Made by a program: the position numbers and the translations under genes. From Candidatus Nomurabacteria bacterium (GTDB lineage: Bacteria > Patescibacteriota > Patescibacteriia > UBA1558 > GWA2-36-10), in the NCBI GenBank assembly GCA_020632415.1, contig JACKFO010000002.1, positions 228,605 through 292,604 on the forward strand: a DNA stretch of 64,000 nt, written 5' to 3'. How positions within the stretch are numbered: the stretch's first letter is position 1; each line of letters starts with the position of its first letter. Of the stretch, positions 1 through 64,000 are shown in pieces. The notes under the pieces are model-generated. The model searched no databases. It saw only the letters and a list, made by a program, of their open reading frames with translations, and was not told the origin of the DNA.

Positions 1-2
1 CA

Positions 3-80
3 GTAAACAGTTTACCTGAGGGTGAAGATTTACCACAAAACATTCAAACAAACTTAATTGTTGAGTTCTACTCACGTTAA
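3..80 (+). CDS. rpsD: 30S ribosomal protein S4, C-terminal fragment (gene starts upstream of window)
   Basis: Frame-3 translation VNSLPEGEDLPQNIQTNLIVEFYSR* matches the conserved S4 C-terminus (..INEHLIVELYSK in E. coli); lies directly upstream of rpoA as in the alpha operon. Confidence 0.5.
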   Translation, partial: VNSLPEGEDLPQNIQTNLIVEFYSR

Positions 81-130
81 TAAAATTTACCATTTTAAAT
101 TGTGGAAAATAAAAATTTATTATAAAAAAT

Positions 131-904
131 ATGGCCAATCAAATTTCTTTACCAAATAACATTAAGATCACCGATCAAAAAGATAATAACTACCAAGTAG
201 TTATCGAACCTTTTTATCCTGGTTTTGGTGTGACTATTGCCAATTCTTTGCGAAGAGCATTGCTTTCATCACTTCCTGGTGGCGCAGTTACCTCTTTCAA
301 AATTGACGGTGTTCAACACGAATTTGATACTATTGCTGGTGTCAAAGAAGATGTGGTAGAGATTATGCTTAACTTAAAAAAGTTAAGAGTTAGAGTTTAC
401 TCTGATGAGCCAGTAAAAATCACTTTGTCCGCCAAAGGAGAAAAAGTTGTGACTGCAGCAGATATTGCTAAAAATTCTGATGTAGAGGTAGCAAATCCAG
501 AAATGATTATCGCAACTTTGACCGAAAAAAGCAGTCAAATTGAAATGGAAATTACCGTTGAACAAGGTTTGGGCTACGAAACTGTAGAACAAAGAGAAAA
601 ACAAAAGTTAGAAATCGGTACAATCGCCATTGATTCATCTTTTTCACCAATTCTAAATGTTGGTTACAATATTGAAAATGTTCGTGTTGGTAAAATGACC
701 AACTATGAAAAAATAATTCTTGATATTTTGACTGACGGTACAGTTGGCGCCGAAGAAGCAATCAAAGCAGCTGCAACTATTTTGCAAGACCACTTCAATG
801 TTTTGACTGGAGGAGTAGCAGAAGCAGCCGAAGAAGCTGAGGAAGAGGAAGAGGACGAAGAGGAACTTGAAGAAGAATTAGAAGAAGAGGAAGAAGAATC
901 TTAA
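131..904 (+). CDS. rpoA: DNA-directed RNA polymerase subunit alpha, N-terminal (dimerisation/assembly) domain only, with poly-Glu/Asp C-terminal tail
   Basis: 257 aa; alpha-NTD motifs (IEPFYPGFGVTIANSLRRALLSSLPG, VLTGG hinge); no alpha-CTD, ends in EEAEEEEEDEEELEEELEEEEEES. Confidence 0.85.
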   Translation: MANQISLPNNIKITDQKDNNYQVVIEPFYPGFGVTIANSLRRALLSSLPGGAVTSFKIDGVQHEFDTIAGVKEDVVEIMLNLKKLRVRVYSDEPVKITLSAKGEKVVTAADIAKNSDVEVANPEMIIATLTEKSSQIEMEITVEQGLGYETVEQREKQKLEIGTIAIDSSFSPILNVGYNIENVRVGKMTNYEKIILDILTDGTVGAEEAIKAAATILQDHFNVLTGGVAEAAEEAEEEEEDEEELEEELEEEEEES

Positions 905-938
905 GTAAATTTTCCAAGAAAAATAATTTTTAAATACC

Positions 939-1289
939 ATGAGACACAGAAACGTAACCAAGAAATTAGATAGAGAAAAAGCCCCACGTCAAGCGATGTT
1001 GGAGAATTTGGCCACTTCTTTGTTTTTGTATGAAAAAATCCAAACTACTGAAGCTAAAGCTAAGACTGTCAAACCAATAGCTGAAAAAATGATTACTCGT
1101 GCAAAAGTAAAATCAGTTCACAACAAACAACAATTGTCCCGCGTGATTCCTGATAAAAAAGCAGTGCAAAAATTATTAGATGTTTTAGGACCACGTTATA
1201 AAGAAAGAAATGGTGGTTATTGTCGTATTATTAAGATTGGCCCTAGACTTGGCGACGGAGCTCAGATGGTCCAAATTGAATTAGTTTAA
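939..1289 (+). CDS. rplQ: 50S ribosomal protein L17
   Basis: 116 aa; MRHRNVTKKLDR...GDGAQMVQIELV typical L17 N- and C-termini; follows rpoA. Confidence 0.9.
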   Translation: MRHRNVTKKLDREKAPRQAMLENLATSLFLYEKIQTTEAKAKTVKPIAEKMITRAKVKSVHNKQQLSRVIPDKKAVQKLLDVLGPRYKERNGGYCRIIKIGPRLGDGAQMVQIELV

Positions 1290-1303
1290 TTTTTTATCAT
1301 TAT

Positions 1304-1651
1304 ATGGAAAGAAAATTACATAAAATTGATGCCGCAGACAAAATTGCTGGACGCTTAGCTTCCAAAATAGCTTTTTTGTTACAAGGTAAAAACAAAGTCA
1401 CTTATCAAGCTCATACTGATTGTGGTGACTCTGTGGAAATTGAAAATGTCGCTAAAATGAAATTTAGTGGTAAAAAATTAGAAGATAAAGTTTATCATCG
1501 TGTTACTGGTTATCCAGGTGGTCTTCGCACGACAAAATTGAGTGATTTAATGGAAAATGATCCTGCTGAGGCTTTACGTAAAATGGTTTACAATATGTTG
1601 CCAGTCAATAAATTACGTCCTAAGATGATCAAAAGATTAATTATCAAGTAA
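1304..1651 (+). CDS. rplM: 50S ribosomal protein L13
   Basis: 115 aa; L13 family sequence ([34 protein letters not shown]). Confidence 0.85.
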
Positions 1652-1656
1652 AAACC

Positions 1657-2073
1657 ATGGCTACAGAAAATAAAGATAACAAAGATTACATTCCAGCTGT
1701 CGGTCGCAGAAAAACTGCGATTGCTAGAGTTCGTATTTTGAATCAAAATGTCAAAGGTATTGAAATTACTATCAATGGCAAAGATTACAAAGAATACTTA
1801 CCTTACTTTGAATGGCAAGAAGAAGTTTTGCAACCATTAAAATTAGTTGGTCGTGAAAACATTGCTATTTCAATTAGAGTTTTAGGCGGTGGTCAACGTG
1901 GTCAAGCAGAAAGCATTCGCCATGGTATTGCTAGAGCTTTATTGAAGACTGACGAAACATTACGCCCAACTTTAAAAACTCAAGGTTTGCTTACTCGTGA
2001 CTCTCGTCGTAAAGAAAGAAAGAAACCTGGTTTGAAAAAAGCTCGTCGCGCCCCACAATGGAGCAAACGTTAA
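1657..2073 (+). CDS. rpsI: 30S ribosomal protein S9
   Basis: 138 aa; [19 protein letters not shown] and C-terminal [12 protein letters not shown] are S9 signatures. Confidence 0.9.
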
Positions 2074-2098
2074 GCTTCTATTATTTAGAAATTCAAAT

Positions 2099-2130
2099 AA
2101 ACCCCGTAAATTGGGGTTTATTTTTGTTTA
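2099..2130 (+). terminator. Rho-independent terminator after rpsI
   Basis: AAACCCC-gtaaatt-GGGGTTT hairpin followed by ATTTTTGTTT. Confidence 0.7.
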
Positions 2131-2167
2131 AAAATCAAGTTTTTTTACTGGCAATTTTAGCCAACTT

Positions 2168-2176
2168 TGCTATAAT
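2168..2176 (+). promoter_or_regulatory. Extended -10 promoter (TGcTATAAT) 6 nt upstream of ATG, implying a leaderless transcript
   Basis: ttTGcTATAATatcagtATG; no SD; predicted TSS coincides with start codon at 2183. Confidence 0.4.
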
Positions 2177-2182
2177 ATCAGT

Positions 2183-3622
2183 ATGTTGAATGCTCAAAAA
2201 GTAACGGCAAATTCTTCATTTTTTTTAAGCGCTTTAGTGATTCAAAAAGTGCTTTCTTTTGTTTACTTTACGATTTTAGCGCGTGGTTTAGGAGTGGAGT
2301 TAACCGGCCGTTATTTTTTTGCTATTTCTTTTGCTACGATGTTTGCGGTTTTGATGGATCTTGGTTTAGCTCCGGTTTTGACCAGAGAGGTAGCTCGTCA
2401 ATCTGGCAATGAACAAAAATGGTTTCAGCAGATATTTTCTTTGAAATTATTGCTGACTTTTTTGAGTATTTTGATTTTGTTAAGTTTAAATTTTTTCTTA
2501 TTCTCTGGCGATCCGGTCCAAGCTTTGCTTTATTTGACAACTTTGATTGTTGCTATTGATAGTTTTACTTTACTTTTTTATGCCTATATTCGTGGTCAGC
2601 AAAATCTAAAATTTGAAGCCTTAGGCACAATCATCTTTCAATTAATTGTCATGTTACTTGGTTTAACGCTTTTGTTTTTTACCAAAAATTTAGTTTTAAT
2701 TATTAGTGTTTTATTTTTCGCTTCTTTGTTTAATTTGATTTTTTCCGGTATCGTTTTAAATCTAAAATTCAAAACCAAACTAAACTTGTTGTGGCAAAAA
2801 GATTTGTTACAAAAAATATTTTTAATTACCTGGCCTTTTGCTTTGTCGGCTATTTTTGCCAAAATTTATGCTTATCTTGATACTTTTTTATTAAAAATGT
2901 TTTTAGGTGACTCGGCGGTAGGTTTTTACAGCGTAGCTTATAAGATTACTTTTGCTTGGCAATTTATTCCACTTGGTTTGGTAGCTGCTCTTTATCCGGC
3001 TTTTTCACATTTTTTCTTACATGACAAAACAGAATTAAATAAAGTTTTTAATAAGGGGTTTTTATATTTAGCCTTAGTAGCCTTACCAATTTTATCAGGA
3101 ATTATTGTTTTGGCGCCGGAGATTATTTTAAAAGTTTATAAGCCGGAATTTGCAGCTGCAATTTTGCCTTTGCAAATTTTGATTGCCAGTTTAGCCTTTT
3201 TGTTTATGAATTTTGCTTTATCTAGTTTATTAAATTCTGCAAATTTACAAAAAACCAATACTCGTAATTTAGCCTTAACAATGTTTTTTAATTTGTTGGC
3301 TAATTTATTTTTGATTCCATTTTTAGGAGTTTTAGGTGCTGCTTTAGCTTCTAGTTTTAGCACTTTAGTTTTATTTTCTTTAAATCTAAAAGCTGCTTTA
3401 AAAATAGTAAAAATTCATCATCAAGCTTTGAGAAATATTTTCTTAGCTTTAATTGCTTCTATTTTGATGGCAGCTTTGGTTTATTTTAGTAAAATGATTA
3501 TTTGGTGGCCGCTGACAATTTTGCTTGGCGTAGTTTTTTATGCGAGCTTTTTATTGGCAAGTAAAATTTTAACTTGGCAAGAAATAAAATATTGGCGCCG
3601 ATCAATTTTTAAAAAAGATTAA
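2183..3622 (+). CDS. Polysaccharide/oligosaccharide flippase (Wzx-like, MOP superfamily polysaccharide biosynthesis protein)
   Basis: 479 aa, about 12-14 hydrophobic helices, Polysacc_synt-like N-terminal region; heads a glycosyltransferase cluster. Confidence 0.7.
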   Translation: MLNAQKVTANSSFFLSALVIQKVLSFVYFTILARGLGVELTGRYFFAISFATMFAVLMDLGLAPVLTREVARQSGNEQKWFQQIFSLKLLLTFLSILILLSLNFFLFSGDPVQALLYLTTLIVAIDSFTLLFYAYIRGQQNLKFEALGTIIFQLIVMLLGLTLLFFTKNLVLIISVLFFASLFNLIFSGIVLNLKFKTKLNLLWQKDLLQKIFLITWPFALSAIFAKIYAYLDTFLLKMFLGDSAVGFYSVAYKITFAWQFIPLGLVAALYPAFSHFFLHDKTELNKVFNKGFLYLALVALPILSGIIVLAPEIILKVYKPEFAAAILPLQILIASLAFLFMNFALSSLLNSANLQKTNTRNLALTMFFNLLANLFLIPFLGVLGAALASSFSTLVLFSLNLKAALKIVKIHHQALRNIFLALIASILMAALVYFSKMIIWWPLTILLGVVFYASFLLASKILTWQEIKYWRRSIFKKD

Positions 3623-4716
3623 TGAAAAAGACATTATTATTAACAAAAGAATATTTTCCTTTTTTTGGTGGCGTAGCAAATTATTGCCACGGTCTGTTTA
3701 AGTTTTTTAAGACAGAGGATTATTTGATCATTACTGATAATCCAAAGGTTAAAAGCAAAAATAATGTTATTAATTTAAAATTAGAAAATAAATTTTTAAA
3801 ACCAAGTTGGTTTTTTGCTTTTTTCAAAATAAAAAAAATAGTCAAAGAAAATAAGATTGAGCAAATTTTTACGCCAAACATTTTGCCCTTAGGAAGCATT
3901 GCTTATTTATTTAATAAATTTTGGCAAATTCCATATGTGATTTCTCTTCATGGTTTGGATATTAATTTAGCTTTGGAAAATAAATTTAAGTTGACTTATA
4001 AAATTTTAAAAAATTCTCGTCAGATTATTGTCAACAGTCAGGCGACTGCTAATATTGTCAATAAATTTCCAGAATTTAATAATAAAATTACCATTATTTA
4101 TCCTAGTTTAGATTTAGATTTTTCTAAGGTAGAGGAGAAGCATTTACAGTCTTTGAAAGAGTCGCTGAAGATCGAAGAGAAAACAAAAGTGTTTTTGAGC
4201 GTTGGACGTTTGAGTGTCCGCAAAGGACATGCCTGGGCAATTGAGGCCTTGTATAACTTAAATTTGACTGATTGGAAATATTTGATTGTTGGTAATGGTC
4301 CGGAAAAGAAAAATCTAGAACAATTGATTGCTAAGTATAAATTAGAGAAGCAGATTAAGATTTTAGAAAATATTGATTATTCTGATTTGATTTATTACTA
4401 TAAATTAGCTAAGATTTTCCTATTACCACAGAGACAGCTAGGTAATGACCTTGAGGGTTTTGGGATTGTTTTTTTGGAAGCAGCAGCAGCAAGATTAGCA
4501 ATTATTGCCGGTAACAATGGTGGGGTTTTGGAAATCTTAAGTGATCAAAAAAATGCCTTGTTGGTTAATAATATTGAAGAAATAGAACAAGCAATCAAGA
4601 GTTTGTTAAGTGATCAGGATTTAGAAAAGCTGATTAGAGAAAATGCTTATCTGCGCAGTCGAGATTTTGCCAGAGCTTCAGAGCAAAGCAATAAATTGAA
4701 ACTTATTTTATCATAA
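3622..4716 (+). CDS. Glycosyltransferase family 4 (GT-B, retaining)
   Basis: 364 aa; C-terminal E-X7-E motif EGFGIVFLEAAA; start overlaps upstream stop (TAATG). Confidence 0.75.
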   Translation: MKKTLLLTKEYFPFFGGVANYCHGLFKFFKTEDYLIITDNPKVKSKNNVINLKLENKFLKPSWFFAFFKIKKIVKENKIEQIFTPNILPLGSIAYLFNKFWQIPYVISLHGLDINLALENKFKLTYKILKNSRQIIVNSQATANIVNKFPEFNNKITIIYPSLDLDFSKVEEKHLQSLKESLKIEEKTKVFLSVGRLSVRKGHAWAIEALYNLNLTDWKYLIVGNGPEKKNLEQLIAKYKLEKQIKILENIDYSDLIYYYKLAKIFLLPQRQLGNDLEGFGIVFLEAAAARLAIIAGNNGGVLEILSDQKNALLVNNIEEIEQAIKSLLSDQDLEKLIRENAYLRSRDFARASEQSNKLKLILS

Positions 4717-4720
4717 ATTT

Positions 4721-5893
4721 ATGGACAAGAAGTTTGATGTAATAATGTTTAACATGTCTAGTTTTTCCGAATGGGAAGAAGGTGTTTCCAATCGTAATTA
4801 TCATGTTTTACAACAATTATTACAAAATGATCAAATCGGAAAAATTTTAGCTGTTGATTATTTACCGCTTAACTTTAAGCGTGCTTTGAGAAATTACAAA
4901 GAAAATGTTGCTTTGAATTTAAAAAAAGGACAGGTGATTAAAAAAAGACCTACTTACAAAGTGACTAAAATTTCCGAGAAACTTTATGTTTATTCAGATG
5001 TGAATTTCTTCTTGAGTCCAAAATTTACTTTAGCCAACATCAAAAAGACTGCTCTAGAATTAAATTTTGGTGATATTATTACTTGGTCATTTTTTCCGTT
5101 TATTGCTTTGCATCAGCAAGAGTTCGGACAAAAATTAAGCATCTTTGAGGCAGTTGATAATTGGCTCAATCATTCATCCTATCAAAAGTATCAAGATAAA
5201 CTAAAACAGGCTTATAAATTAATAGAGGATCAGGCAGATTTAATTTTTACAGTTTCACCAAATTTGGTTCATTTTTTTGGTGACCAAGCAAATGTCTATT
5301 GGATTCCAAATGGCGTTGACCTCAAGCATTATAGTCAAAAATTTTCTTTGATCAATCGAGATATTGCTGATATTCCTAAGCCAATAATTGGCTACATCGG
5401 CGTTATTCAAGATCGAGTTGATTTAAAGTTGATCGAATATTTGGCTAAAGAAAATCCTAAAAAATCAATTGTTCTAGTTGGTCCGGTTTGGAATGAACAG
5501 GATCAAGCAAAAAAAGCTTTGGATCTTTTAGATAATGTTTATTTTTTGGGTTATAAATCCTATCAAGAAGCACCGATGTATATTCAACAATTTGATCTTG
5601 GAATCATTCCTCATACCAAGCTTGATTTTAGCTCTAGTACCAACCCAATGAAAATGTATGAATATTTAGCTTGTGGCAAACCAGTAGTTGCTAGTCAAGG
5701 AGCTGGCACTGAGAATGTTGAAAACATGATTGCTATTGCCAAAGATCAAGAAGATTTTAATCTACAAGTTAATGATTTGTTAAAAAATGATAATCAAGAA
5801 CTACAAAAACAACGTCAAGAGTATGTCAAAAAACATTCTTGGATTAGCGTAGTCAATAAAATGATGGATTTAGTAAATAAAAAAATAGGTTAA
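4721..5893 (+). CDS. Glycosyltransferase family 4-like (GT-B)
   Basis: 390 aa; C-terminal Glycos_transf_1-like motif KMYEYLACGKPVVAS. Confidence 0.65.
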   Translation: MDKKFDVIMFNMSSFSEWEEGVSNRNYHVLQQLLQNDQIGKILAVDYLPLNFKRALRNYKENVALNLKKGQVIKKRPTYKVTKISEKLYVYSDVNFFLSPKFTLANIKKTALELNFGDIITWSFFPFIALHQQEFGQKLSIFEAVDNWLNHSSYQKYQDKLKQAYKLIEDQADLIFTVSPNLVHFFGDQANVYWIPNGVDLKHYSQKFSLINRDIADIPKPIIGYIGVIQDRVDLKLIEYLAKENPKKSIVLVGPVWNEQDQAKKALDLLDNVYFLGYKSYQEAPMYIQQFDLGIIPHTKLDFSSSTNPMKMYEYLACGKPVVASQGAGTENVENMIAIAKDQEDFNLQVNDLLKNDNQELQKQRQEYVKKHSWISVVNKMMDLVNKKIG

Positions 5894-5895
5894 TT

Positions 5896-6774
5896 ATGAA
5901 AGAAGCAGATATTTCAATTGTTATTGTTAATTGGAAAGTTAGAGCTTTAGTTGAAAAATGTCTGAAGTCTGTGCTTGCTGATACCAAAGATTTTTCGACA
6001 GAAATTTTTTTAGTTGACAATGATTCTCGTGATGGCACACCAGAAATGATTATGGCTGAATATCCAGAGGTGACAATGATTGCCTTGCCTTATAACCGTG
6101 GTTTCGCTTCAGCTAATAATTTAGCACTCAAACAATCAAGTGGTAAATATTTATTTTTATTAAATCCAGACACCGAAGTTCAACCAGGGTTTTTTAAGAC
6201 AATTATTAATTATTTAGAAACTCACCCAGAAGTAGGTATCTTGGGACCAAGGATTTTGAACTCAGACTTTAGTTTACAAGAATCGATCAGACGTTTTCCA
6301 AGTTTATTATCCCAATTAATAATTTTATTAAAATTAAGACATACTTTTTTGGGACAACATTTATTAAAAAAATATTTAGCCAAAGATTTTGATTATAATC
6401 GCGAAGAAGACGTAGAACAAATCATGGGCGCGGCCATGGTGATTAGACGTGAAGCTTTTGAAAAAATTGGTTATCTAGATGAAAAATTTTTTGTTTGGTT
6501 TGAAGAAGTTGATTATTGTCAGCGAGCAATAGACCAAAAAATTGTCATTAGGTATTTACCAACTTGTGCCATTTTGCATCACAATGGAGCGAGTTTTAAA
6601 AAACAAAGAATATTGAGAAAGCAATTAATTTTTAATAAAAGTCTTATACATTATTTTTATAAGCATAAACCATTTTGGCAATTATTAATTATTTTATTAA
6701 TTTTACCAGTTAATATTCTTTTGACAGCGTTTTATTCTTGGTGGTTTAATAATTATCAAGCCAAAGATGAATAA
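5896..6774 (+). CDS. Glycosyltransferase family 2 (GT-A, rhamnosyl/WbbL-like)
   Basis: 292 aa; SIVIVNWKV...VDNDSRDGT...YNRGFASANNLAL...LNPDTEV (DXD-type). Confidence 0.75.
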   Translation: MKEADISIVIVNWKVRALVEKCLKSVLADTKDFSTEIFLVDNDSRDGTPEMIMAEYPEVTMIALPYNRGFASANNLALKQSSGKYLFLLNPDTEVQPGFFKTIINYLETHPEVGILGPRILNSDFSLQESIRRFPSLLSQLIILLKLRHTFLGQHLLKKYLAKDFDYNREEDVEQIMGAAMVIRREAFEKIGYLDEKFFVWFEEVDYCQRAIDQKIVIRYLPTCAILHHNGASFKKQRILRKQLIFNKSLIHYFYKHKPFWQLLIILLILPVNILLTAFYSWWFNNYQAKDE

Positions 6775-7762
6775 AATACCTAAGGTGACAATTTGTTTGT
6801 TGACTTGGAATGGTCAAGATTATTTACCTTTTCAAATCAAGAGTTTAACCGAGCAGACTTTTCAGGATTGGCAGTTATTAGTATTGGATAATGCTTCTAC
6901 TGATAATTCAGTCGCCGTGATCAATGAATATTTTCCACCAGCCAAAGTGATCAGGCAAAAAGTGAATATTGGTTTTGCTAAGGCGAATAATCTTTTGCTC
7001 AAATGGTCTGATTCAAAGTATGTTTTATTTTTAAATCAAGATGTAATTTTAGAGCCTGATTATTTAGAAAAAACCGTAGCTTTTTTGGATCAGAATTTAA
7101 ACGTCGCTACGGTCTCTGGTAAACTTTTGCATTGGGACTTTGCGGCTTTGGCCAAGACAAAAATTATCGATTCTTTTGGTTTAAAGATAGACAGAAAAAG
7201 AGCGGTTAAAGACATTGATCAAGGAAAGCAAGATTATCAGCTCAAAGACATGGAGGTTTTTGGTTTGTCAGGAGCGCTTTTATTGGCTCGACGTGAAGCT
7301 TTGGAAACAATTAAGATTCCAAAAGCAACGGATGATTTTGAATATTTCGATGAGGATTTTTTTGCTTACAAAGAAGATGTTGATTTGGCTTGGCGCTTAC
7401 GACAGTCTGGTTGGGAAAATTGGTTATTAACTAGCACCAAGGCCTATCATCATCGTACAATTGGCGCTAAGAATTCACAAAAAACTGAGCGTCAAAAAAG
7501 AGGCTTTGTAAACAGACTATCTTATCGCAATCACTTGGCAACTCTTTATAAGAACTCTTTTGCTAAAAATATTTGGAAAGATTTTTTTCCGATCATTTGG
7601 TATGAGTTAAAAAAATTTACTTATTTTTTGATTCTAGAAAGAAAAACTCTTTCTGGTTTGTTTGAATTTTTTAAACTAAAAAAACGTTTTAAGAAAAAAA
7701 GGCAATTTATTGTTAGTCATCGTAAAATAAAAGCAGAGGATATTTATCATTGGTTCAATTAA
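6767..7762 (+). CDS. Glycosyltransferase family 2 (GT-A)
   Basis: 331 aa; VTICLLTWNGQDYL...VLDNASTDNS...NIGFAKANN...FLNQDV; 8-nt overlap with upstream gene. Confidence 0.75.
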   Translation: MNKIPKVTICLLTWNGQDYLPFQIKSLTEQTFQDWQLLVLDNASTDNSVAVINEYFPPAKVIRQKVNIGFAKANNLLLKWSDSKYVLFLNQDVILEPDYLEKTVAFLDQNLNVATVSGKLLHWDFAALAKTKIIDSFGLKIDRKRAVKDIDQGKQDYQLKDMEVFGLSGALLLARREALETIKIPKATDDFEYFDEDFFAYKEDVDLAWRLRQSGWENWLLTSTKAYHHRTIGAKNSQKTERQKRGFVNRLSYRNHLATLYKNSFAKNIWKDFFPIIWYELKKFTYFLILERKTLSGLFEFFKLKKRFKKKRQFIVSHRKIKAEDIYHWFN

Positions 7763-7763
7763 A

Positions 7764-8567
7764 ATGGATTTATCGATTATCATTTTAAATTATTTTAATA
7801 AAGACTTAATTAGAGAATTATTAAAAAATATCTCCACTTTAAATTTGCCCTATAATTATGAAATCATTGTTGTAGACAATGCTTCTTATGACGGCATTGC
7901 TGAGCTAGTCAAAAATCAAGATAAAGTAAGGTTTATTCAAAATAGTGTTAATAGCGGTTTTGCTGCTGGAAATAATTTAGGCATCAAACAAGCCAAAGGA
8001 AAATATATTTTGATTTGTAATCCAGACTTAGCATTTTTTTCTCCAGCTATTGAAATTTTATATCAATATCTAGAAGTTCATCCAGAAGTTGCTTTAGCTG
8101 GGCCACGCCTGATCAATCCTGATAAAACTTTGCAATATTCAGCAACTGCTTTTCCAGATTGGCGCTTACCTTTTTTTCGTCGAACTTTTTTAAGTAAAAC
8201 AAAAAATGGTTCAGCTTGGCTGAAAAAATATTTATTAGCTGATCATGATCATCAAAAAAATTTTTATGCTCCAGCTTTGTTTGGTGCTTGTTTGCTAGTT
8301 AGAGCATCTTCTTTATTTAAAGTTGGTTTGTTAGACGAAAGGTATTTTATGTACATGGAAGATTTGGATTGGTCGCGACGTTTTTGGGAAAATGGTTTTA
8401 AAGTTGCTTATGTTGGAGAAGCAGAGGTAATTCACTTACACAAAAGAGATTCTGCTCAAAGTCTATTAAAAATATTTACCAAAAAAACTGCCCGAGCACA
8501 TATCTTTAGTTTTATTAAATATTTATGGAAATTTAGAGGGAAAAGTCAGCCAAAAACGGATTTTTAG
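7764..8567 (+). CDS. Glycosyltransferase family 2 (GT-A)
   Basis: 267 aa; LSIIILNYFN...VVDNASYDG...NSGFAAGNNLGI...CNPDL; paralogous to the two preceding GT2 genes. Confidence 0.75.
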   Translation: MDLSIIILNYFNKDLIRELLKNISTLNLPYNYEIIVVDNASYDGIAELVKNQDKVRFIQNSVNSGFAAGNNLGIKQAKGKYILICNPDLAFFSPAIEILYQYLEVHPEVALAGPRLINPDKTLQYSATAFPDWRLPFFRRTFLSKTKNGSAWLKKYLLADHDHQKNFYAPALFGACLLVRASSLFKVGLLDERYFMYMEDLDWSRRFWENGFKVAYVGEAEVIHLHKRDSAQSLLKIFTKKTARAHIFSFIKYLWKFRGKSQPKTDF

Positions 8568-8604
8568 TTTTCTTGCTTATTTTAGCTATTTTTACTAAAA
8601 TTAT

Positions 8605-8612
8605 TGTATAAT
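8605..8612 (+). promoter_or_regulatory. Extended -10 promoter (TGTATAAT) upstream of lysS
   Basis: ttatTGTATAATttttt 20 nt upstream of the ATG at 8632. Confidence 0.4.
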
Positions 8613-8631
8613 TTTTTGAATTACTATATTT

Positions 8632-10125
8632 ATGAATAATGATCATCAGGCAGAAATCAATATCAATGATGAATATCAACAAAGATTGTTGAAATTGGCT
8701 CGTTTGAGAGAAAATAAGCTTAATCCTTACCCTTCTCAGAGCTCAAAAAAGGCTCAAATTAGCGATTTTTTGACTGACTTCGAGTCTTTGGCTGAAAACA
8801 AGAAAAAAGTGGTTTTAGCCGGCCGTATTCGTAGCTTGCGTTTGCAAGGCGGTTCAGCTTTTTTGCATTTTGAAGATGAGAGTGGCAAGGTTCAAGCTTT
8901 TGTCCGTAAAGACAATCTTGGCGATGAAAATTATCAAGAGTTTAAAGATAATTATGATCTTGGAGATTTTGTTGAAATTACGGGGACAGCTTTTGAAACC
9001 AAAACCAAAGAACCAACAGTTTTAGCCGAAAGCGTCAAAATATTAAGCAAAACTTTATTGCCTTTACCGGACAAACATGCAGGCTTAAAAGACCCTGATT
9101 TAAGATTTAGAAAGAGATATTTAGACTTGCTAGCAAATTCTGAGGTCAAAGATGTTTTTAAATTACGTACAGCAATTATCAAAAATATCAGAGAATATTT
9201 TGATCAAGTTGGTTTTGTGGAAGTAGACACGCCAATTTTACAGACTGTTGCTGGCGGTGCAACGGCTGCCCCATTTATTACTCACCACAAAGCTTTGGAT
9301 ATTGATTTGTATTTACGAGTTGCTCCAGAACTTTATCTCAAAAGATTGATCATCGGTGGCTACGAACAAGTTTATGAAATTGCTCGTTGTTTTAGAAATG
9401 AAGGCATTGATCATCAGCATAATCCTGAGTTTACCCAAATTGAATTTTACTGGGCCTATAAAGATTATTTATTTTTAATGGACTTTATTGAAAAGTTTTT
9501 TGAACAATTAGTCAAAAAAGTAAACGGCGGAAGTTTGAAGGTAAAAAATGGTGATGACGTCATCGATTTTACTACTCCTTATCCACGCGTAGATTTTAAA
9601 GAAGCTTTAGATAAAGCCTTAAAGATTGATATTGATCAGACTTCTGATCAGGAGCTTGGTAAAATTGCTAAAGATGCTAAATTGCCAGTTGATAAGTCTT
9701 GGGGCCGTGGAAAATTATTGGATGAATTGTACAAAAAATTTGTCCGAGCCAAAATGATTCAGCCACATTTTATTATTAATCATCCTTTGGAGCTGTCACC
9801 TTTGGCCAAAAAAATAGTTGACCGACCAAATTACGTTGAGAGATTTCAATTGGTTGTAAAAACAGCAGAGGTTTGTAATGCCTTTTCAGAATTAAATGAC
9901 CCGATTGATCAAGAAGAAAGATTTAAAGAACAACAAAGATTAAAAGATGGCGGTGATGATGAGGCTCAGGGTGCAGATGCTGATTTCGTGGAAGCCTTGA
10001 AACACGGCATGCCTCCAACAGCAGGTTTGGGCATGGGCATTGATCGTTTAGTAATGTTGCTTGGTAATGTAGAAAATATCAAAGAAGTTATTTTCTTTCC
10101 TACGATGCGACCAAAAGAAAAATAA
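8632..10125 (+). CDS. lysS: Lysine--tRNA ligase, class II
   Basis: 497 aa; N-terminal OB-fold anticodon-binding region plus class II core ([20 protein letters not shown]). Confidence 0.9.
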
Positions 10126-10126
10126 A

Positions 10127-10918
10127 ATGAAAAAAATATTTTTAATTTTAGCTTTAGTGATTTTGTTTACAGGTTGTAGCAAAGTAGAGGAGAGCGCAGA
10201 AAAAACAAATCTTGAATGTCAGTCTTTTGACAACATTGATTCTTGTTTGACAAATGATTGTACAGTCTGTCCACCGAGCATGGAAGCGAGTTCGCTTTCT
10301 TGTCAGACAGCAGAATATTGTCAGGAGCAAGGTTTTAACAAAGATTGGTGGCCAAATATGCAACGACAAATCGAGGAAATAAATAGTCAAAATAATAATT
10401 ATCAAGAAAATATATTAACTGAAGGAGAAATTATGTACGGAACTATTCAAACTACAAAAGGAGAGATTAAAATAGAACTTTATGGTGACAAGGTGCCAAA
10501 TACAGTGGCCAACTTTGTAAAGTTAGCCAATGAAGGGTTTTACAATGGCATTTATTTTCATCGTGTTATTCCGGATTTTATGATTCAAACTGGAGATCCG
10601 CAAGCCAAAGGTACTCCTGGTGTTGATTTTGCTTACGAACCAAATGAGCAAAATTTGCCAATCGCCGGCACCGGTGGACCAGGTTATAAATTTGCCGATG
10701 AATTTAGTCCAGATTTAAGACATGACAAAGCAGGTGTGCTTTCTATGGCCAACTCCGGAGCAAATACCAATGGCTCGCAATTTTTTATTACTCACGTCGC
10801 GACTCCTTGGCTAGATGATGTTCATTCTGTTTTTGGTCAAGTGACCGCAGGGCAAGATGTAGTAAATAACATTGTTCAAGGCGATAAAATTATTTCAATT
10901 GTTATTGATCAAAAATAA
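10127..10918 (+). CDS. Peptidyl-prolyl cis-trans isomerase, cyclophilin type, lipoprotein with Cys-rich N-terminal module
   Basis: 263 aa; lipobox LFTGC; 8 Cys in residues 30-70; cyclophilin motifs [22 protein letters not shown]. Confidence 0.8.
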
Positions 10919-10922
10919 TAAT

Positions 10923-12167
10923 ATGTTAGACATTAAATTCATCAAGGAAAATAAAGATCTAGTACAAAAAAATAATCAAAGCAGAGGAGTAAAAGTTGAT
11001 ATTGATCAGCTACTTGATGTTTATGAAGAGCGTAATGTTTTGTTAAAAAAAGTTGAAGAAAAAAGATCTTTACGTAAACAAGAGTCAAAGACCAAACCAA
11101 GTCCGGAGATAATTGCTAAAATGAAAATGCTTGGTGAAGAACTAAAAACAATCGAAGAAGAACTCAAAGACAAAGAGCAAGAGTTAAATTTATTGTTATG
11201 GCAAATACCAAATATTAATATGCCGGATGTGCCGCTTGGCGGAGAAGAAAATACTAAGGTTGAAAAAACAATTGGCAAGATTCCAAGTTTTGATTTTCCA
11301 GTGCAACACCATGCTGATTTGGGGCAAAATTTAGATTTGATTGATTTAGAACAGGGCGCAGTTGTTTCAGGTGCTCGTTTTTGGTATTTAAAAAATGAAT
11401 TGGTAGAATTACAATTTGCTTTGATGCAATTTGTTTGGTCTAAGTTAATTAAAAAAGGATTCAAACCTTTAGCTGTTCCGCATTTGGTTAAAGAAGAGGC
11501 AATGTTTGGTACTGGTTTTTTTCCAGCTGAAAAAAATGAAATTTACAACGTCAACCAGGAAGAAGATAATTTGTATTTGATTGGAACAGCTGAAGTGCCA
11601 CTAATTAGTTTTCATGCTGGCCAAACTTTAGATTTGAAAGAAGCAAAAAAGTATTTTGCTTTTACTCCGGCTTATCGTCGTGAAGCAGGGTCTTATGGTA
11701 AAGATACCAAAGGAATTTTGCGTGGTCACCAATTTGATAAAATTGAAATGGTCATTTTTTGTCGCCCGGAAGAATCACAAAAATATCATCAAGAAATTTT
11801 AAGCATTGAAGAAGAAATTTGGCAGGAATTAAAAATTCCTTATCAAGTGGTCAATATTGCTAGTGGTGATTTGGGTGCGCCGGCGGCTAAAAAATACGAC
11901 ATCGAAGCTTGGCTGCCAGCTCAAAATACTTATCGAGAAGTGACTTCTTGTTCAAATACAACAGATTTTCAGAGTCGTCGTTTGCAGATCAAATATGAGC
12001 AAGATAATAAAAAAGAATTGGTTCACACCTTAAACGGCACTGGCATGGCTTTTGGCCGAGCTTTGATTGCTGTAATGGAAAATTATCAAAATGCCAAAGG
12101 TGAAATTGAAGTACCGAAGGTTTTACAAAAGTATTTGTCATTCAAAAAAATCAAGAAAGAAAAATAA
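10923..12167 (+). CDS. serS: Serine--tRNA ligase
   Basis: Start chosen at MLDIKFIKENKD (ORF-track start 10872 would overlap the cyclophilin gene by 47 nt); coiled-coil N-arm; class II motifs FRREAGSYGKDTKGILRGHQF, GTAEVPL. Confidence 0.85.
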   Translation: MLDIKFIKENKDLVQKNNQSRGVKVDIDQLLDVYEERNVLLKKVEEKRSLRKQESKTKPSPEIIAKMKMLGEELKTIEEELKDKEQELNLLLWQIPNINMPDVPLGGEENTKVEKTIGKIPSFDFPVQHHADLGQNLDLIDLEQGAVVSGARFWYLKNELVELQFALMQFVWSKLIKKGFKPLAVPHLVKEEAMFGTGFFPAEKNEIYNVNQEEDNLYLIGTAEVPLISFHAGQTLDLKEAKKYFAFTPAYRREAGSYGKDTKGILRGHQFDKIEMVIFCRPEESQKYHQEILSIEEEIWQELKIPYQVVNIASGDLGAPAAKKYDIEAWLPAQNTYREVTSCSNTTDFQSRRLQIKYEQDNKKELVHTLNGTGMAFGRALIAVMENYQNAKGEIEVPKVLQKYLSFKKIKKEK

Positions 12168-13285
12168 TGCCTTTAACTTGGTTAGAGATTAATCAAAAAA
12201 ATTTAGTTCACAATATCAGAGAGTTTCAAAAAATTGCTCCAAATAGTCAGATTTGGCCAGTGATCAAAAGTAATGCCTATGGTCACGGCCTAAAAGAAAT
12301 AGCCTCTATTTTAGACAAAGAGGATTTGGTCAAAGGAATGATGGTTGTCAGTCTTGATGAAGCGATCGAACTAAATCAACTAACTCAAAAACAAATTATG
12401 GTTTTGAGTTATTTTGACTACGATGATAACGAGCGACAATTGAAAATAGCAGCTGAACAAAAAATTTCTTTACCGATTTATGATTTAGAAACTGCAGCTT
12501 ATTTAGATCATCTAGCGCAAAAATTAAAACTTAAGTTTTTGATCAACATCAAAATTGACACCGGAACTTCTCGTTTAGGCTTTGTTTTAAGCGAGGCAGA
12601 AGTAGCAATTGAGCGAATTAAAAAATATCAAAATTTAGAAATTAATAGCTTTTATACTCATTTTGCTGAAAGTGAAGCAGAGGAACAGGCTTTTACCACT
12701 TCCCAACTGGAGGCTTTTTCTAAAATAGCCACTAAATATCCAAACGTTTTAAAACACGCTGCTTGTTCTGCTGCTACCTTGAGTCAAAAAGAAGCACAAC
12801 AAGACATTATTCGCCTTGGTTTATCTCTTTATGGTCTACATCCTAGTGAGGCTAGTAAACTGCGCGCTTGGCGCAATCAAATGTGCTTACAGCCGGTATT
12901 AACTTGGAAAACAAAAATTATTCAAATCAAAGAAGTAAAAGCCGGCACAACGGTTGGCTATAATCGGACTTATACTTGTCCTCAAGATTGTAAATTGGCT
13001 ATTTTGCCCATTGGTTATAACGAAGGTTATGATCGTAGTAATTCTAACCAAGCAGAAGTTTTGATTGCTGGCGTAAGATATAAAGTCAGAGGAAATATTT
13101 GTATGAATTTAAGCATCGTTGAATTGCCTCTAGATAGTGAATTCAAGAGAGGAGAGGAAGTAGTTTTATTAGGTAAATCTGGTGGACAATATTTAGCGGC
13201 AGAAGAATTAGCCACTTGGGCTCAGACTATTAATTATGAGATTGTGACCAGGATTAACAGTCAAATACCAAGACTGATTATCTAA
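12167..13285 (+). CDS. alr: Alanine racemase
   Basis: 372 aa; PLP-lysine motif VIKSNAYGHG, typical N-terminal barrel plus C-terminal beta domain. Confidence 0.8.
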   Translation: MPLTWLEINQKNLVHNIREFQKIAPNSQIWPVIKSNAYGHGLKEIASILDKEDLVKGMMVVSLDEAIELNQLTQKQIMVLSYFDYDDNERQLKIAAEQKISLPIYDLETAAYLDHLAQKLKLKFLINIKIDTGTSRLGFVLSEAEVAIERIKKYQNLEINSFYTHFAESEAEEQAFTTSQLEAFSKIATKYPNVLKHAACSAATLSQKEAQQDIIRLGLSLYGLHPSEASKLRAWRNQMCLQPVLTWKTKIIQIKEVKAGTTVGYNRTYTCPQDCKLAILPIGYNEGYDRSNSNQAEVLIAGVRYKVRGNICMNLSIVELPLDSEFKRGEEVVLLGKSGGQYLAAEELATWAQTINYEIVTRINSQIPRLII

Positions 13286-13341
13286 ATAATATTAAACGAC
13301 ACAAAAAAGGACCTTAAGCTCAAAGAGAGGAATCAAGAGAA

Positions 13342-14166
13342 ATGAGAATTCAAAGCAGAAAAACTTGGCAACAGCATCTTCCGAATCGGACACGAAAAGT
13401 GTCTAAGAATTATTATTACAAAAAAGGTATTAATAAAAAAAATTTAATTAAAAAAATTGTTTTGGTTATTTTATTTTTATTATTAGTACAATCATTATTT
13501 CAATTACCATTTTTAAGAATAAATAAATTTGTTTTGTCTAACAATCAAGATTTAAAACAAGAAGATTTACAGAGTTTAGTTAGTCAGTACTTAGAACAAG
13601 ATAAGTATTTGTTATTTAAAAATAATAATTACTTTTTATTTGATCAAAGTGATTTAAAACAAGATTTATTAAATACTTACAATCTAGATAGCGTCAGTAT
13701 CCAAAAAAAGTTTCCGCAGACAATAGAAATCAAGGTCACGGAAAAGATTTCTCAGTTTATTTTACAAAAAGATGATGCATTATACCTCTTAAGTTCCAAA
13801 GGGGCCTTAAATCGCCAAATAAACGCTCTTGATGAAAAATACCTTATTTTACAGGACTTTCGTAGCGATTCTTTGAATCTAGAACAAATTTTGAATGAAG
13901 ATGAGCTAGAATTAATCAACTTTTTTTATAAATCTTGGCAAGAAACATTTGGGCAAAGTCCTAAATTAAAAACAATATTTTTAACAGATAGTTTAGATAC
14001 TTTATTAGAAGCTCAAACTGATATTGGTTATACAGTAAAATTAGATCCAGAGAAAAATATTATTGAACAGTTAAATAATTTAAAAAAAGTATTAGCTGGA
14101 AATATTATTGGAATTGATATTGATTATATTGATTTACGTTTTGGTGAAAGAGTATTCTTTAAGTAG
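13342..14166 (+). CDS. Cell division protein FtsQ/DivIB-like (single TM plus POTRA)
   Basis: 274 aa; basic N-terminus, one TM helix, POTRA-like pattern (FPQTIEIKVTEK...); next to alr. Confidence 0.55.
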   Translation: MRIQSRKTWQQHLPNRTRKVSKNYYYKKGINKKNLIKKIVLVILFLLLVQSLFQLPFLRINKFVLSNNQDLKQEDLQSLVSQYLEQDKYLLFKNNNYFLFDQSDLKQDLLNTYNLDSVSIQKKFPQTIEIKVTEKISQFILQKDDALYLLSSKGALNRQINALDEKYLILQDFRSDSLNLEQILNEDELELINFFYKSWQETFGQSPKLKTIFLTDSLDTLLEAQTDIGYTVKLDPEKNIIEQLNNLKKVLAGNIIGIDIDYIDLRFGERVFFK

Positions 14167-14183
14167 TTAATAGAGTTGATGAG

Positions 14184-14216
14184 AACGGTAATTGTTCAAA
14201 AATACCGTTTTTATTA
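14184..14216 (+). terminator. Rho-independent terminator after ftsQ-like gene
   Basis: AACGGTA-attgttcaaaaa-TACCGTT followed by TTTTTATT. Confidence 0.6.
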
Positions 14217-14226
14217 ATTATAAATG

Positions 14227-14256
14227 AATTGAGTATAATAACCCTTACACTCAATT
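14227..14256. other. Candidate Xer recombination (dif-like) site: 11-8-11 imperfect palindrome
   Basis: AATTGAGTATA-ATAACCCT-TACACTCAATT; arms match 10/11 as inverted repeats; directly upstream of the only tyrosine recombinase in the window. Confidence 0.4.
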
Positions 14257-14284
14257 TGACAATGCTCAAAAATCTGTCTATACT
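14256..14284 (+). promoter_or_regulatory. Sigma-70-type promoter for the Xer recombinase gene (TTGACA-17-TATACT)
   Basis: Consensus -35 TTGACA (14256-14261), 17-nt spacer, -10 TATACT (14279-14284); -35 abuts the right arm of the palindrome. Confidence 0.6.
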
Positions 14285-14310
14285 TAAAGTATTAAAATAA
14301 AGATGCAAAT

Positions 14311-15255
14311 ATGGCAAAATACACCCTTCCTCTCTTGGATGAGTTTTTAGAGAATATTCAGTCCAATAATTACTCCCCGGAGACAGTTTATAATTATGAA
14401 AGAGATTTAAATATTTTTGAAATATTTTTAAACGAGGATCTTCAGATTCCTTTTAAGGATTTAAGTAAAAGGACAATTATTAAATTCAAGGCCTACCTCT
14501 CCTCTACTTCTCGTCTAACACCAGCTCATGAGCTAGGTGAAAAACAATTAGTTAGTTTTAGTATTAATAGAATTTTATCAGCCTTGAGATCTTATTTAAA
14601 ATTTTTAGGAGAAATAGATTATAAAACTCCGGTGACTGCTGACGCTGTCAAACTTTTGAAAACTGAAAAAAAACATGCTCAAGTAGCAGAGATGAATGAA
14701 TTGATTGCAATTATTGAGGCGCCAAATAAGTTTGAAAAAGAAATAAATATTAAGCTACGTAATCGAGCAATGCTGGAAACCCTTTTTGCTACTGGCATGC
14801 GTATTTCAGAATTATTATCTTTGAAGCGCGAGCAATTAGATAACACTGGAAGAATTTATATTATGGGAAAAGGTAAAAAACAACGCTTTGTTTATTTGAC
14901 ACCCCGAGCTATTGAGCATTTACGTCTTTATCTAAAAACTAGAACTGACGAGTCTATGTATATGTTTATTCCTTATCGTGGTCGTAATAATCAAAGCAAA
15001 CACAAGAAAATTTCTAATAATTATCTTCAGTATAAATTAAAAAGATATCGTGAGTTATTAGGAATTAATATTCCTATTTCTCCTCATTCGCTTCGTCATG
15101 GCTTTGCGACCTATTTAGCTGAAAATGGGGCTAATCCGGCGGCAATTCAAATTCTTTTAGGACATGAGTCTTTGGATACTACGACACGCTATGTGCATGC
15201 TTCTGATAAATACGCTGAAAAAATGCATACTCAATTTCATCCTCTAAAAAAATAA
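14311..15255 (+). CDS. Tyrosine site-specific recombinase, XerC/XerD family (single Xer, XerS/XerH-like arrangement)
   Basis: 314 aa; C-terminal catalytic signature HSLRHGFATYLAENGANPAAIQILLGHESLDTTTRYVH (R..HxxR..Y). Confidence 0.85.
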   Translation: MAKYTLPLLDEFLENIQSNNYSPETVYNYERDLNIFEIFLNEDLQIPFKDLSKRTIIKFKAYLSSTSRLTPAHELGEKQLVSFSINRILSALRSYLKFLGEIDYKTPVTADAVKLLKTEKKHAQVAEMNELIAIIEAPNKFEKEINIKLRNRAMLETLFATGMRISELLSLKREQLDNTGRIYIMGKGKKQRFVYLTPRAIEHLRLYLKTRTDESMYMFIPYRGRNNQSKHKKISNNYLQYKLKRYRELLGINIPISPHSLRHGFATYLAENGANPAAIQILLGHESLDTTTRYVHASDKYAEKMHTQFHPLKK

Positions 15256-15278
15256 AGTCCCGAGCAACAGCACGGGAC
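15246..15278 (-). terminator. Rho-independent terminator (minus strand) for the small ORF
   Basis: Minus-strand reading: AGTCCCG-tgctgttgct-CGGGACT then TTTATTTTTTT. Confidence 0.6.
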
Positions 15279-15311
15279 TCGATGGTGTGAATGTCTAGCC
15301 AGACATCTTGC

Positions 15312-15458
15312 TCAGTGTGGCAGGAAACTGGCTACAAAGAGGCCGGCGAAAATGACCAGGATCAGTAGAACCAGTGTAGCTGGCCACTCAAAGCGTCTGA
15401 TTCGTTGGTCTTGATAGCCATTCAAGGCATTTTGCTTTTGTTGTTTGCGACTACTCAT
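15312..15458 (-). CDS. Small membrane protein (48 aa), in a GC-rich islet with own promoter, SD and terminator
   Basis: MSSRKQQKQNALNGYQDQRIRRFEWPATLVLLILVIFAGLFVASFLPH; strong SD AGGAGGAAA 6 nt upstream of ATG; basic N-terminus plus one TM helix; too short for the ORF track. Confidence 0.4.
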   Translation of the reverse strand: MSSRKQQKQNALNGYQDQRIRRFEWPATLVLLILVIFAGLFVASFLPH

Positions 15459-15500
15459 TGTCAGTTTCCTCCTCTAGTGGGTGAAGATCAGAATGGATTT

Positions 15501-15529
15501 ATTTTAAGCTTTTGTTGCTATTTTGTCAA
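15501..15529 (-). promoter_or_regulatory. Sigma-70-type promoter (minus strand) for the small ORF: TTGACA-16-TTAAAAT
   Basis: Minus-strand reading: attTTGACAaaatagcaacaaaagcTTAAAATaaatcc. Confidence 0.4.
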
Positions 15530-15533
15530 AATT

Positions 15534-17405
15534 TTATTTGGTAGTTAATAAAATTTTACCAGCCCTCACTTGCTCACTTATTTCTGAGTCAAGATTTGAC
15601 CAGCTAATTAGATTTTCTAAAAATATTTTTTTCTCATCAGATTTCATTAGTGATAACTGAACTTTTTCAGAGCTAATTGGAAATAAGTATATTTCTAATT
15701 GGCCTTCTCTTAGATGAATGCCTATAGACAGCTCTTGCTGTGTGTCTTGAGAAAAATATTGATCAAAAACAAAATTTCCTAGAGAATAAAATATTGGCTT
15801 ATTATTATAGATTTCTAGACCCTGAACAACGTGAGGATGGTGTCCGATCAGGATGTCCGCGCCAGCGTCAATGACTTGGTGTGCTAGATTTTTTTGTAAG
15901 TTATTTATCTGATGTTGATATTCGGTTCCCCAATGTATTTGAACGATTACTAGATCGTGTTCATTTTTAGCTTTTTCTATTTTTTTCAGAGCCTGTTCAA
16001 GATCAAATTGTCCATAAACCATACTAAATCCAAGTAAAGCAACTTTTTTGTCAGCAATATTTATTGTTGTAAGACTGCATTGATCAACGGCTCTATCAGT
16101 ACAACCAGAAAAATCTAAGTCAAGTTTTTTAAGATTCTGAGTAGTCTCTTCTAGTCCTCTAGCTCCTTGATCTCCGAGATGATTATTGGCTAGATTAAAA
16201 AAATTGAAAAAATATTTATTTTTTAATTCTGATAAATATTTTGGGTCAGCAGCAAAATCAATTGTAAGTTCCGGTGGATAATGATCGCCGTTGTTAGTCA
16301 AGGCGCTTTCTAGGTTAGCACTCACTAAGTCATTACCCATAAAAAACCGGTTTTCTCCACCAGCTAAATCATCAAAAACATAGCCAAGCCCATTGTTTTC
16401 AAGTTTATTTTTTACATCTCGATCTAGCATCAAGTCACCAAAAAAAAGCAAATTCATCCCATTTTTTTGAAGATTTTCTCCTTTGGAAAAATAATAAAAT
16501 AAATGACTAGTCCCCGCTTCTTCAGGCGTGTCTAATAAATCGCTAGAATTTGTATGAAAAACTAAGTCAGATTTTTTTGCTTCTATTTTTTCTAAGTAAC
16601 TTAAAATAGTATAAATTGAAGCTGGAGAATCTATTTCTAGCTTGTTTACTCGCTCTAGATCAAAATCTTCTATGACACTTTGGCTTAGCTGATCATGAAA
16701 ATCTGCAACGGATAAGGGTTGATAATGTGAAAAATCAACGCTAGCTAAAATCAAAGTTTTTTCCGGGTCAGTATTGTTTTTTAGATAGTCTACCAAGAGA
16801 TCCAAATCTTTTTTTGGTGTATTAGTTTTTAAGATAATTGGTAAGATTTTAGCTTCTGTTAAGCTGTTTTTAATGAAAGGTACCAAACCAGAAATAGAAT
16901 GTTCATTTAAAAATGGCCCTTCTTCAATGCTGATCTCTTTGTTTTGAGCAAGTTGTTTTCCAAGTTCTAAGTCAGGCAATAATTCTCCGTAAGGAGTTTG
17001 CCATTTATTTTGCGAAATAATGATGTTATTTGTCCCCGTCTGATAATGATTTGGTCCGATCAAAATTACTGTCTGATAATCTTTTTTGGCTAAACCCATA
17101 AACCAAGCGGCCACTTTGTCTTTGACGATTAAATGATGCGGAATAATTCCGCCATAAATTTTTTCATTTGCTATTTTTATGCTACTAGTGCCCGCAGTGT
17201 AAGCTTCATCATAAAATGATCTGTTCATATAATAAGAATCGTGACTCTTGAGTATTAATTCTTCGTTTTTTTTCTGCGGATTGGATATTTTTAGCGAGCC
17301 TAAAAGACTATTATTATTGTAATTTAAATAAACATAAATTAGTCCCACTTGTAAGATAAGCAGGACTAAAGTTAGAGTTATTATTTTATGATATTTTTTA
17401 AGCAT
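15534..17405 (-). CDS. Fusion protein: N-terminal MEMO1/AmmeMemoRadiSam-protein-B-like domain plus C-terminal CapA/PGA_cap metallophosphatase-like domain; N-terminal TM anchor
   Basis: 623 aa; Memo motifs GGIIPHHLI, IGPNHY, NEHSISG, SVDFSHY; CapA motifs LVIVQIHWGTEYQHQ, GADILIGHHPHVVQGLEIY, FYSLGNFVFDQ. Confidence 0.7.
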   Translation of the reverse strand: MLKKYHKIITLTLVLLILQVGLIYVYLNYNNNSLLGSLKISNPQKKNEELILKSHDSYYMNRSFYDEAYTAGTSSIKIANEKIYGGIIPHHLIVKDKVAAWFMGLAKKDYQTVILIGPNHYQTGTNNIIISQNKWQTPYGELLPDLELGKQLAQNKEISIEEGPFLNEHSISGLVPFIKNSLTEAKILPIILKTNTPKKDLDLLVDYLKNNTDPEKTLILASVDFSHYQPLSVADFHDQLSQSVIEDFDLERVNKLEIDSPASIYTILSYLEKIEAKKSDLVFHTNSSDLLDTPEEAGTSHLFYYFSKGENLQKNGMNLLFFGDLMLDRDVKNKLENNGLGYVFDDLAGGENRFFMGNDLVSANLESALTNNGDHYPPELTIDFAADPKYLSELKNKYFFNFFNLANNHLGDQGARGLEETTQNLKKLDLDFSGCTDRAVDQCSLTTINIADKKVALLGFSMVYGQFDLEQALKKIEKAKNEHDLVIVQIHWGTEYQHQINNLQKNLAHQVIDAGADILIGHHPHVVQGLEIYNNKPIFYSLGNFVFDQYFSQDTQQELSIGIHLREGQLEIYLFPISSEKVQLSLMKSDEKKIFLENLISWSNLDSEISEQVRAGKILLTTK

Positions 17406-17406
17406 T

Positions 17407-19215
17407 TTAGTGTAAAGCGCCGCCCCACTCTGTCAGGACAAATCCTTCTCGGATTGGAGTTTTAAATGTTTGAGCTTGGACATTTATTTTCTGATCCAAA
17501 GCTCTGTAGTCCATGAAGACGCGAATAATTGTATCTGGCTTTGGACTGACTTCTAGCGGAGCTAGTTGATCAAACTGTTCTTGAGGAACAAAAGTAATAA
17601 AGTAGTAAGGTTTTTCTTGCATTTTTGGTGCCCAGAAATCAATAAATTCATTGTACTCTTGAGCTATTAAACCTTGTTGAGCTAATTTTTCAGTTAAAAA
17701 TTCAATAATATTTTCTCTAGCCACAACAAAACCTTTGTCTGGCATTTGATAATTTAATCCTAAGCCTTCCCAAAATAAATAAGGATAGTTTTTCTGATCA
17801 TCATAGTTATACAAATTTCCTTCAGGATCAGCTTTGACTAGCCAGCCATTTTTGTATTCCGGCTCAGTAATTGTCAGACCATTATTTGGAAAAACTTTGA
17901 CTAAAATGTCAGTAGTTTTTTCAGGATAAAGGTAGATAACCGGCTTGCCCATTTCAACTGGTGGTACATATTTGGCGTTTTTAAACATGATATACTTTCC
18001 AAAAGGATCTTGCCAAAATAAAACTGGATGATCAGCCAAAAACTCTGAAAAACTTGGCTTATCTTGTCCTTCTGGCGAGTAAATAGTGTCGTACATTGAT
18101 TGAAGTAGAGATTTTTGATCGTTAGCTTGTTCTTTTAAATTAATATCAGCTAATTCATAAATAGCATCGCCAGCAAAAGTTTCCCCGGTCTTTTTTATTT
18201 GAGAGTTATTGCTAATAAAATTAGCATAGTCATAACAGCCGACGTCTGGTGAAAAATAAAATGTTTTATTAAACAGATATTCGTTGTTATTATCAGAGTT
18301 GTCGTCAAATGAAATGTTTAGTTTGTATGGTTTTAAGCCAAAATAAGAACTAGGATCTTGGCTTTCTTCGCCGACGAAGTTTAAGTCTAGGATGTAGTTG
18401 ATCGCTGAGTGGTCATTTTGTTCAGCAATATAGCAGTTGTTAACGTTGTCTTTGTAAATAGTAACTTCATCGTTGCTTAAAATTTCTTGAGCGTTATAAT
18501 CACTTAGTATTTTTTTTGGATCGGTTTCGGCTTTGGTAAATTTATTGTTTGTATTTGGGATATTAACAATCTCTGGATTATCTTCTAGATTCTTAATTGT
18601 TATTAAATTATTAAATTTAAATAAACTTCCATAGCTAAAATAAACAAGACTATTTTCATCATTGAGACTCGATTCGTTTTTGATGATTATCAGCTCTCCA
18701 TCATTATTAATAATTCTGCTGATACCATTTGATAAACAAGGGCCTTCACAAGGTAAAGTGGCCAAATACAAATCTTTTCCTTGGTAAGGGCCTTCGGCTA
18801 TTGTTCCGGCGTTATAAAATGAAACACGATTATAGACAAACTCATATAAAGAGCCGTAGTTATCAATAAAATTTTGATTATTGAGTAAGGACTCATTTAA
18901 ATTACTAGTTTTTTCACCAAAAATTTCATTAGCGTTGCTAATTTTGGCCAACCAATTTTTCCAATCAACTCTAATTTCATTTGTTGCTAATTCTTCTTCC
19001 TCTTCTGAACTATTTGTGCCATTAATAATGTTTTGATTTATAATATTTATGTTTTGTTGATTTTCTAAATTAATTTCTGAATTTTTTTTATTAAATAAAA
19101 AATAGACAGTAAGTAAATTACTGATTATTAATAAAATTACTAAAAGCGAGAGTGTGAGTTTAAAGTGATTTTTTTCTGTCTTTATTTCCACACTCTTTTC
19201 TTCTTGAAAATCCAT
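17407..19215 (-). CDS. Hypothetical membrane-anchored secreted protein, Asn/Ser-rich
   Basis: 602 aa; one N-terminal TM helix then low-complexity N-rich region; 1-nt spacing to the downstream Memo-CapA gene (operon). Confidence 0.5.
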   Translation of the reverse strand: MDFQEEKSVEIKTEKNHFKLTLSLLVILLIISNLLTVYFLFNKKNSEINLENQQNINIINQNIINGTNSSEEEEELATNEIRVDWKNWLAKISNANEIFGEKTSNLNESLLNNQNFIDNYGSLYEFVYNRVSFYNAGTIAEGPYQGKDLYLATLPCEGPCLSNGISRIINNDGELIIIKNESSLNDENSLVYFSYGSLFKFNNLITIKNLEDNPEIVNIPNTNNKFTKAETDPKKILSDYNAQEILSNDEVTIYKDNVNNCYIAEQNDHSAINYILDLNFVGEESQDPSSYFGLKPYKLNISFDDNSDNNNEYLFNKTFYFSPDVGCYDYANFISNNSQIKKTGETFAGDAIYELADINLKEQANDQKSLLQSMYDTIYSPEGQDKPSFSEFLADHPVLFWQDPFGKYIMFKNAKYVPPVEMGKPVIYLYPEKTTDILVKVFPNNGLTITEPEYKNGWLVKADPEGNLYNYDDQKNYPYLFWEGLGLNYQMPDKGFVVARENIIEFLTEKLAQQGLIAQEYNEFIDFWAPKMQEKPYYFITFVPQEQFDQLAPLEVSPKPDTIIRVFMDYRALDQKINVQAQTFKTPIREGFVLTEWGGALH

Positions 19216-19235
19216 ATTTTTTTGTAAGTTTATAT

Positions 19236-20480
19236 TTAAGGTAAATAATTCAAAGGATTAACGGGTATGCCATTTAAACGGACTTCTAGATGCAAATGAG
19301 GCCCAGTAGTGAACGGTCCAGCGCCACGAGTGCCCGGCATACCGCCAGAATAGCCAATAATTTGGCCTTTACTGATGAATTGGTCTTCTTCTACGGAAAT
19401 AACATTAACATGGCCATAAACTGATGATAAGCCGTCAGCGTGAACTAGCATGATGTAGCTGTAACCAGTTTGTCCGCCATCTTTAGCCTTAGCAACATAG
19501 CCAGAATCGATAGCTCTAATTGCTGTTCCTTGAGCTGCTTTAATGTCAATTGCTGGATGTTCAAAAATATAACGATAAGGATAATCAGGGTCATGAAAAG
19601 TAGCAGTAACAATTTGAGATGGCACTGGCCACATAAAACCGTCAGAGTTAAGTTCTTGCTGTTCTAATTGACGATTTAGTCTTTCACGGGCAGTTTGTTC
19701 TAAATAGACAATGTCGCTATTAAGCTGCTGTTGTTCTTGTCTGGCTTGTTCAAGTAAAGCTTGATAGCTCGCTTCTTGGCCATGAGTTTGTTCCAAAAGA
19801 TTGGCTTTGACGATTTTTTGACCACTTAAACTTTCTTTTTTACTAGCTAGTCTTTCAGCTAAAACTAATAATTCATCTTGATTTGCTTCTAGCTCTTTTT
19901 TTTCATCAGTCAAAGATAATTTGATTTTTTGCAAGTCCTCTACTCTAGACAGTAAAGTGTCTTGTAGATCTTCCATTCTTTTTATTTCACCGATAAAGTC
20001 ACTAAAATTGTTATTCATCAGCAAAACTTCTAACAAACTAGTATTTTGTTGTTCACGGTGAACGGTTCTTAAAATTTCAGCGATCACTGCTTTTTGTTCG
20101 GAAATTTCTTTTTCTTTAGCTTGAATTTTGATATTTGTATTTTCAATTTGCAAAGCAGCGGTTTCTTTTTCCAGCTCAATAGTTGCCACTTCTAAATTTA
20201 TTTTGGCAATACTTTCGTTAATCGTTGCAACTTGATTTGATAGAGAGTTTAGTTCTCGTTGTTTTGCGGTGATATTTTTTTTGTAGACATCGATTTGTTT
20301 GTTTAGTTCAGTAATTGTCGAACGTTTTTCGTTGATGTCTTGATTGAGTTGCCATAATTCTTGATTGACCTCACTGCCGAAGTTGTATTCAACAGCTTTA
20401 CTAATCGTTGGAAATAAAAAGCTAGCCAAAAAACTAGCTAAGATAAGTCGAGCGATTATTTTGATTTTTATTTTATTCAT
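19236..20480 (-). CDS. M23 family metallopeptidase with N-terminal coiled-coil (EnvC/LytM-like murein hydrolase or activator)
   Basis: 414 aa; signal/TM, about 250 aa coiled coil, C-terminal M23 motifs HADGLSSVYGHV and HLHLEVR. Confidence 0.8.
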   Translation of the reverse strand: MNKIKIKIIARLILASFLASFLFPTISKAVEYNFGSEVNQELWQLNQDINEKRSTITELNKQIDVYKKNITAKQRELNSLSNQVATINESIAKINLEVATIELEKETAALQIENTNIKIQAKEKEISEQKAVIAEILRTVHREQQNTSLLEVLLMNNNFSDFIGEIKRMEDLQDTLLSRVEDLQKIKLSLTDEKKELEANQDELLVLAERLASKKESLSGQKIVKANLLEQTHGQEASYQALLEQARQEQQQLNSDIVYLEQTARERLNRQLEQQELNSDGFMWPVPSQIVTATFHDPDYPYRYIFEHPAIDIKAAQGTAIRAIDSGYVAKAKDGGQTGYSYIMLVHADGLSSVYGHVNVISVEEDQFISKGQIIGYSGGMPGTRGAGPFTTGPHLHLEVRLNGIPVNPLNYLP

Positions 20481-20500
20481 GATCTTTTTAACTATTCTAT

Positions 20501-20511
20501 ATTATAACACA
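20501..20511 (-). promoter_or_regulatory. Extended -10 promoter (TGTGTTATAAT, minus strand) for the M23 peptidase gene
   Basis: Minus-strand reading: ttttGTGTTATAATATAg; the same 17-nt box recurs at 23341-23358 on the plus strand. Confidence 0.4.
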
Positions 20512-20536
20512 AAATAGTTATTTTCTCCAAAATTTT

Positions 20537-21970
20537 TTAAGAGAGTTTATCCACAGCCTGTTTTAGGCGTTTTAAACTTTCCTCTTTTTCCAAAACCCAC
20601 AAGATTTCTGCTGGAGAAGGACTTTTTTCTTGTCCTGACAAAGCAACGCGCACTGGCCAAAATAGATCACCAGGATTTAAGTTATGATCTTGAATTAATT
20701 TATCTAATAGCTCAAATAATTCTTTTTCTTGCCATTGATCTTCTGTTATTTTTGCTAAATTCTCTAGAGCTAGATTTAGACCAAGCTTAGTTTTTTCTAA
20801 ATCACTTTTTTTGAAAATCAACATTTCTGCCGGATAATCAGCTAAATTATAATAAAATGCAGCCGCTTCTTTTAGTTCTGATAAATTGTTTAACCTACTA
20901 CCAGAAACTTTTAAAACTTTTTCTAAATCGTAAGTAGTTGCTAATATCTTTTTTGATTCGTTTAAAATATTTTGGTAAGTAGCGTCTTGGTTATTGATTG
21001 CTTGGCGAATATATTCAGCATTAAACCAGTTTAATTTCTGTAAATCAAAAATTGCCCCAGCTTTATTAATTTTTTCTAGTGAAAATTCTTTTTCTAGGTC
21101 TTTGAGGCTAAAAAATTCTTGATCAGTACCTGGATTCCAGCCCAAAAGTGCTACGTAGTTTAACAAAGCCTCTTTTAGATATCCTTTGGCTAAAAAATCT
21201 TCCACCGCAACATCTCCTTGGCGCTTAGAAAGTTTAGAACGATCGGGGTTTAATAATAATGGCAAGTGGACGAATTCCGGGATTGCATTTTCCCAGCCAA
21301 ATGCTTGGTATAACAAATAGTGTTTTGGCAGCGAAGGAAGCCATTCCTCTCCTCTGATCGCATGACTAATTTGCATTTCATGGTCATCGATGATATTCGC
21401 TAAATGGTAAGTAGGAAAACCATCTGATTTTAAGATAATAAAATCATCTAAATCAAGGTTATTAACGGTGATTTTGCCATAAACCAAATCATTGACTTCC
21501 GTCTTTTTTTCACTTGGGACATAAAAACGAATGACATGTTTTTCTCCTTTAGCCAATTTTTCTTCAATTTCTTCAGGGCTTAAATTTAAGCAATGACGAT
21601 CATAACGAGGCATTTGTTTCTTAGCTTGTTGTGATTCTCTTAAGTTTTCTAAGCGTTCAGCAGAACAAAAACAATAATAAGCCTTTTTTTCGGCAACTAA
21701 GTTTTTTGCGGCTTCTTGGTAAATTTTAATCCTTTTTGATTGAATCATTGGCTCTTGATTGTCGAAATCTAAGCCCATTTCTCGTAAAATTTTGATTAAA
21801 TTTTCAGCTGCTCCTTCGACTAAACGATTTTGATCAGTATCTTCTATTCTTAATAAAAATTGACCATTGTTTTTTTTGGCCCAAAGATAATTAAACAAAG
21901 CCGTGCGTAATCCGCCAATATGTAGGTAGCCAGTTGGACTTGGAGCAAATCTGCTAATAATTTTTTTCAT
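20537..21970 (-). CDS. gltX: Glutamate--tRNA ligase
   Basis: 477 aa; HIGH motif HIGGLRTALFN, KMSKS-type motif KLSKR. Confidence 0.9.
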   Translation of the reverse strand: MKKIISRFAPSPTGYLHIGGLRTALFNYLWAKKNNGQFLLRIEDTDQNRLVEGAAENLIKILREMGLDFDNQEPMIQSKRIKIYQEAAKNLVAEKKAYYCFCSAERLENLRESQQAKKQMPRYDRHCLNLSPEEIEEKLAKGEKHVIRFYVPSEKKTEVNDLVYGKITVNNLDLDDFIILKSDGFPTYHLANIIDDHEMQISHAIRGEEWLPSLPKHYLLYQAFGWENAIPEFVHLPLLLNPDRSKLSKRQGDVAVEDFLAKGYLKEALLNYVALLGWNPGTDQEFFSLKDLEKEFSLEKINKAGAIFDLQKLNWFNAEYIRQAINNQDATYQNILNESKKILATTYDLEKVLKVSGSRLNNLSELKEAAAFYYNLADYPAEMLIFKKSDLEKTKLGLNLALENLAKITEDQWQEKELFELLDKLIQDHNLNPGDLFWPVRVALSGQEKSPSPAEILWVLEKEESLKRLKQAVDKLS

Positions 21971-21975
21971 ATGAA

Positions 21976-22713
21976 TTAATTTTTTTCTAATTTATTTTTT
22001 ATCACCAGAAAAGGAAAAATAATTGTTGCTCGAAAAATTCTTTTTAAACGATTTGGTTGCTTGATTAAGCGCCAGAACCATTCTAATCCGAAGCTGGAAA
22101 ATATTTTTGGTGCTCTTTTTTGTGCTTCGGATAAAAAATCTACAGCACCACCAATTCCAGCAGCAATTTTGACACTGGATAAACGAGTTAAATTTTCAGC
22201 AATCCATTCTTCTTGTTTCGGCGCACCTAAGCCAACTAAAAGTATTTCTGGTTGTAAAATTTGTCCTTTTAAGATAGCTTCTTTTTCGATGGCAACTTGA
22301 AATTCTAGGTTTGGGTATTTTTCTTTTAGTTTAAAGTATAGTTTTTCTGGTTTAGTGAAACCATCTTCTCTTAAGCAAAATAACACCTTGTAGCCCTTGA
22401 TGCTAGCAATTTGTAGCAACATTTCAGTCAAACGGACGCCGGTTAGACGATGATTAAGCGAGACTTTGTGTCCATTAAGCTGCAAAGCCCAGATTATTCC
22501 CGTGCCATCAATAGTAGCTAGACTTGTTTCTTTTAAGATAGTTTTAAATTTTTTATTTTTTTGTGCTTCTAAAATAAATTCTGGATTGACAGTAGCTATT
22601 TGATGTTGTTGGTCAGAAGTTAAAAAATCAAACAAAAGCTCTTTGGCTAAATGTTCAGGAAGATAGTTTACCTTGACTCCTAAAATTTCAAACTCTTGCA
22701 TATTATAAATCAA
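21976..22713 (-). CDS. WecG/TagA/CpsF family glycosyltransferase (GT26)
   Basis: 245 aa; LVGLGAPKQEEWIAEN...GIGGAVDFLSE..KRAP..GLEWFWRL closely matches TagA/WecG C-terminal signature. Confidence 0.85.
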   Translation of the reverse strand: MIYNMQEFEILGVKVNYLPEHLAKELLFDFLTSDQQHQIATVNPEFILEAQKNKKFKTILKETSLATIDGTGIIWALQLNGHKVSLNHRLTGVRLTEMLLQIASIKGYKVLFCLREDGFTKPEKLYFKLKEKYPNLEFQVAIEKEAILKGQILQPEILLVGLGAPKQEEWIAENLTRLSSVKIAAGIGGAVDFLSEAQKRAPKIFSSFGLEWFWRLIKQPNRLKRIFRATIIFPFLVIKNKLEKN

Positions 22714-23266
22714 AAGTATTTAAAACTGTGTATTGCGGGCCGCCTTTTTGTAAAACACTTTCTTGCAATTCAAAGTGATCAACATAAGATAAGCCGTGAA
22801 CTTGCCAATCCAAAAAACTTTGCAAGTCTTTTCTTTTTACACCAGGATAAACTTTAGCAAGCGTTAAGTGTGGAGTAAAGTTACGTACTTCTTTATGAGC
22901 TAAACCGACTTGCCATAGTTGTTCTTCGATTGAGTTATAAAGTTTTTGAAGTTGTTCATTTTTTTTGAAGCCTAAAGACAAAACTCGCGGTGTTTGATCT
23001 GGCTCGTTTTCAGGAAAAATTTGAGTTTTTTCTATTTCTAATTCAAAAGCCTCGACATTTTGATGAGCAAGGTCTAAATTTTTGATAATTTCATCTAAAT
23101 TGTCAATCGGTGTGTCACCTAAAAATTTAATCGTTAAATGAAAATTTTCAAGTTTTGTGAATTTTAATCTGCTCTTAGGTAAATCTAAAAGAGCTAAATC
23201 TTTATTTATTTTTTTAGCTAAGAGCTGGTCAATTGGAATACTAATAAATAGTCTTTGATGTTCCAT
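22703..23266 (-). CDS. thpR: RNA 2',3'-cyclic phosphodiesterase (2H family, ThpR/LigT)
   Basis: 187 aa; two H-x-T-x motifs (FHLTIKFLG and PHLTLAK). Confidence 0.8.
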   Translation of the reverse strand: MEHQRLFISIPIDQLLAKKINKDLALLDLPKSRLKFTKLENFHLTIKFLGDTPIDNLDEIIKNLDLAHQNVEAFELEIEKTQIFPENEPDQTPRVLSLGFKKNEQLQKLYNSIEEQLWQVGLAHKEVRNFTPHLTLAKVYPGVKRKDLQSFLDWQVHGLSYVDHFELQESVLQKGGPQYTVLNTFDL

Positions 23267-23347
23267 AATTATCTAATTTGTAGCTTGATTTTAGCCTAAA
23301 ATTAGACTTTTAGCAAATTTGTCTTATTTTTGGTTTCTATTTTTTTG

Positions 23348-23356
23348 TGTTATAAT
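23348..23356 (+). promoter_or_regulatory. Extended -10 promoter (TGTTATAAT) for the 23400 gene
   Basis: tttTGTGTTATAATATAagtc; 44-nt leader to ATG. Confidence 0.4.
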
Positions 23357-23399
23357 ATAAGTCATAGGAAAAAGATTTTATTTACCTTATTTTTGATTT

Positions 23400-24839
23400 A
23401 TGAATAAAAAAATACAACGTATTTTAAGTTTTACAGTTTTGATTTTTAGTTTGCCAAATTTGGTTTTGGCAGCCAACATTGATTATTCAAATATCATTTC
23501 TGACGCAGAAGCAGAAAACTATCAATCAATGAACCAGGTTCAAATTAGAAATTTTTTACAAAGTAAAAATAGCACTTTGGCTAATTATTGGTATACTGGC
23601 TATAATCCTAGCCCTTTTGAAGAAATTATTCCCGAAGATCAAAGAACAACCGCTGATTATAAACAACGATCAGCAGTTGAAATTATTTATAATGCCGCTT
23701 GGGAAGCTCAGATTAACCCTCAGTTTTTGTTGACTATGTTGCAAAAAGAAATGAGTCTAATTGAAGATCCGGAGCCTACAGAAAGGCAATATGCTTTTGC
23801 TATGGGCTATTATTGTTTTGATGGTCAATCTTGTAATCCTCGTTGGCGTGGTTTTGGCAAACAAGTACGAGCAACCGCCTTGCAGTTTAGAGATTATCTA
23901 GACAACATTGAATCACGTGCTTATCAGACAGGAAAAACTTTTGTCATTGAAGGACAGTCAATTACTCCAGCAAACAATGTCACCGCTGGTCTTTATAACT
24001 ACACACCACATTTACACGGAAATTCTTTATTTAAAACTATTTGGGATCGTTATGAGTTTGGCGGTGAAACAACAGAAGAAATTATTTTAAATGGCGGCAT
24101 TATTCCAGAAGGTTCTTTGGTTCGAGCTCGTGACGGTGAAGATCTAGAAACAATTTTCTTGATCCATAACAATCAAAAGCAACCTTTTGCTTCTAATGCA
24201 GCTTTAGTTTCTCGTTATCATTTAGATCAAGTTTTAAATGTTCCTAGCGCAGAATTAGAAAAATTTCCTTTAGGCGCTAGTATTAATTATCCAGCCTACT
24301 CTATTTTGATGGCACCAAATGGTAATAAATATCTTTTGGATGGCCTAGAAAAAAGACTAATTGCCAACGATGAAGTTTTTAGAAATTTAGGTTTTAATCC
24401 AGCAGAAGTAGAAGAAGTAAGCTCTGAAGAATTGGCAAGTATTGAAGATGGTCAAATCATCGAGGATCCTAGTTTGAGTCCAGTAGCTCAGTTGCTAAGA
24501 GATACCTCTACTGGCGGAGTTTATTATGCAAAAGATGGTAAAAAATATCCGATAGTTGACCCAGAAATCATTAGTATTAACTATCCTGATCTAAAAATAG
24601 TTAATGCCACGACAATTCAGCTTGATCAATTACAAAAAGTAAGTTCCGCTAAAATAAGCGATGGCACTCTTTTAATCAGCGATGAAAGTAATCAGGTTTA
24701 TGTTATTGCTAACGGCAAAAGACGTTGGATCGTTGATCAAGAAACTTTTGAAGGCTTAGGCTATTCTTGGTCAAATATCAAAAAAGTTAGTGATCGAGTT
24801 TTAAAATTACACCAAGTTGGTGAACCAATAAGTTTATAA
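23400..24839 (+). CDS. Hypothetical secreted protein (signal peptide)
   Basis: 479 aa; N-terminal signal peptide LIFSLPNLVLAANI; no recognisable catalytic motifs. Confidence 0.5.
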   Translation: MNKKIQRILSFTVLIFSLPNLVLAANIDYSNIISDAEAENYQSMNQVQIRNFLQSKNSTLANYWYTGYNPSPFEEIIPEDQRTTADYKQRSAVEIIYNAAWEAQINPQFLLTMLQKEMSLIEDPEPTERQYAFAMGYYCFDGQSCNPRWRGFGKQVRATALQFRDYLDNIESRAYQTGKTFVIEGQSITPANNVTAGLYNYTPHLHGNSLFKTIWDRYEFGGETTEEIILNGGIIPEGSLVRARDGEDLETIFLIHNNQKQPFASNAALVSRYHLDQVLNVPSAELEKFPLGASINYPAYSILMAPNGNKYLLDGLEKRLIANDEVFRNLGFNPAEVEEVSSEELASIEDGQIIEDPSLSPVAQLLRDTSTGGVYYAKDGKKYPIVDPEIISINYPDLKIVNATTIQLDQLQKVSSAKISDGTLLISDESNQVYVIANGKRRWIVDQETFEGLGYSWSNIKKVSDRVLKLHQVGEPISL

Positions 24840-24840
24840 T

Positions 24841-25632
24841 ATGATTGTTTTTGCAAGTTTTGTTCCCCACTCTCCCCTTTTGATTCCAGAAGTGGGTAAA
24901 AATAATCTAGCTCAACTACAAAATACGGTTGATGCTTATCAAAAATTAGAGCAAGATATTTATGCTGCTAAGCCAGATGTTATTTTTTTGATTGCTCGTC
25001 ATGCTGATATTTTGCCAGCCTCTTTTTCGATCAATCAACGTCCAGAAATTAACATTGATTTTAAAAAATTTGGCGATTTGGTGACTAAAATTAAAATAGA
25101 CAATGATATTGCCCTTGGTTATCAAATTAAAGAAGCAGTCGAAACCTCTATGCCGATTACCCTCACTTCACAGGAGTTATTGGACTACAGCGCCGGCGTA
25201 CCTTTGTATTACCTGACTAGACATTTGCCAAAAATCAAAGTTGTTCCGATTAGCTATAGTTCTTTGGACAACCAAAAACATTTTGATTTTGGTAAACACC
25301 TTAAAGAAATGGCTAATCGTTCTGGAAAACGCGTAGCAATAATTGCTGCCGGAGATTTGTCTCATAAATTACATCAAGACTCTCCTGCTGGCTATTCTCC
25401 TCGCGCTCAAGAATTTGATCAACAATTGATGAAAGATTTAAATGAAAATAAAATTGACGATCTTTTGAACTTAGAAAGATCTTTTGTTGAAGAAGTGTCA
25501 GCGATTGATGGTTTTTATTCCTTGCTGATTTTATTAGGAGCAATAAAAAATCTTAATTACCGTTCTGATCGTTTGAGTTATCAAGCGCCATTTGGCATCG
25601 GCTATTTAGTGCAAAATTTTAAACTAAGATAA
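24841..25632 (+). CDS. LigB/MEMO1-superfamily protein (class III extradiol dioxygenase-like)
   Basis: 263 aa; N-terminal FVPHSPLL and AIIAAGDLSHKLH resemble DODA/LigB-Memo metal-binding motifs; assignment tentative. Confidence 0.45.
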   Translation: MIVFASFVPHSPLLIPEVGKNNLAQLQNTVDAYQKLEQDIYAAKPDVIFLIARHADILPASFSINQRPEINIDFKKFGDLVTKIKIDNDIALGYQIKEAVETSMPITLTSQELLDYSAGVPLYYLTRHLPKIKVVPISYSSLDNQKHFDFGKHLKEMANRSGKRVAIIAAGDLSHKLHQDSPAGYSPRAQEFDQQLMKDLNENKIDDLLNLERSFVEEVSAIDGFYSLLILLGAIKNLNYRSDRLSYQAPFGIGYLVQNFKLR

Positions 25633-25665
25633 ATAAAAAAATCTGCTTAAGCAGATTTTTTTTTA
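25631..25665. terminator. Bidirectional rho-independent terminator between convergent genes
   Basis: AAAAAAATCTGCTTAAGCAGATTTTTTTTT: perfect palindrome flanked by A-run and T-run. Confidence 0.75.
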
Positions 25666-25934
25666 GCTTTGTCAGCAACAACTTTAAAAAAATATTTCCA
25701 GGGCTCTCCATTTTTGCAGAGCTCTTTTGTGTCAGCAACACAACCCTCAATAAAGGCTCGTGGATAATCTTTGCAGATTTTAAAAACAGAGTTTCGTTTA
25801 AAACCAGGGATGCTTAAATCTTTGATTATTTGCAAAGCAAAATCTTGCCATTGATAGGCTGGTGGTTTTGGTTTATTTTCTTCTATTCTATTTTTGAAAA
25901 TATCCCCTAAAGTTTGAAAACTAGAGTCTGGCAT
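25647..25934 (-). CDS. Hypothetical small protein (95 aa)
   Basis: ORF flanked by terminator and intergenic region; no motifs recognised. Confidence 0.4.
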   Translation of the reverse strand: MPDSSFQTLGDIFKNRIEENKPKPPAYQWQDFALQIIKDLSIPGFKRNSVFKICKDYPRAFIEGCVADTKELCKNGEPWKYFFKVVADKAKKKSA

Positions 25935-26003
25935 TGTTTGGATTTTTGGCTAATTTATAATTTATGCTAGAATTATAACAGAAAAATCCTTAAAGTCTAA
26001 ATA

Positions 26004-26032
26004 TTGACAAAAAGTCAAAAAAATATTATACT
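26004..26032 (+). promoter_or_regulatory. Sigma-70-type promoter TTGACA-17-TATACT for def-fmt; predicts a leaderless mRNA
   Basis: -10 ends 8 nt before the ATG at 26041; -35 embedded in palindrome TTGACAAAAAGTCAA. Confidence 0.6.
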
Positions 26033-26040
26033 ATCAAATT

Positions 26041-26538
26041 ATGTTAAATATTGCCAAATATCCAGATCAGATCTTACGTCAAACAGCCAAAAAAGTGGTT
26101 GATTTTGATGCTGATTTAAAAAAACTCACTGAGGAAATGGCTCAAAGTATGTATGAGGATGATGGTGTTGGTTTAGCTGCACCGCAAGTTTCAGTCTCTA
26201 AGCGAGTAATCGTTATTGGTCAGCCAGATAAAAAAAGTTTTTTAACTTATATCAATCCAGAGATTAGCTTTTTTTCTAAAGACCAAGCAATCGGAGAAGA
26301 AGGTTGTTTATCTTTGCCAAAAATATTTGGCTTAGTCAAAAGAGCAAAAAAAATTCATATCAAATACCAAGACTTAAGTGGTCAGATACAAAAAGAGAAA
26401 ATCAAAGGTTTTTTAGCCGTTGTGCTCCAACATGAAATTGATCACTTAAATGGAATTTTGTTTATTGATCGCGCAGAAAAAATTACCGAAGGTCAAGAGA
26501 TTTTAGATCAGTTAAAACAAAAATTAGAAAAAAAATAA
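26041..26538 (+). CDS. def: Peptide deformylase
   Basis: 165 aa; motifs GVGLAAPQV, EGCLS, HEIDHLNG. Confidence 0.9.
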   Translation: MLNIAKYPDQILRQTAKKVVDFDADLKKLTEEMAQSMYEDDGVGLAAPQVSVSKRVIVIGQPDKKSFLTYINPEISFFSKDQAIGEEGCLSLPKIFGLVKRAKKIHIKYQDLSGQIQKEKIKGFLAVVLQHEIDHLNGILFIDRAEKITEGQEILDQLKQKLEKK

Positions 26539-27443
26539 TGTCAAAAATAATATTTTGGGGAACGCCAGATTTTTCTTTAGCAAGTCTAAAGGCTCTAGAT
26601 CAATTAAAGCTAGTTAGTGCAGTTGTCACTCAAGCTGACAAGCCGGCTGGTCGTGGTAAAAAAATACAAATTTCACCAGTCAAACAATATGCTCTTGAGC
26701 ATGATCTTTTTATTTTTCAGCCAGAAGAATTTGATGAAAGATTTATCAATGAGTTGAAACAATTTTTGCCAGCAACTTTTGTTGTTGTGGCTTATGGTAA
26801 AATTATCCCCCAAAACATTTTAGATTTATCTGAAAAACCAGCCTTAAATATTCATCCTTCTCGCTTACCAATTTTAAGAGGTCCATCCCCAATTCAAACA
26901 GCTCTTTTAGAGGGGTTTTCTTCGACAGCGGTATCTTTAATGCAAATTGATCAAAAAATGGATCATGGGCCAATTTTGGGTCAAATTGAGGCTAAAATTG
27001 AGGCTGAAGACGACTATTTAAGCCTTAGTCAAAAACTCGCTGGACTTGGTGCTGAACTTTTGGCTAAAAATATCCTTGACTACTTAGCCGGAAATTCAGA
27101 GCCTCAAATACAAGATGATGATTCAGCCACAATTTGTAAATTAATCAAGAAAGAAGACGGAAAAATTTCTTGGCAAAAACCAGCAGAAGATATTTTGAAT
27201 CAAATCAGAGCTTTTGTTGCTTGGCCAGGTAGTTTTACTAAGTTAAAGGGTCTTGAATTTAAAATTCAAAAAGCAAAGATTAGCGATCAAAAACTTGCAC
27301 CCGAAGAAATAAAAATAGAAAAAGAAAAATTGTTTATTGGCACTCAAACTGAAGCTTTGCAAATTTTAGAATTACAGTTAGCTGGTAAAAAAACAATGTT
27401 GGCCGCTGATTTTATTCGTGGTTATCAAAATAAATTAAAATAA
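26538..27443 (+). CDS. fmt: Methionyl-tRNA formyltransferase
   Basis: 301 aa; IIFWGTPDF N-terminus, LNIHPSRLPILRGPSPIQ catalytic region; start overlaps def stop (TAATG). Confidence 0.85.
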   Translation: MSKIIFWGTPDFSLASLKALDQLKLVSAVVTQADKPAGRGKKIQISPVKQYALEHDLFIFQPEEFDERFINELKQFLPATFVVVAYGKIIPQNILDLSEKPALNIHPSRLPILRGPSPIQTALLEGFSSTAVSLMQIDQKMDHGPILGQIEAKIEAEDDYLSLSQKLAGLGAELLAKNILDYLAGNSEPQIQDDDSATICKLIKKEDGKISWQKPAEDILNQIRAFVAWPGSFTKLKGLEFKIQKAKISDQKLAPEEIKIEKEKLFIGTQTEALQILELQLAGKKTMLAADFIRGYQNKLK

Positions 27444-27479
27444 AAAACTCTCTAATTTTTAGAGAGTTTTTTATTTTTT
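27440..27479. terminator. Bidirectional rho-independent terminator
   Basis: AAAAAACTCTCTAAtttttTAGAGAGTTTTTTATTTTTT. Confidence 0.75.
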
Positions 27480-27846
27480 AGATTTCTTCGTATTTAATTC
27501 CAGATAATTCTGCTAAACGATCGGCTCTGCCCTGTTTGCTGTCAGATTTAACAGAATTTTCAACAATTCTTTTTGCATCAACCCATCTTTGTTCCCCGTA
27601 ATAGGCTCTAAATAATTCTCTTTCTCGATGATCAATCCAACGTTCATCATAATTTTCTGGTCTTTCAGTTTTAATCTTATTTAACCAAGTTTCAGCAAGT
27701 TCTAAATTTCCAGACTCTATTGCTTTTTGAAAAGAATTTGTGTCACGAATTTCTCCAAGTTCCTTTTGTTCATCTACTGGCATTTCTCCATCATATTTTT
27801 GACCGCTTTCTCCTTGTGGTGTTTTAAATCTCTCAAAAAAATTCAT
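27478..27846 (-). CDS. Hypothetical small acidic protein (122 aa)
   Basis: ORF only; no recognisable domains. Confidence 0.4.
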   Translation of the reverse strand: MNFFERFKTPQGESGQKYDGEMPVDEQKELGEIRDTNSFQKAIESGNLELAETWLNKIKTERPENYDERWIDHRERELFRAYYGEQRWVDAKRIVENSVKSDSKQGRADRLAELSGIKYEEI

Positions 27847-27864
27847 AAATTTATTGTTAAATAA

Positions 27865-29400
27865 TTATCTTAATAATTCCTGAGCTTTTTTTAGTTGCAA
27901 GTCATTAGATTTGTTATTTTTTATTTCATAATCTGGGCTAATTCCAGAGCCTTGAATCGAATTTCCTTGAGCATCCAGCCATTCAAAGACGGTATATTTC
28001 AAAGCTGAACCATCGCTAAATTGATAAATTCCCTGGCCAGTTCCTTTACCGAAGCTTTGCTTGCCAACTGTTTTGATATTTTTATTTATCTTTAAAGCTG
28101 AAGTGACGATTTCTGAAGCCGAAGCTGTTCCAGAATTAGTCAAAACAACAGTCGGTAAATTGAGATCAGCCTGAGCATGATCATGATAAAGTTGACTATA
28201 GCTTGGATATTTTTCTTCTAAAATCAAATCCCCTTCATCAAGCCAATGTCCAGCTAAATTAATAGCTTCACTAGTGTAGCCTCCGGGGTTGTTTCTTAAA
28301 TCCAGAATTATTCCTCTAGTTTGATTGTTAACTAACTGGTCTTTTAATTTTATAAAATCTTGGTTTAGTCCCAAAGCAAAAATATTTATTTTAAAATAAA
28401 CAAGATTATTATCTAATATTTTTCCTGTAATATTTGGCAAAACAACTTTTTCTCGAATAATCTTGACTTCAAAAGTTCTGTTTTCTTCTGGGCGATAAAT
28501 CAATAATTTTACTTCGCTACCAGCTTTTCCTTTGATGTAGCTGATGGCTTGGTCTAAAGTCAAACCATTTAAGTCTTTGTTATTTGCTTTTAAAATTTGA
28601 TCTTCCGGTTCAAGGCCAGCTCTTTCTGCTGGTGAATCAGCTAAAGGTGAAATTACCACTACTTTAGAATCAATCAAATCGACCATGGCGCCAATTCCTT
28701 CAACTGCTCCTTCCAAGCGATTATCAAAATCTTCTTTGTTTTGAGGGCTAAAAAATTCTGTATAAGGATCATCTAAGCTTTGCGCCAAACCTTTTAGTGA
28801 GCCATAAAACAAAGTTTTATTGTCAGCTTGTTCAGTTTTATAGTATTGATTTTGTAGAATATCCCAAACTTTCCAATAATTAGCAAAATCTATTTCTGTT
28901 TCGATGTTAGCTAAAAATTTTGGATTTTTGGTTTCGGGAATATCTTTTAATTTGTCACTAGAAATATCTAAGGCTAATGTTTTAGCTGTTTCAAAGCCAA
29001 TTTGGCCATTGTCTATTTTATAACGAAAATCATCAAGCGGATTGATGTACCAAGCCTCGCCATTTTCTTCAATTTGCAAAACTATCTGTCCGCTTAATTG
29101 GTGACTTAAATTATAATCAGCATTCAAACTTTCGCTACTAGTAGCGAGTTTTTTTAATTCTTGGTTACTAATTCCTTGACCAAAAGTGTTTAAAAGTCTA
29201 GTAATACTAACCCCGTCTTTTAAAAGATATTTTTCTGAAGCATCACGGTTGATGTACCATAATCTTTGTTCAAAATTTAGATCTTCAAAAACAAAATTAC
29301 CAGCATAACGTTTTTGAATTTGATCATTAGTGCTGGCATGGATATTTTGTCCGATTGAAAAGCTGATTAATAAAATGGTAAAAATAAAGAGTTTCTTCAT
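27865..29400 (-). CDS. Carboxyl-terminal processing peptidase, S41 family (PDZ plus S41 catalytic domain), long N-terminal extension
   Basis: 511 aa; signal peptide; S41 motifs LVLTNSGTASASEIV and GKQSFGKGTGQ. Confidence 0.75.
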   Translation of the reverse strand: MKKLFIFTILLISFSIGQNIHASTNDQIQKRYAGNFVFEDLNFEQRLWYINRDASEKYLLKDGVSITRLLNTFGQGISNQELKKLATSSESLNADYNLSHQLSGQIVLQIEENGEAWYINPLDDFRYKIDNGQIGFETAKTLALDISSDKLKDIPETKNPKFLANIETEIDFANYWKVWDILQNQYYKTEQADNKTLFYGSLKGLAQSLDDPYTEFFSPQNKEDFDNRLEGAVEGIGAMVDLIDSKVVVISPLADSPAERAGLEPEDQILKANNKDLNGLTLDQAISYIKGKAGSEVKLLIYRPEENRTFEVKIIREKVVLPNITGKILDNNLVYFKINIFALGLNQDFIKLKDQLVNNQTRGIILDLRNNPGGYTSEAINLAGHWLDEGDLILEEKYPSYSQLYHDHAQADLNLPTVVLTNSGTASASEIVTSALKINKNIKTVGKQSFGKGTGQGIYQFSDGSALKYTVFEWLDAQGNSIQGSGISPDYEIKNNKSNDLQLKKAQELLR

Positions 29401-29410
29401 ATTTTAAAAA

Positions 29411-30913
29411 TTAATTTTTTTTCGTAACATTAAAGCCCATGTACTTACCAAGCATCAAGCGAGTTTGAGCATCTACGGCTGGAATTGAACCAAAAATAAT
29501 CATGGTCAAGGGAAAAACTACCCATTGCAATAATACTAAAGTATAACGAGCAAGTTTAAATTTTTTGTACTCTTTTTTATCTGGCATTGGCGGCAAGATA
29601 ACAATGCTCATGATGGCAATGATTAACAGACCAAACATTCCAGAAGTCATTAAGGTTTGTAAAACCAACGGCGCATTTTGAGTTAAAGCGTTAGTTGTTC
29701 CTTTAAGCTCAGCTACGTATAAAGGTAATTGACCCATGATTAAGATGATAATCGGCGCCGTAGCCCAAGAATAGACTCCTTCGGTTTGATTCCAGATGTA
29801 AATAATCTTTTTCTTTAAAGGTATTTTTTTCTTTTTTGAAAAACGCCAAACCATATAAGGAAAATGTTCAACTCCCCAGGCCCAACGACGCATTTGTTTG
29901 TATTGGTTGACCATGCTTTTCCAAAAAGGACCAATATACGGAGAATTCATTGATACTGGAATATGCATTGGTTCAGTTTGGTAATTCCCATCGTATTTGA
30001 TAAAGCATTGTAAAAATATTCGAGAATCTTCAGTGACGATATTATTTTGCCAAAAACCAACATCAACCAAGGCTTGCCAACTCATGCTGTGTGAAGAAAA
30101 GGTAAAAAGTCGATCTGGTCTAGCCAGGTCGGTTAATAACCAAAAAGTTGTAGAATTAGCCACTACCTTGGTAAAAGGATCTGATCCCCAGACATTGTTA
30201 TGGTAAAAAGCCATTGGCTGGAAACTGGTTTGATAAGGATTTTTGTGAGATAAAAATTTATGAGTTAAATAAGCAAAATATTCCGGATGAGTGATGGTGT
30301 CAACATCAAAAGCAGAAACGATTAATTTTTTGTAATCAAAATCATTTTGATCAACATATTTTTTGATCTGACGACCCATGTGATAAAGATTAGCCCCCTT
30401 ACCTCTTAGTTCTCCTGGTAAATCCTTTGGATGTAGAGTGACTAAAATTTTATAAAACACGCTAGAATATTTTTCTTCTATTTTTCTTCTGATTGGTTCA
30501 AAATGATCTTTAAGGCCCTCTTCTCCACCTAAAATAATAATCATTTTTTTATGATCGTATTTTGATTTTGCTAGGTTGCTAAAAGTTCGGTCAACCACTT
30601 CAAATGGTTCGCCGGCAGTTGGTAAAAATATCAAATGATAATATTCTTGCCATTTTAGCTGGTTGTGTTGTAAAAAATTCCACCAATCAGTTTTGATTGT
30701 TTTGCGGTATTTAAACCAAGAGATCAAAAGAAAAATTGATAAATAAGCGATCCTTAAAATCCAATAAACATCAAAAGCAATGATGACGTAAATTCCCAAC
30801 AAAGGATTAATAATCGAAACTGTAATTGCAAAAATAAAAGTAGCCCAAACCAAAAATCCAGGGATAATTTCTAAGCCTCTATATAAATAGTAATCTCTTT
30901 GTTTCTTAGTCAT
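29411..30913 (-). CDS. Membrane-embedded processive GT2 glycosyltransferase (cellulose/chitin/hyaluronan-synthase-like, QxxRW)
   Basis: 500 aa; N- and C-terminal TM helices, DxD-type FDVDT, QxxRW motif QYKQMRRWAWG. Confidence 0.7.
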   Translation of the reverse strand: MTKKQRDYYLYRGLEIIPGFLVWATFIFAITVSIINPLLGIYVIIAFDVYWILRIAYLSIFLLISWFKYRKTIKTDWWNFLQHNQLKWQEYYHLIFLPTAGEPFEVVDRTFSNLAKSKYDHKKMIIILGGEEGLKDHFEPIRRKIEEKYSSVFYKILVTLHPKDLPGELRGKGANLYHMGRQIKKYVDQNDFDYKKLIVSAFDVDTITHPEYFAYLTHKFLSHKNPYQTSFQPMAFYHNNVWGSDPFTKVVANSTTFWLLTDLARPDRLFTFSSHSMSWQALVDVGFWQNNIVTEDSRIFLQCFIKYDGNYQTEPMHIPVSMNSPYIGPFWKSMVNQYKQMRRWAWGVEHFPYMVWRFSKKKKIPLKKKIIYIWNQTEGVYSWATAPIIILIMGQLPLYVAELKGTTNALTQNAPLVLQTLMTSGMFGLLIIAIMSIVILPPMPDKKEYKKFKLARYTLVLLQWVVFPLTMIIFGSIPAVDAQTRLMLGKYMGFNVTKKN

Positions 30914-32009
30914 TTAGCTGGTATTTTTCTGCTTCAAGGCCAACGGCTTGATTTAAATGTTTAAAATTATTTTTGATCAATAACTGATCTAGTTCACGGT
31001 TAATTTTTTTGACGGACAAAGGGCCGCCGTAGATAAAGCCAGTGCCAATTTGGACTAAATTTGCTCCAGCCTTGATTTTATCATAAGCATCTTGACCTGA
31101 AAAGACTCCGCCAACACCAATGATTTTATACTTATTTTCACTATTTTTGTAAAGATAGGCAATGATTTTATTAGCTTGTTCAGCGATTGGCTGGCCAGAT
31201 ACACCGCCAGGTTTATTTTTGTGCTCAGATAAAAGCGTTAATCTTTCCCGGTTTTTTGCTAAGTTGGTGGCAACGATGGCATCTATTTTATATTTTTTGA
31301 CTAAATAAATAAGATCATCTAATTCTTTTTGGTTTAAGTCATTGCCAATTTTTAGCCATAGCGGCTTATGATTTTTATTAATTTCTGTAATTTTTGCTAA
31401 AATTGGTTCTAGTAAACTAGCTTCTTGTAGACCACAAAAATTAGCTACATTGGGACAACTTAGATTAATGGTGATTATTTCAGCGTATGGTTCTAAAATT
31501 TGGAAACTTTTTTCATAATCAGCGGCAGCATTTTCTAGGGCCGCTTCATTTGATTTGGCAATACTGATCGACCAAAGCCCTTTTTTCTTGAATTTAGCTT
31601 GATCTTTTTTTATTTTTTCAGCTACCGCATTTGCGCCAATATTTGATAAACCATAGTAAACCAAAAGTCCTTTATCTTTTACTAGTCTCCATAAACGAGG
31701 CTTGGCATTTCCAGTTTGCGCTTGATAGGTCACGGATCCTAATTGGGCCCAGCCAAAATTAAAAGCTCCCCAGACCAAAGATAACTTAGCATTTTTATCT
31801 AAGCCAGCAGTTAGACCAATGGGGTTTCTAAAGTATAAGCCAAACAGTTTTTGTTTTAAGCGTGGTGAAGTATAATTACAAAACTTAAAAACTAAATGAT
31901 TTAAGCTTTTTGATTTGTTAAAAATAGTTAATAAAGAAAAAGTAAGATTATGGATGGTTTCGGGATTAAATAAAAATAGAATCGGCCTAATGATTTTTTC
32001 GTAAAACAT
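30906..32009 (-). CDS. pyrD: Dihydroorotate dehydrogenase (quinone), class 2
   Basis: 367 aa; aligns end-to-end with E. coli PyrD (GLTAGLDKN, NAKPRLWRLV, INLSCPN, GGVSGQP, IGVGGV, VQIGTGFIYGGP); N-terminal membrane-association helix. Confidence 0.85.
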   Translation of the reverse strand: MFYEKIIRPILFLFNPETIHNLTFSLLTIFNKSKSLNHLVFKFCNYTSPRLKQKLFGLYFRNPIGLTAGLDKNAKLSLVWGAFNFGWAQLGSVTYQAQTGNAKPRLWRLVKDKGLLVYYGLSNIGANAVAEKIKKDQAKFKKKGLWSISIAKSNEAALENAAADYEKSFQILEPYAEIITINLSCPNVANFCGLQEASLLEPILAKITEINKNHKPLWLKIGNDLNQKELDDLIYLVKKYKIDAIVATNLAKNRERLTLLSEHKNKPGGVSGQPIAEQANKIIAYLYKNSENKYKIIGVGGVFSGQDAYDKIKAGANLVQIGTGFIYGGPLSVKKINRELDQLLIKNNFKHLNQAVGLEAEKYQLND

Positions 32010-32070
32010 GGTTTTTGTTAGTTAGTATTAGCCAGCATAGCTGTTTTTTTTAATCTAGGCAAGCCTTGTT

Positions 32071-33030
32071 TTAAGGAATTAATTCACTCCAAAAACAATT
32101 GGCAATGTCATTATTACAGGTATATCTGACTTTGCGCGTTGCTTTGCTGCTACTAGCCGTTGTTTCAATGTTTGAGTTGCATTCTAAGTCTTCGCCACAA
32201 CCTTCCGGCAAAGGCGTAATTATTAAGTTTGAATCATCAAAACTAAACATAAAACCAGAATCAACTGTGTGTCTTTCAGCGAAATACAGCTCCACTACAT
32301 TATCTCCAGCACTTAAAAATATATCACCGGTTTTAGTAAATGAAGCGTGAGTTCCGCTATTATTAACGACTACTATGCCATCAACCAAAACCCAAGAATC
32401 ATCGTCAGAAGCAAGCGCATACGCGTAGTCACCATCGCTTGGAGCACTTACTCTGGCTCGCCAATGGTTTCCAAAAAAATAATCATTAGCATAACCCTCT
32501 TTATCTTCCCAGATTGTTCCATCATAAGGAAACCAAGTATGTAGATCAAAAATTACGTTAGCGTCTATTTGCTCGTGAGTTTTATAAATATCATCATACC
32601 AATCATGTTGCGTTGGGGTGGCTGTCGGACCCGGATAAGGATCGACTTGCATGTCAGGGTGACTCGAAGAATAGTTAAAATATTCCCCCCACCAACCACT
32701 ATCTGGTACAAATTGACATTCCACTGGCGGTGTACAAGCGCCACTTTCTGATTCAACAAATTCGCTGTCAATATTAGAATTATTAATTATAAGGTTATCA
32801 AAAGTCAGATTATTTGGATCATGACGAATTTGTAGCAAAGCTTCTTGAGCGCCAACTTCAGCGTTGTAAAAATTTTCTATTGTTTGAGAAAAAGATTTTA
32901 AAGAAGCCTTATTATTTAGAGCAATAATTGTCGTTGACAAAACAATGGACATTAAACCAGTAGCCACAATCATTGCCGCTATTAAGGCCGCGGCTCCTTG
33001 TTTATTTTTTGTGATTTTTTTTAGCTGCAT
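32071..33030 (-). CDS. PA14-domain protein with N-terminal hydrophobic anchor (putative pilus-associated adhesin)
   Basis: 319 aa; N-terminal TM ALIAAMIVATGLMSIVL; C-terminal PA14-like segment GDYAYALASDDDSWVLVDGIVVV..GDIFLSAGDNVVELYFAERH. Confidence 0.55.
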   Translation of the reverse strand: MQLKKITKNKQGAAALIAAMIVATGLMSIVLSTTIIALNNKASLKSFSQTIENFYNAEVGAQEALLQIRHDPNNLTFDNLIINNSNIDSEFVESESGACTPPVECQFVPDSGWWGEYFNYSSSHPDMQVDPYPGPTATPTQHDWYDDIYKTHEQIDANVIFDLHTWFPYDGTIWEDKEGYANDYFFGNHWRARVSAPSDGDYAYALASDDDSWVLVDGIVVVNNSGTHASFTKTGDIFLSAGDNVVELYFAERHTVDSGFMFSFDDSNLIITPLPEGCGEDLECNSNIETTASSSKATRKVRYTCNNDIANCFWSELIP

Positions 33031-33036
33031 TATTTT

Positions 33037-33561
33037 TTAACGAATGCTGATAAAAGTTTCGAAATCCTGGTTTAAATAGTTATAAACATCTTCTGGTGCT
33101 CCGATGCTTAGATTAAAATTAATCAGAATTCCTTTGTTAAGATTTCCTTGCCAATCGGATACTGGAGTCAAAATAAAATTATTTACCTCCACTCTTTCAG
33201 AATTAAGAACATTTTCAAGTGCTTGGCCACCGCCAACATTAGGAATTTCTCTATAAATTAAGTTATTATCTTCTACAACAAAAACAAAATCTTCTCCTGC
33301 TTCGGAATAAAAAATTATTTGTTCTGAGTCGGGTCTAACATCATCAAAAACATTTACGCTGTGAATTTTATTACTAACTTGATTCATAATAAAACGAGCG
33401 TCATTGTAAACCAAATCAGAAGTTTTTAGTTTTTTACGAATATTAAAATTAGCCATGATTAAGCTACTGATTGTAGTCAAAAGCATTGCTGTAATAAAAA
33501 TATAGACCAATGTTTCAATTAGACTAAAAGCTTTTTGGTTGTTTTTTCTTTTTAAAATCAT
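33037..33561 (-). CDS. Type IV pilin-like protein / pseudopilin (prepilin-type N-terminal cleavage/methylation domain)
   Basis: 174 aa; class III signal KAFSLIETLVYIFI. Confidence 0.7.
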   Translation of the reverse strand: MILKRKNNQKAFSLIETLVYIFITAMLLTTISSLIMANFNIRKKLKTSDLVYNDARFIMNQVSNKIHSVNVFDDVRPDSEQIIFYSEAGEDFVFVVEDNNLIYREIPNVGGGQALENVLNSERVEVNNFILTPVSDWQGNLNKGILINFNLSIGAPEDVYNYLNQDFETFISIR

Positions 33562-35456
33562 GGATAAGTAGAATAACTAATCGTCACTTCTTCTAGCGTT
33601 GGTGCTTGTAAATTTGCTTGACTATCTAAAAATAACTTATAACGAAAATATCTTTGATTTAAATGAGCATTATAATTTATTAGCTCTCCAGCAGCGTCAG
33701 AATAATAAGAACTACTACTGCCATCTGGACCTAAATAATTCCAAGGTCCATTAACATTGTTACTGGTGGCAATTTGAAATTTAATATCTGTGTTTCCTGG
33801 TTCTGAACCAGACCAAGAAATCCAATTATAAGTTACTTCGTTGGATCCAGTATCAAAAGTAGAAGATTCAAGTTCACCGTTAGAAGCATAACCACAATCT
33901 GAAACCTCGGTGGAAATAATAAAAAATTCACTACTATTACTACTAGTTGCGGCATAGATTACAGCGCAGTTAGCTGACATACCTAAAACATTTCCACTTA
34001 AATCAAAGCTAGAAACTTCACTGATGCTGCTAGGAAAACTAACGTCAATTACATTTAATTCAGAATTTAAAAAATTTGTTCCCAATAAAGCGTAAGGACC
34101 AACAATGGCGAAAGAATGAATTTTTTCACCAGCCTCATAAGATCCGATGAATACTGGATCTGTTGGATCAGAAATTTCAAAAATAAAGAATTCTGCTCCA
34201 GAGCCATTATTTTCTGTAGAGATGTAAGCTCTGGTTCCCCTGACAAAAACATCAGTGCCTTTTAATGACCCAGGTAGATTATAGCCACCGATAATTTGTA
34301 AATTAGCTGGATTTGTCACATCAACAATTTGTAATTCTTGGCTACTATCTTCAGTTGCTACATAAACATTGTTTCCTGATAGATACAATTCTTTGGTCTG
34401 ACTATTTAAACTAATTTTATCCAACATTTGCGGATCAGTAGGATCAGAAATATTAAAAGAATGCAAATCATCTTCTTGTAAAATATATAATTCTGTTTCA
34501 TTCACTACTAAATCAGAAGCATTTTCATTGCCAGATAAATCAATGCTAGCAACAATATATGGGCTATGAGGATTAGAAATATCAATTACTCTTAACTCAG
34601 CATCATTTTTTTTGGTTGAAAGATAAGCGTAATCACCTTGGGCAACGACCGAGGTCACTGAGCTTCCTATATTTAAAGAGGCTATTTGGTAGGGATTATG
34701 AATATCGCTAACATCTAAGATGTAAAATTCAGAACCAGAAGAATTATTTTCAGTGACTAAATAAGCCAAGTTATTTAATTCATAAACATCGTTTTCATCA
34801 AAATTTCCCGGTAAGTCAAAATTAGCCGTCGTCGTTGCTTGATTCCAGTCTAAAAATCCAGAAAGCAAGGTAATAATTCCTGGAACAGTGGTATCTAAAC
34901 CACCGCTTTGGTTAAAAAATCTAGTTTCATCAGACCATTCACTTTGTCCAGAGCCGCCAATCCAGTCACTTTGACTGAAGCGATCTGCTTGCCAACGACT
35001 AAGATAAGTTTCTAAAGTAACATTTTTTTCATCAGCTCCGCTTAACCAGGAAATGGTAATTGTTATTTTTTTACTATCAGGATCGACAAAACCACTTTCG
35101 ACAATCTCGCCAAAAACATGCCCATTTTCACTACTTGCTCTTTCTACGGGAGCAATATTAATTGTTCTGGTATATTTTTCTTCTAATAATTCGCTGTTTG
35201 CAACTAAATTCCAAGCATTAGAAGCTAATTCTAAATGCCAGTCTCCATTATTTAATTCTGTCCAATCAACTAATTTGATCGCTTCTAAACTTTCGGCAGC
35301 ATAAAAGTAAGCTTTTGTTTTGTTTTCGTTTAATTTCCAGATCTCGGAATTAAAAACGTTCATCGTCAAAATAACTGAAATAATCACGGCGATAAAAGAA
35401 ATTGCTACTAGCAATTCAATTAATGAAAAACCATTTTTTTCTTTTTGAAGAATCAT
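33558..35456 (-). CDS. Large pilin-like protein: prepilin-type N-terminus fused to LVIVD-repeat beta-propeller
   Basis: 632 aa; NGFSLIELLVAISF prepilin signal; repeated motifs ELRVIDISNP, ELQIVDVTNP, EFFIFEISDP, ELNVIDVSFP, EFYILDVSDIHNP. Confidence 0.65.
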   Translation of the reverse strand: MILQKEKNGFSLIELLVAISFIAVIISVILTMNVFNSEIWKLNENKTKAYFYAAESLEAIKLVDWTELNNGDWHLELASNAWNLVANSELLEEKYTRTINIAPVERASSENGHVFGEIVESGFVDPDSKKITITISWLSGADEKNVTLETYLSRWQADRFSQSDWIGGSGQSEWSDETRFFNQSGGLDTTVPGIITLLSGFLDWNQATTTANFDLPGNFDENDVYELNNLAYLVTENNSSGSEFYILDVSDIHNPYQIASLNIGSSVTSVVAQGDYAYLSTKKNDAELRVIDISNPHSPYIVASIDLSGNENASDLVVNETELYILQEDDLHSFNISDPTDPQMLDKISLNSQTKELYLSGNNVYVATEDSSQELQIVDVTNPANLQIIGGYNLPGSLKGTDVFVRGTRAYISTENNGSGAEFFIFEISDPTDPVFIGSYEAGEKIHSFAIVGPYALLGTNFLNSELNVIDVSFPSSISEVSSFDLSGNVLGMSANCAVIYAATSSNSSEFFIISTEVSDCGYASNGELESSTFDTGSNEVTYNWISWSGSEPGNTDIKFQIATSNNVNGPWNYLGPDGSSSSYYSDAAGELINYNAHLNQRYFRYKLFLDSQANLQAPTLEEVTISYSTYP

Positions 35457-35935
35457 TAATTTATTTTCCCCCCATTTTCGATATTGATAAATCTTTTTAC
35501 TTCTGGATTATTTTTATAGATTAGCTCTACTGTTCCGGTATTCGCTGTTTCTCCGCTAAATTTTGTAAAAATTAAATCTGGACTAAAACCACCAATACCG
35601 TCTGATAAACTATTTTCTGGATTTGAAATTAAAGCATTTTTTAGCTCGATTAGTTCATTTTCTTCTGCTAATTCATTGTAGCTATTGCCGCTAAAAATTA
35701 TGTAAGCATTTTCTTCTAAGTGTATGCCCCAATTTTTTTCGTTTTCAGCCGAAATAGCTGCCTGTCTAACTTCGATAATTTTACTTTTAAACTCATCAAC
35801 TTGATTAATTAACAAGACACTACTTTTCCACTGAAAAAAAATAGAATAAGCCATTCCAGTGATAATTCCAGCGATGGCCATGGTTACGATAATTTCAATA
35901 AAAGTTATGCCTTTGTTATTCATTTTATTCACCAA
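35456..35935 (-). CDS. Type IV pilin-like protein / pseudopilin
   Basis: 159 aa; prepilin signal KGITFIEIIVTMAIAGI. Confidence 0.7.
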   Translation of the reverse strand: MVNKMNNKGITFIEIIVTMAIAGIITGMAYSIFFQWKSSVLLINQVDEFKSKIIEVRQAAISAENEKNWGIHLEENAYIIFSGNSYNELAEENELIELKNALISNPENSLSDGIGGFSPDLIFTKFSGETANTGTVELIYKNNPEVKRFINIENGGKIN

Positions 35936-37133
35936 AGCTTAAAGTAAGCTCATACATTGGTCCGATGACCGAGATTGCGATAAAGCCAACCGCTAGACCA
36001 ACCAAAATTAATAAAACCGGCTCAATAATACTCGATAAATTAGCCAAGACATTATCAACTCTTTCTTGATAATAGTCGGCAATTTTTTTTAAAATATCGT
36101 CTAATTCTCCAGTTTTTTCGCCAATCTGGCACAACTGAACGGTCAAGGAAGGAAATAATTTTGGCCTTTGAGTCATTGCTTCAGCTAAAGAAACGCCCTT
36201 TGCCAGCTCAGTGGATATTTCTTGTACTACTTTACGATAGTAAAGATTATTTAAAGTCTTGGCAACAATCTCAAAAGCTTTGACAATTGATAGTCCCGAA
36301 ACTAACAAGGCATTTAGATTTCCAGCAAATCTGGTCAAAGACAATTCTTTGATTAGATTCCCAACAAAAGGAATTTTTAGCAAAAATTTATGCAAAGACA
36401 ATTTTGGTTTTTTTAATTTAAAAATAAAAAATAAACATATTAAAAAAATAAAAAAAGCAATCAAGACAAAGCCGCCATAGTTTTCCATGATATCAATGAC
36501 CGCTCGAATAGCTCGCAAAACAAAAGGCAATTCTATTCCTCCGTCTTCAAAAATACTTACTAGTTGTGGAAAAACAAATAAGGCCAAAAAAATGCTGACG
36601 CCCAATAAAGCAATTAAGACGATTACTGGATACATCATCGCACCAATTACCTTGCTACGTAGTTTTTTTTGAGCCTTTAAGATACTTGCTAAATTACCAA
36701 GGGCATCAGCAAGCATTCCGGTGTTTTCTCCGACCTCTACTGTAGCAATGATCATCTCTGGAAAGACGTCTGGGTATTCTTTCATGCTAACTGATAACAA
36801 CTGTCCGTTTTCAACGCGATCTCTTAGATGAGTGATTACTTTTTGTAAATATTTATTTTTAGTTTCTTTAGCTAAAGTTTCTAAAGCCGGTGTTAGGGCA
36901 AGCCCCGCTTTAAGCATAGTCGATAAGTTATCTAAAAAAAACATTTTTCCAGTAAGATTGACTTTGCCCGTGCGGAATTTAAAAAAATTTTTCTTTTTCG
37001 CCTTTTTTTCTTTAGTAACAAAACTTTCTTTGATTGATTGCGTTTCTTTTTTGACAGGAACCTCTTCTTTAGAAAGAATTTCTTCGCTCGGTTTTGGGGT
37101 ATTATTTAATTGGTTATTTCCCAAATATTTCAT
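35925..37133 (-). CDS. pilC: Type IV pilus assembly / type II secretion platform protein PilC/GspF
   Basis: 402 aa; two GspF-type repeats and three TM segments; Lys-rich N-terminal extension. Confidence 0.8.
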   Translation of the reverse strand: MKYLGNNQLNNTPKPSEEILSKEEVPVKKETQSIKESFVTKEKKAKKKNFFKFRTGKVNLTGKMFFLDNLSTMLKAGLALTPALETLAKETKNKYLQKVITHLRDRVENGQLLSVSMKEYPDVFPEMIIATVEVGENTGMLADALGNLASILKAQKKLRSKVIGAMMYPVIVLIALLGVSIFLALFVFPQLVSIFEDGGIELPFVLRAIRAVIDIMENYGGFVLIAFFIFLICLFFIFKLKKPKLSLHKFLLKIPFVGNLIKELSLTRFAGNLNALLVSGLSIVKAFEIVAKTLNNLYYRKVVQEISTELAKGVSLAEAMTQRPKLFPSLTVQLCQIGEKTGELDDILKKIADYYQERVDNVLANLSSIIEPVLLILVGLAVGFIAISVIGPMYELTLSFGE

Positions 37134-37140
37134 ATTTATT

Positions 37141-38874
37141 TTATTCGTGTCTAATGCTTAAGACTTCGGCAATTGTTGTGATGCCGATCAAAGCTTTTTG
37201 TAGGCCGTCTTCAAAAATGGTAATCATGCCATTGGCGATTGCTGTTTCTTGAATATCAGCAGAAGAAGAATTTTTAATAATTAATTTTTGAACAGCGGGA
37301 ATGTTTTCTAAAATTTCTAAAACACTGATTCTTCCTGAATAACCAGATTGATGACAAGACTTGCATCCTTTTCCTCGATAAAAAGTTAGCTCTGAAAAAT
37401 TCTGATATTTATCCTCTACCCATTTCAAGGCTTTAAATCTTTGCAATAATTCTTCTAGATTTAATTCTTTTCTTAAACTTTCGATTTCTTCCGGACTCAA
37501 ATGGTAACTTTCGATACATTTTAAACAAATTTTTCTCACCAAACGTTGAGCAATTACCACGTTAAGTGTAGAAGCTACCAAAAAGGGCTCCACTTCCATA
37601 TCCAGTAGTCTTGGTGGAGCTCCAGCGGCATTATTGGTGTGCAAAGTAGATAAGACCAAATGTCCGGTTAATCCAGCACGCACGGCAATTTGAGCGGTTT
37701 TATTATCCCTGATTTCCCCGATCATAATCACATCAGGATCTTGTCTTAATAAGGCTCTTAAGCCATTAGCAAAGTCGTAGCCAGCAACTGGATTGACTTG
37801 AGTTTGATTGATTCGATGTACTCCGTATTCTATCGGGTCTTCGATGGTGCAGATGTTTACTTCTTCGGTATTTAAAGTATTCAAAACCGAGTACAAAGTT
37901 GTAGTTTTTCCCGAACCAGTTGGCCCAACAACCAAAATCATCCCAAATGGTTTTTTGATCTGCTGAGTCATGATTTCAATATTTTTTTCAGAAAAACCTA
38001 GGCTTTCTAGACTAAAGTTTTGTGCTTCATCGGTCATCAAACGCAAGACCATTTTTTCTCCATAAAAAGCTGGAATTACTGAAACTCTGACTGATTCTTC
38101 TTGTCCTTCCAAAGAAAAAGAAAAACGGCCATCTTGAGGAACTCGATGTTCGTCTATTTTTAAGTTTGCTAAAATTTTTATTCTCGCGACAATTGCATCA
38201 TGAACCTCAGAAGGAAGTTCTACTTTGTCATGTAATTCTCCATCAATTCTAAAACGAACAACTACGGCGTCAGGCAAAGCCTCGATGTGAATATCAGAAG
38301 CTTGATCAAACAAAGCGTATTCTAAAATAGCATCAACAATTTGGATGATCGGTAAATCTAATTGACTTGGCGTTCCTTGGACTTCTTTAAATTTTTTGTT
38401 GATTATTTCGTGTAATTCTTCATTGATGTTTTTTTGATAAAGTCGAGAAGCAAAATAAAAGTTTTTTTGACTAGTTAAATAAGGAATTATTTCTTTTTTA
38501 AGTTGCTCTTTAACAAAAGTTAAATTTTCTTGATTTAAAGGATTGACAAAGGCCACTTTAATTTTATTTTCTTCTACAGCAAAAGGAATAGCTTGAGATT
38601 TATTAGCGGCGTCTTCACTAAATAAGTTAATTATTTCTTGCTCTAGTTTAATTTTCCTTAAATTAATATAAGGTATTTTTAAAAAATCACTAATTATTTC
38701 ATACAAAAATTGCTCATTAAAAAATCCTCTTTCAATCAAAACTTCTTCCACTCCTCGACGTCGACGAGAGGCATTTTTTTGGGCATTTTCCCAATCAGTT
38801 TCAGTAATTACTTTTTGGTTTAAAAGCAGCTCTTTTATTTTTTCGATTGCAATTGGTAAATTTGAAGAAGCCAT
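37141..38874 (-). CDS. pilB: Type IV pilus assembly ATPase PilB/GspE
   Basis: 577 aa; N-terminal T2SE_Nter-like region; Walker A GPTGSGKTT; GspE motifs; C-terminal Cys tetrad CLKC...CKSC. Confidence 0.85.
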   Translation of the reverse strand: MASSNLPIAIEKIKELLLNQKVITETDWENAQKNASRRRRGVEEVLIERGFFNEQFLYEIISDFLKIPYINLRKIKLEQEIINLFSEDAANKSQAIPFAVEENKIKVAFVNPLNQENLTFVKEQLKKEIIPYLTSQKNFYFASRLYQKNINEELHEIINKKFKEVQGTPSQLDLPIIQIVDAILEYALFDQASDIHIEALPDAVVVRFRIDGELHDKVELPSEVHDAIVARIKILANLKIDEHRVPQDGRFSFSLEGQEESVRVSVIPAFYGEKMVLRLMTDEAQNFSLESLGFSEKNIEIMTQQIKKPFGMILVVGPTGSGKTTTLYSVLNTLNTEEVNICTIEDPIEYGVHRINQTQVNPVAGYDFANGLRALLRQDPDVIMIGEIRDNKTAQIAVRAGLTGHLVLSTLHTNNAAGAPPRLLDMEVEPFLVASTLNVVIAQRLVRKICLKCIESYHLSPEEIESLRKELNLEELLQRFKALKWVEDKYQNFSELTFYRGKGCKSCHQSGYSGRISVLEILENIPAVQKLIIKNSSSADIQETAIANGMITIFEDGLQKALIGITTIAEVLSIRHE

Positions 38875-38953
38875 AAAAATACGCTATTAATTGTTTATAT
38901 TATAACATATTTTGTTTGAATAAAAAAACTTTTATGTCTCCACAAAAGTTTTT

Positions 38954-39439
38954 TTATTCAAGTTCATTCATTAACTCTATTTTTTGCTCTTTTACTTTTT
39001 GCCTTTGATCAAAAATGAAGCTCGCTTTTAGCTTTTTGTTGTCTAAAAAAAGCGGTAGCCAGTATTGATCATCATCCCACATTTGCTGATAAGGGATGTC
39101 TTGTAAGTCAAACCACTGCGGTTTCATTTCTTCTGTTTCAACTAACTCTCCAGACCAAGCTATTACTTTAAAAACATGAATAACCAAAGTTTTAATTAAG
39201 CTGGTATCGGGAAAATTAAAATGAATAATTGCTCTTTTTTCTAATTTCTCAGCTTTCAAGCCACTTTCTTCGTTTAATTCTCTGCCTGCTGCTTGCTCGA
39301 TTGTTTCCTCTGGCTCAAGCTTTCCACCAAAGCCATTGTAAAAACCTTGACCAAAGCCTCTTTTTTTAAAAGCAAGTAGTATTTTATCATCTTTAATCAA
39401 AAAAGCTAAAGTACGAAAATCCTCTCTCTTAGGCTCCAT
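38954..39439 (-). CDS. NUDIX hydrolase
   Basis: Nudix box GGKLEPEETIEQAAGRELNEESGL; start placed at MEPKRED (ORF-track start 39484 lies inside secA); still 11-nt overlap with secA stop. Confidence 0.7.
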   Translation of the reverse strand: MEPKREDFRTLAFLIKDDKILLAFKKRGFGQGFYNGFGGKLEPEETIEQAAGRELNEESGLKAEKLEKRAIIHFNFPDTSLIKTLVIHVFKVIAWSGELVETEEMKPQWFDLQDIPYQQMWDDDQYWLPLFLDNKKLKASFIFDQRQKVKEQKIELMNELE

Positions 39440-42182
39440 GGCATTTTTTATATTTTTTACCACTGCCGCAAGGACAAAGATCATTACGCCCCACCTTTTC
39501 TCCTTCTTCGTTTTTTGGTTTAGAAGCTAAGATTTGAGAATTTTGTTCACGTTCCTCTACTTGTTTTTGAAATGGAGAAAATCCGGCTTTTTGTTCGCTA
39601 AAATTTCTTTGAGCTTGTTGGGCTGGGTTGCTAGCTAATTTTTTGGCAACGCCAACTTTAAAAATCGAATAGACTATTTGTTTACGAATTGAGGCCAATA
39701 GATTATTAAACAAAGTAAAAGCTTCTCGTTTATATTCAACCAAAGGATCTCTTTGCCCATAGCCCTGTAGACCAATTCCTGTTCTTAATTTGTCCATGGC
39801 TGTCAAATGTTCAACCCAAAGAGTGTCAATGCTTCGTAAAACAATTCCTTTTTCGATTAATTGCATTGGTTTAAAACCACTTTCCGGCATTTCAATCGAC
39901 TGATTGATATTTTCAGTTTGAGCTAAATATTTTTCTTTAGCCAAAACAATAATATGTTGGATTAGTTCTGAACGAGTTTCATGAGAACTATCTTTTTTGA
40001 GTTTATCTAATAATTCCTTAATTTTTTCAATTTCAGTATTGTCTAAAGGAAAAATAGATTTTATAGTTTCGATAATTTCTTTGGGATCAAAATCTCCAAG
40101 TTCAGATTTTGCTAAAGTATGAAAAGAAACCACTTCTTCTATTTCTTTGTTAATTTGTTCTAAAACAAAATCTTGAGAACTACTTTCTTTTGTACTTTGA
40201 GCATTTTCAAATAACTTCAAAAAGTTTTGACGCATCTTATAAACAACTTGACGATGTTTGTTGATAATATCATCGTATTCGACCAAGTGTTTTCTGATGT
40301 CAAAATTATGACCCTCTACTTTTCTTTGGGCAGATTCAATTGAACGAGAAATTATTTTATTTTCAATCGCCGTTTCTTCATCAAGCCCTAAAGTATTCAT
40401 CACCGACTTGATTCTCTCCGAACCAAAAATACGCATCAAATCATCGTCTAAAGAAATGAAGAATTGTGAAGATCCGACGTCTCCTTGACGTCCGGCTCGA
40501 CCTCTGAGCTGATTATCAATACGACGAGATTCATGTCTTTCACTACCCAAAACATGTAAACCACCCAAAGACTTTACTTCTTCATGTTTAGCTTTATCAA
40601 ATGGTACACCGCCCAAAATAATATCCACACCACGACCAGCCATGTTGGTTGCAACAGTAATTGCTGATTTTTTACCGGCTTGAGCTAAAATTTCCGCTTC
40701 TTTGGCGTGATTTTTAGCATTTAATAAATTAAAAGGTAAACCTTCTTTTTCTAAAAATTGAGCTAACAATTCATTTTTTTCAATTGAAGCAGTACCAATC
40801 AAAACCGGCTGACCAATCTGGTGACGATAAGCTACTTCTTTGGCAATGGCCTTGAATTTGCCGCGTTCAGATTTAAAAATTTGATCTTTCAAATCTTGAC
40901 GAGAAAATGGTTTGTTAGTTGGAATGACTGTGACATCTAAACTGTAAATCTGAGCCATTTCTTCGGCCTCGGTAGCCGCTGTTCCGGTCATACCAGAAAG
41001 CTTTTCATACATTCTGAAATAATTTTGAAAAGTAATTGTGGCCAAAGTCATACTTTCTCTTTGTACTTGTACACCTTCTTTAGCTTCAATTGCTTGATGT
41101 AAACCTTCGGAATATCTGCGACCCTCCATCATTCTTCCGGTAAATTCATCGATAATCACAATTTCTCCATCACGGACAATATAGTCCTTGTCTTTGTGAT
41201 ACATTGCTTTAGCTCGAAGAGCTTGCTCTAGATGATGAATTGTTACTAAGCCGTGAGTTTCATAAATATTATCTACGCCTAATAATTTTTCTACTTTACG
41301 CACACCATCTTCAGTCAATGTTGCAGTACGCATTTTTTCATCAATATTGTAGTCAGTGTTTTCGACTAATTGGTTTACTAATTGAGAAAACTGTTGATAC
41401 TGTGAGGCTGATTCTTCGGCTGGTGCAGAAATAATCAAGGGAGTTCTTGCTTCATCAATCAAAATGCTATCCACCTCATCAACGATGGCAAAAGTTAGAT
41501 CGCGTTGAACCTGATCTTTTTTATCTTGCGCCATATTATCACGCAAATAGTCAAAACCAAATTCATTGTTAGTTCCGTAAGTAATGTCCGCCTGATAAGC
41601 TTCACTACGACTTACTGGTTTTAGATAGTCCATGACCACTTTGACTGCTTGATCTCTCACTTGGTCATCGTCTTCGGAAATATGATTTGAGTCATAAATA
41701 AAAGAAGTATTATGTTGAATAATTCCAATACTCAAACCCAAAAAATCATAAATTTGCCCCATCCAAGTCGCGTCACGTTTGGCCAAATAATCATTAACCG
41801 TTACCACGTGGACACCTTTGCCGCTTAAAGCGTTTAAGTAAATCGCCAAAGTTGAAGTTAAGGTTTTACCTTCACCGGTTTTCATTTCGGCAATTTGGCC
41901 CTGATGCAAAACAATTCCTCCTAGTAACTGCACGTCATAATGATTTTGATTTAAAGTTCTTTGCGCGGCAAGTTTAACCAAAGCAAAAGCAGGAACCAAT
42001 AAATCATTTAGATCAGTTCCGTTTTGTGCTTGCTGTTTTAATTCTAAGGATTTATTTTTTAGTTCCTGATCAGAAAGCTTTTCCCATTCAGCTTCTTGTT
42101 TTTTTATTGCTTCTATTTGAGGCTTTAAACTATCTAAGAAACGTTGATTGGCATCTCCGAATATTTTTTGTAACCAAGACAT
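39429..42182 (-). CDS. secA: Preprotein translocase subunit SecA
   Basis: 917 aa; DEAD-like motor motifs; C-terminal Zn finger CPCGSGKKYKKCHG. Confidence 0.95.
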   Translation of the reverse strand: MSWLQKIFGDANQRFLDSLKPQIEAIKKQEAEWEKLSDQELKNKSLELKQQAQNGTDLNDLLVPAFALVKLAAQRTLNQNHYDVQLLGGIVLHQGQIAEMKTGEGKTLTSTLAIYLNALSGKGVHVVTVNDYLAKRDATWMGQIYDFLGLSIGIIQHNTSFIYDSNHISEDDDQVRDQAVKVVMDYLKPVSRSEAYQADITYGTNNEFGFDYLRDNMAQDKKDQVQRDLTFAIVDEVDSILIDEARTPLIISAPAEESASQYQQFSQLVNQLVENTDYNIDEKMRTATLTEDGVRKVEKLLGVDNIYETHGLVTIHHLEQALRAKAMYHKDKDYIVRDGEIVIIDEFTGRMMEGRRYSEGLHQAIEAKEGVQVQRESMTLATITFQNYFRMYEKLSGMTGTAATEAEEMAQIYSLDVTVIPTNKPFSRQDLKDQIFKSERGKFKAIAKEVAYRHQIGQPVLIGTASIEKNELLAQFLEKEGLPFNLLNAKNHAKEAEILAQAGKKSAITVATNMAGRGVDIILGGVPFDKAKHEEVKSLGGLHVLGSERHESRRIDNQLRGRAGRQGDVGSSQFFISLDDDLMRIFGSERIKSVMNTLGLDEETAIENKIISRSIESAQRKVEGHNFDIRKHLVEYDDIINKHRQVVYKMRQNFLKLFENAQSTKESSSQDFVLEQINKEIEEVVSFHTLAKSELGDFDPKEIIETIKSIFPLDNTEIEKIKELLDKLKKDSSHETRSELIQHIIVLAKEKYLAQTENINQSIEMPESGFKPMQLIEKGIVLRSIDTLWVEHLTAMDKLRTGIGLQGYGQRDPLVEYKREAFTLFNNLLASIRKQIVYSIFKVGVAKKLASNPAQQAQRNFSEQKAGFSPFQKQVEEREQNSQILASKPKNEEGEKVGRNDLCPCGSGKKYKKCHGA

Positions 42183-42252
42183 ACAGTTTTATGAAATTAA
42201 ACCATGCACCTAAAATTTAGGTCCATGGAATTGTTATTTAATTTATCTTTAA

Positions 42253-42609
42253 TTAATTTTTATTCCAAAATTTAAGTGATTTGAAAAATTTGCTATTTTT
42301 TCTTAATTTGCTATTAAGCTTACCTTTTTGTTTGACTAATTGCCTAGCTAGTTTATCTTGAATAATATCAATAGCTGCTCGAGCATCTTGATGACTTTCT
42401 TTGATGATAATTTCTTGTTTATTAGGCATGGTCAATCTAGCTTCTAAATCAAAGATCTCTCCTTTGTGGTGATGCGGGTCACGACTCATGTTTAAAGAAA
42501 AAGAAATGATGTTTTCCTGATATTTTTCCAAAGAGTCCAATTTTTCGTGAATATAAGTCTCAAAGGCTTCGCTTAAGTCAAAATTTTTGTTATAAATTTT
42601 AATGTCCAT
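42253..42609 (-). CDS. hpf: Ribosome hibernation promoting factor (HPF/RaiA/YfiA family), short form
   Basis: 118 aa; MDIKIYNKNFDLSEAFETYIHEKLDSLEKY...DARAAIDIIQDKLARQLVKQKGK. Confidence 0.85.
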   Translation of the reverse strand: MDIKIYNKNFDLSEAFETYIHEKLDSLEKYQENIISFSLNMSRDPHHHKGEIFDLEARLTMPNKQEIIIKESHQDARAAIDIIQDKLARQLVKQKGKLNSKLRKNSKFFKSLKFWNKN

Positions 42610-42657
42610 GGCTTTTCTTTTTTATTTAATTACACCTTAAATATACTAAAAATCAAC

Positions 42658-42702
42658 AAAAAAATCAACCCAGAGCAATTTAAGTCATTTGGTTGATTTT
42701 TT
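42658..42702. terminator. Rho-independent terminator downstream of alaS (A-run/hairpin/T-run, works on both strands)
   Basis: AAAAAAATCAACC-(20 nt)-GGTTGATTTTTT. Confidence 0.55.
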
Positions 42703-42721
42703 ATCTAATCTTAGCTAATTT

Positions 42722-44488
42722 TTACTCTAAAATGGCCTTGATTCTTCTGATTCCAGCAGAAGAAGATTCCTCTTTTTGAATCTTAAAATGACCCAAAACT
42801 CCAATATTTTCAACATGTGGGCCGCCGCAAATTTCTCGACTAAAGAAATTATCATCCTCCCCTACGGTATAAACTTTGATTTTTTCTCCATATTTATGAC
42901 CAAAAAGCCCAATTGCTCCTCTTTCTTTGGCCTCTTCAACAGTCATTTCTTGATAAGAGACTGGTAAATTTTTAGCAATTTGCTGATTGACTAAATCCTC
43001 TACTTCTTTAATTTGTTCAGAAGTCATTTTTTCAGGATGAGTAAAGTCAAAACGCATTCGTTCTTGATTAATATTACTGCCACGTTGTTCGACGTGTTCT
43101 CCTAAAACTGTTCGTAAAGCTTGGTGCAAAAGATGAGTGGCAGTGTGATATTTGGTACTCATTTCACTATCATCAGCTAATCCGCCTTTGAACATCCCGG
43201 CTGAAGCAGTGCGAGATAATTCTTGATGTTTTTCAAATTCTTTTTGATAATCGCTTTCTGATAATTCAAGTCCTTGTTCTTTGGCAAGCTCTAAGGTCAT
43301 TTCCAAGGGAAAACCAAAAGTGGCAAATAAATTAAAAGCTGCTTTTTCATTTAGAGATTTTTCAGCTAATAATTTTTCAAATTGTTTCAAGCCTTTCTGG
43401 ATTGTACTTTCAAATTTTTCTTCTTCTTTTTGTAATTCATCTAAAATAAATTTTTCTCGAGTTTTTAATTCAGGATATTCTTCTTGAAACATTTCAATCA
43501 CTACAACGGCAATTTGTGCGCAGAAATTGTCTTGAATTTCTAAATTTTTTCCAAAACGAATAGCTCGACGAATAACACGTCTCAAAACATATCCTTGGCC
43601 AGTATTTGATGGAGCCATGCCCTGTGGATCACCCAAAAGAAAAGTAGCGCTACGTAGATGATCAGCGATCACTCGAAAAGCCTTGAGGTTGTTTTGATAT
43701 TTTTTGCCAGATAATTCCTCTATTTTTTGAATAATTGGCAAAAATAAATCAGTTAGATAATTATCGTCCAAATTATTCAAAACAGCCAAAGTTCTTTCTA
43801 GACCCATGCCAGTATCAATGTTTTTTTGCTCTAAAGGTAAATATTTGCCTTCAGGAGTCTTATTGTATTCCATGAAAACATTATTCCAAATTTCTACCCA
43901 AGTATCATCTGCTGGATCAAAAGTTTCTGGCACAGCATTTTTGTCACCAGTCCAATAAAAGATTTCGGTATCTGGACCACAAGGACCGCTAGTTCCGGCT
44001 GGGCCCCACCAATTATCTGTTAATTTGGCAATCTTATTCTTTGCAAGGCCTAATTTTAACCAATGCTCTTCTGCTTCTTGATCAAAATCTTTAATATCTT
44101 GATTGCCACCAAAAATAGTAACTGCTAAAAATTTAGAGTCGATTTTTAATTCAGAAGTTAAAAATTTCCAAGCTAAATCAATTGCTTCGATTTTACCGTA
44201 GTCTCCTAAGGACCAATTACCGAGCATCTCAAAAAAGGTATGATGCGTTTTATCACCAACTTCTTCAATATCTCCGGTACGCCAACATTTTTGTACGTCA
44301 GCAAGACGAGTCCCTGAGGGGTGTTTTTCCCCCATCAAATAAGGCACCAAAGGATGCATGCCGGCAGTGGTAAATAAAACTGTCGGGTCATTTTCTGGAA
44401 TCAAAGAAGCCGAAGACAAAATGGCATGGTTATTATTTTCAAAATATTTTAAGAATTTTTCTCGTAATTCTTTTCCACTAATTATCAT
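42722..44488 (-). CDS. alaS: Alanine--tRNA ligase, short form (catalytic plus tRNA-recognition plus editing-core, lacking C-Ala domain)
   Basis: 588 aa; N-terminal AlaRS signature FTTAGMHPLVPY; editing HxxxH motif HTATHLLHQALR; ends soon after. Confidence 0.8.
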   Translation of the reverse strand: MIISGKELREKFLKYFENNNHAILSSASLIPENDPTVLFTTAGMHPLVPYLMGEKHPSGTRLADVQKCWRTGDIEEVGDKTHHTFFEMLGNWSLGDYGKIEAIDLAWKFLTSELKIDSKFLAVTIFGGNQDIKDFDQEAEEHWLKLGLAKNKIAKLTDNWWGPAGTSGPCGPDTEIFYWTGDKNAVPETFDPADDTWVEIWNNVFMEYNKTPEGKYLPLEQKNIDTGMGLERTLAVLNNLDDNYLTDLFLPIIQKIEELSGKKYQNNLKAFRVIADHLRSATFLLGDPQGMAPSNTGQGYVLRRVIRRAIRFGKNLEIQDNFCAQIAVVVIEMFQEEYPELKTREKFILDELQKEEEKFESTIQKGLKQFEKLLAEKSLNEKAAFNLFATFGFPLEMTLELAKEQGLELSESDYQKEFEKHQELSRTASAGMFKGGLADDSEMSTKYHTATHLLHQALRTVLGEHVEQRGSNINQERMRFDFTHPEKMTSEQIKEVEDLVNQQIAKNLPVSYQEMTVEEAKERGAIGLFGHKYGEKIKVYTVGEDDNFFSREICGGPHVENIGVLGHFKIQKEESSSAGIRRIKAILE

Positions 44489-44491
44489 AAA

Positions 44492-45103
44492 CTATTTCTT
44501 TTTAAACAAGTCGAAAATAAAATCATTATATTTATAGACCAAAACTGCACCAACCGGTAAACTCATAAAACCAGCCACAACGTCATAAAGAGTATCATTT
44601 GGTTGAGTACTGATAAAAAACATGTTTTTACCAAGCTTAATCGTAATAAAATATTCAAATAATTCCCAAAGTAAGATCAAAGACATGGCCACTACTAGTG
44701 ACGCTAAGACAACGTCTGATTTGTTTGTTTTGATTTTAAAATGAATAGTAGCAGCTTTAAACAAAACAGCAAAAATAACAAATAAAAATAAAGGTGTAAA
44801 AAAATGAACATAAGTATCATAATTATAGAGATAATCAAAAAGCCACATGTAGCCAGCAACCGATAACAAAACAATGACCGAAAAAGAAATTTCAATCCAA
44901 TCTAACATTTCATTGGAAAAATTTTCATGTAAACCCAAACGACGATAAATAACCCTTGGGAGCATCAAAACCGCAGCAAAAGCTAAATAACCTAAGAAAA
45001 TAAAAATGCTATGGCCAGTCAGCAAAAAATAAAAGGCCATCAAAAAAATAGCAATTCCTATTAAATTTACAATTTTTCTAACGTGTATTTTCATATTACG
45101 CAT
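44492..45103 (-). CDS. Hypothetical polytopic membrane protein
   Basis: 203 aa; 5-6 hydrophobic helices; no motif recognised. Confidence 0.45.
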   Translation of the reverse strand: MRNMKIHVRKIVNLIGIAIFLMAFYFLLTGHSIFIFLGYLAFAAVLMLPRVIYRRLGLHENFSNEMLDWIEISFSVIVLLSVAGYMWLFDYLYNYDTYVHFFTPLFLFVIFAVLFKAATIHFKIKTNKSDVVLASLVVAMSLILLWELFEYFITIKLGKNMFFISTQPNDTLYDVVAGFMSLPVGAVLVYKYNDFIFDLFKKK

Positions 45104-45131
45104 TTAATAAAGTATAGTAATTTCAAACTTT

Positions 45132-46205
45132 TTAGTCAATTATTATTCCTGAAGCGATTAGCTCTTTTTTTTGATAAATAGCTAAAGTTTGTCCAGCGGC
45201 AACGGCAAATTGAGCTTGTTTAAAATCAGCTTCCCAGGTATTTTGCTCTGTTTGTTTAAAGATTAATTTTTGATCTTCTTGACGATAACGAATTTTAGCG
45301 CGGGCTTTGAGTGGTAATTTGTATTTTTCTCCGAGCCAATGTAGATTTGATACTTTGATTTTTTTTGTATAAAGCTCAAGTGATTCTTTTGGTCCGACAG
45401 TCAAAGTGTTTGTCTTTAAATCTTTTTTGATCACATACAAAGCTGGTCCACCACCAATATCAATTCCCTTACGTTGTCCAATAGTGTAATAAAAAACTCC
45501 ATCATGTTCACCAATTTTTTCTCCCTCAGCATTCAAAATATCTCCTTTCTGAGGGGTAATTTTTTGACTTAAAAAATCTTTTAAGTTCACTTTGCCAACA
45601 AAACAAATTCCTTGGCTGTCTTTGCGATCAGCGTTTGGTAGGCCAGCTGCTGTGGCAATTTGTCTAACTTTTGGTTTTTTGAGATGACCAATAGGAAATA
45701 AACTTCTGGATAATTGTTCTTGATTTAAACCAGCTAGAAAATAAGACTGATCTTTATTTGGGTCTACTCCTTTTAATAGATGAAAGCCATTTTTATCTTC
45801 TTTGATTTGCGCATAATGTCCAGTGGCAATTTTATCATAGCCAGCCAAAATTGCTTTAGCTAAAAATAATTTGAATTTAATTTCCGAGTTACACAAAATA
45901 TCTGGATTTGGAGTCAAGCCCGCTTGGTAAGTATCAAAAAGATAATTCACTACTTTTTCACGATATTGGTCTTCAAAATCCCAAGTTTCTAATTTAATCC
46001 CCAAAAAATCAGCAACTTTTTGCGCTTCTTTTTGATCTTGACGCCACGGACATTCTCGATCAACATTGTCGCGACTAGAAAAGTTTTTCATAAAAACAGC
46101 CGAAACATCATGGCCTTGTTTTTTTAACAACAAAGCCGCTACCGCCGAATCAACACCACCGGATAAACCCACTAAAACCTTCAATTTTTTGCTGTTTTTA
46201 ATCAT
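45132..46205 (-). CDS. mnmA: tRNA-specific 2-thiouridylase MnmA
   Basis: 357 aa; PP-loop LVGLSGGVDSAV; catalytic Cys region. Confidence 0.85.
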   Translation of the reverse strand: MIKNSKKLKVLVGLSGGVDSAVAALLLKKQGHDVSAVFMKNFSSRDNVDRECPWRQDQKEAQKVADFLGIKLETWDFEDQYREKVVNYLFDTYQAGLTPNPDILCNSEIKFKLFLAKAILAGYDKIATGHYAQIKEDKNGFHLLKGVDPNKDQSYFLAGLNQEQLSRSLFPIGHLKKPKVRQIATAAGLPNADRKDSQGICFVGKVNLKDFLSQKITPQKGDILNAEGEKIGEHDGVFYYTIGQRKGIDIGGGPALYVIKKDLKTNTLTVGPKESLELYTKKIKVSNLHWLGEKYKLPLKARAKIRYRQEDQKLIFKQTEQNTWEADFKQAQFAVAAGQTLAIYQKKELIASGIIID

Positions 46206-46253
46206 ATAGCAGAGCTAAAATACCATATTTTGTGCCTTTTTTCAAGGTTTTTA

Positions 46254-46811
46254 TTAGCCCTTTTTTTCTTGATAAAGCTCTTGATTATAAAATTTAGCCA
46301 TAGCCATCAAAATACCGTTTTCAAAAGCTTCTTTCCTAGTAATAAAATCATTAGTTAATTCTCCGACTGTACCGTTGGTGCCCCGAACATTCAACTTAGA
46401 GAACATTTCTTCAGCTACAGGCGCTAACTCCCTACCTTTGTCCATGATCTCCACTTTGGCATATTTTGGTAATTCAATCGCTTCGCCATAAGCTAAGCTA
46501 TCTATTTGACCGTTAGTAACATAAATAGCGCCAATTAAAAAAAATTTTTCTTGGCCCAAAATATTATTTAGCCAAACTCCACCTTCAATTCCTAAATAAA
46601 AATCCGCCTCAATCCCCATTTTAATTAAATTCTGAGCACGATTATAAGCACCTTGAGTAGTTTCCTCTATGCCACGTGGTTGATCATCAACATCAGAATT
46701 GACTTTTTGACTAATGACTTTGATTTCTATTTGCGGATAAATTTTTGCAAAAGCATGTTTTACCGCTTCTACTTTTGGCTCTTGCATGGAAGCAATTGCA
46801 ACAGTAATCAT
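46254..46811 (-). CDS. Non-canonical purine NTP phosphatase, YjjX family (inosine/xanthosine triphosphatase)
   Basis: 185 aa; aligns with E. coli YjjX (..PRGIEETTQGAYNRAQN..ADFYLGIEGGV..). Confidence 0.65.
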   Translation of the reverse strand: MITVAIASMQEPKVEAVKHAFAKIYPQIEIKVISQKVNSDVDDQPRGIEETTQGAYNRAQNLIKMGIEADFYLGIEGGVWLNNILGQEKFFLIGAIYVTNGQIDSLAYGEAIELPKYAKVEIMDKGRELAPVAEEMFSKLNVRGTNGTVGELTNDFITRKEAFENGILMAMAKFYNQELYQEKKG

Positions 46812-46814
46812 ATC

Positions 46815-46845
46815 TTGACAATAAATAATTAATAATGTTTAATAT
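46815..46845 (+). promoter_or_regulatory. Strong sigma-70-type promoter TTGACA-17-TTTAAT(AT) driving the GC-rich islet
   Basis: tcTTGACAataaataattaataaTGtTTAATATaaaatc. Confidence 0.5.
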
Positions 46846-46890
46846 AAAATCTCGTTCTTTTCGGTCACTTCAAATAAGGAACAAAAGGCC

Positions 46891-47082
46891 ATGTGTCACC
46901 CCAACTATGCGGAAATCACTGAGGTCAAAAGAATTTTTGACCCCGTGGTTCGTGAAACCAGTCGCGTCAACGAAGCGCCGCAGGAGGTCAACAATCTTCT
47001 TCGAGATCCCAACTGGCATCTCTTGGACTTTCTGGCCTGCGGTGATCATCTGATTTGGATCTTGGGTAAAACCAAAGACTAG
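46891..47082 (+). CDS. Candidate small protein (63 aa) in GC-rich islet; alternatively a structured ncRNA of about 280 nt
   Basis: MCHPNYAEITEVKRIFDPVVRETSRVNEAPQEVNNLLRDPNWHLLDFLACGDHLIWILGKTKD; SD-like AAGGA 12 nt upstream; G+C about 50% against 30% flanks; bracketed by promoter and terminator. Confidence 0.3.
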   Translation: MCHPNYAEITEVKRIFDPVVRETSRVNEAPQEVNNLLRDPNWHLLDFLACGDHLIWILGKTKD

Positions 47083-47104
47083 GCGAAGCTCATGATTTTC
47101 AAAT

Positions 47105-47137
47105 CAAAGACCAACCCGACGAGGTTGGTTTTTTATT
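47105..47137. terminator. Rho-independent terminator (serves islet transcript; also fits the minus-strand NUDIX gene)
   Basis: AAAGACCAACC-cgacgag-GGTTGGTTTTTTATTT. Confidence 0.7.
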
Positions 47138-47528
47138 TAATAAACCCAAAGTGTTTGAGTGTCGGAATAATATTTAGTGCCAAATTATCTGGCAAATCAT
47201 CTATGTCAAACCATTGCCATTCTCTAATATCTTCACCGGGTTTTATCTCTCCAATTTTTTCTGCTAGCCAATGAACTAAAATCACATCGATCTTAACATC
47301 GGCCATTTCTTTAGTCGTGTAAGTAATAAATGGTCTAGGATTAGTGATTTTTATTTCAATCCCCATTTCTTCTTTGACTTCTCGAGCGGCAGCTTCTTGC
47401 AAATTTTGGTCATAATCCTCTACTTTCCCACCACAAAATTTCCAAAATTCAGTGTCGCCATGTTGGTTAAGTAATACTTTATTATCTTCGACAATAACGG
47501 GTCCAGAAGCAATGATTATTTTTTGCAT
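47133..47528 (-). CDS. NUDIX hydrolase
   Basis: 131 aa; Nudix box GGKVEDYDQNLQEAAAREVKEEMGI. Confidence 0.8.
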   Translation of the reverse strand: MQKIIIASGPVIVEDNKVLLNQHGDTEFWKFCGGKVEDYDQNLQEAAAREVKEEMGIEIKITNPRPFITYTTKEMADVKIDVILVHWLAEKIGEIKPGEDIREWQWFDIDDLPDNLALNIIPTLKHFGFIK

Positions 47529-47530
47529 AA

Positions 47531-49027
47531 TTATCTACCAATTTTAAATATCTCTGCTTTTTCCAAAGCCTTACTAGCTAGTTTGATTCTTTCAGGGGTT
47601 CTGGCATACAAAGTAAATAGACGTTCACCTTTTTTGACGTGATCTCCATATTCTTTGTTTAAATACACACCACCAAGTTTATCTGCTGGCGCGCCCAAAA
47701 TACGAGCCACGGTATTGATCATTTTATTGTCAGTAAAAGTAATGTGGCCAGATTTATTTGAATTAAAATATTTTTTATGGGCTGCTAACACTATGTCATC
47801 TGGCTCAATTTCCGGATTACCACCTTGAGCTTTGATAATTTCCTGCATCTTTTTCCAAGCCTGGCCGCTTTCTAGGGTTTTCCACGCCAAAGTCGCTCCG
47901 TGGCCTTTTTTGGCACGACCTGCAAGCTCTAGCAGCTCTCCAGCCAAATGAATCGCCTTATTGGCTAAATCTGCTGGATAATTTGCTTTTTGCTGTAAGA
48001 CTCTTAAAACATCTCTGGCTTCTAAGGCTGGGCCAACACCCTTACCAACTGGATCTTCGGTCTGGATCATAATCACTTTAATTTTGATACCAAACTTTTT
48101 AGCAATATATTTAAATTTTGTTTCCAAATCTTTGGCAGTTTTCATGTCAGGAATTTTAGTTGTCTTCCCAACCGGCATATCAATGATCAAATGAGTCACG
48201 CCAGTAGCTACTTTTTTAGCCATAATACTGACTAACATTTTGCTATAAGGTTCCAAAGAAAGTGGATAAGAAACTTTCAAAATTTTATCGTCAGCTGGTG
48301 CTAAATTTAAACCACCGCCCCAAACCAAACAGCCTTTGTGTTTTTTGACAATCTCTTTGATCTTGGCAGCTGGAAAAGATACCGGCGCTAAAACTTCCAT
48401 GGTGTCTGAAGTGCCGGCCGGCGAAGTGATTGCTCGCGAAGAAGTTTTGGGAATAGTTAATCCCAAAGAAGCAATAATTGGAATCACAACCATTGTTGTT
48501 CTATTTCCAGCTAATCCGCCAACAGAATGTTTGTCCACCACCATTCCTGGAAATTTGAAAGTTTCGCCAGTTTCCGCCATGGCCTTAGTCATGAAATATA
48601 ATTCTTCATTAGAATATTCACGCATAAAGCCAGAAGCAACGAAATAAGTTGTTTCCGTACGAGTCAAAACACCAGAAGAAATGTCAGCGAAAATTTGATA
48701 AAACTCTTGATAAGTTAATTTTTTACCCAAAAGCCTTTTCTTAATCGCCTGAACTGATGGCGCTCTCTCTAAAAAATGAATTTCCACAATAGTATTTGCC
48801 GAAATTTTGCTTTTTTCCCAAATATCTTTGTACAAGCCAATTTGTCCGGGCTTGATAGTTTTGGCAGAAGTATTTGCTTCGGCAATAATATTTTTGTCTT
48901 GCCAACAAATTTTTATTTTATCACCAGCGCGAATACCATAACGCATGGCCTCATCAACGTTTAATAAAGCAATGTTTGATTGTCCGGTTTTAATATCAAG
49001 TTTTTTTATTTTTAAATAGTAGGCCAT
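47531..49027 (-). CDS. AMP phosphorylase-like enzyme (thymidine/pyrimidine-nucleoside phosphorylase family with N-terminal extension)
   Basis: 498 aa; family motifs VDKHSVGGLAGNRTTMVV and TSSRAITSPAGTSDTMEVL; length and N-terminal extension favour AMP phosphorylase over thymidine phosphorylase. Confidence 0.6.
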   Translation of the reverse strand: MAYYLKIKKLDIKTGQSNIALLNVDEAMRYGIRAGDKIKICWQDKNIIAEANTSAKTIKPGQIGLYKDIWEKSKISANTIVEIHFLERAPSVQAIKKRLLGKKLTYQEFYQIFADISSGVLTRTETTYFVASGFMREYSNEELYFMTKAMAETGETFKFPGMVVDKHSVGGLAGNRTTMVVIPIIASLGLTIPKTSSRAITSPAGTSDTMEVLAPVSFPAAKIKEIVKKHKGCLVWGGGLNLAPADDKILKVSYPLSLEPYSKMLVSIMAKKVATGVTHLIIDMPVGKTTKIPDMKTAKDLETKFKYIAKKFGIKIKVIMIQTEDPVGKGVGPALEARDVLRVLQQKANYPADLANKAIHLAGELLELAGRAKKGHGATLAWKTLESGQAWKKMQEIIKAQGGNPEIEPDDIVLAAHKKYFNSNKSGHITFTDNKMINTVARILGAPADKLGGVYLNKEYGDHVKKGERLFTLYARTPERIKLASKALEKAEIFKIGR

Positions 49028-49029
49028 AA

Positions 49030-50778
49030 TTAAAATTTTATTACTTCTCCTGGTTTTAAAGTTTTTTCTTGACTGTTGTTTTGAGCACTAGTATTTACTG
49101 GTGGAATTTTATTTAAGTTGGGATTCATTTTTAAAGCTTCTGACAAAGAAATAAAACCATCTTCTTTGTCTTCAATCTCTTCTTTTTTGTCTGCATTTTC
49201 AGAAACAATTTTAATATTTTTTGGTGAAGGTATCTTTCCTTGTTTGGATAAATTTAAACATTCTTTACAATAAATTGGTTTGTTCGGATCTGGATCAAAG
49301 TTGATTTCCGTCTCTTTGCCACAAAAAGAACAAATCACGTCTTTTTTAAAACCTTTATTTTTAGATTTCGATCTTTTGTTATCTTTATTCTCTTTTGATT
49401 TATTTGTGGTTTCTGCAGTCTTTTCTTTTGGTTTTGAATTTAAAGTAGAGTTAGCATTTGTTTTTGCTTTAGCTTTTACTTCTTCATCAATTTCTGACTT
49501 ATTTTCACTCCAACGAGTAATTTTTTCTTCAATTAATTCCCTTGGTTTAGCATAACGCTCTCGTGAAACAGAAATTACCTTACTTCTCACCTCAGGATTG
49601 CTATAAGAAACATCTATTGGTGGCAAAGTTTTCGCAGAAAAAGCCTCAGAGGCTACGCCATCGATCATTAGCTTCAAATAAACTTCATATTTAGTCAAAT
49701 TGACGAGATCAGTTTGCGTAAAATGTGGAAAAAATTCTTTTTCTAAAAATTCAGCATCAGTAGCGCCTACCCGAAAAGAAACTAGAGTCCCGACATTACC
49801 AAAAACCGCAGCTTGCACAGCTTCTTCCACTTGTTCAATGTATTGGTGGGCTAAAATTAAATTTAAACGATATTTTCTAGCTTCTGACAAAATGCCAGCA
49901 AAAGATTCAGTAGCAAAATTTTGAAACTCATCGACATAAAGATAAAAATCTTTACGTTCATTTTCAGGAATATTTACACGACTCATTGCCGCTAGTTGCA
50001 ATTTGGTAATCATCATTGCTCCTAACAAAGCTGAATTGTCCTCGCCAACTCTACCTTTGGCTAAATTTAAAAGTAAAATCTTTTGACCATCCATAATTTC
50101 TCGCATCGCAAAAGAAGATTTTACTTGACCCAAAATATTTCGAACTAAAGCAGAAGATAAAAATCTGCCAACCTTATTTTGAATCGGGGCAATTGCTTCA
50201 CTTTGAAAACGATCAGGATATTTAGAATATTCATCCACCCAAAATGATCTAACTACTGGGTCAGTGACTTTTTCTAAAACTCGATTACGAAAGGATTTGT
50301 CTACCAAAATTCTCATGATCCCCAACAAAGTTGAACCAGGATATTCAAGCAAAGCCGAAATCGCATGATGCAAAACATACTCTAAACGAGGTCCCCAGGA
50401 ATCAGCCCAAATTTTCTTGAAAACACCGATCAAACCAGAAACCACCAAATGTCTTTCAGCTTCATTGACGTTTTCCAAAACATTGAAAGCAATCGGAAAA
50501 TCCAAATCAGAAGGATTAAAATAAACAACGTCATTGATTCGAGATGCTGGAATAAAATCAATCACCTTTTCTACCAAATCACCATGAGGATCAATCACAC
50601 AAACACCATGACCGGCTTGAATATCCTGAATAATCATGTTCTCTAGAGCCGTTGATTTGCCCATGCCAGTTTTTCCAATAAAATACATATGACGACGTCG
50701 ATCGTCAGTTTTGATTCCAAATTTAACTTTGGAATTACGGAAATTAGTTTGAGCAAAAAAATTAATATCTTGACTCAT
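49030..50778 (-). CDS. FtsK-HerA superfamily P-loop ATPase, TraD/VirD4(T4CP)/HerA-like, with C-terminal Lys-rich linker and zinc ribbon
   Basis: 582 aa; Walker A GKTGMGKS, DPHGD motif, Walker B YLYVDEFQNF, ARKYRLNLILAHQ; C-terminal CSFCGKE...CKEC; paralogous to the C-terminal half of 60490-62931. Confidence 0.6.
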   Translation of the reverse strand: MSQDINFFAQTNFRNSKVKFGIKTDDRRRHMYFIGKTGMGKSTALENMIIQDIQAGHGVCVIDPHGDLVEKVIDFIPASRINDVVYFNPSDLDFPIAFNVLENVNEAERHLVVSGLIGVFKKIWADSWGPRLEYVLHHAISALLEYPGSTLLGIMRILVDKSFRNRVLEKVTDPVVRSFWVDEYSKYPDRFQSEAIAPIQNKVGRFLSSALVRNILGQVKSSFAMREIMDGQKILLLNLAKGRVGEDNSALLGAMMITKLQLAAMSRVNIPENERKDFYLYVDEFQNFATESFAGILSEARKYRLNLILAHQYIEQVEEAVQAAVFGNVGTLVSFRVGATDAEFLEKEFFPHFTQTDLVNLTKYEVYLKLMIDGVASEAFSAKTLPPIDVSYSNPEVRSKVISVSRERYAKPRELIEEKITRWSENKSEIDEEVKAKAKTNANSTLNSKPKEKTAETTNKSKENKDNKRSKSKNKGFKKDVICSFCGKETEINFDPDPNKPIYCKECLNLSKQGKIPSPKNIKIVSENADKKEEIEDKEDGFISLSEALKMNPNLNKIPPVNTSAQNNSQEKTLKPGEVIKF

Positions 50779-50783
50779 ATTTT

Positions 50784-52295
50784 TTAACCAGTAGGCAAAT
50801 TAGTTGGCGGCTCACCTTTTTTATCAGCCAACTGCTTTGTAATTTGTTTTTGTTTAAATTCTTCTTTATTTTTAGCAAATTTTTCTTCAAAATAATCATT
50901 ATCTAAATTGACATTAAAATCGGGCTTTTTATTTAGCTGAATTTTTAAATCCTGACTAACCCGATCGTTATCATTGCCACTCATAGAAATTGGCAAACCA
51001 GAAGGAGCTTCGCCTTTTTTGGTATCAGTACGCTTTAGAAGCGGTGTTCTGACTTCAATTCCTGGGAAGTGCCAAAGACTCGCAAGCTCTTCTGTATTTA
51101 AAATAAAGGTTTTATACCCAGCTACTGTACTTCTGCCTTTATAAGCTTTGATAATTTTGGCTTTTCGTTTTTTATTGCGATATTTAGTAAACCAATAATT
51201 TGTCGAAGTCTTAGTTTTTGCGTCAGGCTTAAAACTATTTAAATCAAGGGTAGAAAATTGTTTAATTGCTCCAAAAACCGAAGAAACTACTCGATTAGGA
51301 TTATAGTCTTCATTTGGCGACAAATAAACTAAACGAATTTTACAGTCAAAGCCTATTTTACCAGCTTTATTTTCAATTGCTTCTAAGGTTCCCTTTTCTC
51401 CTGGAGTCAAGTGAAGCATCAAGCTTGGCATGTCGTCTTTTTTCTTTTCCGCTTCCTTCCAAAGTGGAAAAATAAATTCGCCAATATTATCCATGGCATT
51501 GGTAATAAAATCAACAGACTGCGTAGCTTTATTTCCACCGCTGTCAGGCATTTTTTTACCAGCAATTTTATAAGCTGCTTCCTCGCTTTTTTTGATCCAA
51601 TCCACTCCGGTTGGGCGGACAATAATTTGAAGCCAAACTTGTTCACCAATGTGAATTTTACTCATCGTCTCCAGCAAAGCTGCTAGCGGATCTTTGTATT
51701 CTCCAGAAACCTTATCCTCAAAAGCTGGGTAAGTACGAATCGGCAAAGCATCTTCTTTAACCAAGACAACTTCTGTGCCCCAAATATTATAATCTTCGTC
51801 AGGATATTCTTCTGGCGCCCAATTAACATAATCATCAACTTCAGTAATTTCAGCATCCGGATACTGAGAATAAATCGAACTTTCGATCACATCGCGGTAT
51901 TGCACTGGAGTACGAATCAAAAACTGCACATAGCCATCGATACTAACGATTTCAAAAGAAAAAGCTAATTGAAAAATACCTTTAACATATTGGTCAACTT
52001 TATTAATATTAGCATGCGCTCCAGAAACGGTAGAAAATAAACCCTCAACTGCCTTTGGTGTTTGTTCATGTTCTTTAGGGATATCAACGGCCAACAAAAC
52101 AAATTTATTTGTGTCAAACCATTTATTCTGTTTTTCCATGATCCAAACCTCATAACCTTGAGTGATCAAGATCCAAGCCAAAGGAATCCAACCGCCATGA
52201 GCGATAATATACCACAAAGCAAAAATAGGCCCCTTGTCAGCAGCAATAAATAATGGTGATAAATCAATCACTAAATTTAAAAATTCTATCTGCAT
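50784..52295 (-). CDS. Membrane-anchored partner protein; homologous to the N-terminal half of the 813-aa fused ATPase
   Basis: 503 aa; two N-terminal TM helices; segments align with residues about 60-400 of the 60490-62931 protein. Confidence 0.5.
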   Translation of the reverse strand: MQIEFLNLVIDLSPLFIAADKGPIFALWYIIAHGGWIPLAWILITQGYEVWIMEKQNKWFDTNKFVLLAVDIPKEHEQTPKAVEGLFSTVSGAHANINKVDQYVKGIFQLAFSFEIVSIDGYVQFLIRTPVQYRDVIESSIYSQYPDAEITEVDDYVNWAPEEYPDEDYNIWGTEVVLVKEDALPIRTYPAFEDKVSGEYKDPLAALLETMSKIHIGEQVWLQIIVRPTGVDWIKKSEEAAYKIAGKKMPDSGGNKATQSVDFITNAMDNIGEFIFPLWKEAEKKKDDMPSLMLHLTPGEKGTLEAIENKAGKIGFDCKIRLVYLSPNEDYNPNRVVSSVFGAIKQFSTLDLNSFKPDAKTKTSTNYWFTKYRNKKRKAKIIKAYKGRSTVAGYKTFILNTEELASLWHFPGIEVRTPLLKRTDTKKGEAPSGLPISMSGNDNDRVSQDLKIQLNKKPDFNVNLDNDYFEEKFAKNKEEFKQKQITKQLADKKGEPPTNLPTG

Positions 52296-52398
52296 TAGAT
52301 TATCTTATCTTTATTATACATTATTATTGCAAGTTTTTAAAGAATAAGGCAATACAAAAACATCCTCTTAAAATAAAAGGATGTTTTTAAAATTTAAT

Positions 52399-53502
52399 TT
52401 AAGCATTTTTGAGGAAATATCTACCTTTACTATCTCTTTCAAAGCGGTCTTTATTCATCAGAGCCAAAGTAATCGTCGTTTCTTTAATCATTCTTTTCTT
52501 TAAAACTTCAGCGATAATTTCTTTTTTACTCAATGGTCTATCTTGTTCGATTAAAATTTCAGCAATTACATCTGCAACGACGCCTGGTTTATAACCCCAT
52601 TCTTTTAAGGCATAAATACCACGACCAACCAAGACATATTTATCATCCAAAATTAATTCATTATGAATAGTTGCAGGATAAGCCTTTCTTTTATCAAAGG
52701 ATTTTGAGTTAATAATTTCAGCGATCTCTGTAAAATGTAATGGTTTATTTTCTTTTTTCAAGACAATGTAGATTTTGTCATTCATTCTCTTCGGGGTAAT
52801 ACTTGGCCATTCAGTTAAACCCCATTCTTGATAAGGATTGTCTTTAATTTTCTTGGTAATATCCAAAAAGTTGACTACCATTTTTTCAGTCAGATCATCG
52901 TTAGAGGTAAAAAAATCAGCTTCTGAAACATTTTTAACTAATTTTTCAAGCTCTAATGCTTCTTTGTATTCTAAAATTAATTGGCGTAAATTTTCAATAA
53001 CCTCTTCAAAAAAATCAAGAGAAGCTTCTGGGGTTTTCCAAAAACTATGATTATGTTTGTTTTCTTTGACAAAATGAAAACGATGATTTAAAAGTTGACT
53101 CAAGACAAAATTAATCGCAGCTTTGTTTTCATCAGTTACACCAGGAACCATCAATAATTCTTTAATCAAACTTTCTTCAGACATCATGCCGCCATGCTCA
53201 GCTAAAATAGCGTTGGCAATATCTTCAATTTGTTTGATAAAATTTTCATCAAAACTTTTACTGATTTTTTTCAAAGCACTATTTTCAATTTGACGCACTC
53301 TTTCACGAGTGATTTTGTATTGACCACCGATGTCTTCTAGGGTTTTTTTATCAGCTCCAGCCAAACCATGTCGCATTTTCAAAATCTCTTGCTCACGTTC
53401 GGAAAGCAGGCCTAAAATACGCTCGACAGTAGCGCTGGGATTAAATTCGGCTAAATGAGATAACTGTTGTGCAGTCATTACTTGATCTAAAATTGAACTC
53501 AT
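52399..53502 (-). CDS. Protein with N-terminal sigma-70 region 4 (HTH) domain and about 280-aa uncharacterised C-terminal domain
   Basis: 367 aa; residues about 30-80 LSEREQEILKMRHGLAGADKKTLEDIGGQYKITRERVRQIENSALKKI match region 4.2; no regions 2 or 3 detectable. Confidence 0.55.
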   Translation of the reverse strand: MSSILDQVMTAQQLSHLAEFNPSATVERILGLLSEREQEILKMRHGLAGADKKTLEDIGGQYKITRERVRQIENSALKKISKSFDENFIKQIEDIANAILAEHGGMMSEESLIKELLMVPGVTDENKAAINFVLSQLLNHRFHFVKENKHNHSFWKTPEASLDFFEEVIENLRQLILEYKEALELEKLVKNVSEADFFTSNDDLTEKMVVNFLDITKKIKDNPYQEWGLTEWPSITPKRMNDKIYIVLKKENKPLHFTEIAEIINSKSFDKRKAYPATIHNELILDDKYVLVGRGIYALKEWGYKPGVVADVIAEILIEQDRPLSKKEIIAEVLKKRMIKETTITLALMNKDRFERDSKGRYFLKNA

Positions 53503-53532
53503 AATTTTATCTTGAATTTTTAATTCCTCACC

Positions 53533-53561
53533 ATAATAACATATTTATAAAAAAAAGTCAA
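53533..53561 (-). promoter_or_regulatory. Sigma-70-type promoter (minus strand) TTGACT-17-TATTAT for the region-4 protein gene
   Basis: Minus-strand reading: gggTTGACTtttttttataaatatgtTATTATggtg. Confidence 0.45.
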
Positions 53562-53615
53562 CCCCATTTTTACAAATAGGGCGACTTGACAAAATATAGC
53601 TAAAATTAGCCTAAA

Positions 53616-54509
53616 TTATGAATTTTTGTTCCACCAAACCAAAAGTGGTGAGGCAATGAAAATCGAAGAATAAGTACCAACAATCACGCCTAAAATCAAA
53701 GCCAAAACGAAATATTGAATGCTCTGACCACCAAAAATATAGATTGCTAGCAAGACCAAAAGCGTAGTTAAGGAAGTATTAATCGAGCGAATAATAGTTT
53801 GATTAACACTAATATTTACAATTTCTGTAAAGCTTTGGTTATGAATTTTAAATAGATTTTCTCGAACTCGATCAAAAGTAACGATCGTATCATGAACAGA
53901 AAAGCCCAAAATCGTCAACAAAGCAGTTACAAATAAAGTGTCAATTTCCACTCCTAAGAAATAACCCAGGATGGCAAACACGCCGGTAACGATTAAAATG
54001 TCATGCACTAAAGCAGCGATTGCAGCCAAACCATATTTCCAAGAAGCAACTGGTTTAGAGACCTTTCTAAAGGCATAAGCAATATAAGCAACAATGAAAA
54101 TCAAAACAATAATAATTGCCTCAATGGCTTTACTCTTTAATTCTTGACCAATAGTTGGACCAACAGATTCAAATCTTTGTTCTTCCACTAAACCAGAGTC
54201 GGGAGCGCTAGATTTTAGCTGATTAAGAACGACTTGATGTTTATCTTCATCGACATTTTCAAAACGTAAGATAAAAATGTTATCACCACTTGGTTGAACT
54301 TTGACATTGTTTAAATCTATCTGCGCCAAACTCTCCTCTATTTGAGTAATTTCTGGACGATTGTTTTCATAAGATATCTCTAACAAACTACCACCGGTAA
54401 AATCAATTCCTAACTTCAAACCCCAAATTACTAGAGCAAGAATACTGATGGCCATTAGGAATCCAGAAATTGAAAACCAAATTTTTTTTGAATCAATAAT
54501 ATTATACAT
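53616..54509 (-). CDS. secF: Protein-export membrane protein SecF
   Basis: 297 aa; SecF N-terminus KKIWFSISGFLMAISI..GIDFTGG; six TM segments. Confidence 0.85.
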   Translation of the reverse strand: MYNIIDSKKIWFSISGFLMAISILALVIWGLKLGIDFTGGSLLEISYENNRPEITQIEESLAQIDLNNVKVQPSGDNIFILRFENVDEDKHQVVLNQLKSSAPDSGLVEEQRFESVGPTIGQELKSKAIEAIIIVLIFIVAYIAYAFRKVSKPVASWKYGLAAIAALVHDILIVTGVFAILGYFLGVEIDTLFVTALLTILGFSVHDTIVTFDRVRENLFKIHNQSFTEIVNISVNQTIIRSINTSLTTLLVLLAIYIFGGQSIQYFVLALILGVIVGTYSSIFIASPLLVWWNKNS

Positions 54510-54513
54510 AATT

Positions 54514-56181
54514 TTATTCTCCTTTTTTCTTTAAACCAAACAACCACAATTTATCTTCTATTTTCTTATTAACCATAATTCTTAAAAATGTTCTGGTTAC
54601 GGTAATTGCTGAGAACATGGAAATCAAAATACCAATCGCCAAGGTAATTGCAAAACCTTTGACAATAGAAGTTCCAAACCAGGCTAAAATCAAACAAGTA
54701 ATGATCGAAGAAATATTTGAGTCACGAATTGAGCTCCAGGCTCTAACAAAGCCATTTTCAATAGCTGAAGTCAAACTTCTGCCATCTCTTAATTCTTCTT
54801 TGGTTCTTTCAAAAATCAAAACATTAGCGTCCACTGCCATACCAACCGAAAGAATAAAACCGGCAACACCAGCCAAAGTCATTGTCACTGGAATAATTTC
54901 AAATAAAGCTAAAGTAAGCAATGAATAAACTCCTAAAGCCAAGACAGCAACTAAGCCTGGTAAACGATAATAAAATAGCATGAATAAAGCAGCGGCAATC
55001 AAACCAATAATACCGGCCATCAAGCTTTTTTGTACTGAACTAGCGCCCAAAGAAGCGCCTACGGTCTGCTGACTAACTAAAGTAATTGGCACTGGTAAAG
55101 CACCGGAATTCAAACGACGAACCATATCTTTGGCCTCTGAAGCATTGAAATTTCCAGAAATTACTGCATTTCCATCTTTAATCGCCTCTTGAACAGTTGG
55201 AGCAGAAACTAAAAATCCATCCAAAAAGATAGCGACCGGCTTTCCGACATTAGCGCCGGTAATTTCAGCAAACATATCTTTACCATCAGAATCAAACTCT
55301 AAACCAACTAAGGGTTGATTTGTATTTTGATCAAACTCTAAATAAGCTCTTTTTAGATTTTTACCGCCAAGTTCAGTGTTTTCCCAAATGGTATTGCCCA
55401 AATCAGCGTTTTCATTTTTGATCAAAATATGAGCAGCATGCACTTCTACTTCGCCACTTTCATTTACTCTCTCTTCAATTTTTTTGATAATATGATAACC
55501 AAATTGAGAGGTAACTAATTCTTTGGAGATTTCCCCACTCTTTAGTTGATCAAAAATAGCTTGATCAAATTCAGGAACAAACTCACCACGAGTAACCCAT
55601 GGTAAATCACCACCGTTTTGAGCTGAACCCAAGTCTTCGCTGTATTCTTGAGCAAGTTGAGCAAAGTCAGCGCCAGCTAAAGCCTTGGCTAAAATTTCTT
55701 CAGCTAATGCCCGAGGCTCATTTACAGCCTCCTCATCAGTATTAACTTCAACTATTGGCGCAACACCCTGGGTTTTAAACTCTAACAAAGGAGTCTCACC
55801 GATCATCTTAATTGCCTCATTGACATCTTTGACACCGGCAAGCTCAACAATAATGCGATAATTATCGCCGCTATAATTAGTTTGAATCGTTGGTTCAGAA
55901 ACACCATAAGCGTTTACTCGACGCTCAATCACATCTCTGACGCCTTCGACTGATTCTTTCTTATCAGAATCAGCAAAAGCAGTTACATCGGCCTCATAAA
56001 CTAAATGAGTTCCGCCTTGTAAATCTAAGCCCAAATGAACTTTAAATCTACTAAACCAACCAAAGCCTTGTGGCCAAACTACCAAAGCAGTAAAAATTGT
56101 TAAAAGCACAATTCCTAAAAAAGTAGCACGTACTTGATTTTGACTCACCTGTTTTACACGAAAAATAGTCTTTTTTTGCAT
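54514..56181 (-). CDS. secD: Protein-export membrane protein SecD with inserted parvulin-type PPIase domain in the periplasmic P1 region
   Basis: 555 aa; SecD signature LGLDLQGGTHLVY; residues about 150-240 form a complete PpiC/parvulin domain; C-terminal six TM segments. Confidence 0.8.
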   Translation of the reverse strand: MQKKTIFRVKQVSQNQVRATFLGIVLLTIFTALVVWPQGFGWFSRFKVHLGLDLQGGTHLVYEADVTAFADSDKKESVEGVRDVIERRVNAYGVSEPTIQTNYSGDNYRIIVELAGVKDVNEAIKMIGETPLLEFKTQGVAPIVEVNTDEEAVNEPRALAEEILAKALAGADFAQLAQEYSEDLGSAQNGGDLPWVTRGEFVPEFDQAIFDQLKSGEISKELVTSQFGYHIIKKIEERVNESGEVEVHAAHILIKNENADLGNTIWENTELGGKNLKRAYLEFDQNTNQPLVGLEFDSDGKDMFAEITGANVGKPVAIFLDGFLVSAPTVQEAIKDGNAVISGNFNASEAKDMVRRLNSGALPVPITLVSQQTVGASLGASSVQKSLMAGIIGLIAAALFMLFYYRLPGLVAVLALGVYSLLTLALFEIIPVTMTLAGVAGFILSVGMAVDANVLIFERTKEELRDGRSLTSAIENGFVRAWSSIRDSNISSIITCLILAWFGTSIVKGFAITLAIGILISMFSAITVTRTFLRIMVNKKIEDKLWLFGLKKKGE

Positions 56182-56221
56182 AGAAATTTATTTTTAAATA
56201 TGCGGATATTTTAGCACAAAT

Positions 56222-57037
56222 CTATTTTTTTTCAAGCTTTGACTGCTTGACTGCCAAAAATTGAATTGCTGCCCCTAAATCCGGTAAAATTGGGCTCAAG
56301 AATTTTCTTTCCCAATTTAAGTAAACTTTGTAAATTTTTAAAAACCACTTTGCTTCTAGACGTGGAAAATAATCATAAGTATAAAATTCTTTTATTTTAA
56401 AACCAACATTTTTTAAGCTTTGACGCATTTTTTTTGGAAAAAAAACTTCAGCATCAGGTTCAATCATTTCTTGATGAACAGTTGCCTGGGGAACAAAAAT
56501 ATTTAAAGCACGAATTAATAAACGCACAGCAAGCCAAGAATAAAAAAATGGATTGTGCCATTTATGATAATTAGCATTTGGTTCACCTAAAATTACAAAA
56601 TGTCCTTCTGGTTTTAAGACTCTAAAAACTTCTCGAAAAGTTTGTTCCATAGCGAAAAAATGATGTAAGGAACCATTGATCACTACTAGGTCAAAAAAAT
56701 TGTCCTGATAAGGCAAAGCAACAGATTCTCCTTGAGTAAAATTGATGTTTGGGTATTTATTTTTGGCAATTTTTAAAACCTCTTCTGACAAATCTACGCC
56801 GTAAACATTTTCTGCAATAGTCAAAAGTTTAGCACTCAAGCGACCAGTGCCACAGGCAATATCTAAACACTTCTCTGCTTTTTTGGAGCCAATGAATTTT
56901 TGTAAATTAGAAAAATTCCAAGTATCAACAATTTTCGCTGACTCGGTCTCTGTATGCCAAGAATCATACTTTTCAGCGGTCGAATTATAATATTCTAACT
57001 GAACTTTCTTTTTTTCTTCGTAAATTTGTTCATTCAT
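56222..57037 (-). CDS. Class I SAM-dependent methyltransferase
   Basis: 271 aa; motif I LDIACGTGRLSAKL, motif II/III region; substrate unknown. Confidence 0.7.
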   Translation of the reverse strand: MNEQIYEEKKKVQLEYYNSTAEKYDSWHTETESAKIVDTWNFSNLQKFIGSKKAEKCLDIACGTGRLSAKLLTIAENVYGVDLSEEVLKIAKNKYPNINFTQGESVALPYQDNFFDLVVINGSLHHFFAMEQTFREVFRVLKPEGHFVILGEPNANYHKWHNPFFYSWLAVRLLIRALNIFVPQATVHQEMIEPDAEVFFPKKMRQSLKNVGFKIKEFYTYDYFPRLEAKWFLKIYKVYLNWERKFLSPILPDLGAAIQFLAVKQSKLEKK

Positions 57038-57125
57038 AACAGCAAAATTGTCTCATTTTTTAAGCTTTGTGTCAAAAATATTATTGACAAAAAAAGCCAC
57101 GAAAAATTTCCGTGACCTTCTTTTA

Positions 57126-57698
57126 TTATTCAAAATAAATTGGAATTTCTAAAGCATCGTCATGCTCCGGTAATCCTGAAGGATTATCTTTTTGAAAAAT
57201 CAAAGCTCCGTTGTTTTTGTAATCTGGTTTGCTAAATTCTAAGTTTACAGTAAAAGGCACAAAATCTTCGGTCATCCAATCCCCCTTAGCCTGAGCAATT
57301 CCTTGAGCAATGATCAGACCGTCCCAATTAACTAAACTTACCGGAAAAGAGCTTTCAAAAAACCAAGTTCCTCTGGCTTGACCAGAAATAGTAAGCGGAC
57401 TTGTAATATAATCATCAGCATGAACAGAGTCTAAACGAATTAAATTAAATTTTTCTTGCTCTGCTTTATTTAAAATTTGATCCTTTAAAATTTCCACAAA
57501 AGTTTCATTGTTTGCTCGACACTGACGTGGATGAGATTCCATTATCGGAAAACCCGCTGCTTCACATTCAATAAAATTAGCAATCTTTTTTTCTTCTGTT
57601 TCAGATTTTTTTAACAATAAACCACCAACAATCAATAATAAAACTGCTATTTCTAAAGCGTAATAAATATATTTTTGATTCCCTGATCTAAACATCAT
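57126..57698 (-). CDS. Hypothetical membrane-anchored/secreted protein
   Basis: 190 aa; N-terminal TM anchor; followed by minus-strand terminator hairpin at about 57075-57100. Confidence 0.45.
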   Translation of the reverse strand: MMFRSGNQKYIYYALEIAVLLLIVGGLLLKKSETEEKKIANFIECEAAGFPIMESHPRQCRANNETFVEILKDQILNKAEQEKFNLIRLDSVHADDYITSPLTISGQARGTWFFESSFPVSLVNWDGLIIAQGIAQAKGDWMTEDFVPFTVNLEFSKPDYKNNGALIFQKDNPSGLPEHDDALEIPIYFE

Positions 57699-57773
57699 AA
57701 AATTACAAGTTCAATGATTATTGACTAAATTAATCGCTTATCTTATACTATCTTCATCATTTTACAATAATAT

Positions 57774-57848
57774 TCGGGGATCGTCTAATTGGTAGGACGA
57801 CTGGTTCTGGTCCAGTTAATCGGGGTTCAAATCCCTGTCCCCGAGCCA
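57774..57848 (+). tRNA. tRNA-Gln (anticodon CUG)
   Basis: 75 nt cloverleaf folded by hand: acceptor TCGGGGA/TCCCCGA (U1:A72), D-arm GTCT/GGAC, anticodon arm ACTGG-TTCTGGT-CCAGT, T-arm CGGGG-TTCAAAT-CCCTG, G73, encoded CCA. Confidence 0.8.
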
Positions 57849-57913
57849 AGCGAATGAAGTGAGCGTAGGTTCGGGATTGATAAAATTGAGTCGGAGACGA
57901 AAATCCTAAGATG

Positions 57914-57956
57914 CTGGACAATGGTCCAGCGCCCCGAGCCAAGCGAATGAAGTGAG
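57914..57956 (+). repeat. Degenerate duplicate of the tRNA-Gln 3' half (anticodon-arm-like hairpin plus 25-nt exact repeat of tRNA 3' end and trailer)
   Basis: CCCCGAGCCAAGCGAATGAAGTGAG at 57839-57863 and 57932-57956; preceded by CTGGACAATGGTCCAG, which resembles the anticodon arm. Confidence 0.6.
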
Positions 57957-57958
57957 TG

Positions 57959-57979
57959 CAGCTGAAAAGCTGTTTTTTT
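57959..57979 (+). terminator. Rho-independent terminator after tRNA region
   Basis: CAGCTG-aaaa-GCTG followed by TTTTTTT. Confidence 0.55.
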
Positions 57980-57980
57980 A

Positions 57981-58007
57981 AATAAAAAAGCCCGACCGAA
58001 GTCAGGC
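57981..58007 (-). terminator. Rho-independent terminator (minus strand) for the 58002-58238 gene
   Basis: Minus-strand reading: GCCTGAC-ttcg-GTCGGGC followed by TTTTTTATTT. Confidence 0.6.
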
Positions 58008-58238
58008 TGTTGGTGAAACTGGATCTTTTTCTACTTCAGAAAGCGTAATCATATAGCTTTCGCTTCCAACGATCTTGTGCCACTGACCAAGAAAATGAAT
58101 GATCCGCACGCCTTTGTTTTCTGCGATACTAATGATGATCATCTCAGAGGTAATGCTGTAAGAGAACACGTGAACGTTCTCTGTGTGGCCAGCTCGATCA
58201 GTCAGAAGAAGCTCTGTGCCCTTAGAAAAAATCTTCAT
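58002..58238 (-). CDS. Hypothetical small protein (78 aa)
   Basis: ORF with good downstream terminator; no motifs recognised. Confidence 0.4.
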   Translation of the reverse strand: MKIFSKGTELLLTDRAGHTENVHVFSYSITSEMIIISIAENKGVRIIHFLGQWHKIVGSESYMITLSEVEKDPVSPTA

Positions 58239-58277
58239 CGTTCAATCCTCCAGATTGAATGTTCTTAATTTAAGTTG

Positions 58278-59780
58278 TTATAGCACTTCTCCCCCAAAGA
58301 CGTCAACAGCTTCATTAACACCTTTTTCTGAGCCACCACGAAATTCCTGATGATGAGCCTGATAATCATCATCTATTTCAAAAGTTATTTTAATTTTTTT
58401 ATTTAAAATCCGAGCTATTTTTTCTTCAATCTCTTGTTTCATTTCTGGCTTACTGAGCTGTTCAATGTGAAAAGAAAATTCACAACCAATCACAATCTCT
58501 TGTTCGCCAGCGTTCAGAGGATGCGCATTTTTGATCAAACCAGAGATAGAATGATTTAGTGGTTTTAATAAATCAACCAAATGATCCCAATTATTTTGTA
58601 ATGATTTCCAAAGATCATTCTTCTCTATTTCTATTTTATTATTTGAAATATTTGCTGGCGTTTGATGTTCTATTTTTAATTCCGAAGTAGATGCTAATAA
58701 AAATTCTACACAGGCTAGCTCCAATGGCAATTGATCAATAATGCTTTGTTGCTTGTTACTAGTTTTATTTAATAAAATATTTAGCAAGCGAGATAAGTCA
58801 GCAAGTTGAAAACCATCGGCTTGTTTTTTTATTTCTTCTTTTAAATGATCGTCTAGATTCAAAGAAAAATCAGAACCGATAATTTTATAAAGCATTGTTT
58901 GACGAACATAGTCTAATAAATCATTAAGTAAAGTATCAACATCCACACCTTCGTCAATTAATTTAGCGATTTGATTTAATGCCGCAGCTAGATTGTTTAA
59001 ACGTAAAGCTTCTAACAAAATATCTATTTCCTGCCAATTATTACGTGGCAAAACCAAAGAAACTAAATCATCAGTCACTTTGCCACTGGATAAAGAAATA
59101 ATCTGTCCCAAAAGTGACTCTGCATCACGCAAACAACCTTCTGAGCGACGAGCAATTTGCGCTAAAACACTATCCTCTATTTGAATTTTTTCCCATTCAA
59201 TGATCTCTGTTAATCTTTTGATCACTTCGGCTTGAGGGATTTTTTTGAAATCAAAACGCTGACAGCGAGAAATAATTGTTTCAGGAACTTTGTGAATTTC
59301 TGTTGTTGCTAAAATAAAAATAACTTGTTTTGGTGGTTCTTCCAAAGTTTTGAGCAAAGCATTAAAAGCTGACTTAGAAAGCATGTGCACTTCATCAATC
59401 ACGAAAACTTTATAACCTTTTTGATTAAAAGGCGGAGTTTGAGCGTTAGCAATAATGTTTTCCCTGACATTATCTACGCCGGTATGTGAAGCGGCATCAA
59501 TTTCAATCACATCCAAAGACTGATTGTTCAAATTACTTTGGCAAGCCTGACAAGCATTACAAGGCTCAGCTTCATTTTCTTTGCGATTTAGACAGTTTAA
59601 AGAGCGCGCAAAAAGACGGGCCAATGTTGTTTTGCCCGTTCCTCTTGGTCCTACAAATAGGTAAGCATGCGCAAGCATGCCAGAAATTATTTCATTTTCC
59701 AGAGTAACTTTGATTGGTCTTTGACCAACAACTTCTTTGAAAACTTTTGGTCGATATTTTCTGTACAATACCTCTGACAT
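58278..59780 (-). CDS. dnaX: DNA polymerase III subunit gamma/tau
   Basis: 500 aa; Walker A GPRGTGKTT, Zn module CLNRKENEAEPCNACQAC, DEVHML box, SRC motif. Confidence 0.9.
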   Translation of the reverse strand: MSEVLYRKYRPKVFKEVVGQRPIKVTLENEIISGMLAHAYLFVGPRGTGKTTLARLFARSLNCLNRKENEAEPCNACQACQSNLNNQSLDVIEIDAASHTGVDNVRENIIANAQTPPFNQKGYKVFVIDEVHMLSKSAFNALLKTLEEPPKQVIFILATTEIHKVPETIISRCQRFDFKKIPQAEVIKRLTEIIEWEKIQIEDSVLAQIARRSEGCLRDAESLLGQIISLSSGKVTDDLVSLVLPRNNWQEIDILLEALRLNNLAAALNQIAKLIDEGVDVDTLLNDLLDYVRQTMLYKIIGSDFSLNLDDHLKEEIKKQADGFQLADLSRLLNILLNKTSNKQQSIIDQLPLELACVEFLLASTSELKIEHQTPANISNNKIEIEKNDLWKSLQNNWDHLVDLLKPLNHSISGLIKNAHPLNAGEQEIVIGCEFSFHIEQLSKPEMKQEIEEKIARILNKKIKITFEIDDDYQAHHQEFRGGSEKGVNEAVDVFGGEVL

Positions 59781-59798
59781 GAAAAATTGTTATTTTTA

Positions 59799-60428
59799 TT
59801 ATAAGTTAATTTCTAAATCTTCTTCTTGATAATTTTTATTTTTTTTATTTTTGATCACATTTTCAACGGCTGCCCATTCACTATCTTCATCTTTTGGCAC
59901 CAAGATCACAACTTCATCACCTTCTTCGCCTTTGAAATAAGTAATACTGGCTAATAATACTTTAAATATTTTTTCCCCAGCCAAAACAACAAAATTTCCA
60001 CTTTCTTTATCTCTCACCAAATGTCCGATCAAACGCTGTCTCTCTACTGGTGAAATTTGTTTGAAAACAAAAGCCCCGTTATTATCAATCGTTAGTTTTA
60101 AAATATCTCCTTCAACTAATTTTGATTTTGAAGCATAGTTCGCTGGCACTGAATATTGTTTGCCGTCAGGACCAATCATGATTTGACCATTAAAAACCCC
60201 TTCAATCACCAAACCTTCCTCTTCAGTATCTTCTCGGCCATATTCGGCTGCTTTCAAACTATAATTTACAGCATCTTTTGGCTTTTTGCCCTGCAACTCT
60301 CCTAAAACTATTTTAGTTTTTTTGAGCTCTAATTCTAAATTGTAAACCAAAGATTCTAAATCTTTAATTTTTTTTGCATCTGCCATTTTTATTTTTTGTT
60401 TTTGTAAATTTTTTGCTCTTTTCTTCAT
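59799..60428 (-). CDS. Hypothetical protein (209 aa) with N-terminal coiled-coil
   Basis: ORF only; true start may be the internal MADAKK; sits between the fused ATPase gene and dnaX. Confidence 0.4.
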   Translation of the reverse strand: MKKRAKNLQKQKIKMADAKKIKDLESLVYNLELELKKTKIVLGELQGKKPKDAVNYSLKAAEYGREDTEEEGLVIEGVFNGQIMIGPDGKQYSVPANYASKSKLVEGDILKLTIDNNGAFVFKQISPVERQRLIGHLVRDKESGNFVVLAGEKIFKVLLASITYFKGEEGDEVVILVPKDEDSEWAAVENVIKNKKNKNYQEEDLEINL

Positions 60429-60489
60429 TTAGAATAACATAAAAATACCCGGATTTCAATAGGTATTTTTAGGCTAAATTTACTTATTT

Positions 60490-62931
60490 TTAGACTTTTA
60501 AACGCCTTACCACTTCTTCTTCGATTAACTTCCTATCTCGTCCATATTTTAAGGCTGACAATTCTTTGATTGCCTGGGCTAATTCAAAATGACCTTTTTC
60601 TGGTTTGATTGGTTGAAAATTAAAAGCTGGAGTGACTGTATTGTCAATCAATAATTTTACATAACAAGTATATTTTGGCATATTGATCAAATCATATTCT
60701 GAGACTACTGGAGCCATTTGTTTGGCAATAATCTCTGAATCTTCTACGCCAATTCGGAAAGAAACCAAAGTTCCAACATTACCAAAAATAGCATCTCTGG
60801 TTCTAGTATCTCCGCTTTTAACTAACTGAGCAATAAACTGATGAGCTAAAATTAAATTTAATTTATATTTTCTGGCTTCTGACAAAATAACCGAAACTGT
60901 ATCAGTAATAAAATTTTGAAACTCATCAATGTATAGATAAAAGTCCTTTCTGTCTTCTTCGGCAGTGTCTACCCGACTCATGGCAGCAAATAATAATTTT
61001 CCAATCACCACCATTCCTAGTAAACTACTATTTGTTTCACCGATCTTACCTTTGGATAGATTCAATAAAACAATTTTATTTGAATCCATCGCCTCTCGGA
61101 AATTAAAAGCACTTTTACTTTGAGCGATAATCGGTCGAATCAAATCATTGGAAATAAACGGAGTTAATTTACTAGTAATATAAGGAACCATGTTAGCTAA
61201 GGCTGCATCGCCGCCAGCTTTTTGCGCCTCTTTTTCCCAAAAATCTTTGACAAAAACATTTTTAACAGTCTCTAATTTTTTCTTTCGATACTCAGCGTCT
61301 GCTAAAATTTTTGGAATTTCTAATAGCGTCGCTCCGCTTTCTTTATCATCCATAACCAGCAACATGGCATTGCGCATGTATTGTTCAAACATCGGACCAC
61401 CGGTAGCTTTTAAGTCGTATAGTTTATCAAAAATTGCAATCATTTCGTTGATCACAAAAGTTTTTTGCTCTTCCGTTTCATATTCCAACATGTTCATTCC
61501 TAATGGTCGTTGGGAATTTGCCGGATCAAACAAAATCACATCTTCTGCTCTTTCTTTTGGAATTTGAGTCAAAATAACCTCTACCAAATCACCATGTGGA
61601 TCAACTACGCAGACTCCCTTGCCAGCTTTAATGTCCTGAATAATTAAACTTTCCTGAAAAACAGATTTTCCGGTTCCAGTCTGACCAATGACATACATAT
61701 GGCGGCGGCGATCCTCTGACTTGATCCTAACTAGGGTCTCTCGACCACGATAAGAGCTTTTGCCGAGTATTAAGCCATCTTGGGGCATATTGCTTGGTGG
61801 TGGGGCCTTAACAGCCTCCAACCAAGCAATGTTTGGAGTTTCGGTGGTCGGTAAAGGCAAATGAATGACCGAAACCATTTCTTCTGAATTCAAAAGAAAA
61901 CTATTTTTATCAATAAATTGTCGGAAAATAAACTGATCAATCAATTTGTCAGATTTTTTAGGAAGCAAAGCTTCGAAGCTATTACCAAATTCATAAATAT
62001 TGTATTGCGCATAACTATTCAAAATATCTTCCAAAACTGCCTCTGATCTTTCTTTGCTATTGCTAGAAACAACCACTCTTAGATTGACATCTAAGGCTGG
62101 TTTAGAGTTTTTATCTTCTAAAAGCTTACTAATTTCCTGTTCTTTAGCAGAACTTTGATGTTTATTTTCTAATGGAAATTGTTGATGATCTTTATTTTTG
62201 TCTGGACTAGCAAAATTAAAAAAACTTCCTAAAAATGAGAAAAACCCAAAAATTGATTTTCCACTACCCGCTTTTGAAACCGCAGTTTGCAAACTCTCAC
62301 CATCTTGCATGTTTCTAACAATTTTCCTTGCTCTGCTATGCCAAGCCTTTGGCGCGGATTTAAAAACATACTGAATGGAAGCTGACTCATGTTCGTTCAG
62401 CTTACTCAAAGCATTGGTAATACTCTCCAAAGGATCATTTTCAAAAACATGGTAAGTTTTGATCGGTAAAGTAGAATCTTTTTTTAATTTCAAAGCACCT
62501 GCTTTAATCACACTGTTAGCTTCAAAAATATTGTAATCAGAAATTTCTTCAAAATAAACTTTTGGATAAACTGATTGAAATTGTTGTAAAAAAAATTCTT
62601 TTAATTTTTTAGGGACGGCCACGTAAAAATAAATAATCCCCTTAAAGGCTACCATTTCTAAAGAAAAAATTCTTTCTTTTTTCAAAGATTTTTCAGATTT
62701 CAAACCAGCTAGAGCAGTAAAAAGATTTTCAATTCGACCCAAAGCGCCATTAATATAATCTTTATTTAATTCATCCTGATCTTTTTTGGTATATCTAGGA
62801 ACTTTGAGCAAAAGCATTTCTAGTTCAGGATTTTTATTAATATTTTTTTTATACCAAAAAAATAAAATTACTAAGGCAATGGCCAGTAATAAAAAAATGC
62901 TGATTAAAATAATAGCTTCTAGCGAAATCAT
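60490..62931 (-). CDS. Fused membrane-anchored FtsK-HerA superfamily ATPase (TraD/VirD4/HerA-like); single-gene equivalent of the 50784-52295 plus 49030-50778 pair
   Basis: 813 aa; N-terminal TM; middle region homologous to the 503-aa protein; C-terminal ATPase with GQTGTGKS, DPHGD, YLYIDEFQNF, ARKYKLNLILAHQ. Confidence 0.6.
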   Translation of the reverse strand: MISLEAIILISIFLLLAIALVILFFWYKKNINKNPELEMLLLKVPRYTKKDQDELNKDYINGALGRIENLFTALAGLKSEKSLKKERIFSLEMVAFKGIIYFYVAVPKKLKEFFLQQFQSVYPKVYFEEISDYNIFEANSVIKAGALKLKKDSTLPIKTYHVFENDPLESITNALSKLNEHESASIQYVFKSAPKAWHSRARKIVRNMQDGESLQTAVSKAGSGKSIFGFFSFLGSFFNFASPDKNKDHQQFPLENKHQSSAKEQEISKLLEDKNSKPALDVNLRVVVSSNSKERSEAVLEDILNSYAQYNIYEFGNSFEALLPKKSDKLIDQFIFRQFIDKNSFLLNSEEMVSVIHLPLPTTETPNIAWLEAVKAPPPSNMPQDGLILGKSSYRGRETLVRIKSEDRRRHMYVIGQTGTGKSVFQESLIIQDIKAGKGVCVVDPHGDLVEVILTQIPKERAEDVILFDPANSQRPLGMNMLEYETEEQKTFVINEMIAIFDKLYDLKATGGPMFEQYMRNAMLLVMDDKESGATLLEIPKILADAEYRKKKLETVKNVFVKDFWEKEAQKAGGDAALANMVPYITSKLTPFISNDLIRPIIAQSKSAFNFREAMDSNKIVLLNLSKGKIGETNSSLLGMVVIGKLLFAAMSRVDTAEEDRKDFYLYIDEFQNFITDTVSVILSEARKYKLNLILAHQFIAQLVKSGDTRTRDAIFGNVGTLVSFRIGVEDSEIIAKQMAPVVSEYDLINMPKYTCYVKLLIDNTVTPAFNFQPIKPEKGHFELAQAIKELSALKYGRDRKLIEEEVVRRLKV

Positions 62932-63404
62932 TGTTTGTTTTCTTGTTTATACATGTTTAAAATCGCGTCGGCTTTAATTTTTGCTTCCTGCTGCAAAAAA
63001 TGTTTATTAACTTTTGGTATAATTCTAAGCCACTGAAAAATTAAATCAATGATTTTTTTCATTTTAGCTTTTCCAGATTTAAGCAAAACAAATATTTTTT
63101 TGGCAGTTTCTTCACCTTTTTGTTTAAAAACTAATTGCGTAGCACTATCCATCGATAAAAAAGCACTTTCCATATTTTCAGATAAAATACTTTCTACTTT
63201 TTTTAGTTCCAAATCAGCGTCAAAATTAGCGTTTTGCGAAACACTTTTTACTTGAGGCAAGTCAATATTTATCGGTTCTCTTTCTTGTTTTTCTTGACTT
63301 GACTGCTCTGGAGTTGTTTCTTTGGATTCTAATTTTTGACCAGAATCTTTTTCCAAAGAAACAGGCTCTTGTTTTAGATCTAATTCAAATTTATTTTCTG
63401 GCAT
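62928..63404 (-). CDS. Hypothetical acidic protein (158 aa)
   Basis: 4-nt start/stop overlap with downstream ATPase gene (operon); no motifs. Confidence 0.4.
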   Translation of the reverse strand: MPENKFELDLKQEPVSLEKDSGQKLESKETTPEQSSQEKQEREPINIDLPQVKSVSQNANFDADLELKKVESILSENMESAFLSMDSATQLVFKQKGEETAKKIFVLLKSGKAKMKKIIDLIFQWLRIIPKVNKHFLQQEAKIKADAILNMYKQENKQ

Positions 63405-63459
63405 AGTTATTAATCCGAGATAGCTATATTATACCAAATTTTGACTCAAATACCAAAGT

Positions 63460-63906
63460 CTAAGTTTTTTTCAACTTAATTATTTTTTGATAAATCAAAT
63501 CCCGATCGTCTAATTTTGATAAATCAAAACGTTTATGGTTTAACCAAAGAGATATTCCGTGATAACCAGTTTTTTTTATTTTTTTTATTTTTTTCAAAGA
63601 AATGCTTCCCGATAAATTATATTTTAGCTTGTTTTTTTCTAAAAATAACAAACGCTTGTTGGTCAGTAAATACAGGTTGTCTGCTTTTTCAAAAATCTTC
63701 ACGACAAATAGTAAGGCTAAAAAAATTAAACTGAGCCAAAGAAAAAATCCTCGCCTACCTTGCACGCTCATTGGGTATAACAAAAAGAAAATTATCGGAA
63801 AAACTATAAAAAAAACAAAATAAAAAGACCAACTAGTCTTTTTGATTGCCGAGACGCAAATCAAAGACTCGTATTGATCTAAAAATTCCTCAAAATGATT
63901 CATCAT
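63460..63906 (-). CDS. Small membrane protein, possibly bacterial PH-domain (bPH_2/YdbS-like)
   Basis: 148 aa; two TM helices then a segment LYLLTNKRLLFLEKNK reminiscent of bPH_2. Confidence 0.35.
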   Translation of the reverse strand: MMNHFEEFLDQYESLICVSAIKKTSWSFYFVFFIVFPIIFFLLYPMSVQGRRGFFLWLSLIFLALLFVVKIFEKADNLYLLTNKRLLFLEKNKLKYNLSGSISLKKIKKIKKTGYHGISLWLNHKRFDLSKLDDRDLIYQKIIKLKKT

Positions 63907-64000
63907 ACATTTGTCTTAGGTCAGACAAATGTATTATAATACAGGAGTAAATTAATTTAAAGTATGCGTAAAAAAATTCAAAAAAGAATCATGTTTGTTT

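Follow-up and report, generated by a model that had tools for sequence, protein, structure and literature searches.

The islet considered here lies within a 64,000-nt stretch of Candidatus Nomurabacteria DNA (the window, by which the whole analysed stretch is meant). It holds a 63-aa open reading frame flanked by a divergent DUF84 (NTPase_I-T) gene, whose start codon is only 3 nt from the first base of a TTGACA box, and by a NUDIX gene in convergent orientation, which has its stop codon (47133-47135) within the T-run of a terminator common to the NUDIX gene and the 63-aa frame. The features of the locus, with those of a similar islet elsewhere in the window, are as follows:

46815..46820, plus strand: -35 box TTGACA, identical in all five orthologous loci (alignment A2)
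46838..46843, plus strand: -10-like hexamer TTTAAT, after a 17-nt spacer from the -35 box, presumed to act as the -10 element
46841..46868, minus strand: candidate promoter of the DUF84 gene, GTGACC-16-TATATT (promoter scan, 9 of 12 matches to the consensus)
46850..46890, plus strand: putative 5' untranslated region, counted from the presumed start of transcription, with a block ATAAAATC..GTTC kept in relatives (A2)
46876..46880, plus strand: Shine-Dalgarno-like AAGGA, some 10 nt 5' of the ATG
46891..47082, plus strand: coding sequence of 63 aa, stop codon included, MCHPNYAEITEVKRIFDPVVRETSRVNEAPQEVNNLLRDPNWHLLDFLACGDHLIWILGKTKD (open reading frame list, homologues, synteny and dN/dS); expected tryptic peptides IFDPVVR and DPNWHLLDFLACGDHLIWILGK
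46923..46942, plus strand: hairpin GGTCAAAA-gaat-TTTTGACC, over the codons of the conserved motif VKRIFD
47106..47134, both strands: predicted intrinsic terminator, matched by the scan on each strand, with a stem kept in five loci
15246-15533, minus strand: islet 1, with TTGACA-17-TAAAAT, AGGAGG, an ORF of 48 aa containing a hydrophobic helix, and a terminator in common with a convergent gene

The first-pass annotation of this DNA had described a block of about 50% G+C in a 30% G+C genome. The block was seen, with its G+C reaching a maximum of 50.5% over 200-nt segments, a value within the top 0.02% of such segments and one of only five peaks of this kind, and the features named in it were found in the sequence where they had been placed; the background figure was a little low, as the mean G+C of the window is 33.6%. 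The G+C of the 63-aa ORF at the three codon positions was 0.57/0.33/0.57, which is three-periodic, and its third-position value (GC3) of 0.57 compares with 0.17-0.32 in 58 host ORFs. The GC3 of all five orthologues (0.39-0.58) was also above that of the host (about 0.26), with the synonymous sites being saturated between the deeper lineages. A simple coding function leaves this GC3 excess unexplained; the window has two further small ORFs with a similarly high GC3. The NCBI protein accessions of the flanking genes are consecutive (MCB9802654 and MCB9802655), from which we infer that PGAP called no CDS at the islet.

An exhaustive phmmer search with the 63-aa protein as the query against 1.84 billion representatives returned P0007 (E 6.4e-16, in two stretches), P0008 (E 9e-8) and P0009 (E 3.9e-7), and a profile search, in which the E-values were 1e-29 to 9e-63, added P0012, resulting in a family of five members. 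Every homologue is syntenic, being encoded divergently from a DUF84 gene in all five loci (the window, L019, L020, L022 and L023), and the members occupy a variable gap between the DUF84 gene and AMP-phosphorylase/NUDIX genes, on the strand opposite to these. Two members, those of L019 and L023, are in-frame head-to-tail duplications of the domain, with a tandem unit of 59 residues, and 13 columns are invariant in alignment A1 (K13, R14, I15, D17, V19, V20, W42, G51, D52, H53, L54, W56 and L58). A word-index protein search with the 63-aa sequence retrieved the query itself only, and the exhaustive HMMER search thus detects a family of a kind that word-indexed homology searching can wholly miss. 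A blastn search of the islet against 17 syntenic loci of GTDB genomes gave no DNA homologue, and an orphan insertion, which this empty result had first suggested, was discarded. A 75-aa orphan gene in the DUF84-mnmA gap of L002 was considered as a further relative on the basis of a BLASTP match (E 0.005 over 20 residues) and set aside; its comparison with the family profile by hhalign had a probability of 0.4%, so that homology does not follow. In the curated libraries, Pfam-A gave no match for any member at E up to 10, PHROGs gave none that was meaningful (best E 0.46), and PADLOC gave LmuA/DUF4297 alone, for one member over 33 residues (E 2.5e-4, 18.6 bits), which was taken as chance; a PDB sequence search with the family profile gave chance-level matches only. 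The family therefore appears to be undescribed and absent from Pfam-A, PHROGs and PADLOC, and, as judged from five loci of one clade, it is limited to closely related Candidatus Nomurabacteria-like CPR genomes.

Frame +0 was free of internal stops throughout the five loci and was the sole frame open everywhere, each remaining frame being interrupted in at least three of the four relatives; the alternative open frames of 72 aa (plus strand) and 59 aa (minus strand) were open in this genome only. The dN/dS was 0.17-0.40 in each unsaturated pair, synonymous third-position changes were observed in the codon alignment at conserved Leu, Gly, Asp, Val and Arg residues, and the lone internal indel was one whole codon, in L020. 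As judged from these alignments, the 63-aa frame is kept and under purifying selection. The first-pass annotation had noted this ORF behind an SD-like AAGGA, and both were confirmed; the counterpart of AAGGA is GGAGG in L020 and AGGAG in L019, L022 and L023, where a GTG codon follows, so that these motifs sit 6-11 nt 5' of the proposed starts in the five loci. The spacing of about 10 nt in the window is at the long end of the range. Taken together, the homologues, the kept frame, the purifying selection, the arrangement of the putative ribosome-binding site, and the candidate promoter and the terminator described below give good support to the small protein that had been one of the options proposed for the islet. 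We consider it very probable that the islet is a monocistronic small-protein gene, apparently skipped by the GenBank annotation, and, with the same high confidence, that this gene stands alone and specifies a 63-residue protein.

The full domain is intact in the window, and this argues against the 63-aa ORF being the decaying remnant of a longer gene that started at ATG 46835, a reading that we regard as very improbable. In alignment, this ATG falls on the start codon annotated for the 78-aa and 137-aa homologues (L019, L022 and L023), and in the window and in L020 it is not in the reading frame of the domain, which would agree with such decay; however, it is located within the kept spacer of the promoter, which separates TTGACA from the -10-like hexamer. 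The extension of 16 residues that it would add to the homologues differs between L019 and L023 at 7 of 16 positions, compared with 4 of 62 in the remainder, and its AlphaFold pLDDT is below 35. Furthermore, AGGAG lies 6 nt before the GTG at codon 17 in L019, L022 and L023, and the shorter model suits all five loci.

With respect to the expression of the small-protein gene, TTTAAT matches the TATAAT consensus at five of six positions, having T instead of A at position 2, and this promoter is missing from the generic promoter scan because the rule of the scan demands A at that position. The relatives have TTTAAA, GTTAAA, GTTCAA or TTTAGA at the -10-like position (A2), and the 17-nt spacer, which ends in TG, and the position of the SD-like motif are kept among the orthologous loci. 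The pattern TTGACA-N16-18-TWWAAT was found four times in the window versus 0.84 expected, and two of the four matches were the two islets. The TTGACA-17-TTTAAT sequence claimed as a promoter at 46815 is thus present, with a -35 box that is perfect and invariant in the orthologues, and it represents a candidate sigma-70-type promoter for the 63-aa gene. At the other end, the scan counted 11 terminator pairs over 47106-47133, one being G-T, and the stem of 47110-47116 with 47123-47129 consists of seven perfect pairs with a 6-nt loop. The T-run that follows is T6 and then ATTT, so that the perfect hairpin reported at 47108-47137 stood with its seven-pair stem and the accompanying T7 did not. The stem ACCAACC(C)/(G)GGTTGGT is kept in all five loci while the loops vary (alignment A3), and the hairpin with which the gene ends, followed by its T-run, has, in sequence, the make-up of an intrinsic (Rho-independent) terminator. 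Transcription would begin about 7 nt past TTTAAT, a leader of about 40 nt would carry AAGGA, and translation would proceed from ATG 46891; the transcript would stop at the hairpin and T-run at 47106-47134, and the same hairpin would serve the NUDIX gene.

The high G+C, for an intergenic region in an AT-rich genome, could also be taken to mean that the transcript of about 280 nt is a structured non-coding RNA or riboregulator, in which the ORF is incidental. A match to a housekeeping RNA, which the first-pass annotation had said would make the islet a plain annotation, was found neither at the islet nor in seven related loci: with Rfam 15, no family was obtained for any of them at gathering or permissive thresholds, and the best permissive matches on the islet were at most 16.7 bits, with E of at least 0.25, mostly over the terminator. 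The sole Rfam match in the window was tRNA-Gln at 57774, and ARAGORN gave nothing on the islet. The folding z-scores of the whole transcript were weak (-1.78 for the plus strand and -1.26 for the minus strand). The z-scores against synonymous-codon shuffles of -1.7 for the window and -2.0 for L020 would favour a structured RNA, but those of the other three loci were +1.2, 0.0 and -0.7, and the five genes were not consistently richer in mRNA structure than their shuffles. The stable hairpin that had been claimed in the islet was found at 46923-46942, and each of the seven domain copies retains it as a stem of 6-8 bp, with both partners altered at two of the pairs, a point again in favour of an RNA; the hairpin's pairing of 93.9%, however, compares with 90.7% in column shuffles, 40 of 500 of which reached the observed value. 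Because the pairing is no better than in the shuffles, it is explained by the conserved peptide VKRIFD, the most conserved peptide motif, on whose codons the hairpin sits. RNAalifold gave a consensus of -13 kcal/mol with a covariation term of -0.42 kcal/mol, that is, about zero, for seven sequences and hence with low power, and RNAalifold and pair counting supported no structure besides the terminator. A second overlapping frame is open here, as had been observed, but stop codons close it in the relatives, and the argument from it to a structured RNA therefore fails. The substitutions moreover follow a protein pattern, and protein-level conservation largely refutes an RNA-only reading, which we now hold to be extremely improbable; the riboregulator option of the first-pass annotation is accordingly left unsupported.

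The small-protein gene might, in addition, act on its neighbour. A promoter block of about 50 nt that precedes DUF84 in L004, L006, L019, L022 and L023 is missing from the window, where the only candidate promoter of DUF84 overlaps the -10 region and the 5' untranslated region of the 63-aa gene, an arrangement of back-to-back promoters that may couple the expression of the two genes in this genome. It seems quite unlikely that the locus goes further and has a dual function, consisting of the protein plus cis regulation of the divergent DUF84 by the mRNA or promoter. The means would be, at similarly low probability, either the overlapping back-to-back promoters or antisense pairing with the DUF84 transcript, with selection on the RNA holding the G+C; the antisense variant, which is just as doubtful, needs the DUF84 transcript to start inside, or read through, the 63-aa gene. 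The distance of 3 nt between the -35 box and the DUF84 start codon and the high GC3 of the orthologues despite saturated synonymous sites are in line with such a function, whereas the promoters of the two genes are separate in L019, L022 and L023, so that the overlap is specific to this genome, mRNA structure shows the above-mentioned lack of a consistent excess, and a 9/12 consensus match on the minus strand is of the kind expected by chance.

The first-pass annotation had also suggested a horizontally acquired element, for which the atypical composition and the patchy presence among relatives were borne out, and relatives outside the clade, matches in phages or plasmids, and repeats were not. 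L002, L003, L004 and L006 lack the 63-aa gene and are at least as closely related as the carriers (the DUF84 of L004 is 92-93% identical to that of L019, L022 and L023); the neighbouring genes of carriers and non-carriers are 92-99% identical, with the 63-aa gene being patchy. The boundaries of presence and absence fall exactly at the -35 box and just past the terminator, the same gap holds other cargo in L003 and other genes in L019 and L023, and the L022 allele has 33% synonymous differences at conserved codons versus 14% in the adjacent DUF84. With a GC3 about twice that of the host, these findings would fit a promoter-ORF-terminator cassette that is a mobile accessory module and that recently came from a donor of higher G+C into an intergenic hot spot of variable content. 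We nevertheless consider such a recent arrival unlikely. All five members are at one locus in one clade, the dS between L019 and L023 is 0.19 for the 63-aa gene, in line with that of the neighbours (0.17-0.27), and L022 and L019 share 89% identity in the leader but just 56% in the coding part. Back-translated scans of JGI metagenome and viral collections yielded no further member among their contigs, and tblastn yielded no relative in phage and plasmid records; neither direct or inverted repeats flanking the islet nor transposon-like ends were found, and the ORF list had no adjacent recombinase gene.

The small-protein gene has counterparts of a kind in the window. The likeness to the islet at 15246-15533, to which attention had been drawn, holds, as an architecture of candidate promoter, SD-like motif, short ORF and terminator is common to both: each has TTGACA-17-T(A/T)(A/T)AAT, an SD-like motif, a GC3 near 0.5 and a terminator common to a convergent gene. 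The 48-aa product of islet 1, however, has a predicted membrane helix, which the 63-aa protein does not, and there is no sequence similarity between the islets. The GC3-rich stand-alone small ORFs in the window are the 63-aa ORF, the 48-aa ORF (15312-15458) and a 78-aa ORF (58002-58238); the 63-aa and 48-aa genes have a putative TTGACA-type promoter of their own, and a hairpin and T-run ends all three, the 78-aa ORF included. We give only slight credence to the idea that the three ORFs form a class of fast-evolving micro-gene cassettes, gained and lost by CPR genomes in intergenic slots. If they did, the G+C would be held by selection and not be due to recent transfer, since the synonymous sites are saturated and yet GC3 is undecayed; it is possible that the mRNAs would be unusually stable or also act as RNAs, for example, by interfering with the DUF84 promoter, and the products could play a part in conflicts with phages or host cells.

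The product of the 63-aa gene is predicted to be a soluble, mildly acidic single domain without a signal peptide or membrane helix. The AlphaFold2 model of the 63-aa protein had a pLDDT of 84.9 and a pTM of 0.68, with the elements in the order E-H-E-E (beta-alpha-beta-beta), and no significant structural neighbour was found for it, the best Foldseek E being 0.15. An AlphaFold run on a tandem homologue was poor (pLDDT 51), with a helix instead of a strand as the first element, and its model was discarded as such; because of this disagreement, the beta-alpha-beta-beta fold is tentative. Our best guess with regard to function, which is drawn from the tandem duplication and the distribution and is put forward tentatively, is a small, soluble, dimerising accessory protein that binds a partner (protein or nucleic acid) and is not an enzyme. 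A dimer is thought most likely in view of the head-to-tail duplication of the domain in two relatives. The patchy distribution, rapid divergence and unusual composition of the gene point to an accessory, dispensable role and not to a core one.

The identification of this gene provides a CPR genome with a protein gene that public annotation appears to skip, which is of modest practical value, and defines a five-member family missing from curated protein libraries. The occurrence of about twice the host GC3 in three small ORFs, together with the patchy presence of the 63-aa gene, is a point of some biological interest.

Small beta-alpha-beta-beta domains in the PDB include YdgH/DUF1471 (2m2j, 4evu and 2jna), GFRP (6z80_L) and Alba (8xap and 1nh9). 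The model compares with them at a Z of at most 5.2 and an identity of 5-20%, with no sequence relationship, and the likeness reflects a very common small fold and not membership. DUF1471 proteins are, in addition, deposited as periplasmic or secreted, whereas the 63-aa protein has no hydrophobic N-terminus. HicA toxins are characterized by a helix and by G[FW].L and G[SD]H motifs. The likeness of the 63-aa protein to them is superficial, with EEGWELL....GDHL compared with GF.L...GSH in HicA, and a HicA identity was rejected, as there was no Pfam match to E 10, no partner antitoxin gene, and an hhalign probability of 0.2% against an approximate E. coli HicA sequence. A precedent is offered by the GC-IGR pipeline for AT-rich genomes, in which about a third of the GC-rich intergenic regions of unknown nature turned out to be overlooked protein genes and about a quarter short ORFs (Stav et al. 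2019, PMC6429828). That paper defines a category and not a family, and we set it beside the islet by signature alone: its short ORFs have the same signature of a long GC-rich intergenic region that resembles a structured RNA and holds a conserved ORF with a ribosome-binding site, and, as in those cases, the only convincing structure of the islet is the terminator stem (PMC6429828). An RNA-like GC-rich islet of an AT-rich genome can thus prove to be a small protein gene.

The GC-rich islet at 46812-47137 lies at the 321-nt gap between a DUF84 gene and a NUDIX gene, and the features of the region are as follows.

46254-46811, minus strand: DUF84 gene, bordering the islet gap
46815-46820: TTGACA, -35 box of the small gene, followed by a 17-nt spacer
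46838-46843: TTTAAT, -10-like hexamer of the small gene
46868-46841, minus strand: GTGACC-16-TATATT, the only candidate DUF84 promoter, overlapping the small gene's -10 region
46876-46880: SD-like AAGGA of the small gene
46891-47082: 63-codon frame of the small gene, starting with ATG at 46891
47110-47116/47123-47129: stem of the small gene's terminator hairpin, extendable to 11 pairs, with T6 next
47133-47528, minus strand: NUDIX gene, the other border of the islet gap

The TTGACA-17-TTTAAT promoter sequence at 46815 and the 63-aa ORF behind AAGGA (46891-47082), both proposed in the first-pass annotation, are present. Its block of about 50% G+C was likewise found, although the genome is nearer 34% G+C (33.6% in the window) than the 30% it gave, and its perfect hairpin was confirmed, but with a run of T6 instead of T7. 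The generic promoter scan had no entry for TTTAAT because this -10 carries T at the most conserved A of the consensus.

By exact look-up, the flanking proteins are MCB9802654.1 (DUF84) and MCB9802655.1 (NUDIX), both encoded on an 842-kb contig from a Candidatus Nomurabacteria bacterium; as these accessions are consecutive, NCBI appears to have called no protein between them. The 63-aa ORF was called by Logan's gene caller. A word-indexed protein search with the 63-aa query returned only itself. An exhaustive phmmer search over 1.84 billion representatives gave the homologous proteins P0007 (137 aa, two matched stretches, E 6.4e-16), P0008 (78 aa, E 9e-8), and P0009 (78 aa, E 3.9e-7), to which a profile search added P0012 (137 aa), and 13 positions are invariant in the alignment (K13, R14, I15, D17, V19, V20, W42, G51, D52, H53, L54, W56, and L58). 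Two more phmmer matches, to long, internally repetitive proteins with 5-7 matched stretches each, were discounted.

The option of a small protein proved right, as indicated by these homologues and by the comparison of the window with the four other loci carrying the gene (L019, L020, L022, and L023). The dN/dS ratio (Nei-Gojobori) was 0.17-0.40 in all unsaturated pairs, and frame +0 alone was without internal stops in all five loci. In the codon alignment, third positions vary synonymously under conserved residues, the sole internal indel spans a single codon, and the tandem duplication preserves the reading frame. Furthermore, codon-position G+C of the small gene is three-periodic (0.57/0.33/0.57). 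The open second frame that had been read as a sign of RNA did not hold up, the 72-aa and 59-aa frames of the window being broken in relatives. As judged from these sequence comparisons, the islet region is protein-coding, and the element is a small-protein gene, apparently unannotated, whose family is undescribed and restricted to this clade.

The alternative of a structured RNA was not supported, in view of the negative Rfam results, weak fold z-scores, and small covariation term. At gathering thresholds, Rfam matched only tRNA-Gln in the whole window, with which ARAGORN concurred; for the islet, no family was matched at permissive thresholds either, the chance-level matches reaching at most 16.7 bits and several covering the terminator, and Rfam matched nothing in seven related loci. 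Folding of the 296-nt transcript gave z = -1.78 (plus strand) and -1.26 (minus strand). For seven domain copies, RNAalifold gave -13 kcal/mol, to which covariation contributed -0.4, and the sole helix retained throughout was the hairpin at 46923-46942 noticed in the first-pass annotation. The codons that this hairpin covers are exactly those of the best-conserved motif, [VI]KRI[FL]D. In this hairpin, 93.9% of cells were paired versus 90.7% in column shuffles, the observed value being reached by 40 of 500 shuffles, and peptide conservation explains its retention. A synonymous-codon shuffle of the five genes (z -1.7, +1.2, -2.0, 0.0, and -0.7) revealed no consistent extra mRNA structure.

Returning to the gene model, TTGACA is invariant in the upstream alignment of the five loci, the 17-nt spacer has (A/G)TG at its end, and the -10-like hexamer is TTTAAT, TTTAAA, GTTAAA, GTTCAA, or TTTAGA. 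In L019, L022, and L023, the ORF start set by the gene callers is an ATG within this spacer. We think that these starts are wrong, because the resulting 16-residue extension varies (7 of 16 residues differ between L019 and L023, versus 4 of 62 in the remainder of that domain) and models poorly (pLDDT <35 by AlphaFold), and because AGGAG lies 6 nt upstream of an internal GTG at codon 17 in all three. In the window and L020, the counterpart ATG or GTG is out of frame, and the proposed starts are preceded by AAGGA and GGAGG, respectively. With these starts, every single-domain locus would encode about 62-72 residues. All five loci keep the stem ACCAACC(C)/(G)GGTTGGT of the terminator, with differing loops. 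In the window, the hairpin is scored on either strand by the scan, and the convergent NUDIX gene has its stop codon within the T-run; this hairpin probably terminates both genes. At the other end, a DUF84 promoter/leader block of about 50 nt, conserved in L004, L006, L019, L022, and L023, is missing in the window (46809-46868), where 3 nt separate the DUF84 start codon from the -35 box of the small gene. Given the overlap of the candidate DUF84 promoter with the -10 region, it is possible that expression of the two genes is coupled or mutually exclusive.

The homologues are all encoded at the site equivalent to that in the window, on the opposite strand and divergent from the NTPase_I-T/DUF84 gene, and their loci are all flanked by mnmA - DUF2238 - alaS. 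A scan of GTDB species genomes with an adjacent AMP phosphorylase yielded 17 loci, several of which retain the order TrwB - AMP phosphorylase - NUDIX - DUF84 - mnmA - DUF2238 - alaS, and blastn of the islet found no copy in them. The NUDIX-DUF84 gap varies, being 4 nt in L002 and about 100 nt in L004 and L006, where it contains only a terminator and the DUF84 promoter, and being filled by an unrelated 930-bp gene in L003, and it appears to accommodate variable cargo. In the L003 gene (7860-8810, about 230 aa, opposite strand), a CxxC...CxxC motif at the N terminus is combined with internal repetition in the C-terminal half. As a separate observation, L002, which is without the 63-aa gene, has an opposite-strand orphan cassette between DUF84 and mnmA (8420-8850). 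This cassette combines a TTGACA resembling a promoter element with an SD, a terminator, and a 75-aa ORF that is annotated as hypothetical and is found on 29 contigs; membership of the 75-aa protein in the 63-aa family was unsupported (hhalign probability 0.4%).

Genes of nucleotide metabolism surround the small gene in the window (AMP/thymidine phosphorylase type, 47531-49027; NUDIX hydrolase, 47133-47528; DUF84 NTPase, 46254-46811). DUF84 accompanies it in five of five carriers, the adjoining NUDIX gene was detected in the window only (0 of the 4 other carrier loci), and relatives without the small gene retain all three enzymes.

Identity between the window and the other carriers is 71-82% for neighbouring proteins but 38-44% for the small protein. 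L019, L022, and L023 are mutually 96-97% identical in DUF84 and 98-99% in mnmA; L004 is without the small gene despite 92-93% DUF84 identity to them, and thus its presence is patchy inside a tight group. Between L019 and L023, dS of the small gene is 0.19, similar to the 0.17-0.27 of its neighbours. The L022 allele (1455-1641) is more diverged than its neighbours: its protein is 56% identical to those of L019 and L023, and 33% of synonymous positions in conserved codons differ, versus 14% in DUF84; its leader nevertheless shares 89% identity with the L019 leader. This pattern, from few sequences, suggests possible allele replacement or locally accelerated change. In L022, the DUF84 promoter is also separated from the small-gene cassette by an extra, relatively G+C-rich stretch of about 120 nt (1185-1300) with a terminator-like hairpin of its own after it; for this stretch, Rfam gave no family and only terminator-type chance matches.

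As for a horizontally acquired element, no relatives of the small gene were found in viral, phage, plasmid, and JGI collections, nor were flanking repeats around it. The islet reaches 50.5% G+C over 200 nt, which is equalled at only four other places in the 64 kb; GC3 is 0.57 in the small gene and, leaving aside the 48-aa and 78-aa ORFs described below, 0.17-0.32 in the 58 other ORFs listed for the window. Orthologues have GC3 of 0.39-0.46 versus about 0.26 for the host, the latter measured on window ORFs, with the overall G+C of orthologue loci being similar (0.33-0.35). Simple recent transfer followed by decay to host composition does not fit well, because orthologue GC3 remains above the host value though synonymous sites are saturated between deeper lineages.

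The claimed likeness to islet 1, the GC-rich block at 15246-15533, was borne out, the build being the same (TTGACA-17-TAAAAT, short ORF, and terminator). On its minus strand, TTGACA (15529-15524), a 17-nt spacer, TAAAAT (15506-15501), and AGGAGG accompany a 48-aa ORF (15312-15458; MSSRKQQKQNALNGYQDQRIRRFEWPATLVLLILVIFAGLFVASFLPH; GC3 0.50) with one hydrophobic helix, of which the protein has an exact, singleton match in the Logan collection; the terminator is common to a convergent XerC-like recombinase gene (14311-15255). A 78-aa ORF on the minus strand (58002-58238; GC3 0.46), directly downstream of a dnaX-like gene, has GGAGG 8 nt ahead of its ATG and a hairpin with a T-run after its stop, and did not resemble the 63-aa protein on visual comparison. 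Separately, 25 nt (CCCCGAGCCAAGCGAATGAAGTGAG, plus strand) are directly repeated at 57839-57863 and 57932-57956, 93 nt apart; the first copy consists of the final 10 nt of tRNA-Gln and the following 15 nt, and the repeat may derive from an old integration site or from partial duplication of the tRNA.

The small protein has no hydrophobic segment; it had no meaningful match in Pfam, PHROGs, or PADLOC, and a PDB sequence-profile search gave chance-level matches only. AlphaFold2 with the five-sequence alignment (pLDDT 84.9) predicted a strand (9-18), a helix (29-37), and two strands (42-50 and 53-61). This fold is tentative because the tandem-protein model was poor (pLDDT 51) and discordant, its first element differing from that of the single-domain model. 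A likeness to HicA was tested and rejected. Two copies of the domain are fused head to tail in two lineages, which is the only hint of mechanism, and our best guess, a doubtful one, is that the protein might act as a dimeric binding module.

Taken together, the only unusual aspects of this gene are its persistent G+C excess and its patchy, fast-changing distribution; GC-rich intergenic regions of AT-rich genomes are already known to yield small-protein genes (PMC6429828).

Follow-up and report, generated by a model that had tools for sequence, protein, structure and literature searches.

A membrane-anchored, VirB4-like ATPase pair beside an AMP phosphorylase in a Patescibacteria genome: probably two functional units in one inherited gene neighbourhood

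Does the tight packing of a membrane-anchored ATPase pair with an AMP phosphorylase and a NUDIX hydrolase reflect a shared function, or mainly an inherited gene order? The question arises at positions 47133-52295 of the window, i.e. the 64-kb stretch of DNA analysed here, where a sequence-only reading had described four minus-strand genes lying 2-5 nt apart. The ORF coordinates confirm these four tightly packed frames, and the Pfam/NCBIfam assignments of ATPase, phosphorylase and NUDIX protein agree with the identities proposed before. Read 5' to 3', the order is DUF8128 protein, TrwB/VirB4-type ATPase, AMP phosphorylase (AMPpase) and NUDIX. The array and its surroundings comprise the following features:

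47106..47133, no strand assigned: G+C-rich hairpin immediately behind the stop codon of NUDIX
47133..47528, minus strand: small NUDIX hydrolase, 131 aa (PF00293)
47531..49027, minus strand: archaeal-type AMP phosphorylase (DeoA, pentose-bisphosphate/AMP pathway), 498 aa (NCBIfam, PDB matches)
49030..50778, minus strand: soluble P-loop ATPase, VirB4/VirD4 (TrwB) clade, 582 aa (Pfam)
50784..52295, minus strand: DUF8128 protein, 503 aa (precomputed annotation PF26449)
52313..52341, minus strand: promoter-like hexamers TTTAAA-17-TATAAT
52399..53502, minus strand: protein with sigma-70 region 4 and HARE-HTH, 367 aa (Pfam)
53616-54509, minus strand: SecF (tblastn synteny; Pfam SecD_SecF_C in AMPpase-centred loci)
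54514-56181, minus strand: SecD (same basis as SecF)

The gaps amount to 5 nt between the DUF8128 and ATPase genes and to 2 nt at both the ATPase-AMPpase and the AMPpase-NUDIX junction. Such spacing is the norm for the window and not above chance: 25 of its 52 same-strand junctions measure 5 nt or less (median 6.5 nt), the coding fraction is 96%, and the unrelated genes for LysRS, SerRS and alanine racemase are joined equally tightly. Because gaps of this size are usual here, the tight spacing counts for synteny over coupling.

The four genes probably form a single transcription unit. The hairpin behind the NUDIX gene, with stems of 11 bp on the plus strand and of 8 bp at 47129-47110 on the minus strand, resembles a terminator on both strands and likely marks the 3' end of this unit. 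The hexamers in the 103-nt spacer ahead of the DUF8128 gene are at best a tentative promoter candidate, the region containing 48 promoter-like sites compared to 40 ± 6 expected from shuffling.

AMP phosphorylase and NUDIX hydrolase

Judged by its sequence, the 498-aa phosphorylase is of the AMP-phosphorylase type, as had been suggested from its size and N-terminal extension. It matches the Pfam domains Glycos_trans_3N, Glycos_transf_3 and PYNP_C (NP-II fold), all above their cut-offs. The NCBIfam models ARCH_P_rylase TIGR02645 (525.7 bits, cut-off 434.6) and PRK04350 (560.5 bits, cut-off 434) are passed, AMP_phos TIGR03327 is missed by 0.8 bit (534.2 bits, cut-off 535) and T_phosphoryl is clearly failed (129 bits, cut-off 570.7). 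The best PDB match is the AMPpase 4ga5 of T. kodakarensis (4ga5/4ga6, 342 bits, residues 6-486), compared to at most 144 bits for pyrimidine-nucleoside phosphorylases. The N-terminal extension of about 85 residues is present, the alignment to 4ga5 starting at query residue 6 and target residue 4 and those to PyNP and TP only at about residue 92 or later. Close homologues carry the source name 'AMP phosphorylase', too. The enzyme would convert NMP and phosphate to base and ribose-1,5-bisphosphate (R15P). Neither Pfam (38 window ORFs) nor tblastn with e2b2 and RuBisCO of CPR detected IF-2B/e2b2 or RuBisCO in the 64-kb window, in line with the earlier statement that R15P isomerase and RuBisCO are missing from it. 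Both e2b2 and RuBisCO adjoin the AMPpase gene in the relatives L009, L012, L083, L086 and L091.

The NUDIX protein scores 68.3 bits against PF00293 (cut-off 21.1). By eye, REVKEEMGI of the Nudix box (GX5EX7REUXEEXGU) is present, and the N-terminal half of the box has one additional residue between the conserved G and RE. None of the substrate-specific equivalog models reached its cut-off, including those for the previously suggested role of ADP-ribose/NDP-X pyrophosphatase; the top partial matches, to MutT, NudG, NudB and NudI types, stay far below their cut-offs (39 bits or less), and the NAD diphosphatase model gives 16 bits. Apart from the window, two close relatives (L003 and L004) are the only ones with a NUDIX gene behind AMPpase, and in a survey centred on AMPpase (12 independent look-ups) none of the 12 loci showed NUDIX near this gene.

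The ATPase and its membrane partner

The 503-aa DUF8128 protein has no match in the local Pfam copy, and its assignment to PF26449 comes from the precomputed annotation. It consists of a hydrophobic N-terminal membrane helix (AF2 helix at residues 23-62), a cytoplasmic domain and a disordered tail with two PPxNLP-type motifs. In a fold comparison the predicted model of the cytoplasmic domain matches TrwK/VirB4, which suggests that DUF8128 may represent the N-terminal half of VirB4.

The 582-aa ATPase shows Pfam matches to TrwB_AAD_bind, DUF87, TraG-D_C and zf_Tbcl_2 and has intact Walker motifs (Walker A GKTGMGKS). In its chain, which lacks any hydrophobic segment, 34 residues precede Walker A; the membrane helix of the pair sits on the DUF8128 protein and not on the ATPase. 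Behind the core (about residues 1-425) come a K/E-rich linker, then the zinc ribbon noted before (CxxC-x17-CxxC, residues 480-509) and a conserved C-terminal tail. Features of VirB4-type proteins are the predicted VirB4 N-terminal domain in front of the ATPase domain, here in a separate gene, and the C-terminal RecA-like domain with Walker A and B; a nucleotide-binding domain with all-alpha insertion and matches to the family HMMs are found as in type IV coupling proteins. By its fold, the ATPase could be assigned to VirB4, VirD4 or DptH alike. In the sequence models it comes closer to TrwB/TraD than to VirB4: CagE_TrbE_VirB is not matched, and VirB4_plasma reaches 23.6 bits (cut-off 590).

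Further towards the window's end lies a single-chain version of the pair:

60490..62931, minus strand: fused paralogue, 813 aa (Pfam, hmmsearch)

It combines a TM helix, a DUF8128-like domain (67-387; DUF8128 profile, E 3e-24) and an ATPase (387-809; ATPase profile, 458 bits), matches TrwB_AAD_bind, T4SS-DNA_transf and DUF87 at residues 400-750 and lacks the zinc ribbon. A comparable fusion occurs at locus L063 (11200-13695). The existence of the fused paralogue links the DUF8128 protein and the ATPase functionally and upholds the earlier claim of an ATPase pair.

At least 595 relatives turned up among representative genomes, and the 80 loci retained for comparison show a common Patescibacteria-type gene order. 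In 62 of 78 loci the gene immediately ahead of the ATPase encodes DUF8128, a family with 3123 representatives of 50%-identity clusters. The pair's best-conserved neighbour on the upstream side is the sigma-r4/HARE-HTH gene (at -2 in 51 of 75 loci), which precedes DUF8128-ATPase in AMPpase-centred loci, too. SecF and SecD, at positions -3 and -4 in 21 loci, begin the conserved block SecD-SecF-Sig/HARE-DUF8128-ATPase. The ATPase is more conserved than SecD, SecF, AlaRS and MnmA at the same loci, a comparison biased by the choice of loci by ATPase similarity. Because the pair appears to be phylum-wide and is strongly conserved and located among housekeeping genes, it presumably serves a core cellular function and not conjugation or defence.

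If the ATPase were a regular type IV coupling protein (VirD4/TraD/TrwB) working for a Patescibacteria T4SS or a conjugative element, this would explain the TrwB_AAD_bind and TraG-D_C matches and the partial matches to NCBIfam TraD, and such genes are counted as T4CP homologues in the literature (PMC12102498). However, the scores against NCBIfam TraD, TrbC and VirB4 are all far below the cut-offs, the ATPase chain itself has no TM segment, and the model of its partner resembles VirB4 rather than the membrane domain of a T4CP. No virB4, relaxase or other T4SS gene was found in the 38 scanned window ORFs or in the compared loci, and the fixed housekeeping neighbourhood does not fit, nor does the conservation above SecD or AlaRS, at loci picked by ATPase similarity. 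The published count for 2918 Patescibacteria genomes is 5713 VirD4-like homologues, just 148 of them near virB4, and a T4CP homologue was non-essential while the T4SS genes were essential (PMC12102498). We therefore regard a coupling protein as highly improbable.

A DNA translocase for division or chromosome segregation, analogous in function to FtsK or SpoIIIE and only incidentally next to AMPpase, would account for the membrane anchor and, at loci picked by ATPase similarity, for the housekeeping-level conservation. It would suit the roughly 21 of 74 loci in which the ATPase is followed by GT2, DivIC, a D-Ala-D-Ala carboxypeptidase/DPBB protein, an FtsE-like ABC ATPase and FtsX, too. The ATPase shows neither an FtsK_SpoIIIE Pfam match nor a gamma (KOPS-reading) domain, though, its structural matches to VirB4 and TrwB are far better than that to FtsK, and a T4CP homologue (paralogue unspecified) was reported to be non-essential in S. 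epibionticum, which makes this role very unlikely.

The idea of a nucleotide-based anti-phage defence module, in which a HerA-like ATPase acts with nucleotide-degrading enzymes, had been raised before and found almost no support. PADLOC gave weak single-gene matches belonging to no one system (ATPase to mad8, 46 bits, and to HerA models, 33 bits or less; NUDIX to the candidate PDC-S07, 53 bits) and none for DUF8128 or AMPpase. An apparently phylum-wide, highly conserved pair at a fixed locus amid SecDF, tRNA and ribosomal genes is the opposite of a defence island, and AMPpase is an enzyme of a characterised metabolic pathway, with its partner genes adjoining it in other lineages. Defence is thus extremely improbable.

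Gene order across relatives

The window, L003 and L004 alone have all four genes in this order, and the proposed coupling of the ATPase to nucleotide salvage is not borne out in most relatives: of 74 ATPase-centred loci, 8 have AMP-pathway genes behind the ATPase, in each case on its own strand. The next gene varies: RNase_T exonuclease (9 loci), GT2 (7), AMPpase (5), MnmA (4), e2b2 (3) or AlaRS (3). Nevertheless, the arrangement is not pure packing. ATPase, e2b2, RuBisCO and AMPpase follow each other at four loci (L009, L012, L086 and L091), in L012 with one HAD-like gene interposed ahead of AMPpase, and L008 shows ATPase, e2b2 and RuBisCO before the contig ends. These five loci keep same-strand AMP-pathway genes behind the ATPase despite an AMPpase identity of 57-61%, and in such distant lineages this is more persistent than random packing. 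A weak thematic link is therefore possible.

In its strong form this link would be a real coupling, the pair taking up or processing nucleic acid and NUDIX and AMPpase routing the nucleotides into ribose-1,5-bisphosphate salvage. The 8 of 74 loci and 4 of 12 AMPpase-centred loci with the ATPase upstream of AMPpase or of e2b2-RuBisCO(-AMPpase) on the same strand point in this direction. So does a second architecture (13 loci), in which the ATPase has NrdR-NrdD-NrdG upstream and an RNase_T-type exonuclease downstream, genes that likewise deal with nucleotides or nucleic acids, and the ATPase clade consists of DNA and substrate translocases. Furthermore, CPR bacteria lack de novo nucleotide synthesis and ComEC is dispensable for growth of S. 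epibionticum (PMC10633639), which leaves room for such a nucleotide supply. On the other hand, about 90% of the ATPase loci have no AMP-pathway gene nearby, and 8 of 12 AMPpase loci have no ATPase. AMPpase is tied as often or oftener to MnmA-AlaRS (downstream in 6 of 12 AMPpase-centred loci), genes without a role in salvage, and has a PilM/FtsA-like gene upstream in 3 of 12; the same ATPase is often followed by the GT2-DivIC-PBP-FtsE-FtsX genes as well. The NUDIX gene is confined to the window and its two close relatives, and the operon contains no channel or nuclease partner. Coupling to salvage is thus conceivable, if rather unlikely.

In a wider version, which we consider decidedly unlikely, the split VirB4-like pair would be the motor of a Patescibacteria-specific uptake or processing of host-derived nucleic acid, and its neighbours e2b2-RuBisCO-AMPpase, NrdR-NrdD-NrdG and RNase_T would reflect the supply line. 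If true, this line would lead from the imported polymer to nucleotides, ribose-bisphosphate carbon and dNTPs.

The explanation we favour as probable is that two functional units stand side by side mainly by inherited gene order. The first, DUF8128 plus ATPase, would be a VirB4-like motor whose two parts are made as separate polypeptides. If the ATPase works like VirB4, TrwB and HerA, it would assemble into a ring at the membrane's inner face and use ATP for moving or remodelling a polymer, most probably DNA. The second would be AMPpase without its companions e2b2 and RuBisCO, plus a lineage-specific NUDIX. Most likely, the AMP cassette has its place where two conserved blocks of housekeeping genes meet, SecD-SecF-Sig/HARE-DUF8128-ATPase and MnmA-AlaRS-IF1-S13-S11-S4-RpoA-L17, and this position would bring ATPase and AMPpase together without a shared function.

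Comparison with known systems

In VirB4/TrwK (PDB 7o42, 4ag5) the two halves that are separate genes here form one protein, as they do in the window's 813-aa paralogue. In contrast to VirB4/TrwK, the ATPase of the window carries an added C-terminal zinc ribbon, the pair and the compared loci have no VirB3/6/8 or other T4SS genes nearby, and the family presumably is a Patescibacteria core gene and not part of a mobile or secretion locus. Compared to TrwB/VirD4/TraD, the ATPase lacks the N-terminal TM domain, possesses the zinc ribbon and has a partner domain predicted to be VirB4-like, and the scanned ORFs and loci offer no relaxase or T4SS context. That T4CP homologues of Patescibacteria mostly lie apart from virB4 and may have been exapted is already on record (PMC12102498). 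EccE/EccC of type VII secretion (ESX) resemble the pair in fold only, and no other ESX components or WXG substrates were seen alongside it. The archaeal Ced/Ted DNA import systems, with the VirB4/HerA-like CedB and CedD, use a VirB4-clade ATPase in housekeeping DNA exchange outside classical conjugation. The likeness of the window's ATPase to them is a functional analogy only: against NCBIfam CedD it reaches 30 bits in the P-loop region only (cut-off 600), and no CedA-like polytopic channel protein is encoded near the pair.

The AMPpase of the window has the same length, the same three domains and the same N-terminal extension as TK0353 of T. kodakarensis (PDB 4ga4-4ga6). It belongs with the deoA genes known from CPR (Wrighton 2016, Jaffe 2018), relatives with 57-65% identity standing in e2b2-RuBisCO-deoA cassettes (L009, L012, L083, L086, L091). 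Unlike in these cassettes, e2b2 and RuBisCO are not adjacent in the window and its closest relatives, and NUDIX follows instead. The inheritance of deoA and e2b2 in CPR is reported to be largely vertical (PMC6389311), which speaks for synteny over coupling. The AMPpase is thus an already known salvage enzyme, and it is the predicted two-piece, membrane-anchored VirB4-like ATPase beside it that spans the Patescibacteria.

The four-gene array and its two enzymes

Four minus-strand ORFs lie exactly where the sequence-only reading had placed a tight operon, separated by intergenic gaps of 5, 2 and 2 nt.

50784-52295 (-), ORF, DUF8128 membrane protein, 503 aa
49030-50778 (-), ORF, ATPase, 582 aa
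47531-49027 (-), ORF, AMP phosphorylase (AMPpase), 498 aa
47133-47528 (-), ORF, NUDIX hydrolase, 131 aa
47106-47133 (both strands), G+C-rich, terminator-like hairpin after the NUDIX stop codon

In the 103 nt preceding the DUF8128 gene lies a weak promoter-like site; together with the hairpin after the last stop codon, this makes one transcript spanning all four genes plausible. The promoter scan gave about as many sites as expected for shuffled sequence and hence argues neither way on internal promoters. The gaps of 2-5 nt are uninformative, because such spacing is common in the window, where coding sequence takes up 96%: of its 52 same-strand junctions, 25 measure 5 nt or less (median 6.5 nt), and plainly unrelated genes, e.g. 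those for LysRS, SerRS and alanine racemase, are joined equally tightly.

As had been proposed, the 498-aa protein is of the AMP-phosphorylase type. Its best solved relative is the AMPpase of T. kodakarensis (4ga5/4ga6, 342 bits, N-terminal extension aligned), and it scores above the cut-offs of TIGR02645 and PRK04350 and reaches 534.2 bits against TIGR03327 (cut-off 535). An ordinary thymidine phosphorylase is ruled out by the model scores (only 129 bits for the equivalog) and by the structure-sequence matches (at most 144 bits for pyrimidine-nucleoside phosphorylases). The enzyme would turn NMPs into base and ribose-1,5-bisphosphate. The 131-aa protein was assigned as NUDIX hydrolase with 68 bits and resembles MutT/NudG-type models only below threshold; no model in the family-model search supported an ADP-ribose pyrophosphatase. 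Its substrate would be an NTP or a derivative of a nucleoside diphosphate. The NUDIX protein is ordinary, and the AMPpase belongs to a known kind of enzyme. Pfam scans of 38 ORFs and tblastn showed neither e2b2 (R15P isomerase) nor RuBisCO in the 64-kb window, in agreement with the sequence-only reading. In one CPR locus (L082, 4931-6268) a beta-CASP/metallo-beta-lactamase RNase-like gene lies between RuBisCO and AMPpase, possibly encoding a nuclease that supplies the AMP pathway.

The gap past the NUDIX gene (46812-47132, 321 nt) is unusually long for this genome and holds small plus-strand ORFs (46835-47053, 46891-47082) besides the hairpin. It matches no Rfam family, its 63-aa ORF has no Pfam match, and neither gap nor small ORFs have homologues among the 80 loci kept in the ATPase-centred set. 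Just downstream follows an NTPase_I-T gene (DUF84, ITPase/XTPase-like; 46254-46811, minus strand), the third enzyme in succession for nucleotide salvage or house-cleaning; by tblastn, none of the 80 loci has a counterpart. Type IV pilus/T2SS and SecA genes (PilC-like, T2SSF; PilB-like, T2SSE and MshEN; SecA) are located on the same strand 7-13 kb downstream of the array (35925-38874 and 39429-42182, both minus). Two large ORFs of the window, 17407-19215 (-, 602 aa) and 23400-24839 (+, 479 aa), match no Pfam family at E <=1e-6.

Gene order around the ATPase pair and the AMPpase

Among the 74 ATPase-centred loci with a downstream gene (window included), the ATPase is followed by an RNase_T exonuclease in nine, GT2 in seven, AMPpase in five, MnmA in four, e2b2 in three and AlaRS in three, other genes being less frequent. 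Only the window and four loci (L001-L004) have the AMPpase directly after the ATPase. In L008, L009 and L012, e2b2 (IF-2B) and RuBisCO come next; the AMPpase then follows directly in L009 and after one extra HAD-like gene in L012, and the L008 contig stops after RuBisCO. AMP-pathway genes therefore follow the ATPase in 8/74 loci; outside the window, a NUDIX gene comes after the AMPpase only in L003 and L004. Twelve AMPpase homologues (60-71% identity) were examined from the other side by their annotated neighbours. The pair of DUF8128 protein and ATPase lies directly upstream of the AMPpase in L084 and L088 and upstream of e2b2-RuBisCO-AMPpase in L086 and L091, and is absent from the other eight; none of the 12 loci shows a NUDIX gene. 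MnmA-AlaRS follows the AMPpase in six, usually leading on into IF1-S13-S11-S4-RpoA-L17; a PilM/FtsA-like gene precedes it in three, and pentose-phosphate genes surround it in one. Of the proposed four-gene coupling, the array and the identities of its genes hold, but the order is mostly not kept.

The pair itself is widespread. With one genome scanned per species, at least 595 ATPase relatives were obtained; among the representatives of 50%-identity clusters, the DUF8128 profile matched 3123, with 1070 at E <=1e-30. The 80 kept loci share a Patescibacteria-type gene order, the conserved sequence being SecD, SecF, sigma-70-region-4/HARE-HTH protein, DUF8128, ATPase. Position -2 is taken by the sigma/HARE protein in 51 of 75 loci, and SecF and SecD precede it in 21. 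Median identity is 61% for the ATPase versus 45-55% for SecD, SecF, AlaRS and MnmA of the same loci, a lead inflated by the choice of loci by ATPase similarity. In the window, the sigma/HARE protein (52399-53502, minus strand; sigma-70 region 4 at residues 30-81, HARE-HTH at 244-302) is the counterpart of the pair's most constant upstream neighbour and may belong with it. The same synteny also occurs in many genome records bearing the titles 'uncultured Gammaproteobacteria', 'Bdellovibrionales' or 'Saccharibacteria' (L001, L003, L007, L018, L023-L025, L035, L069 and others), titles that are probably wrong.

Thirteen loci have no DUF8128 upstream of the ATPase. Most of them show the order NrdR, NrdD, NrdG, small TM protein, ATPase, RNase_T-type exonuclease and GT2, and then DivIC, D-Ala-D-Ala carboxypeptidase (Peptidase_S11/DPBB), FtsE-like ABC ATPase and FtsX. 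This Nrd architecture was found in L020, L024, L027, L032, L033, L038, L045, L050, L066, L073 and L076, in most of which the ATPase lies at about 10000. The small TM protein (about 90-115 aa) may replace DUF8128 as anchor of the ATPase.

The AMP cassette (e2b2, RuBisCO and AMPpase genes) occupies the junction of two conserved housekeeping blocks. Where this junction is broken, the AMPpase keeps MnmA-AlaRS at least as often as the ATPase. Its adjacency to MnmA and AlaRS would not be taken as a sign of function shared with a tRNA thiolase or synthetase. In CPR, deoA (AMPpase) and e2b2 have been reported as for the most part vertically inherited (PMC6389311), which fits the retention of an ancestral position. 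For these reasons we consider it rather probable that the ATPase-AMPpase adjacency is for the most part synteny inherited within a streamlined genome. In the lineage of the window, e2b2 and RuBisCO are no longer beside the AMPpase, which is followed by the NUDIX gene instead. A functional link between pair and AMPpase appears unlikely by comparison. It would agree with the adjacency being kept down to 57-61% AMPpase identity, with the nucleotide and nucleic-acid genes likewise placed around the ATPase in the DUF8128-less architecture, and, as regards the route of nucleotide supply, with comEC, the one competence gene tested, being dispensable for growth of S. epibionticum (PMC10633639). The neighbourhood of DivIC, PBP and FtsEX is equally frequent and points instead to a role of the pair in division or the envelope. 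The nucleotide-based defence module also suggested in the sequence-only reading was not borne out: PADLOC gave only weak single-gene matches, and the pair behaves like a fixed housekeeping locus.

A proposed VirB4-like architecture in two polypeptides

The 582-aa ATPase matches TrwB_AAD_bind, DUF87 and TraG-D_C; its fold is that of the VirB4/TrwB clade, and its catalytic motifs are intact. A zinc ribbon of the CxxC-x17-CxxC treble-clef type spans residues 480-509. A comparison of 16 homologues showed no variation in its four cysteines or in Walker A and Walker B. Zinc binding by such a domain is known only for small M. mazei proteins in vitro (PMC12704099). Two further elements of the tail (residues 425-582) are conserved, an 'ISLxEAL' helix (about 544-548) beyond the ribbon and 'PGEVIKF' at the very end; K/E/N-rich linkers of low complexity separate them.

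Searching the local Pfam copy gave no match for the 503-aa protein, which carries PF26449 (DUF8128) as precomputed annotation; our literature search found no paper on this family. Against PDB sequences, DUF8128 gave only chance-level S6 matches and the ATPase profile matched TrwB around the P-loop only, so that folds had to be compared. In the AlphaFold model of DUF8128 (pLDDT 72), a hydrophobic N-terminal membrane helix precedes an alpha/beta domain. The predicted fold is VirB4-like.

Structural matches for the first two genes, read as one machine (one figure per structure)
T. pseudethanolicus VirB4 C-terminal domain (4ag5): 28.3
DptH C-domain: 28.3
TrwB: 26.0
DotL: 23.6
Cag-beta: 21.6
HerA: 21.4
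EccC: 18.9
FtsK: 16.8

The window also encodes a single-chain paralogue:

60490-62931 (-), 813 aa, TM helix, DUF8128-like domain and ATPase domain

Its DUF8128-like domain (residues 67-387) matches the DUF8128 profile with E 3e-24 and its ATPase domain (387-809) scores 458 bits; it has no zinc ribbon. L063 carries a similar fusion, and in 62 of 78 loci DUF8128 immediately precedes the ATPase. The DUF8128 model, the fold matches, the fused paralogues and this adjacency support a VirB4-like architecture divided between two polypeptides. DUF8128 would tether a ring-forming ATPase at the membrane's inner face; by hydrolysing ATP, the ring would move or remodel a polymer, most likely DNA, and the zinc ribbon and conserved C-terminal tail would contact substrate or partner. 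The results lend no support to a classical coupling protein: the chain of the ATPase lacks a transmembrane segment, and neither T4SS nor relaxase genes were found among the 38 window ORFs scanned or in the loci.

A (K)KxEAPSxLP / KGEPPTNLP-type motif occurs twice in DUF8128, after the folded domain (residues 424-435) and at the extreme C-terminus (492-503). In the fused paralogue, the equivalent APPPSNMP sits where the ATPase joins on, a position suggestive of a docking peptide.

Significance and relation to known families

Synteny accounts for most of the four-gene coupling. What is noteworthy is the orphan, split, VirB4-like ATPase with zinc ribbon and fused paralogue, apparently phylum-wide. 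Translocase architecture, absence of secretion-system partners and, in the sampled loci, conservation above SecD and AlaRS make the pair a high-priority conserved unknown. The split organisation of the so-called VirD4-like Patescibacteria ATPases provides, together with the predicted DUF8128 fold and the fused paralogue in the same genome, a structural hypothesis and a testable target.

To our knowledge, Patescibacteria have no nucleotide synthesis of their own, and with comEC dispensable in S. epibionticum the way in which they acquire nucleotides is of interest. If the partial linkage to AMP salvage and ribonucleotide reductase were functional, a membrane motor would be tied to nucleotide scavenging; if not, it is a useful caution that gaps of 2-5 nt in 96%-coding genomes say nothing about shared function.

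In 2918 Patescibacteria genomes, 5713 VirD4-like homologues have been reported, only 148 of them near virB4, and possible exaptation was proposed (PMC12102498). The split and fused versions in the genome studied here fit the approximately two 'T4CP homologues' per Patescibacteria genome of that study. The pair differs from T4CPs in its membrane domain and in lacking a T4SS context, and from VirB4 in sequence-model matches and context. Known families thus accommodate it incompletely.

What the first reader, a model, noticed from the sequence alone, without database searches (positions are those of the whole stretch)
49030..52295. Split version of a membrane-anchored ATPase whose fused 813-aa paralogue lies at 60490-62931
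The 503-aa protein aligns with the N-terminal half of the 813-aa protein, for example EGLFSTVSG..FSFEIVSIDGYVQF..YPDAEITEVDDY vs ENLFTALAG..FSLEMVAFKGIIYF..YPKVYFEEISDY, and ILNTEELASLWHFPGIEVRTP vs FLLNSEEMVSVIHLPLPTTETP. The 582-aa ATPase aligns with its C-terminal half, DDRRRHMYFIGKTGMGKS...VIDPHGDL vs EDRRRHMYVIGQTGTGKS...VVDPHGDL, and shares Walker B and arginine-finger blocks. This is a clean gene fission/fusion pair inside one genome, the kind of evidence that pins down a physical interaction. Architecture and motifs resemble type IV coupling proteins and HerA-type translocases. The split ATPase additionally carries a Lys-rich linker and a CxxC...CxxC zinc ribbon absent from the fused copy. 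No VirB4, VirB6 or relaxase genes are adjacent to either copy. The substrate (DNA, protein, or something else) is therefore open. The two copies may serve different cargo.
Basis: seen in the sequence. Interest (0 to 1): 0.7.

Follow-up and report, generated by a model that had tools for sequence, protein, structure and literature searches.

The report
Split and fused T4SS coupling ATPases
This ultra-small (Patescibacteria) bacterium carries two sister genes for a membrane-anchored, conjugation-type "coupling protein" motor, one intact and one cut into an anchor half and a motor half; both forms are conserved in hundreds of related species, and the anchor half is predicted to fold like the front end of the VirB4 secretion ATPase.

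Summary
The 503-aa protein (50784-52295, minus strand) matches residues 67-383 of the 813-aa protein (BLASTP E=2e-15; profile-profile E=5e-39). The 582-aa ATPase matches residues 382-809 (44% identity, E=2e-121). This is not a broken gene. The split form occurs in at least 589 species genomes, and the two forms are sister clades inside Patescibacteria.

The same fused architecture is encoded in the T4CP position, next to a separate VirB4 and a relaxase-family gene, on an actinobacterial and a Bacillus plasmid. A haloarchaeal plasmid carries a split version.

So this is a duplicated, chromosomal, orphan monoderm-type T4CP with one copy split. A 2025 survey already counted orphan T4CP homologues in Patescibacteria. 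I found no published account of four points:
- the VirB4-like N-domain;
- the conserved fission at a PPxNLP linker;
- the zinc ribbon on the split ATPase;
- the two separate conserved gene neighbourhoods.

Cargo and channel partner remain unknown.

The parts
50784..52295 (-). Split copy, anchor half: 503-aa protein with one N-terminal TM helix, a cytoplasmic DUF8128 (VirB4-NTD-like) domain and a variable tail ending in PPTNLP
52158..52232 (-). Predicted TM helix of the 503-aa protein (residues ~22-46)
   Evidence: Hydrophobicity maximum in all 56 orthologues, median 1.9. It lies within the long AF2 helix H23-62. An acidic N-terminus and K/R after the helix suggest an N-out, C-in topology (inference).
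50976..52118 (-). DUF8128 core of the split copy (residues ~60-440)
   Evidence: hhalign of A1 columns 40-443 against fused profile columns 40-421, E=5e-39. Motifs conserved in both paralogues include YP, DY, PI(R/K)TY, DP and N.EEL...H.P.
50793..50810 (-). C-terminal PPTNLP motif, three codons before the stop; it corresponds to the interdomain linker PPPSNMP of the fused copy and marks the fission point
   Evidence: Sequence read. The motif P.[NG][LMI]P lies in the last 14 residues of 65 of 80 orthologues, including those without an adjacent ATPase gene. P497, N499, L500 and P501 are nearly invariant.
49030..50778 (-). Split copy, motor half: 582-aa soluble VirD4/TrwB-type ATPase with a Lys-rich linker and zinc ribbon
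   Evidence: 44% identity to fused residues 382-809, E=2e-121. Pfam TrwB_AAD_bind 46 bits, DUF87, TraG-D_C and zf_Tbcl_2. No TM segment. The start codon lies 5 nt after the stop of the 503-aa gene, in a different frame.
50653..50676 (-). Walker A (GKTGMGKS, residues 35-42) of the split ATPase
   Evidence: Read from the translation and aligned to GQTGTGKS of the fused copy.
49927..49944 (-). Walker B (YLYVDE, residues 279-284) of the split ATPase
   Evidence: Read from the translation and the alignment.
49252..49341 (-). CxxC-x17-CxxC zinc ribbon (residues 480-509), preceded by a Lys-rich linker (nt 49342-49503)
   Evidence: PF23477 E=2.3e-10 and TIGR04272 E=6.9e-11, both above cutoff. The motif is present in 43 of 57 split-lineage ATPases. 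It is absent from the fused copy.
60490..62931 (-). Fused paralogue: 813 aa = TM helix (residues 4-31), DUF8128 (~35-385, nt 61777-62829), PPPSNMP linker, VirD4-type ATPase (386-813)
62928..63404 (-). 158-aa ORF whose stop overlaps the start of the fused gene (ATGA); recurrent upstream neighbour
   Evidence: Overlap read. The C-terminal 89 residues are 54% identical in L081. A homologue lies upstream of the fused gene in about 14 of 80 metagenome loci. No Pfam or NCBIfam hit.
59799..60428 (-). 209-aa ORF; recurrent downstream neighbour of the fused gene, lying between it and dnaX
   Evidence: 59-65% identical homologues sit downstream of the fused gene in two different genomic contexts: directly in L082 (no dnaX), and one gene removed and before dnaX in L081. 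Detected downstream in about 9 of 80 metagenome loci. The only lead is a non-significant AbrB-like match, E=0.48.
52399..53502 (-). 367-aa sigma-70 region 4 + HARE-HTH protein; commonest upstream neighbour of the split pair
   Evidence: Pfam Sigma70_r4 E=8e-14 and HARE-HTH E=2e-12. By my hand count it is upstream of the N-domain gene in about 57 of 80 genomes. Whether it is functionally linked is unknown.
47133..49027 (-). Nucleoside/AMP-phosphorylase-like gene (498 aa) and Nudix-like gene (131 aa), 2-bp gaps downstream of the split ATPase; possibly the same operon in close relatives only
   Evidence: Pfam PYNP_C, Glycos_transf_3 and Glycos_trans_3N for the 498-aa protein. The Nudix label is my reading of the translation; that ORF was never profile-scanned. 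Promoter-like site at 52341-52313(-) and terminator-like hairpin at 47129-47110(-). The phosphorylase gene directly follows the ATPase in 8 of the 10 closest loci (L001-L010) and recurs 3-4 kb away in three others.

Best explanation
The two loci encode paralogous membrane-anchored translocation motors of the VirD4/TrwB coupling-protein (T4CP) type, in the long form used by conjugative elements of single-membrane prokaryotes.

Architecture. Each unit has one N-terminal TM helix, a cytoplasmic DUF8128 domain with the predicted fold of the VirB4 N-terminal domain, a short PPxN(L/M)P linker, and a P-loop motor with a helical insertion.

History. An ancestor within Patescibacteria duplicated the gene. 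One copy stayed fused (813 aa). The other was cut just after the linker into an anchor/adaptor protein (503 aa) and a soluble ATPase (582 aa) that gained a Lys-rich tail and a zinc ribbon.

Shown here: homology of both halves, the predicted folds, conservation of both forms across Patescibacteria, the position of the fission point, and intact Walker motifs in both motors.

Inferred:
- The 503-aa and 582-aa proteins assemble non-covalently into the equivalent of the fused protein, probably as a hexameric ring under the membrane.
- DUF8128 plays the VirB4-NTD role of membrane-proximal collar and adaptor to a channel.
- The conserved C-terminal PPxNLP tail and the ATPase N-terminal segment (consensus ITxFAxTNFRN) contribute to docking.

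My best guess on cargo (about 55%) is DNA or a nucleoprotein, at least for the split copy. The channel partner is unknown. It could be the Patescibacterial T4SS encoded elsewhere, or something else.
For: Homology of both halves:
- BLASTP E=2e-15 (N halves) and E=2e-121 (ATPase halves).
- hhalign E=5e-39 over 366 columns for the N-domains.

T4CP identity of the motor:
- Pfam TrwB_AAD_bind (46 and 40 bits, cutoff 20.5), T4SS-DNA_transf (38 bits, cutoff 20.1) and TraG-D_C all pass their cutoffs.
- The best solved-structure sequence hits are TrwB and DotL.
- The pSK41 T4CP TrsK aligns over 307 columns of the motor, whereas pSK41 VirB4 (TrsE) aligns over only 45 columns around the P-loop.

N-domain fold:
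- The 13 best Foldseek hits are all full-length TrwK chains.
- The VirB4 C-terminal-domain-only structure 4ag5, TrwB and HerA do not appear among the 60 listed hits for this model. The match is therefore to the VirB4 N-terminal domain, not to a RecA-like domain.

Same architecture in the T4CP position elsewhere:
- The Embleya plasmid 812-aa protein lies between a VirB4-like ATPase and a Replic_Relax gene. It aligns with the fused profile over 671 columns, E=2e-49.
- The B. subtilis plasmid 913-aa protein lies next to a replication-relaxation-family gene, TcpE and an AAA_10 VirB4. It aligns over 637 columns, E=1.8e-32.
- Natrinema plasmid pNVE500 carries a split pair: a 395-aa N-domain protein (E=1.7e-6 against A1) followed by a 1030-aa TraM-recognition ATPase.

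Conservation:
- At least 589 genome-collection stretches encode the split N protein.
- At least 592 metagenome stretches encode a relative of the 813-aa query, and nearly all of the 80 kept loci hold a full-length fused ORF.
- 3,197 protein clusters at 50% identity match the N-domain profile.
- Both forms occur on the same contigs.
- A neighbour-joining tree places the split and fused motors as sister clades, with the Embleya, Bacillus and Natrinema proteins outside.

Coupling of the two halves:
- In loci where the ATPase gene follows the N gene, the median gap is about 4 bp.
- A 1016-aa re-fused form (L013) nests inside the split clade.
- The PPxNLP end is kept in 65 of 80 N proteins.
Against: - No interaction, oligomer or ATPase activity was measured or modelled.
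- Classical T4CPs are not known to carry a VirB4-like N-domain, and they have two TM helices, not one (established knowledge of TrwB and TraD).
- Scores against curated NCBIfam T4CP models are far below their cutoffs.
- No VirB4, relaxase-family or PrgI/VirB3 homologue was found by BLAST in the window or in about 160 related loci. PMC12102498 finds only 148 of 5,713 T4CP homologues near virB4.
- In 13 of 80 genomes the N-domain gene has no adjacent ATPase gene. The partnership is therefore not always encoded in cis.
- The evidence for DNA as cargo is circumstantial: family ancestry, the zinc ribbon with its basic tail, and DNA-related neighbours.
Confidence: 0.75

Rival explanations
1. Both copies are the missing coupling proteins of the Patescibacterial T4SS, whose genes (VirB4, TrsD, VirB3, VirB6, VirB2-like pilins) lie elsewhere in the genome. 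They would recruit protein or DNA substrates and hand them to that machine. The two copies might serve different cargo.
For: - Coupling to a T4SS is the only established function of T4CPs.
- The fused architecture sits inside T4SS clusters on Embleya, Bacillus and haloarchaeal plasmids.
- Patescibacterial VirB4 nests within the monoderm MPF-FATA class, and 2,417 of 3,035 genomes have it (PMC12102498).
- The Southlakia T4SS cluster lacks a recognisable coupling protein (PMC10633639).
Against: - T4CP homologues were found in 2,918 of 3,035 genomes, but VirB4 in only 2,417. Only 148 of 5,713 T4CP homologues lie near virB4.
- The T4CP homologue of S. epibionticum is not essential, while the T4SS genes are.
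- Each copy keeps its own conserved neighbourhood unrelated to T4SS genes.
- I could not check whether this genome has a VirB4, because only the 64-kb window was available.
Confidence: 0.35
2. The pair has been exapted into a T4SS-independent DNA motor for uptake, export or processing of DNA. This would be analogous to the archaeal CedB/CedD pair, which consists of two paralogous proteins with a TM segment, a VirB4-NTD-like domain and an ATPase, and is needed for DNA import.
For: - CedB and CedD have this architecture, occur as two paralogues, and are required for DNA import (PMC11868833).
- A weak NCBIfam CedD hit covers the P-loop region of both proteins.
- The split ATPase carries a basic tail and a zinc ribbon.
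- Neighbours include a HARE-HTH DNA-binding protein, dnaX and, in close relatives, a nucleoside phosphorylase and a Nudix-like gene.
- T4CP homologues are more widespread than VirB4, and PMC12102498 itself raises exaptation.
Against: - The CedD model scores about 30 bits against a cutoff of 600, and the motor is of the VirD4 type by sequence, not the HerA/Ced type.
- Competence in Saccharibacteria depends on ComEC, and no T4CP requirement has been reported.
- Synteny with housekeeping genes may simply reflect conserved gene order.
- No nucleic-acid binding has been shown for this zinc-ribbon family (one search found nothing relevant).
Confidence: 0.25
3. The proteins are divergent VirB4 ATPases (assembly or pilus-biogenesis motors) rather than coupling proteins, because they have VirB4's two-domain layout.
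For: - The N-domain matches the VirB4 N-terminal domain.
- pSK41 provides a precedent for a separate small protein next to VirB4: trsD lies directly upstream of the VirB4 gene trsE, and PMC12102498 describes TrsD as remotely homologous to the N-terminal portion of VirB4.
Against: - Sequence profiles favour T4CP. AAA_10 scores 15.6 bits against a cutoff of 27.5, and no CagE_TrbE_VirB hit was found.
- TrsE/VirB4 aligns only over the P-loop, whereas TrsK/VirD4 aligns over 307 columns.
- In the Embleya and Bacillus plasmid clusters a separate genuine VirB4 sits beside the homologue.
- Patescibacterial VirB4 forms its own clade and is counted separately in PMC12102498.
- TrsD shows no similarity to the 503-aa family (hhalign probability 0.2).
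Confidence: 0.08
4. The split copy is a decaying gene or an assembly or frameshift artefact of a once-fused gene.
For: The two ORFs are only 5 nt apart, and a 1016-aa fused version exists at the same position in one relative.
Against: - The split occurs in at least 589 species genomes, with each half at 40-80% identity to the window proteins.
- Gaps between the two genes range from -65 to +237 bp.
- The end and start motifs are conserved on both sides of the cut.
- Walker motifs are intact.
- The fused L013 form nests inside the split clade, so it is a secondary re-fusion.
Confidence: 0.01

Closest known systems
Long-form VirD4-type coupling proteins of monoderm conjugative elements (for example the 812-aa protein of Embleya sp. 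plasmid NZ_CP108778 and the 913-aa 'DUF87' protein of B. subtilis plasmid NZ_OX419568)
   Same: End-to-end homology including the N-domain: hhalign E=2e-49 over 671 columns and E=1.8e-32 over 637 columns. Similar length, the same N.EEL...H.P motif, and the same Walker motifs.
   Different: Those genes sit in conjugation clusters beside a VirB4 and a replication-relaxation-family gene. The Patescibacterial genes are chromosomal, duplicated, encoded away from any T4SS or relaxase gene, and one copy is split.
Classical T4CPs: TrwB (R388), VirD4, TraD, DotL, Cag-beta
   Different: Classical T4CPs are not known to have a roughly 350-residue VirB4-like domain between anchor and motor, and they have two TM helices (established knowledge). 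NCBIfam equivalog cutoffs are not reached.
VirB4 (TrwK of R388; Thermoanaerobacter VirB4 C-terminal domain)
   Different: About 9% sequence identity. VirB4 sequence profiles are not matched. VirB4 is anchored through VirB3 rather than its own TM helix (PMC3548315). A separate VirB4 coexists with homologues of this family in conjugative clusters.
CedB/CedD of the crenarchaeal Ced DNA-import system
   Same: TM segment, VirB4-NTD-like domain and FtsK-HerA-superfamily ATPase. Two paralogues per genome. Not part of a classical conjugative element (PMC11868833).
   Different: The Ced motors are HerA-clade proteins. The CedD model scores about 30 bits against a cutoff of 600, over the P-loop region only. 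Each Ced N-domain covers only part of the VirB4 N-terminal domain. Neither Ced protein is split.
TrsD + TrsE of pSK41/pGO1, and the TrsD + VirB4 pairs of Patescibacteria
   Same: A small separate protein, reported to resemble the N-terminal portion of VirB4, encoded directly upstream of the ATPase gene. This is a precedent for encoding the N-module separately.
   Different: TrsD (227 aa) shows no detectable similarity to the 503-aa family (hhalign probability 0.2). TrsD partners with VirB4, not with a T4CP-type motor.
Split pair on haloarchaeal plasmid pNVE500 (395-aa hypothetical protein + 1030-aa TraM-recognition ATPase)
   Same: The same fission into an N-domain protein and a motor, encoded by overlapping genes.
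   Different: It is plasmid-borne and lies beside a pilin gene and a second T4SS-type ATPase. Similarity is weak (hhalign probability 90, E=1.7e-6). It is probably an independent fission.
EccE of type VII secretion systems
   Different: The similarity is partial (149 residues) and Foldseek support is weak. No sequence similarity was found.

Membership tests
VirD4/TrwB-type coupling protein (T4CP) | P-loop motor matching curated T4CP sequence profiles | tested here: met
   TrwB_AAD_bind scores 46.0 and 40.2 bits (cutoff 20.5). T4SS-DNA_transf scores 38.0 bits (cutoff 20.1). TraG-D_C scores 23.0 and 28.1 bits (cutoff 22). TrwB and DotL are the best solved-structure sequence hits.
VirD4/TrwB-type coupling protein (T4CP) | All-alpha domain inserted between Walker A and Walker B | tested here: met
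VirD4/TrwB-type coupling protein (T4CP) | N-terminal membrane anchor | tested here: met
   One TM helix in the fused protein (residues 1-31) and one in the 503-aa protein (~22-46). Classical T4CPs have two.
VirD4/TrwB-type coupling protein (T4CP) | Encoded with, or functionally tied to, a T4SS (VirB4) and usually a relaxase | tested here: not met
   None was found in the 64-kb window or in about 160 related loci by BLAST with distant queries, which is a weak test. Only 148 of 5,713 Patescibacterial T4CP homologues lie near virB4. The feature is met by the Embleya and Bacillus homologues. The rest of this genome could not be searched.
VirD4/TrwB-type coupling protein (T4CP) | Curated NCBIfam model cutoffs (TraD, CD1115, TraG) | tested here: not met
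   The best scores are 53.7 bits against a cutoff of 366 (SXT_TraD) and 42.9 bits against 250 (CD1115).
VirD4/TrwB-type coupling protein (T4CP) | Hexamer formation, DNA-stimulated ATPase activity, substrate or relaxase binding | not testable with these tools
   This needs biochemistry.
VirB4 | VirB4-type N-terminal domain | tested here: met
VirB4 | VirB4 sequence profiles (AAA_10, CagE_TrbE_VirB, TraC) | tested here: not met
   AAA_10 scores 15.6 bits against a cutoff of 27.5, and there is no CagE_TrbE_VirB hit. TraC-F-type scores 15.8 bits against 567. pSK41 TrsE aligns over only 45 columns.
VirB4 | Acts as the VirB4 of its gene cluster | tested here: not met
   In the Embleya and Bacillus plasmid clusters a separate VirB4-like ATPase is encoded beside the homologue (AAA_10 E=4e-83 for the Bacillus protein, E=1e-11 plus P-loop_TraG for the Embleya protein).
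CedB/CedD (Ced DNA import) | TM segment, VirB4-NTD-like domain and ATPase; two paralogues per genome | tested here: met
   The architecture and the paralogue pair match the description in PMC11868833.
CedB/CedD (Ced DNA import) | Sequence membership (NCBIfam CedD NF053655) | tested here: not met
   30.1 and 27.6 bits against a cutoff of 600, over the P-loop region only.
TrsD (VirB4-NTD-like protein of pGO1/pSK41) | Sequence similarity to TrsD | tested here: not met
   hhalign of the 503-aa family profile against pSK41 TrsD gives probability 0.2.
Pfam DUF8128 (PF26449) | Match to the family model | tested here: met
   A precomputed PF26449 hit is recorded on both window proteins and on every listed homologue. 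The name is given. The local Pfam copy gave no match for this domain in either the 503-aa or the 813-aa protein.
zf_Tbcl_2 / CxxC-x17-CxxC zinc ribbon | Match above the curated cutoff | tested here: met
   PF23477 scores 40.5 bits (cutoff 27) and TIGR04272 scores 41.7 bits (cutoff 36) at residues 480-509 of the 582-aa protein.

The most novel reading that the evidence does not exclude
The fused and split paralogues together form a near-universal translocation motor of Patescibacteria that does not depend on VirB4. It might be a mixed assembly resembling VirB4's hexamer of dimers or the archaeal CedB/CedD pair. It would move DNA or nucleoprotein across the single membrane, for scavenging, export or exchange with the host. 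On this reading the VirB4-like N-domain is an ancestral feature that links the VirB4 and VirD4 families.
Probability: 0.2. Interest if true: 0.8.

Novelty: new variant of a known kind. Interest (0 to 1): 0.5.

Why it matters
Patescibacteria make up a large share of uncultured bacteria and depend on host cells. Their envelope machines are the main candidates for how they obtain what they need. A 2025 survey found T4CP homologues in 96% of 3,035 genomes, almost never next to T4SS genes, and left their role open.

This analysis adds several points to that survey:
- At least in the lineages sampled here, two of those hits per genome are a fused gene and a split gene of one family. The excerpt of the survey's Table S3 that I read likewise lists up to two VirD4-profile hits per genome.
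- The unannotated gene beside the split ATPase is its missing N-terminal half.
- That half is predicted to fold like the VirB4 N-terminal domain.
- The family descends from the coupling proteins of monoderm conjugative elements.

This gives concrete, testable predictions:
- which two proteins should bind each other, and through which conserved tail;
- which genes to delete together in genetically tractable Saccharibacteria.

It also offers a possible structural link between VirB4 and VirD4, two ATPase families long thought to share an ancestor. The work does not reveal the cargo, so the biological payoff is still prospective.

Tried and rejected
- Pseudogene or frameshift artefact. Rejected on conservation in at least 589 genomes, variable intergenic gaps, and the sister-clade phylogeny.
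- Similarity limited to the P-loop. Rejected: the N-domains align with E=5e-39.
- The 503-aa protein as a TrsD homologue. Rejected: hhalign probability 0.2.
- Divergent VirB4. Judged unlikely from sequence profiles and from the presence of a separate VirB4 in the plasmid clusters.
- Solved-structure sequence search with the N-domain profile. Only insignificant ribosomal protein S6 hits, E about 0.15.
- Local Pfam and NCBIfam scans of the 503-aa, 158-aa and 209-aa proteins. No hits.
- Solved-structure sequence search with the 209-aa protein. Only a non-significant AbrB-like match, E=0.48.
- Profile search of 1.84 billion representative proteins with the N-domain. It gave family size only (3,197 clusters); the 150 listed hits all appear to be split-family members, so no remote relatives emerged.
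- AlphaFold-database fold library. Unavailable.
- Literature searches for DUF8128/PF26449, for a VirB4-like N-domain in T4CPs, and for the CxxC-x17-CxxC domain. Nothing relevant was found.
- BLAST for VirB4, relaxase-family and PrgI homologues in the window and in the flanks of about 160 loci. Nothing was found, but the queries were distant.
- Whole-genome check for T4SS genes. Not possible, because only the 64-kb window was available.
- Synteny with secD, secF and secA as evidence of a role in protein secretion. Considered and set aside, because it may only reflect conserved housekeeping gene order.

Full report
**Observation**

The 503-aa protein aligns with residues 67-383 of the 813-aa protein at 21% identity over 360 columns, E=2e-15. 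Profiles built from 56 and 54 orthologues align with hhalign probability 100, E=5e-39, over 366 columns. The 582-aa protein aligns with residues 382-809 at 44% identity, E=2e-121, and the Walker A, Walker B and ILSEARKY(R/K)LNLILAHQ blocks are shared.

The Lys-rich linker and the CxxC-x17-CxxC zinc ribbon (PF23477 and TIGR04272, both above cutoff) occur only in the split ATPase. The fused protein has a TM helix at residues 1-31. The 503-aa protein has one at about 22-46, which is the hydrophobicity maximum in all 56 orthologues. The 582-aa ATPase has none.

**Organism and conservation**

The 503-aa and 813-aa proteins are identical to NCBI entries from a 'Candidatus Nomurabacteria bacterium' MAG on an 842-kb contig. 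The window is about 33% G+C and full of housekeeping genes.

Both forms are conserved families:
- The best 120 homologues of the 503-aa protein are nearly all about 430-530 aa long, apart from a few truncated entries.
- The best 120 homologues of the 813-aa protein are mostly about 800-870 aa long.
- All named entries but one are Patescibacteria or unclassified bacteria. The exception is labelled Candidatus Bipolaricaulota.
- Several contigs carry one of each form, judged by matching longest-contig lengths.

A metagenome scan found at least 592 stretches encoding a relative of the 813-aa query, and nearly all of the 80 kept loci hold a full-length fused ORF. An exhaustive profile search found 3,197 clusters at 50% identity.

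A neighbour-joining tree of the motor domains puts the split and fused lineages as sister clades. The actinobacterial, Bacillus and haloarchaeal proteins lie outside them. The tree is a rough distance tree, not a maximum-likelihood analysis. The simplest history is a duplication within Patescibacteria followed by fission of one copy. One genome (L013) has a 1016-aa re-fused gene that nests inside the split clade.

**Anatomy of the split**

In the 56 loci where an ATPase gene follows the N gene, the gap ranges from -65 to +237 bp, with a median of about 4 bp. In this window the gap is 5 nt and the two genes are in different frames, so read-through cannot join them.

Sixty-five of 80 N proteins end with PPxNLP plus two or three residues. 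In the shortest versions this motif aligns with the PPPSNMP linker (residues 377-383) that joins the two domains of the fused protein. The window's protein has an extra, poorly predicted tail and a second copy of the motif.

The split ATPases begin with a conserved segment (consensus ITxFAxTNFRN....FGIK.DDRRRH), which matches LILGKSSYRG...RIKSEDRRRH in the fused protein. The cut therefore lies just after the interdomain linker. My inference is that the conserved tail helps dock the motor.

The zinc ribbon is present in 43 of 57 split-lineage ATPases. Thirteen of 80 genomes have the N gene without an adjacent ATPase. In most of these it is followed by a GT4 glycosyltransferase, a DUF4012 protein and a DUF11 protein. 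These N genes still keep the PPxNLP end, so the partner is presumably encoded elsewhere.

**What the N-domain is**

The local Pfam and NCBIfam copies gave no hit. The precomputed annotation calls the domain PF26449, DUF8128.

AlphaFold2 models were reasonably confident: 503-aa protein pLDDT 77 and pTM 0.69; 813-aa protein pLDDT 82.8 and pTM 0.65.

The VirB4 C-terminal-domain-only structure, TrwB and HerA do not appear among the 60 listed hits for this model. The match is therefore to VirB4's N-terminal domain, not to a degenerate motor domain.

**What the motor is**

By sequence it is a coupling protein:
- TrwB_AAD_bind, T4SS-DNA_transf and TraG-D_C all score above their gathering cutoffs.
- TrwB and DotL are the only solved-structure sequence hits.
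- The pSK41 T4CP TrsK aligns over 307 columns, whereas pSK41 VirB4 (TrsE) aligns over only the 45 columns around the P-loop.

**Relatives outside Patescibacteria**

A tblastn search of the 813-aa protein against plasmids found 360 records. Three were examined in detail.

- *Embleya plasmid.* The gene order is PrgI/VirB3, XF1762-family protein, VirB4-like ATPase, an 812-aa 'conjugative DNA transfer' protein, a Replic_Relax protein, and NlpC/P60. The 812-aa protein aligns with the fused profile over 671 columns, E=2e-49, N-domain included.
- *B. subtilis 65-kb plasmid.* A 913-aa 'DUF87' protein lies beside a gene annotated as replication-relaxation family, TcpE and an AAA_10 VirB4. It aligns over 637 columns, E=1.8e-32.
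- *Natrinema plasmid pNVE500.* A 395-aa hypothetical protein (hhalign against the split N profile: probability 90, E=1.7e-6) overlaps the start of a 1030-aa TraM-recognition ATPase. This is a split version, in a cluster that also holds a pilin gene and a second T4SS-type ATPase.

So the layout of TM helix, DUF8128 and VirD4-type motor occupies the coupling-protein position, beside a separate VirB4, in some monoderm conjugative elements. Fission of this layout has probably happened more than once.

**Literature**

Quinonero-Coronel et al. 2025 (PMC12102498) report the following for 3,035 Patescibacterial genomes:
- VirB4 in 2,417 genomes.
- 5,713 T4CP homologues in 2,918 genomes.
- Only 148 of those T4CP homologues near virB4.

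They note that the Southlakia T4CP homologue is dispensable, and they say exaptation cannot be excluded.

In the excerpt of their Table S3 that I read, genomes carry up to two VirD4-profile hits, all far from virB4. The gene next to them, which here is the DUF8128 protein, is not listed as a T4SS component. TrsD hits sit next to VirB4. pSK41 TrsD has no similarity to the 503-aa family.

Wang et al. 2023 (PMC10633639) state that the essential Southlakia T4SS lacks recognisable coupling and relaxase proteins.

PMC11868833 describes CedB and CedD of Sulfolobales. These are two paralogous proteins with a TM segment, a VirB4-NTD-like domain and an ATPase, and both are needed for DNA import.

No paper in the searchable library mentions DUF8128, or a VirB4-like N-domain in T4CPs.

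**Neighbourhoods**

The split pair lies in a widely conserved order: secD, secF, a sigma-70 region 4 + HARE-HTH gene, the N gene, then the ATPase gene. In 8 of the 10 closest loci a nucleoside/AMP-phosphorylase-like gene follows the ATPase directly, and five of those also have a Nudix-like gene next. In the window, these two genes follow at 2-bp gaps. A promoter-like site lies before the N gene and a terminator-like hairpin lies after the Nudix-like gene. These are consensus matches only.

The fused gene overlaps the stop of a 158-aa ORF by 4 bp (ATGA). It is followed by a 209-aa ORF and then dnaX. The 209-aa homologue stays downstream of the fused gene at 59-65% identity even where dnaX is absent. 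In more distant loci BLAST detects these small neighbours in only about 9 to 20 of 80.

None of these neighbours is a T4SS, relaxase or competence gene. A type IV pilus/T2SS-like cluster lies about 10 kb downstream of the split pair.

**Mechanism**

I commit to the following model. Each unit is a membrane-tethered ring motor of the T4CP kind. DUF8128 forms the membrane-proximal layer, as the VirB4 N-terminal domain does in the R388 inner-membrane complex. In the split copy the two layers are separate polypeptides that assemble after closely coupled expression.

The homology, predicted folds, conservation and fission point are shown. The assembly, ring formation and collar role are inferred.

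The cargo is unknown. I lean towards DNA or nucleoprotein (about 55%). The reasons are the family's conjugative ancestry, the basic tail and zinc ribbon, and the DNA-related neighbours.

The partner channel is also unknown. The main rivals are coupling to the T4SS encoded elsewhere, and an exapted role that does not depend on the T4SS, resembling the Ced system.

**Verdict**

It is a new variant of a known kind: orphan, duplicated, partly split monoderm-type coupling proteins with a VirB4-like N-domain. It is not a new kind of system. Interest is moderate, because orphan T4CP homologues in this phylum are already published, but the analysis turns an unexplained count into a specific, testable two-protein model.

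Noticed in passing
window 32071-38874 (-): A type IV pilus/T2SS-like cluster about 10 kb downstream of the split pair. It contains a PilB-like T2SSE ATPase (37141-38874), a PilC-like T2SSF protein (35925-37133), two N_methyl pseudopilins, a 632-aa LVIVD beta-propeller protein with a pilin-like N-terminus, and a PA14-domain protein.
   Followed up: partly
window ~14000-32000; ORF 14311-15255 (+): GC skew changes sign, and gene orientation switches from the + strand to the - strand at about 15.3 kb. A Xer-like tyrosine recombinase gene sits at the switch. This looks like the replication terminus. The two T4CP loci would then lie about 35-47 kb from it.
   Followed up: partly
window 52399-53502 (-): A 367-aa protein with sigma-70 region 4, HARE-HTH and a winged-helix-like domain. 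By my hand count it lies immediately upstream of the split N-domain gene in about 57 of 80 genomes, even where secDF or the ATPase gene are not adjacent. It may be a DNA-binding partner or just a conserved neighbour.
   Followed up: partly
window 59799-60428 (-) and 62928-63404 (-): Two small proteins without any family match flank the fused gene. The 209-aa protein is more conserved than the ATPase itself (59-65% identity) and follows the fused gene in different genomic contexts. Its only lead is a non-significant AbrB-like match (E=0.48). The 158-aa ORF overlaps the start of the fused gene by 4 bp.
   Followed up: partly
L013:5242-8292: A 1016-aa gene at the split locus of one MAG joins the N-domain, the ATPase and the zinc ribbon. 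It nests inside the split clade next to L010, so it is a secondary re-fusion, or possibly an assembly error.
   Followed up: partly
L011, L015-L017, L021, L024, L034, L042, L055, L058, L064, L070: In these genomes the N-domain gene has no adjacent ATPase gene. In most of them it is followed by a GT4 glycosyltransferase, a DUF4012 protein, a DUF11 surface-type protein and TGT. The protein still ends in PPxNLP. Where its motor partner is encoded is unknown.
   Followed up: partly
L165 (Natrinema versiforme pNVE500) 5598-13150: This haloarchaeal plasmid cluster has a 1102-aa T4SS-type ATPase directly upstream of the split N-domain/ATPase pair, so it also carries two related motors side by side.
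   Followed up: no
window 47531-49027 and 47133-47528 (-): A nucleoside/AMP-phosphorylase-like gene and a Nudix-like gene follow the split ATPase with 2-bp gaps. The phosphorylase gene directly follows the ATPase in 8 of the 10 closest loci and recurs 3-4 kb away in three more distant ones. This hints at a link to nucleotide salvage but may be coincidental. The Nudix label rests on my reading of the translation only.
   Followed up: partly
window 15534-17405 (-): A 623-aa protein that fuses a Memo-like domain with a PGA_cap (capsule synthesis) domain. It is unrelated to the finding.
   Followed up: no
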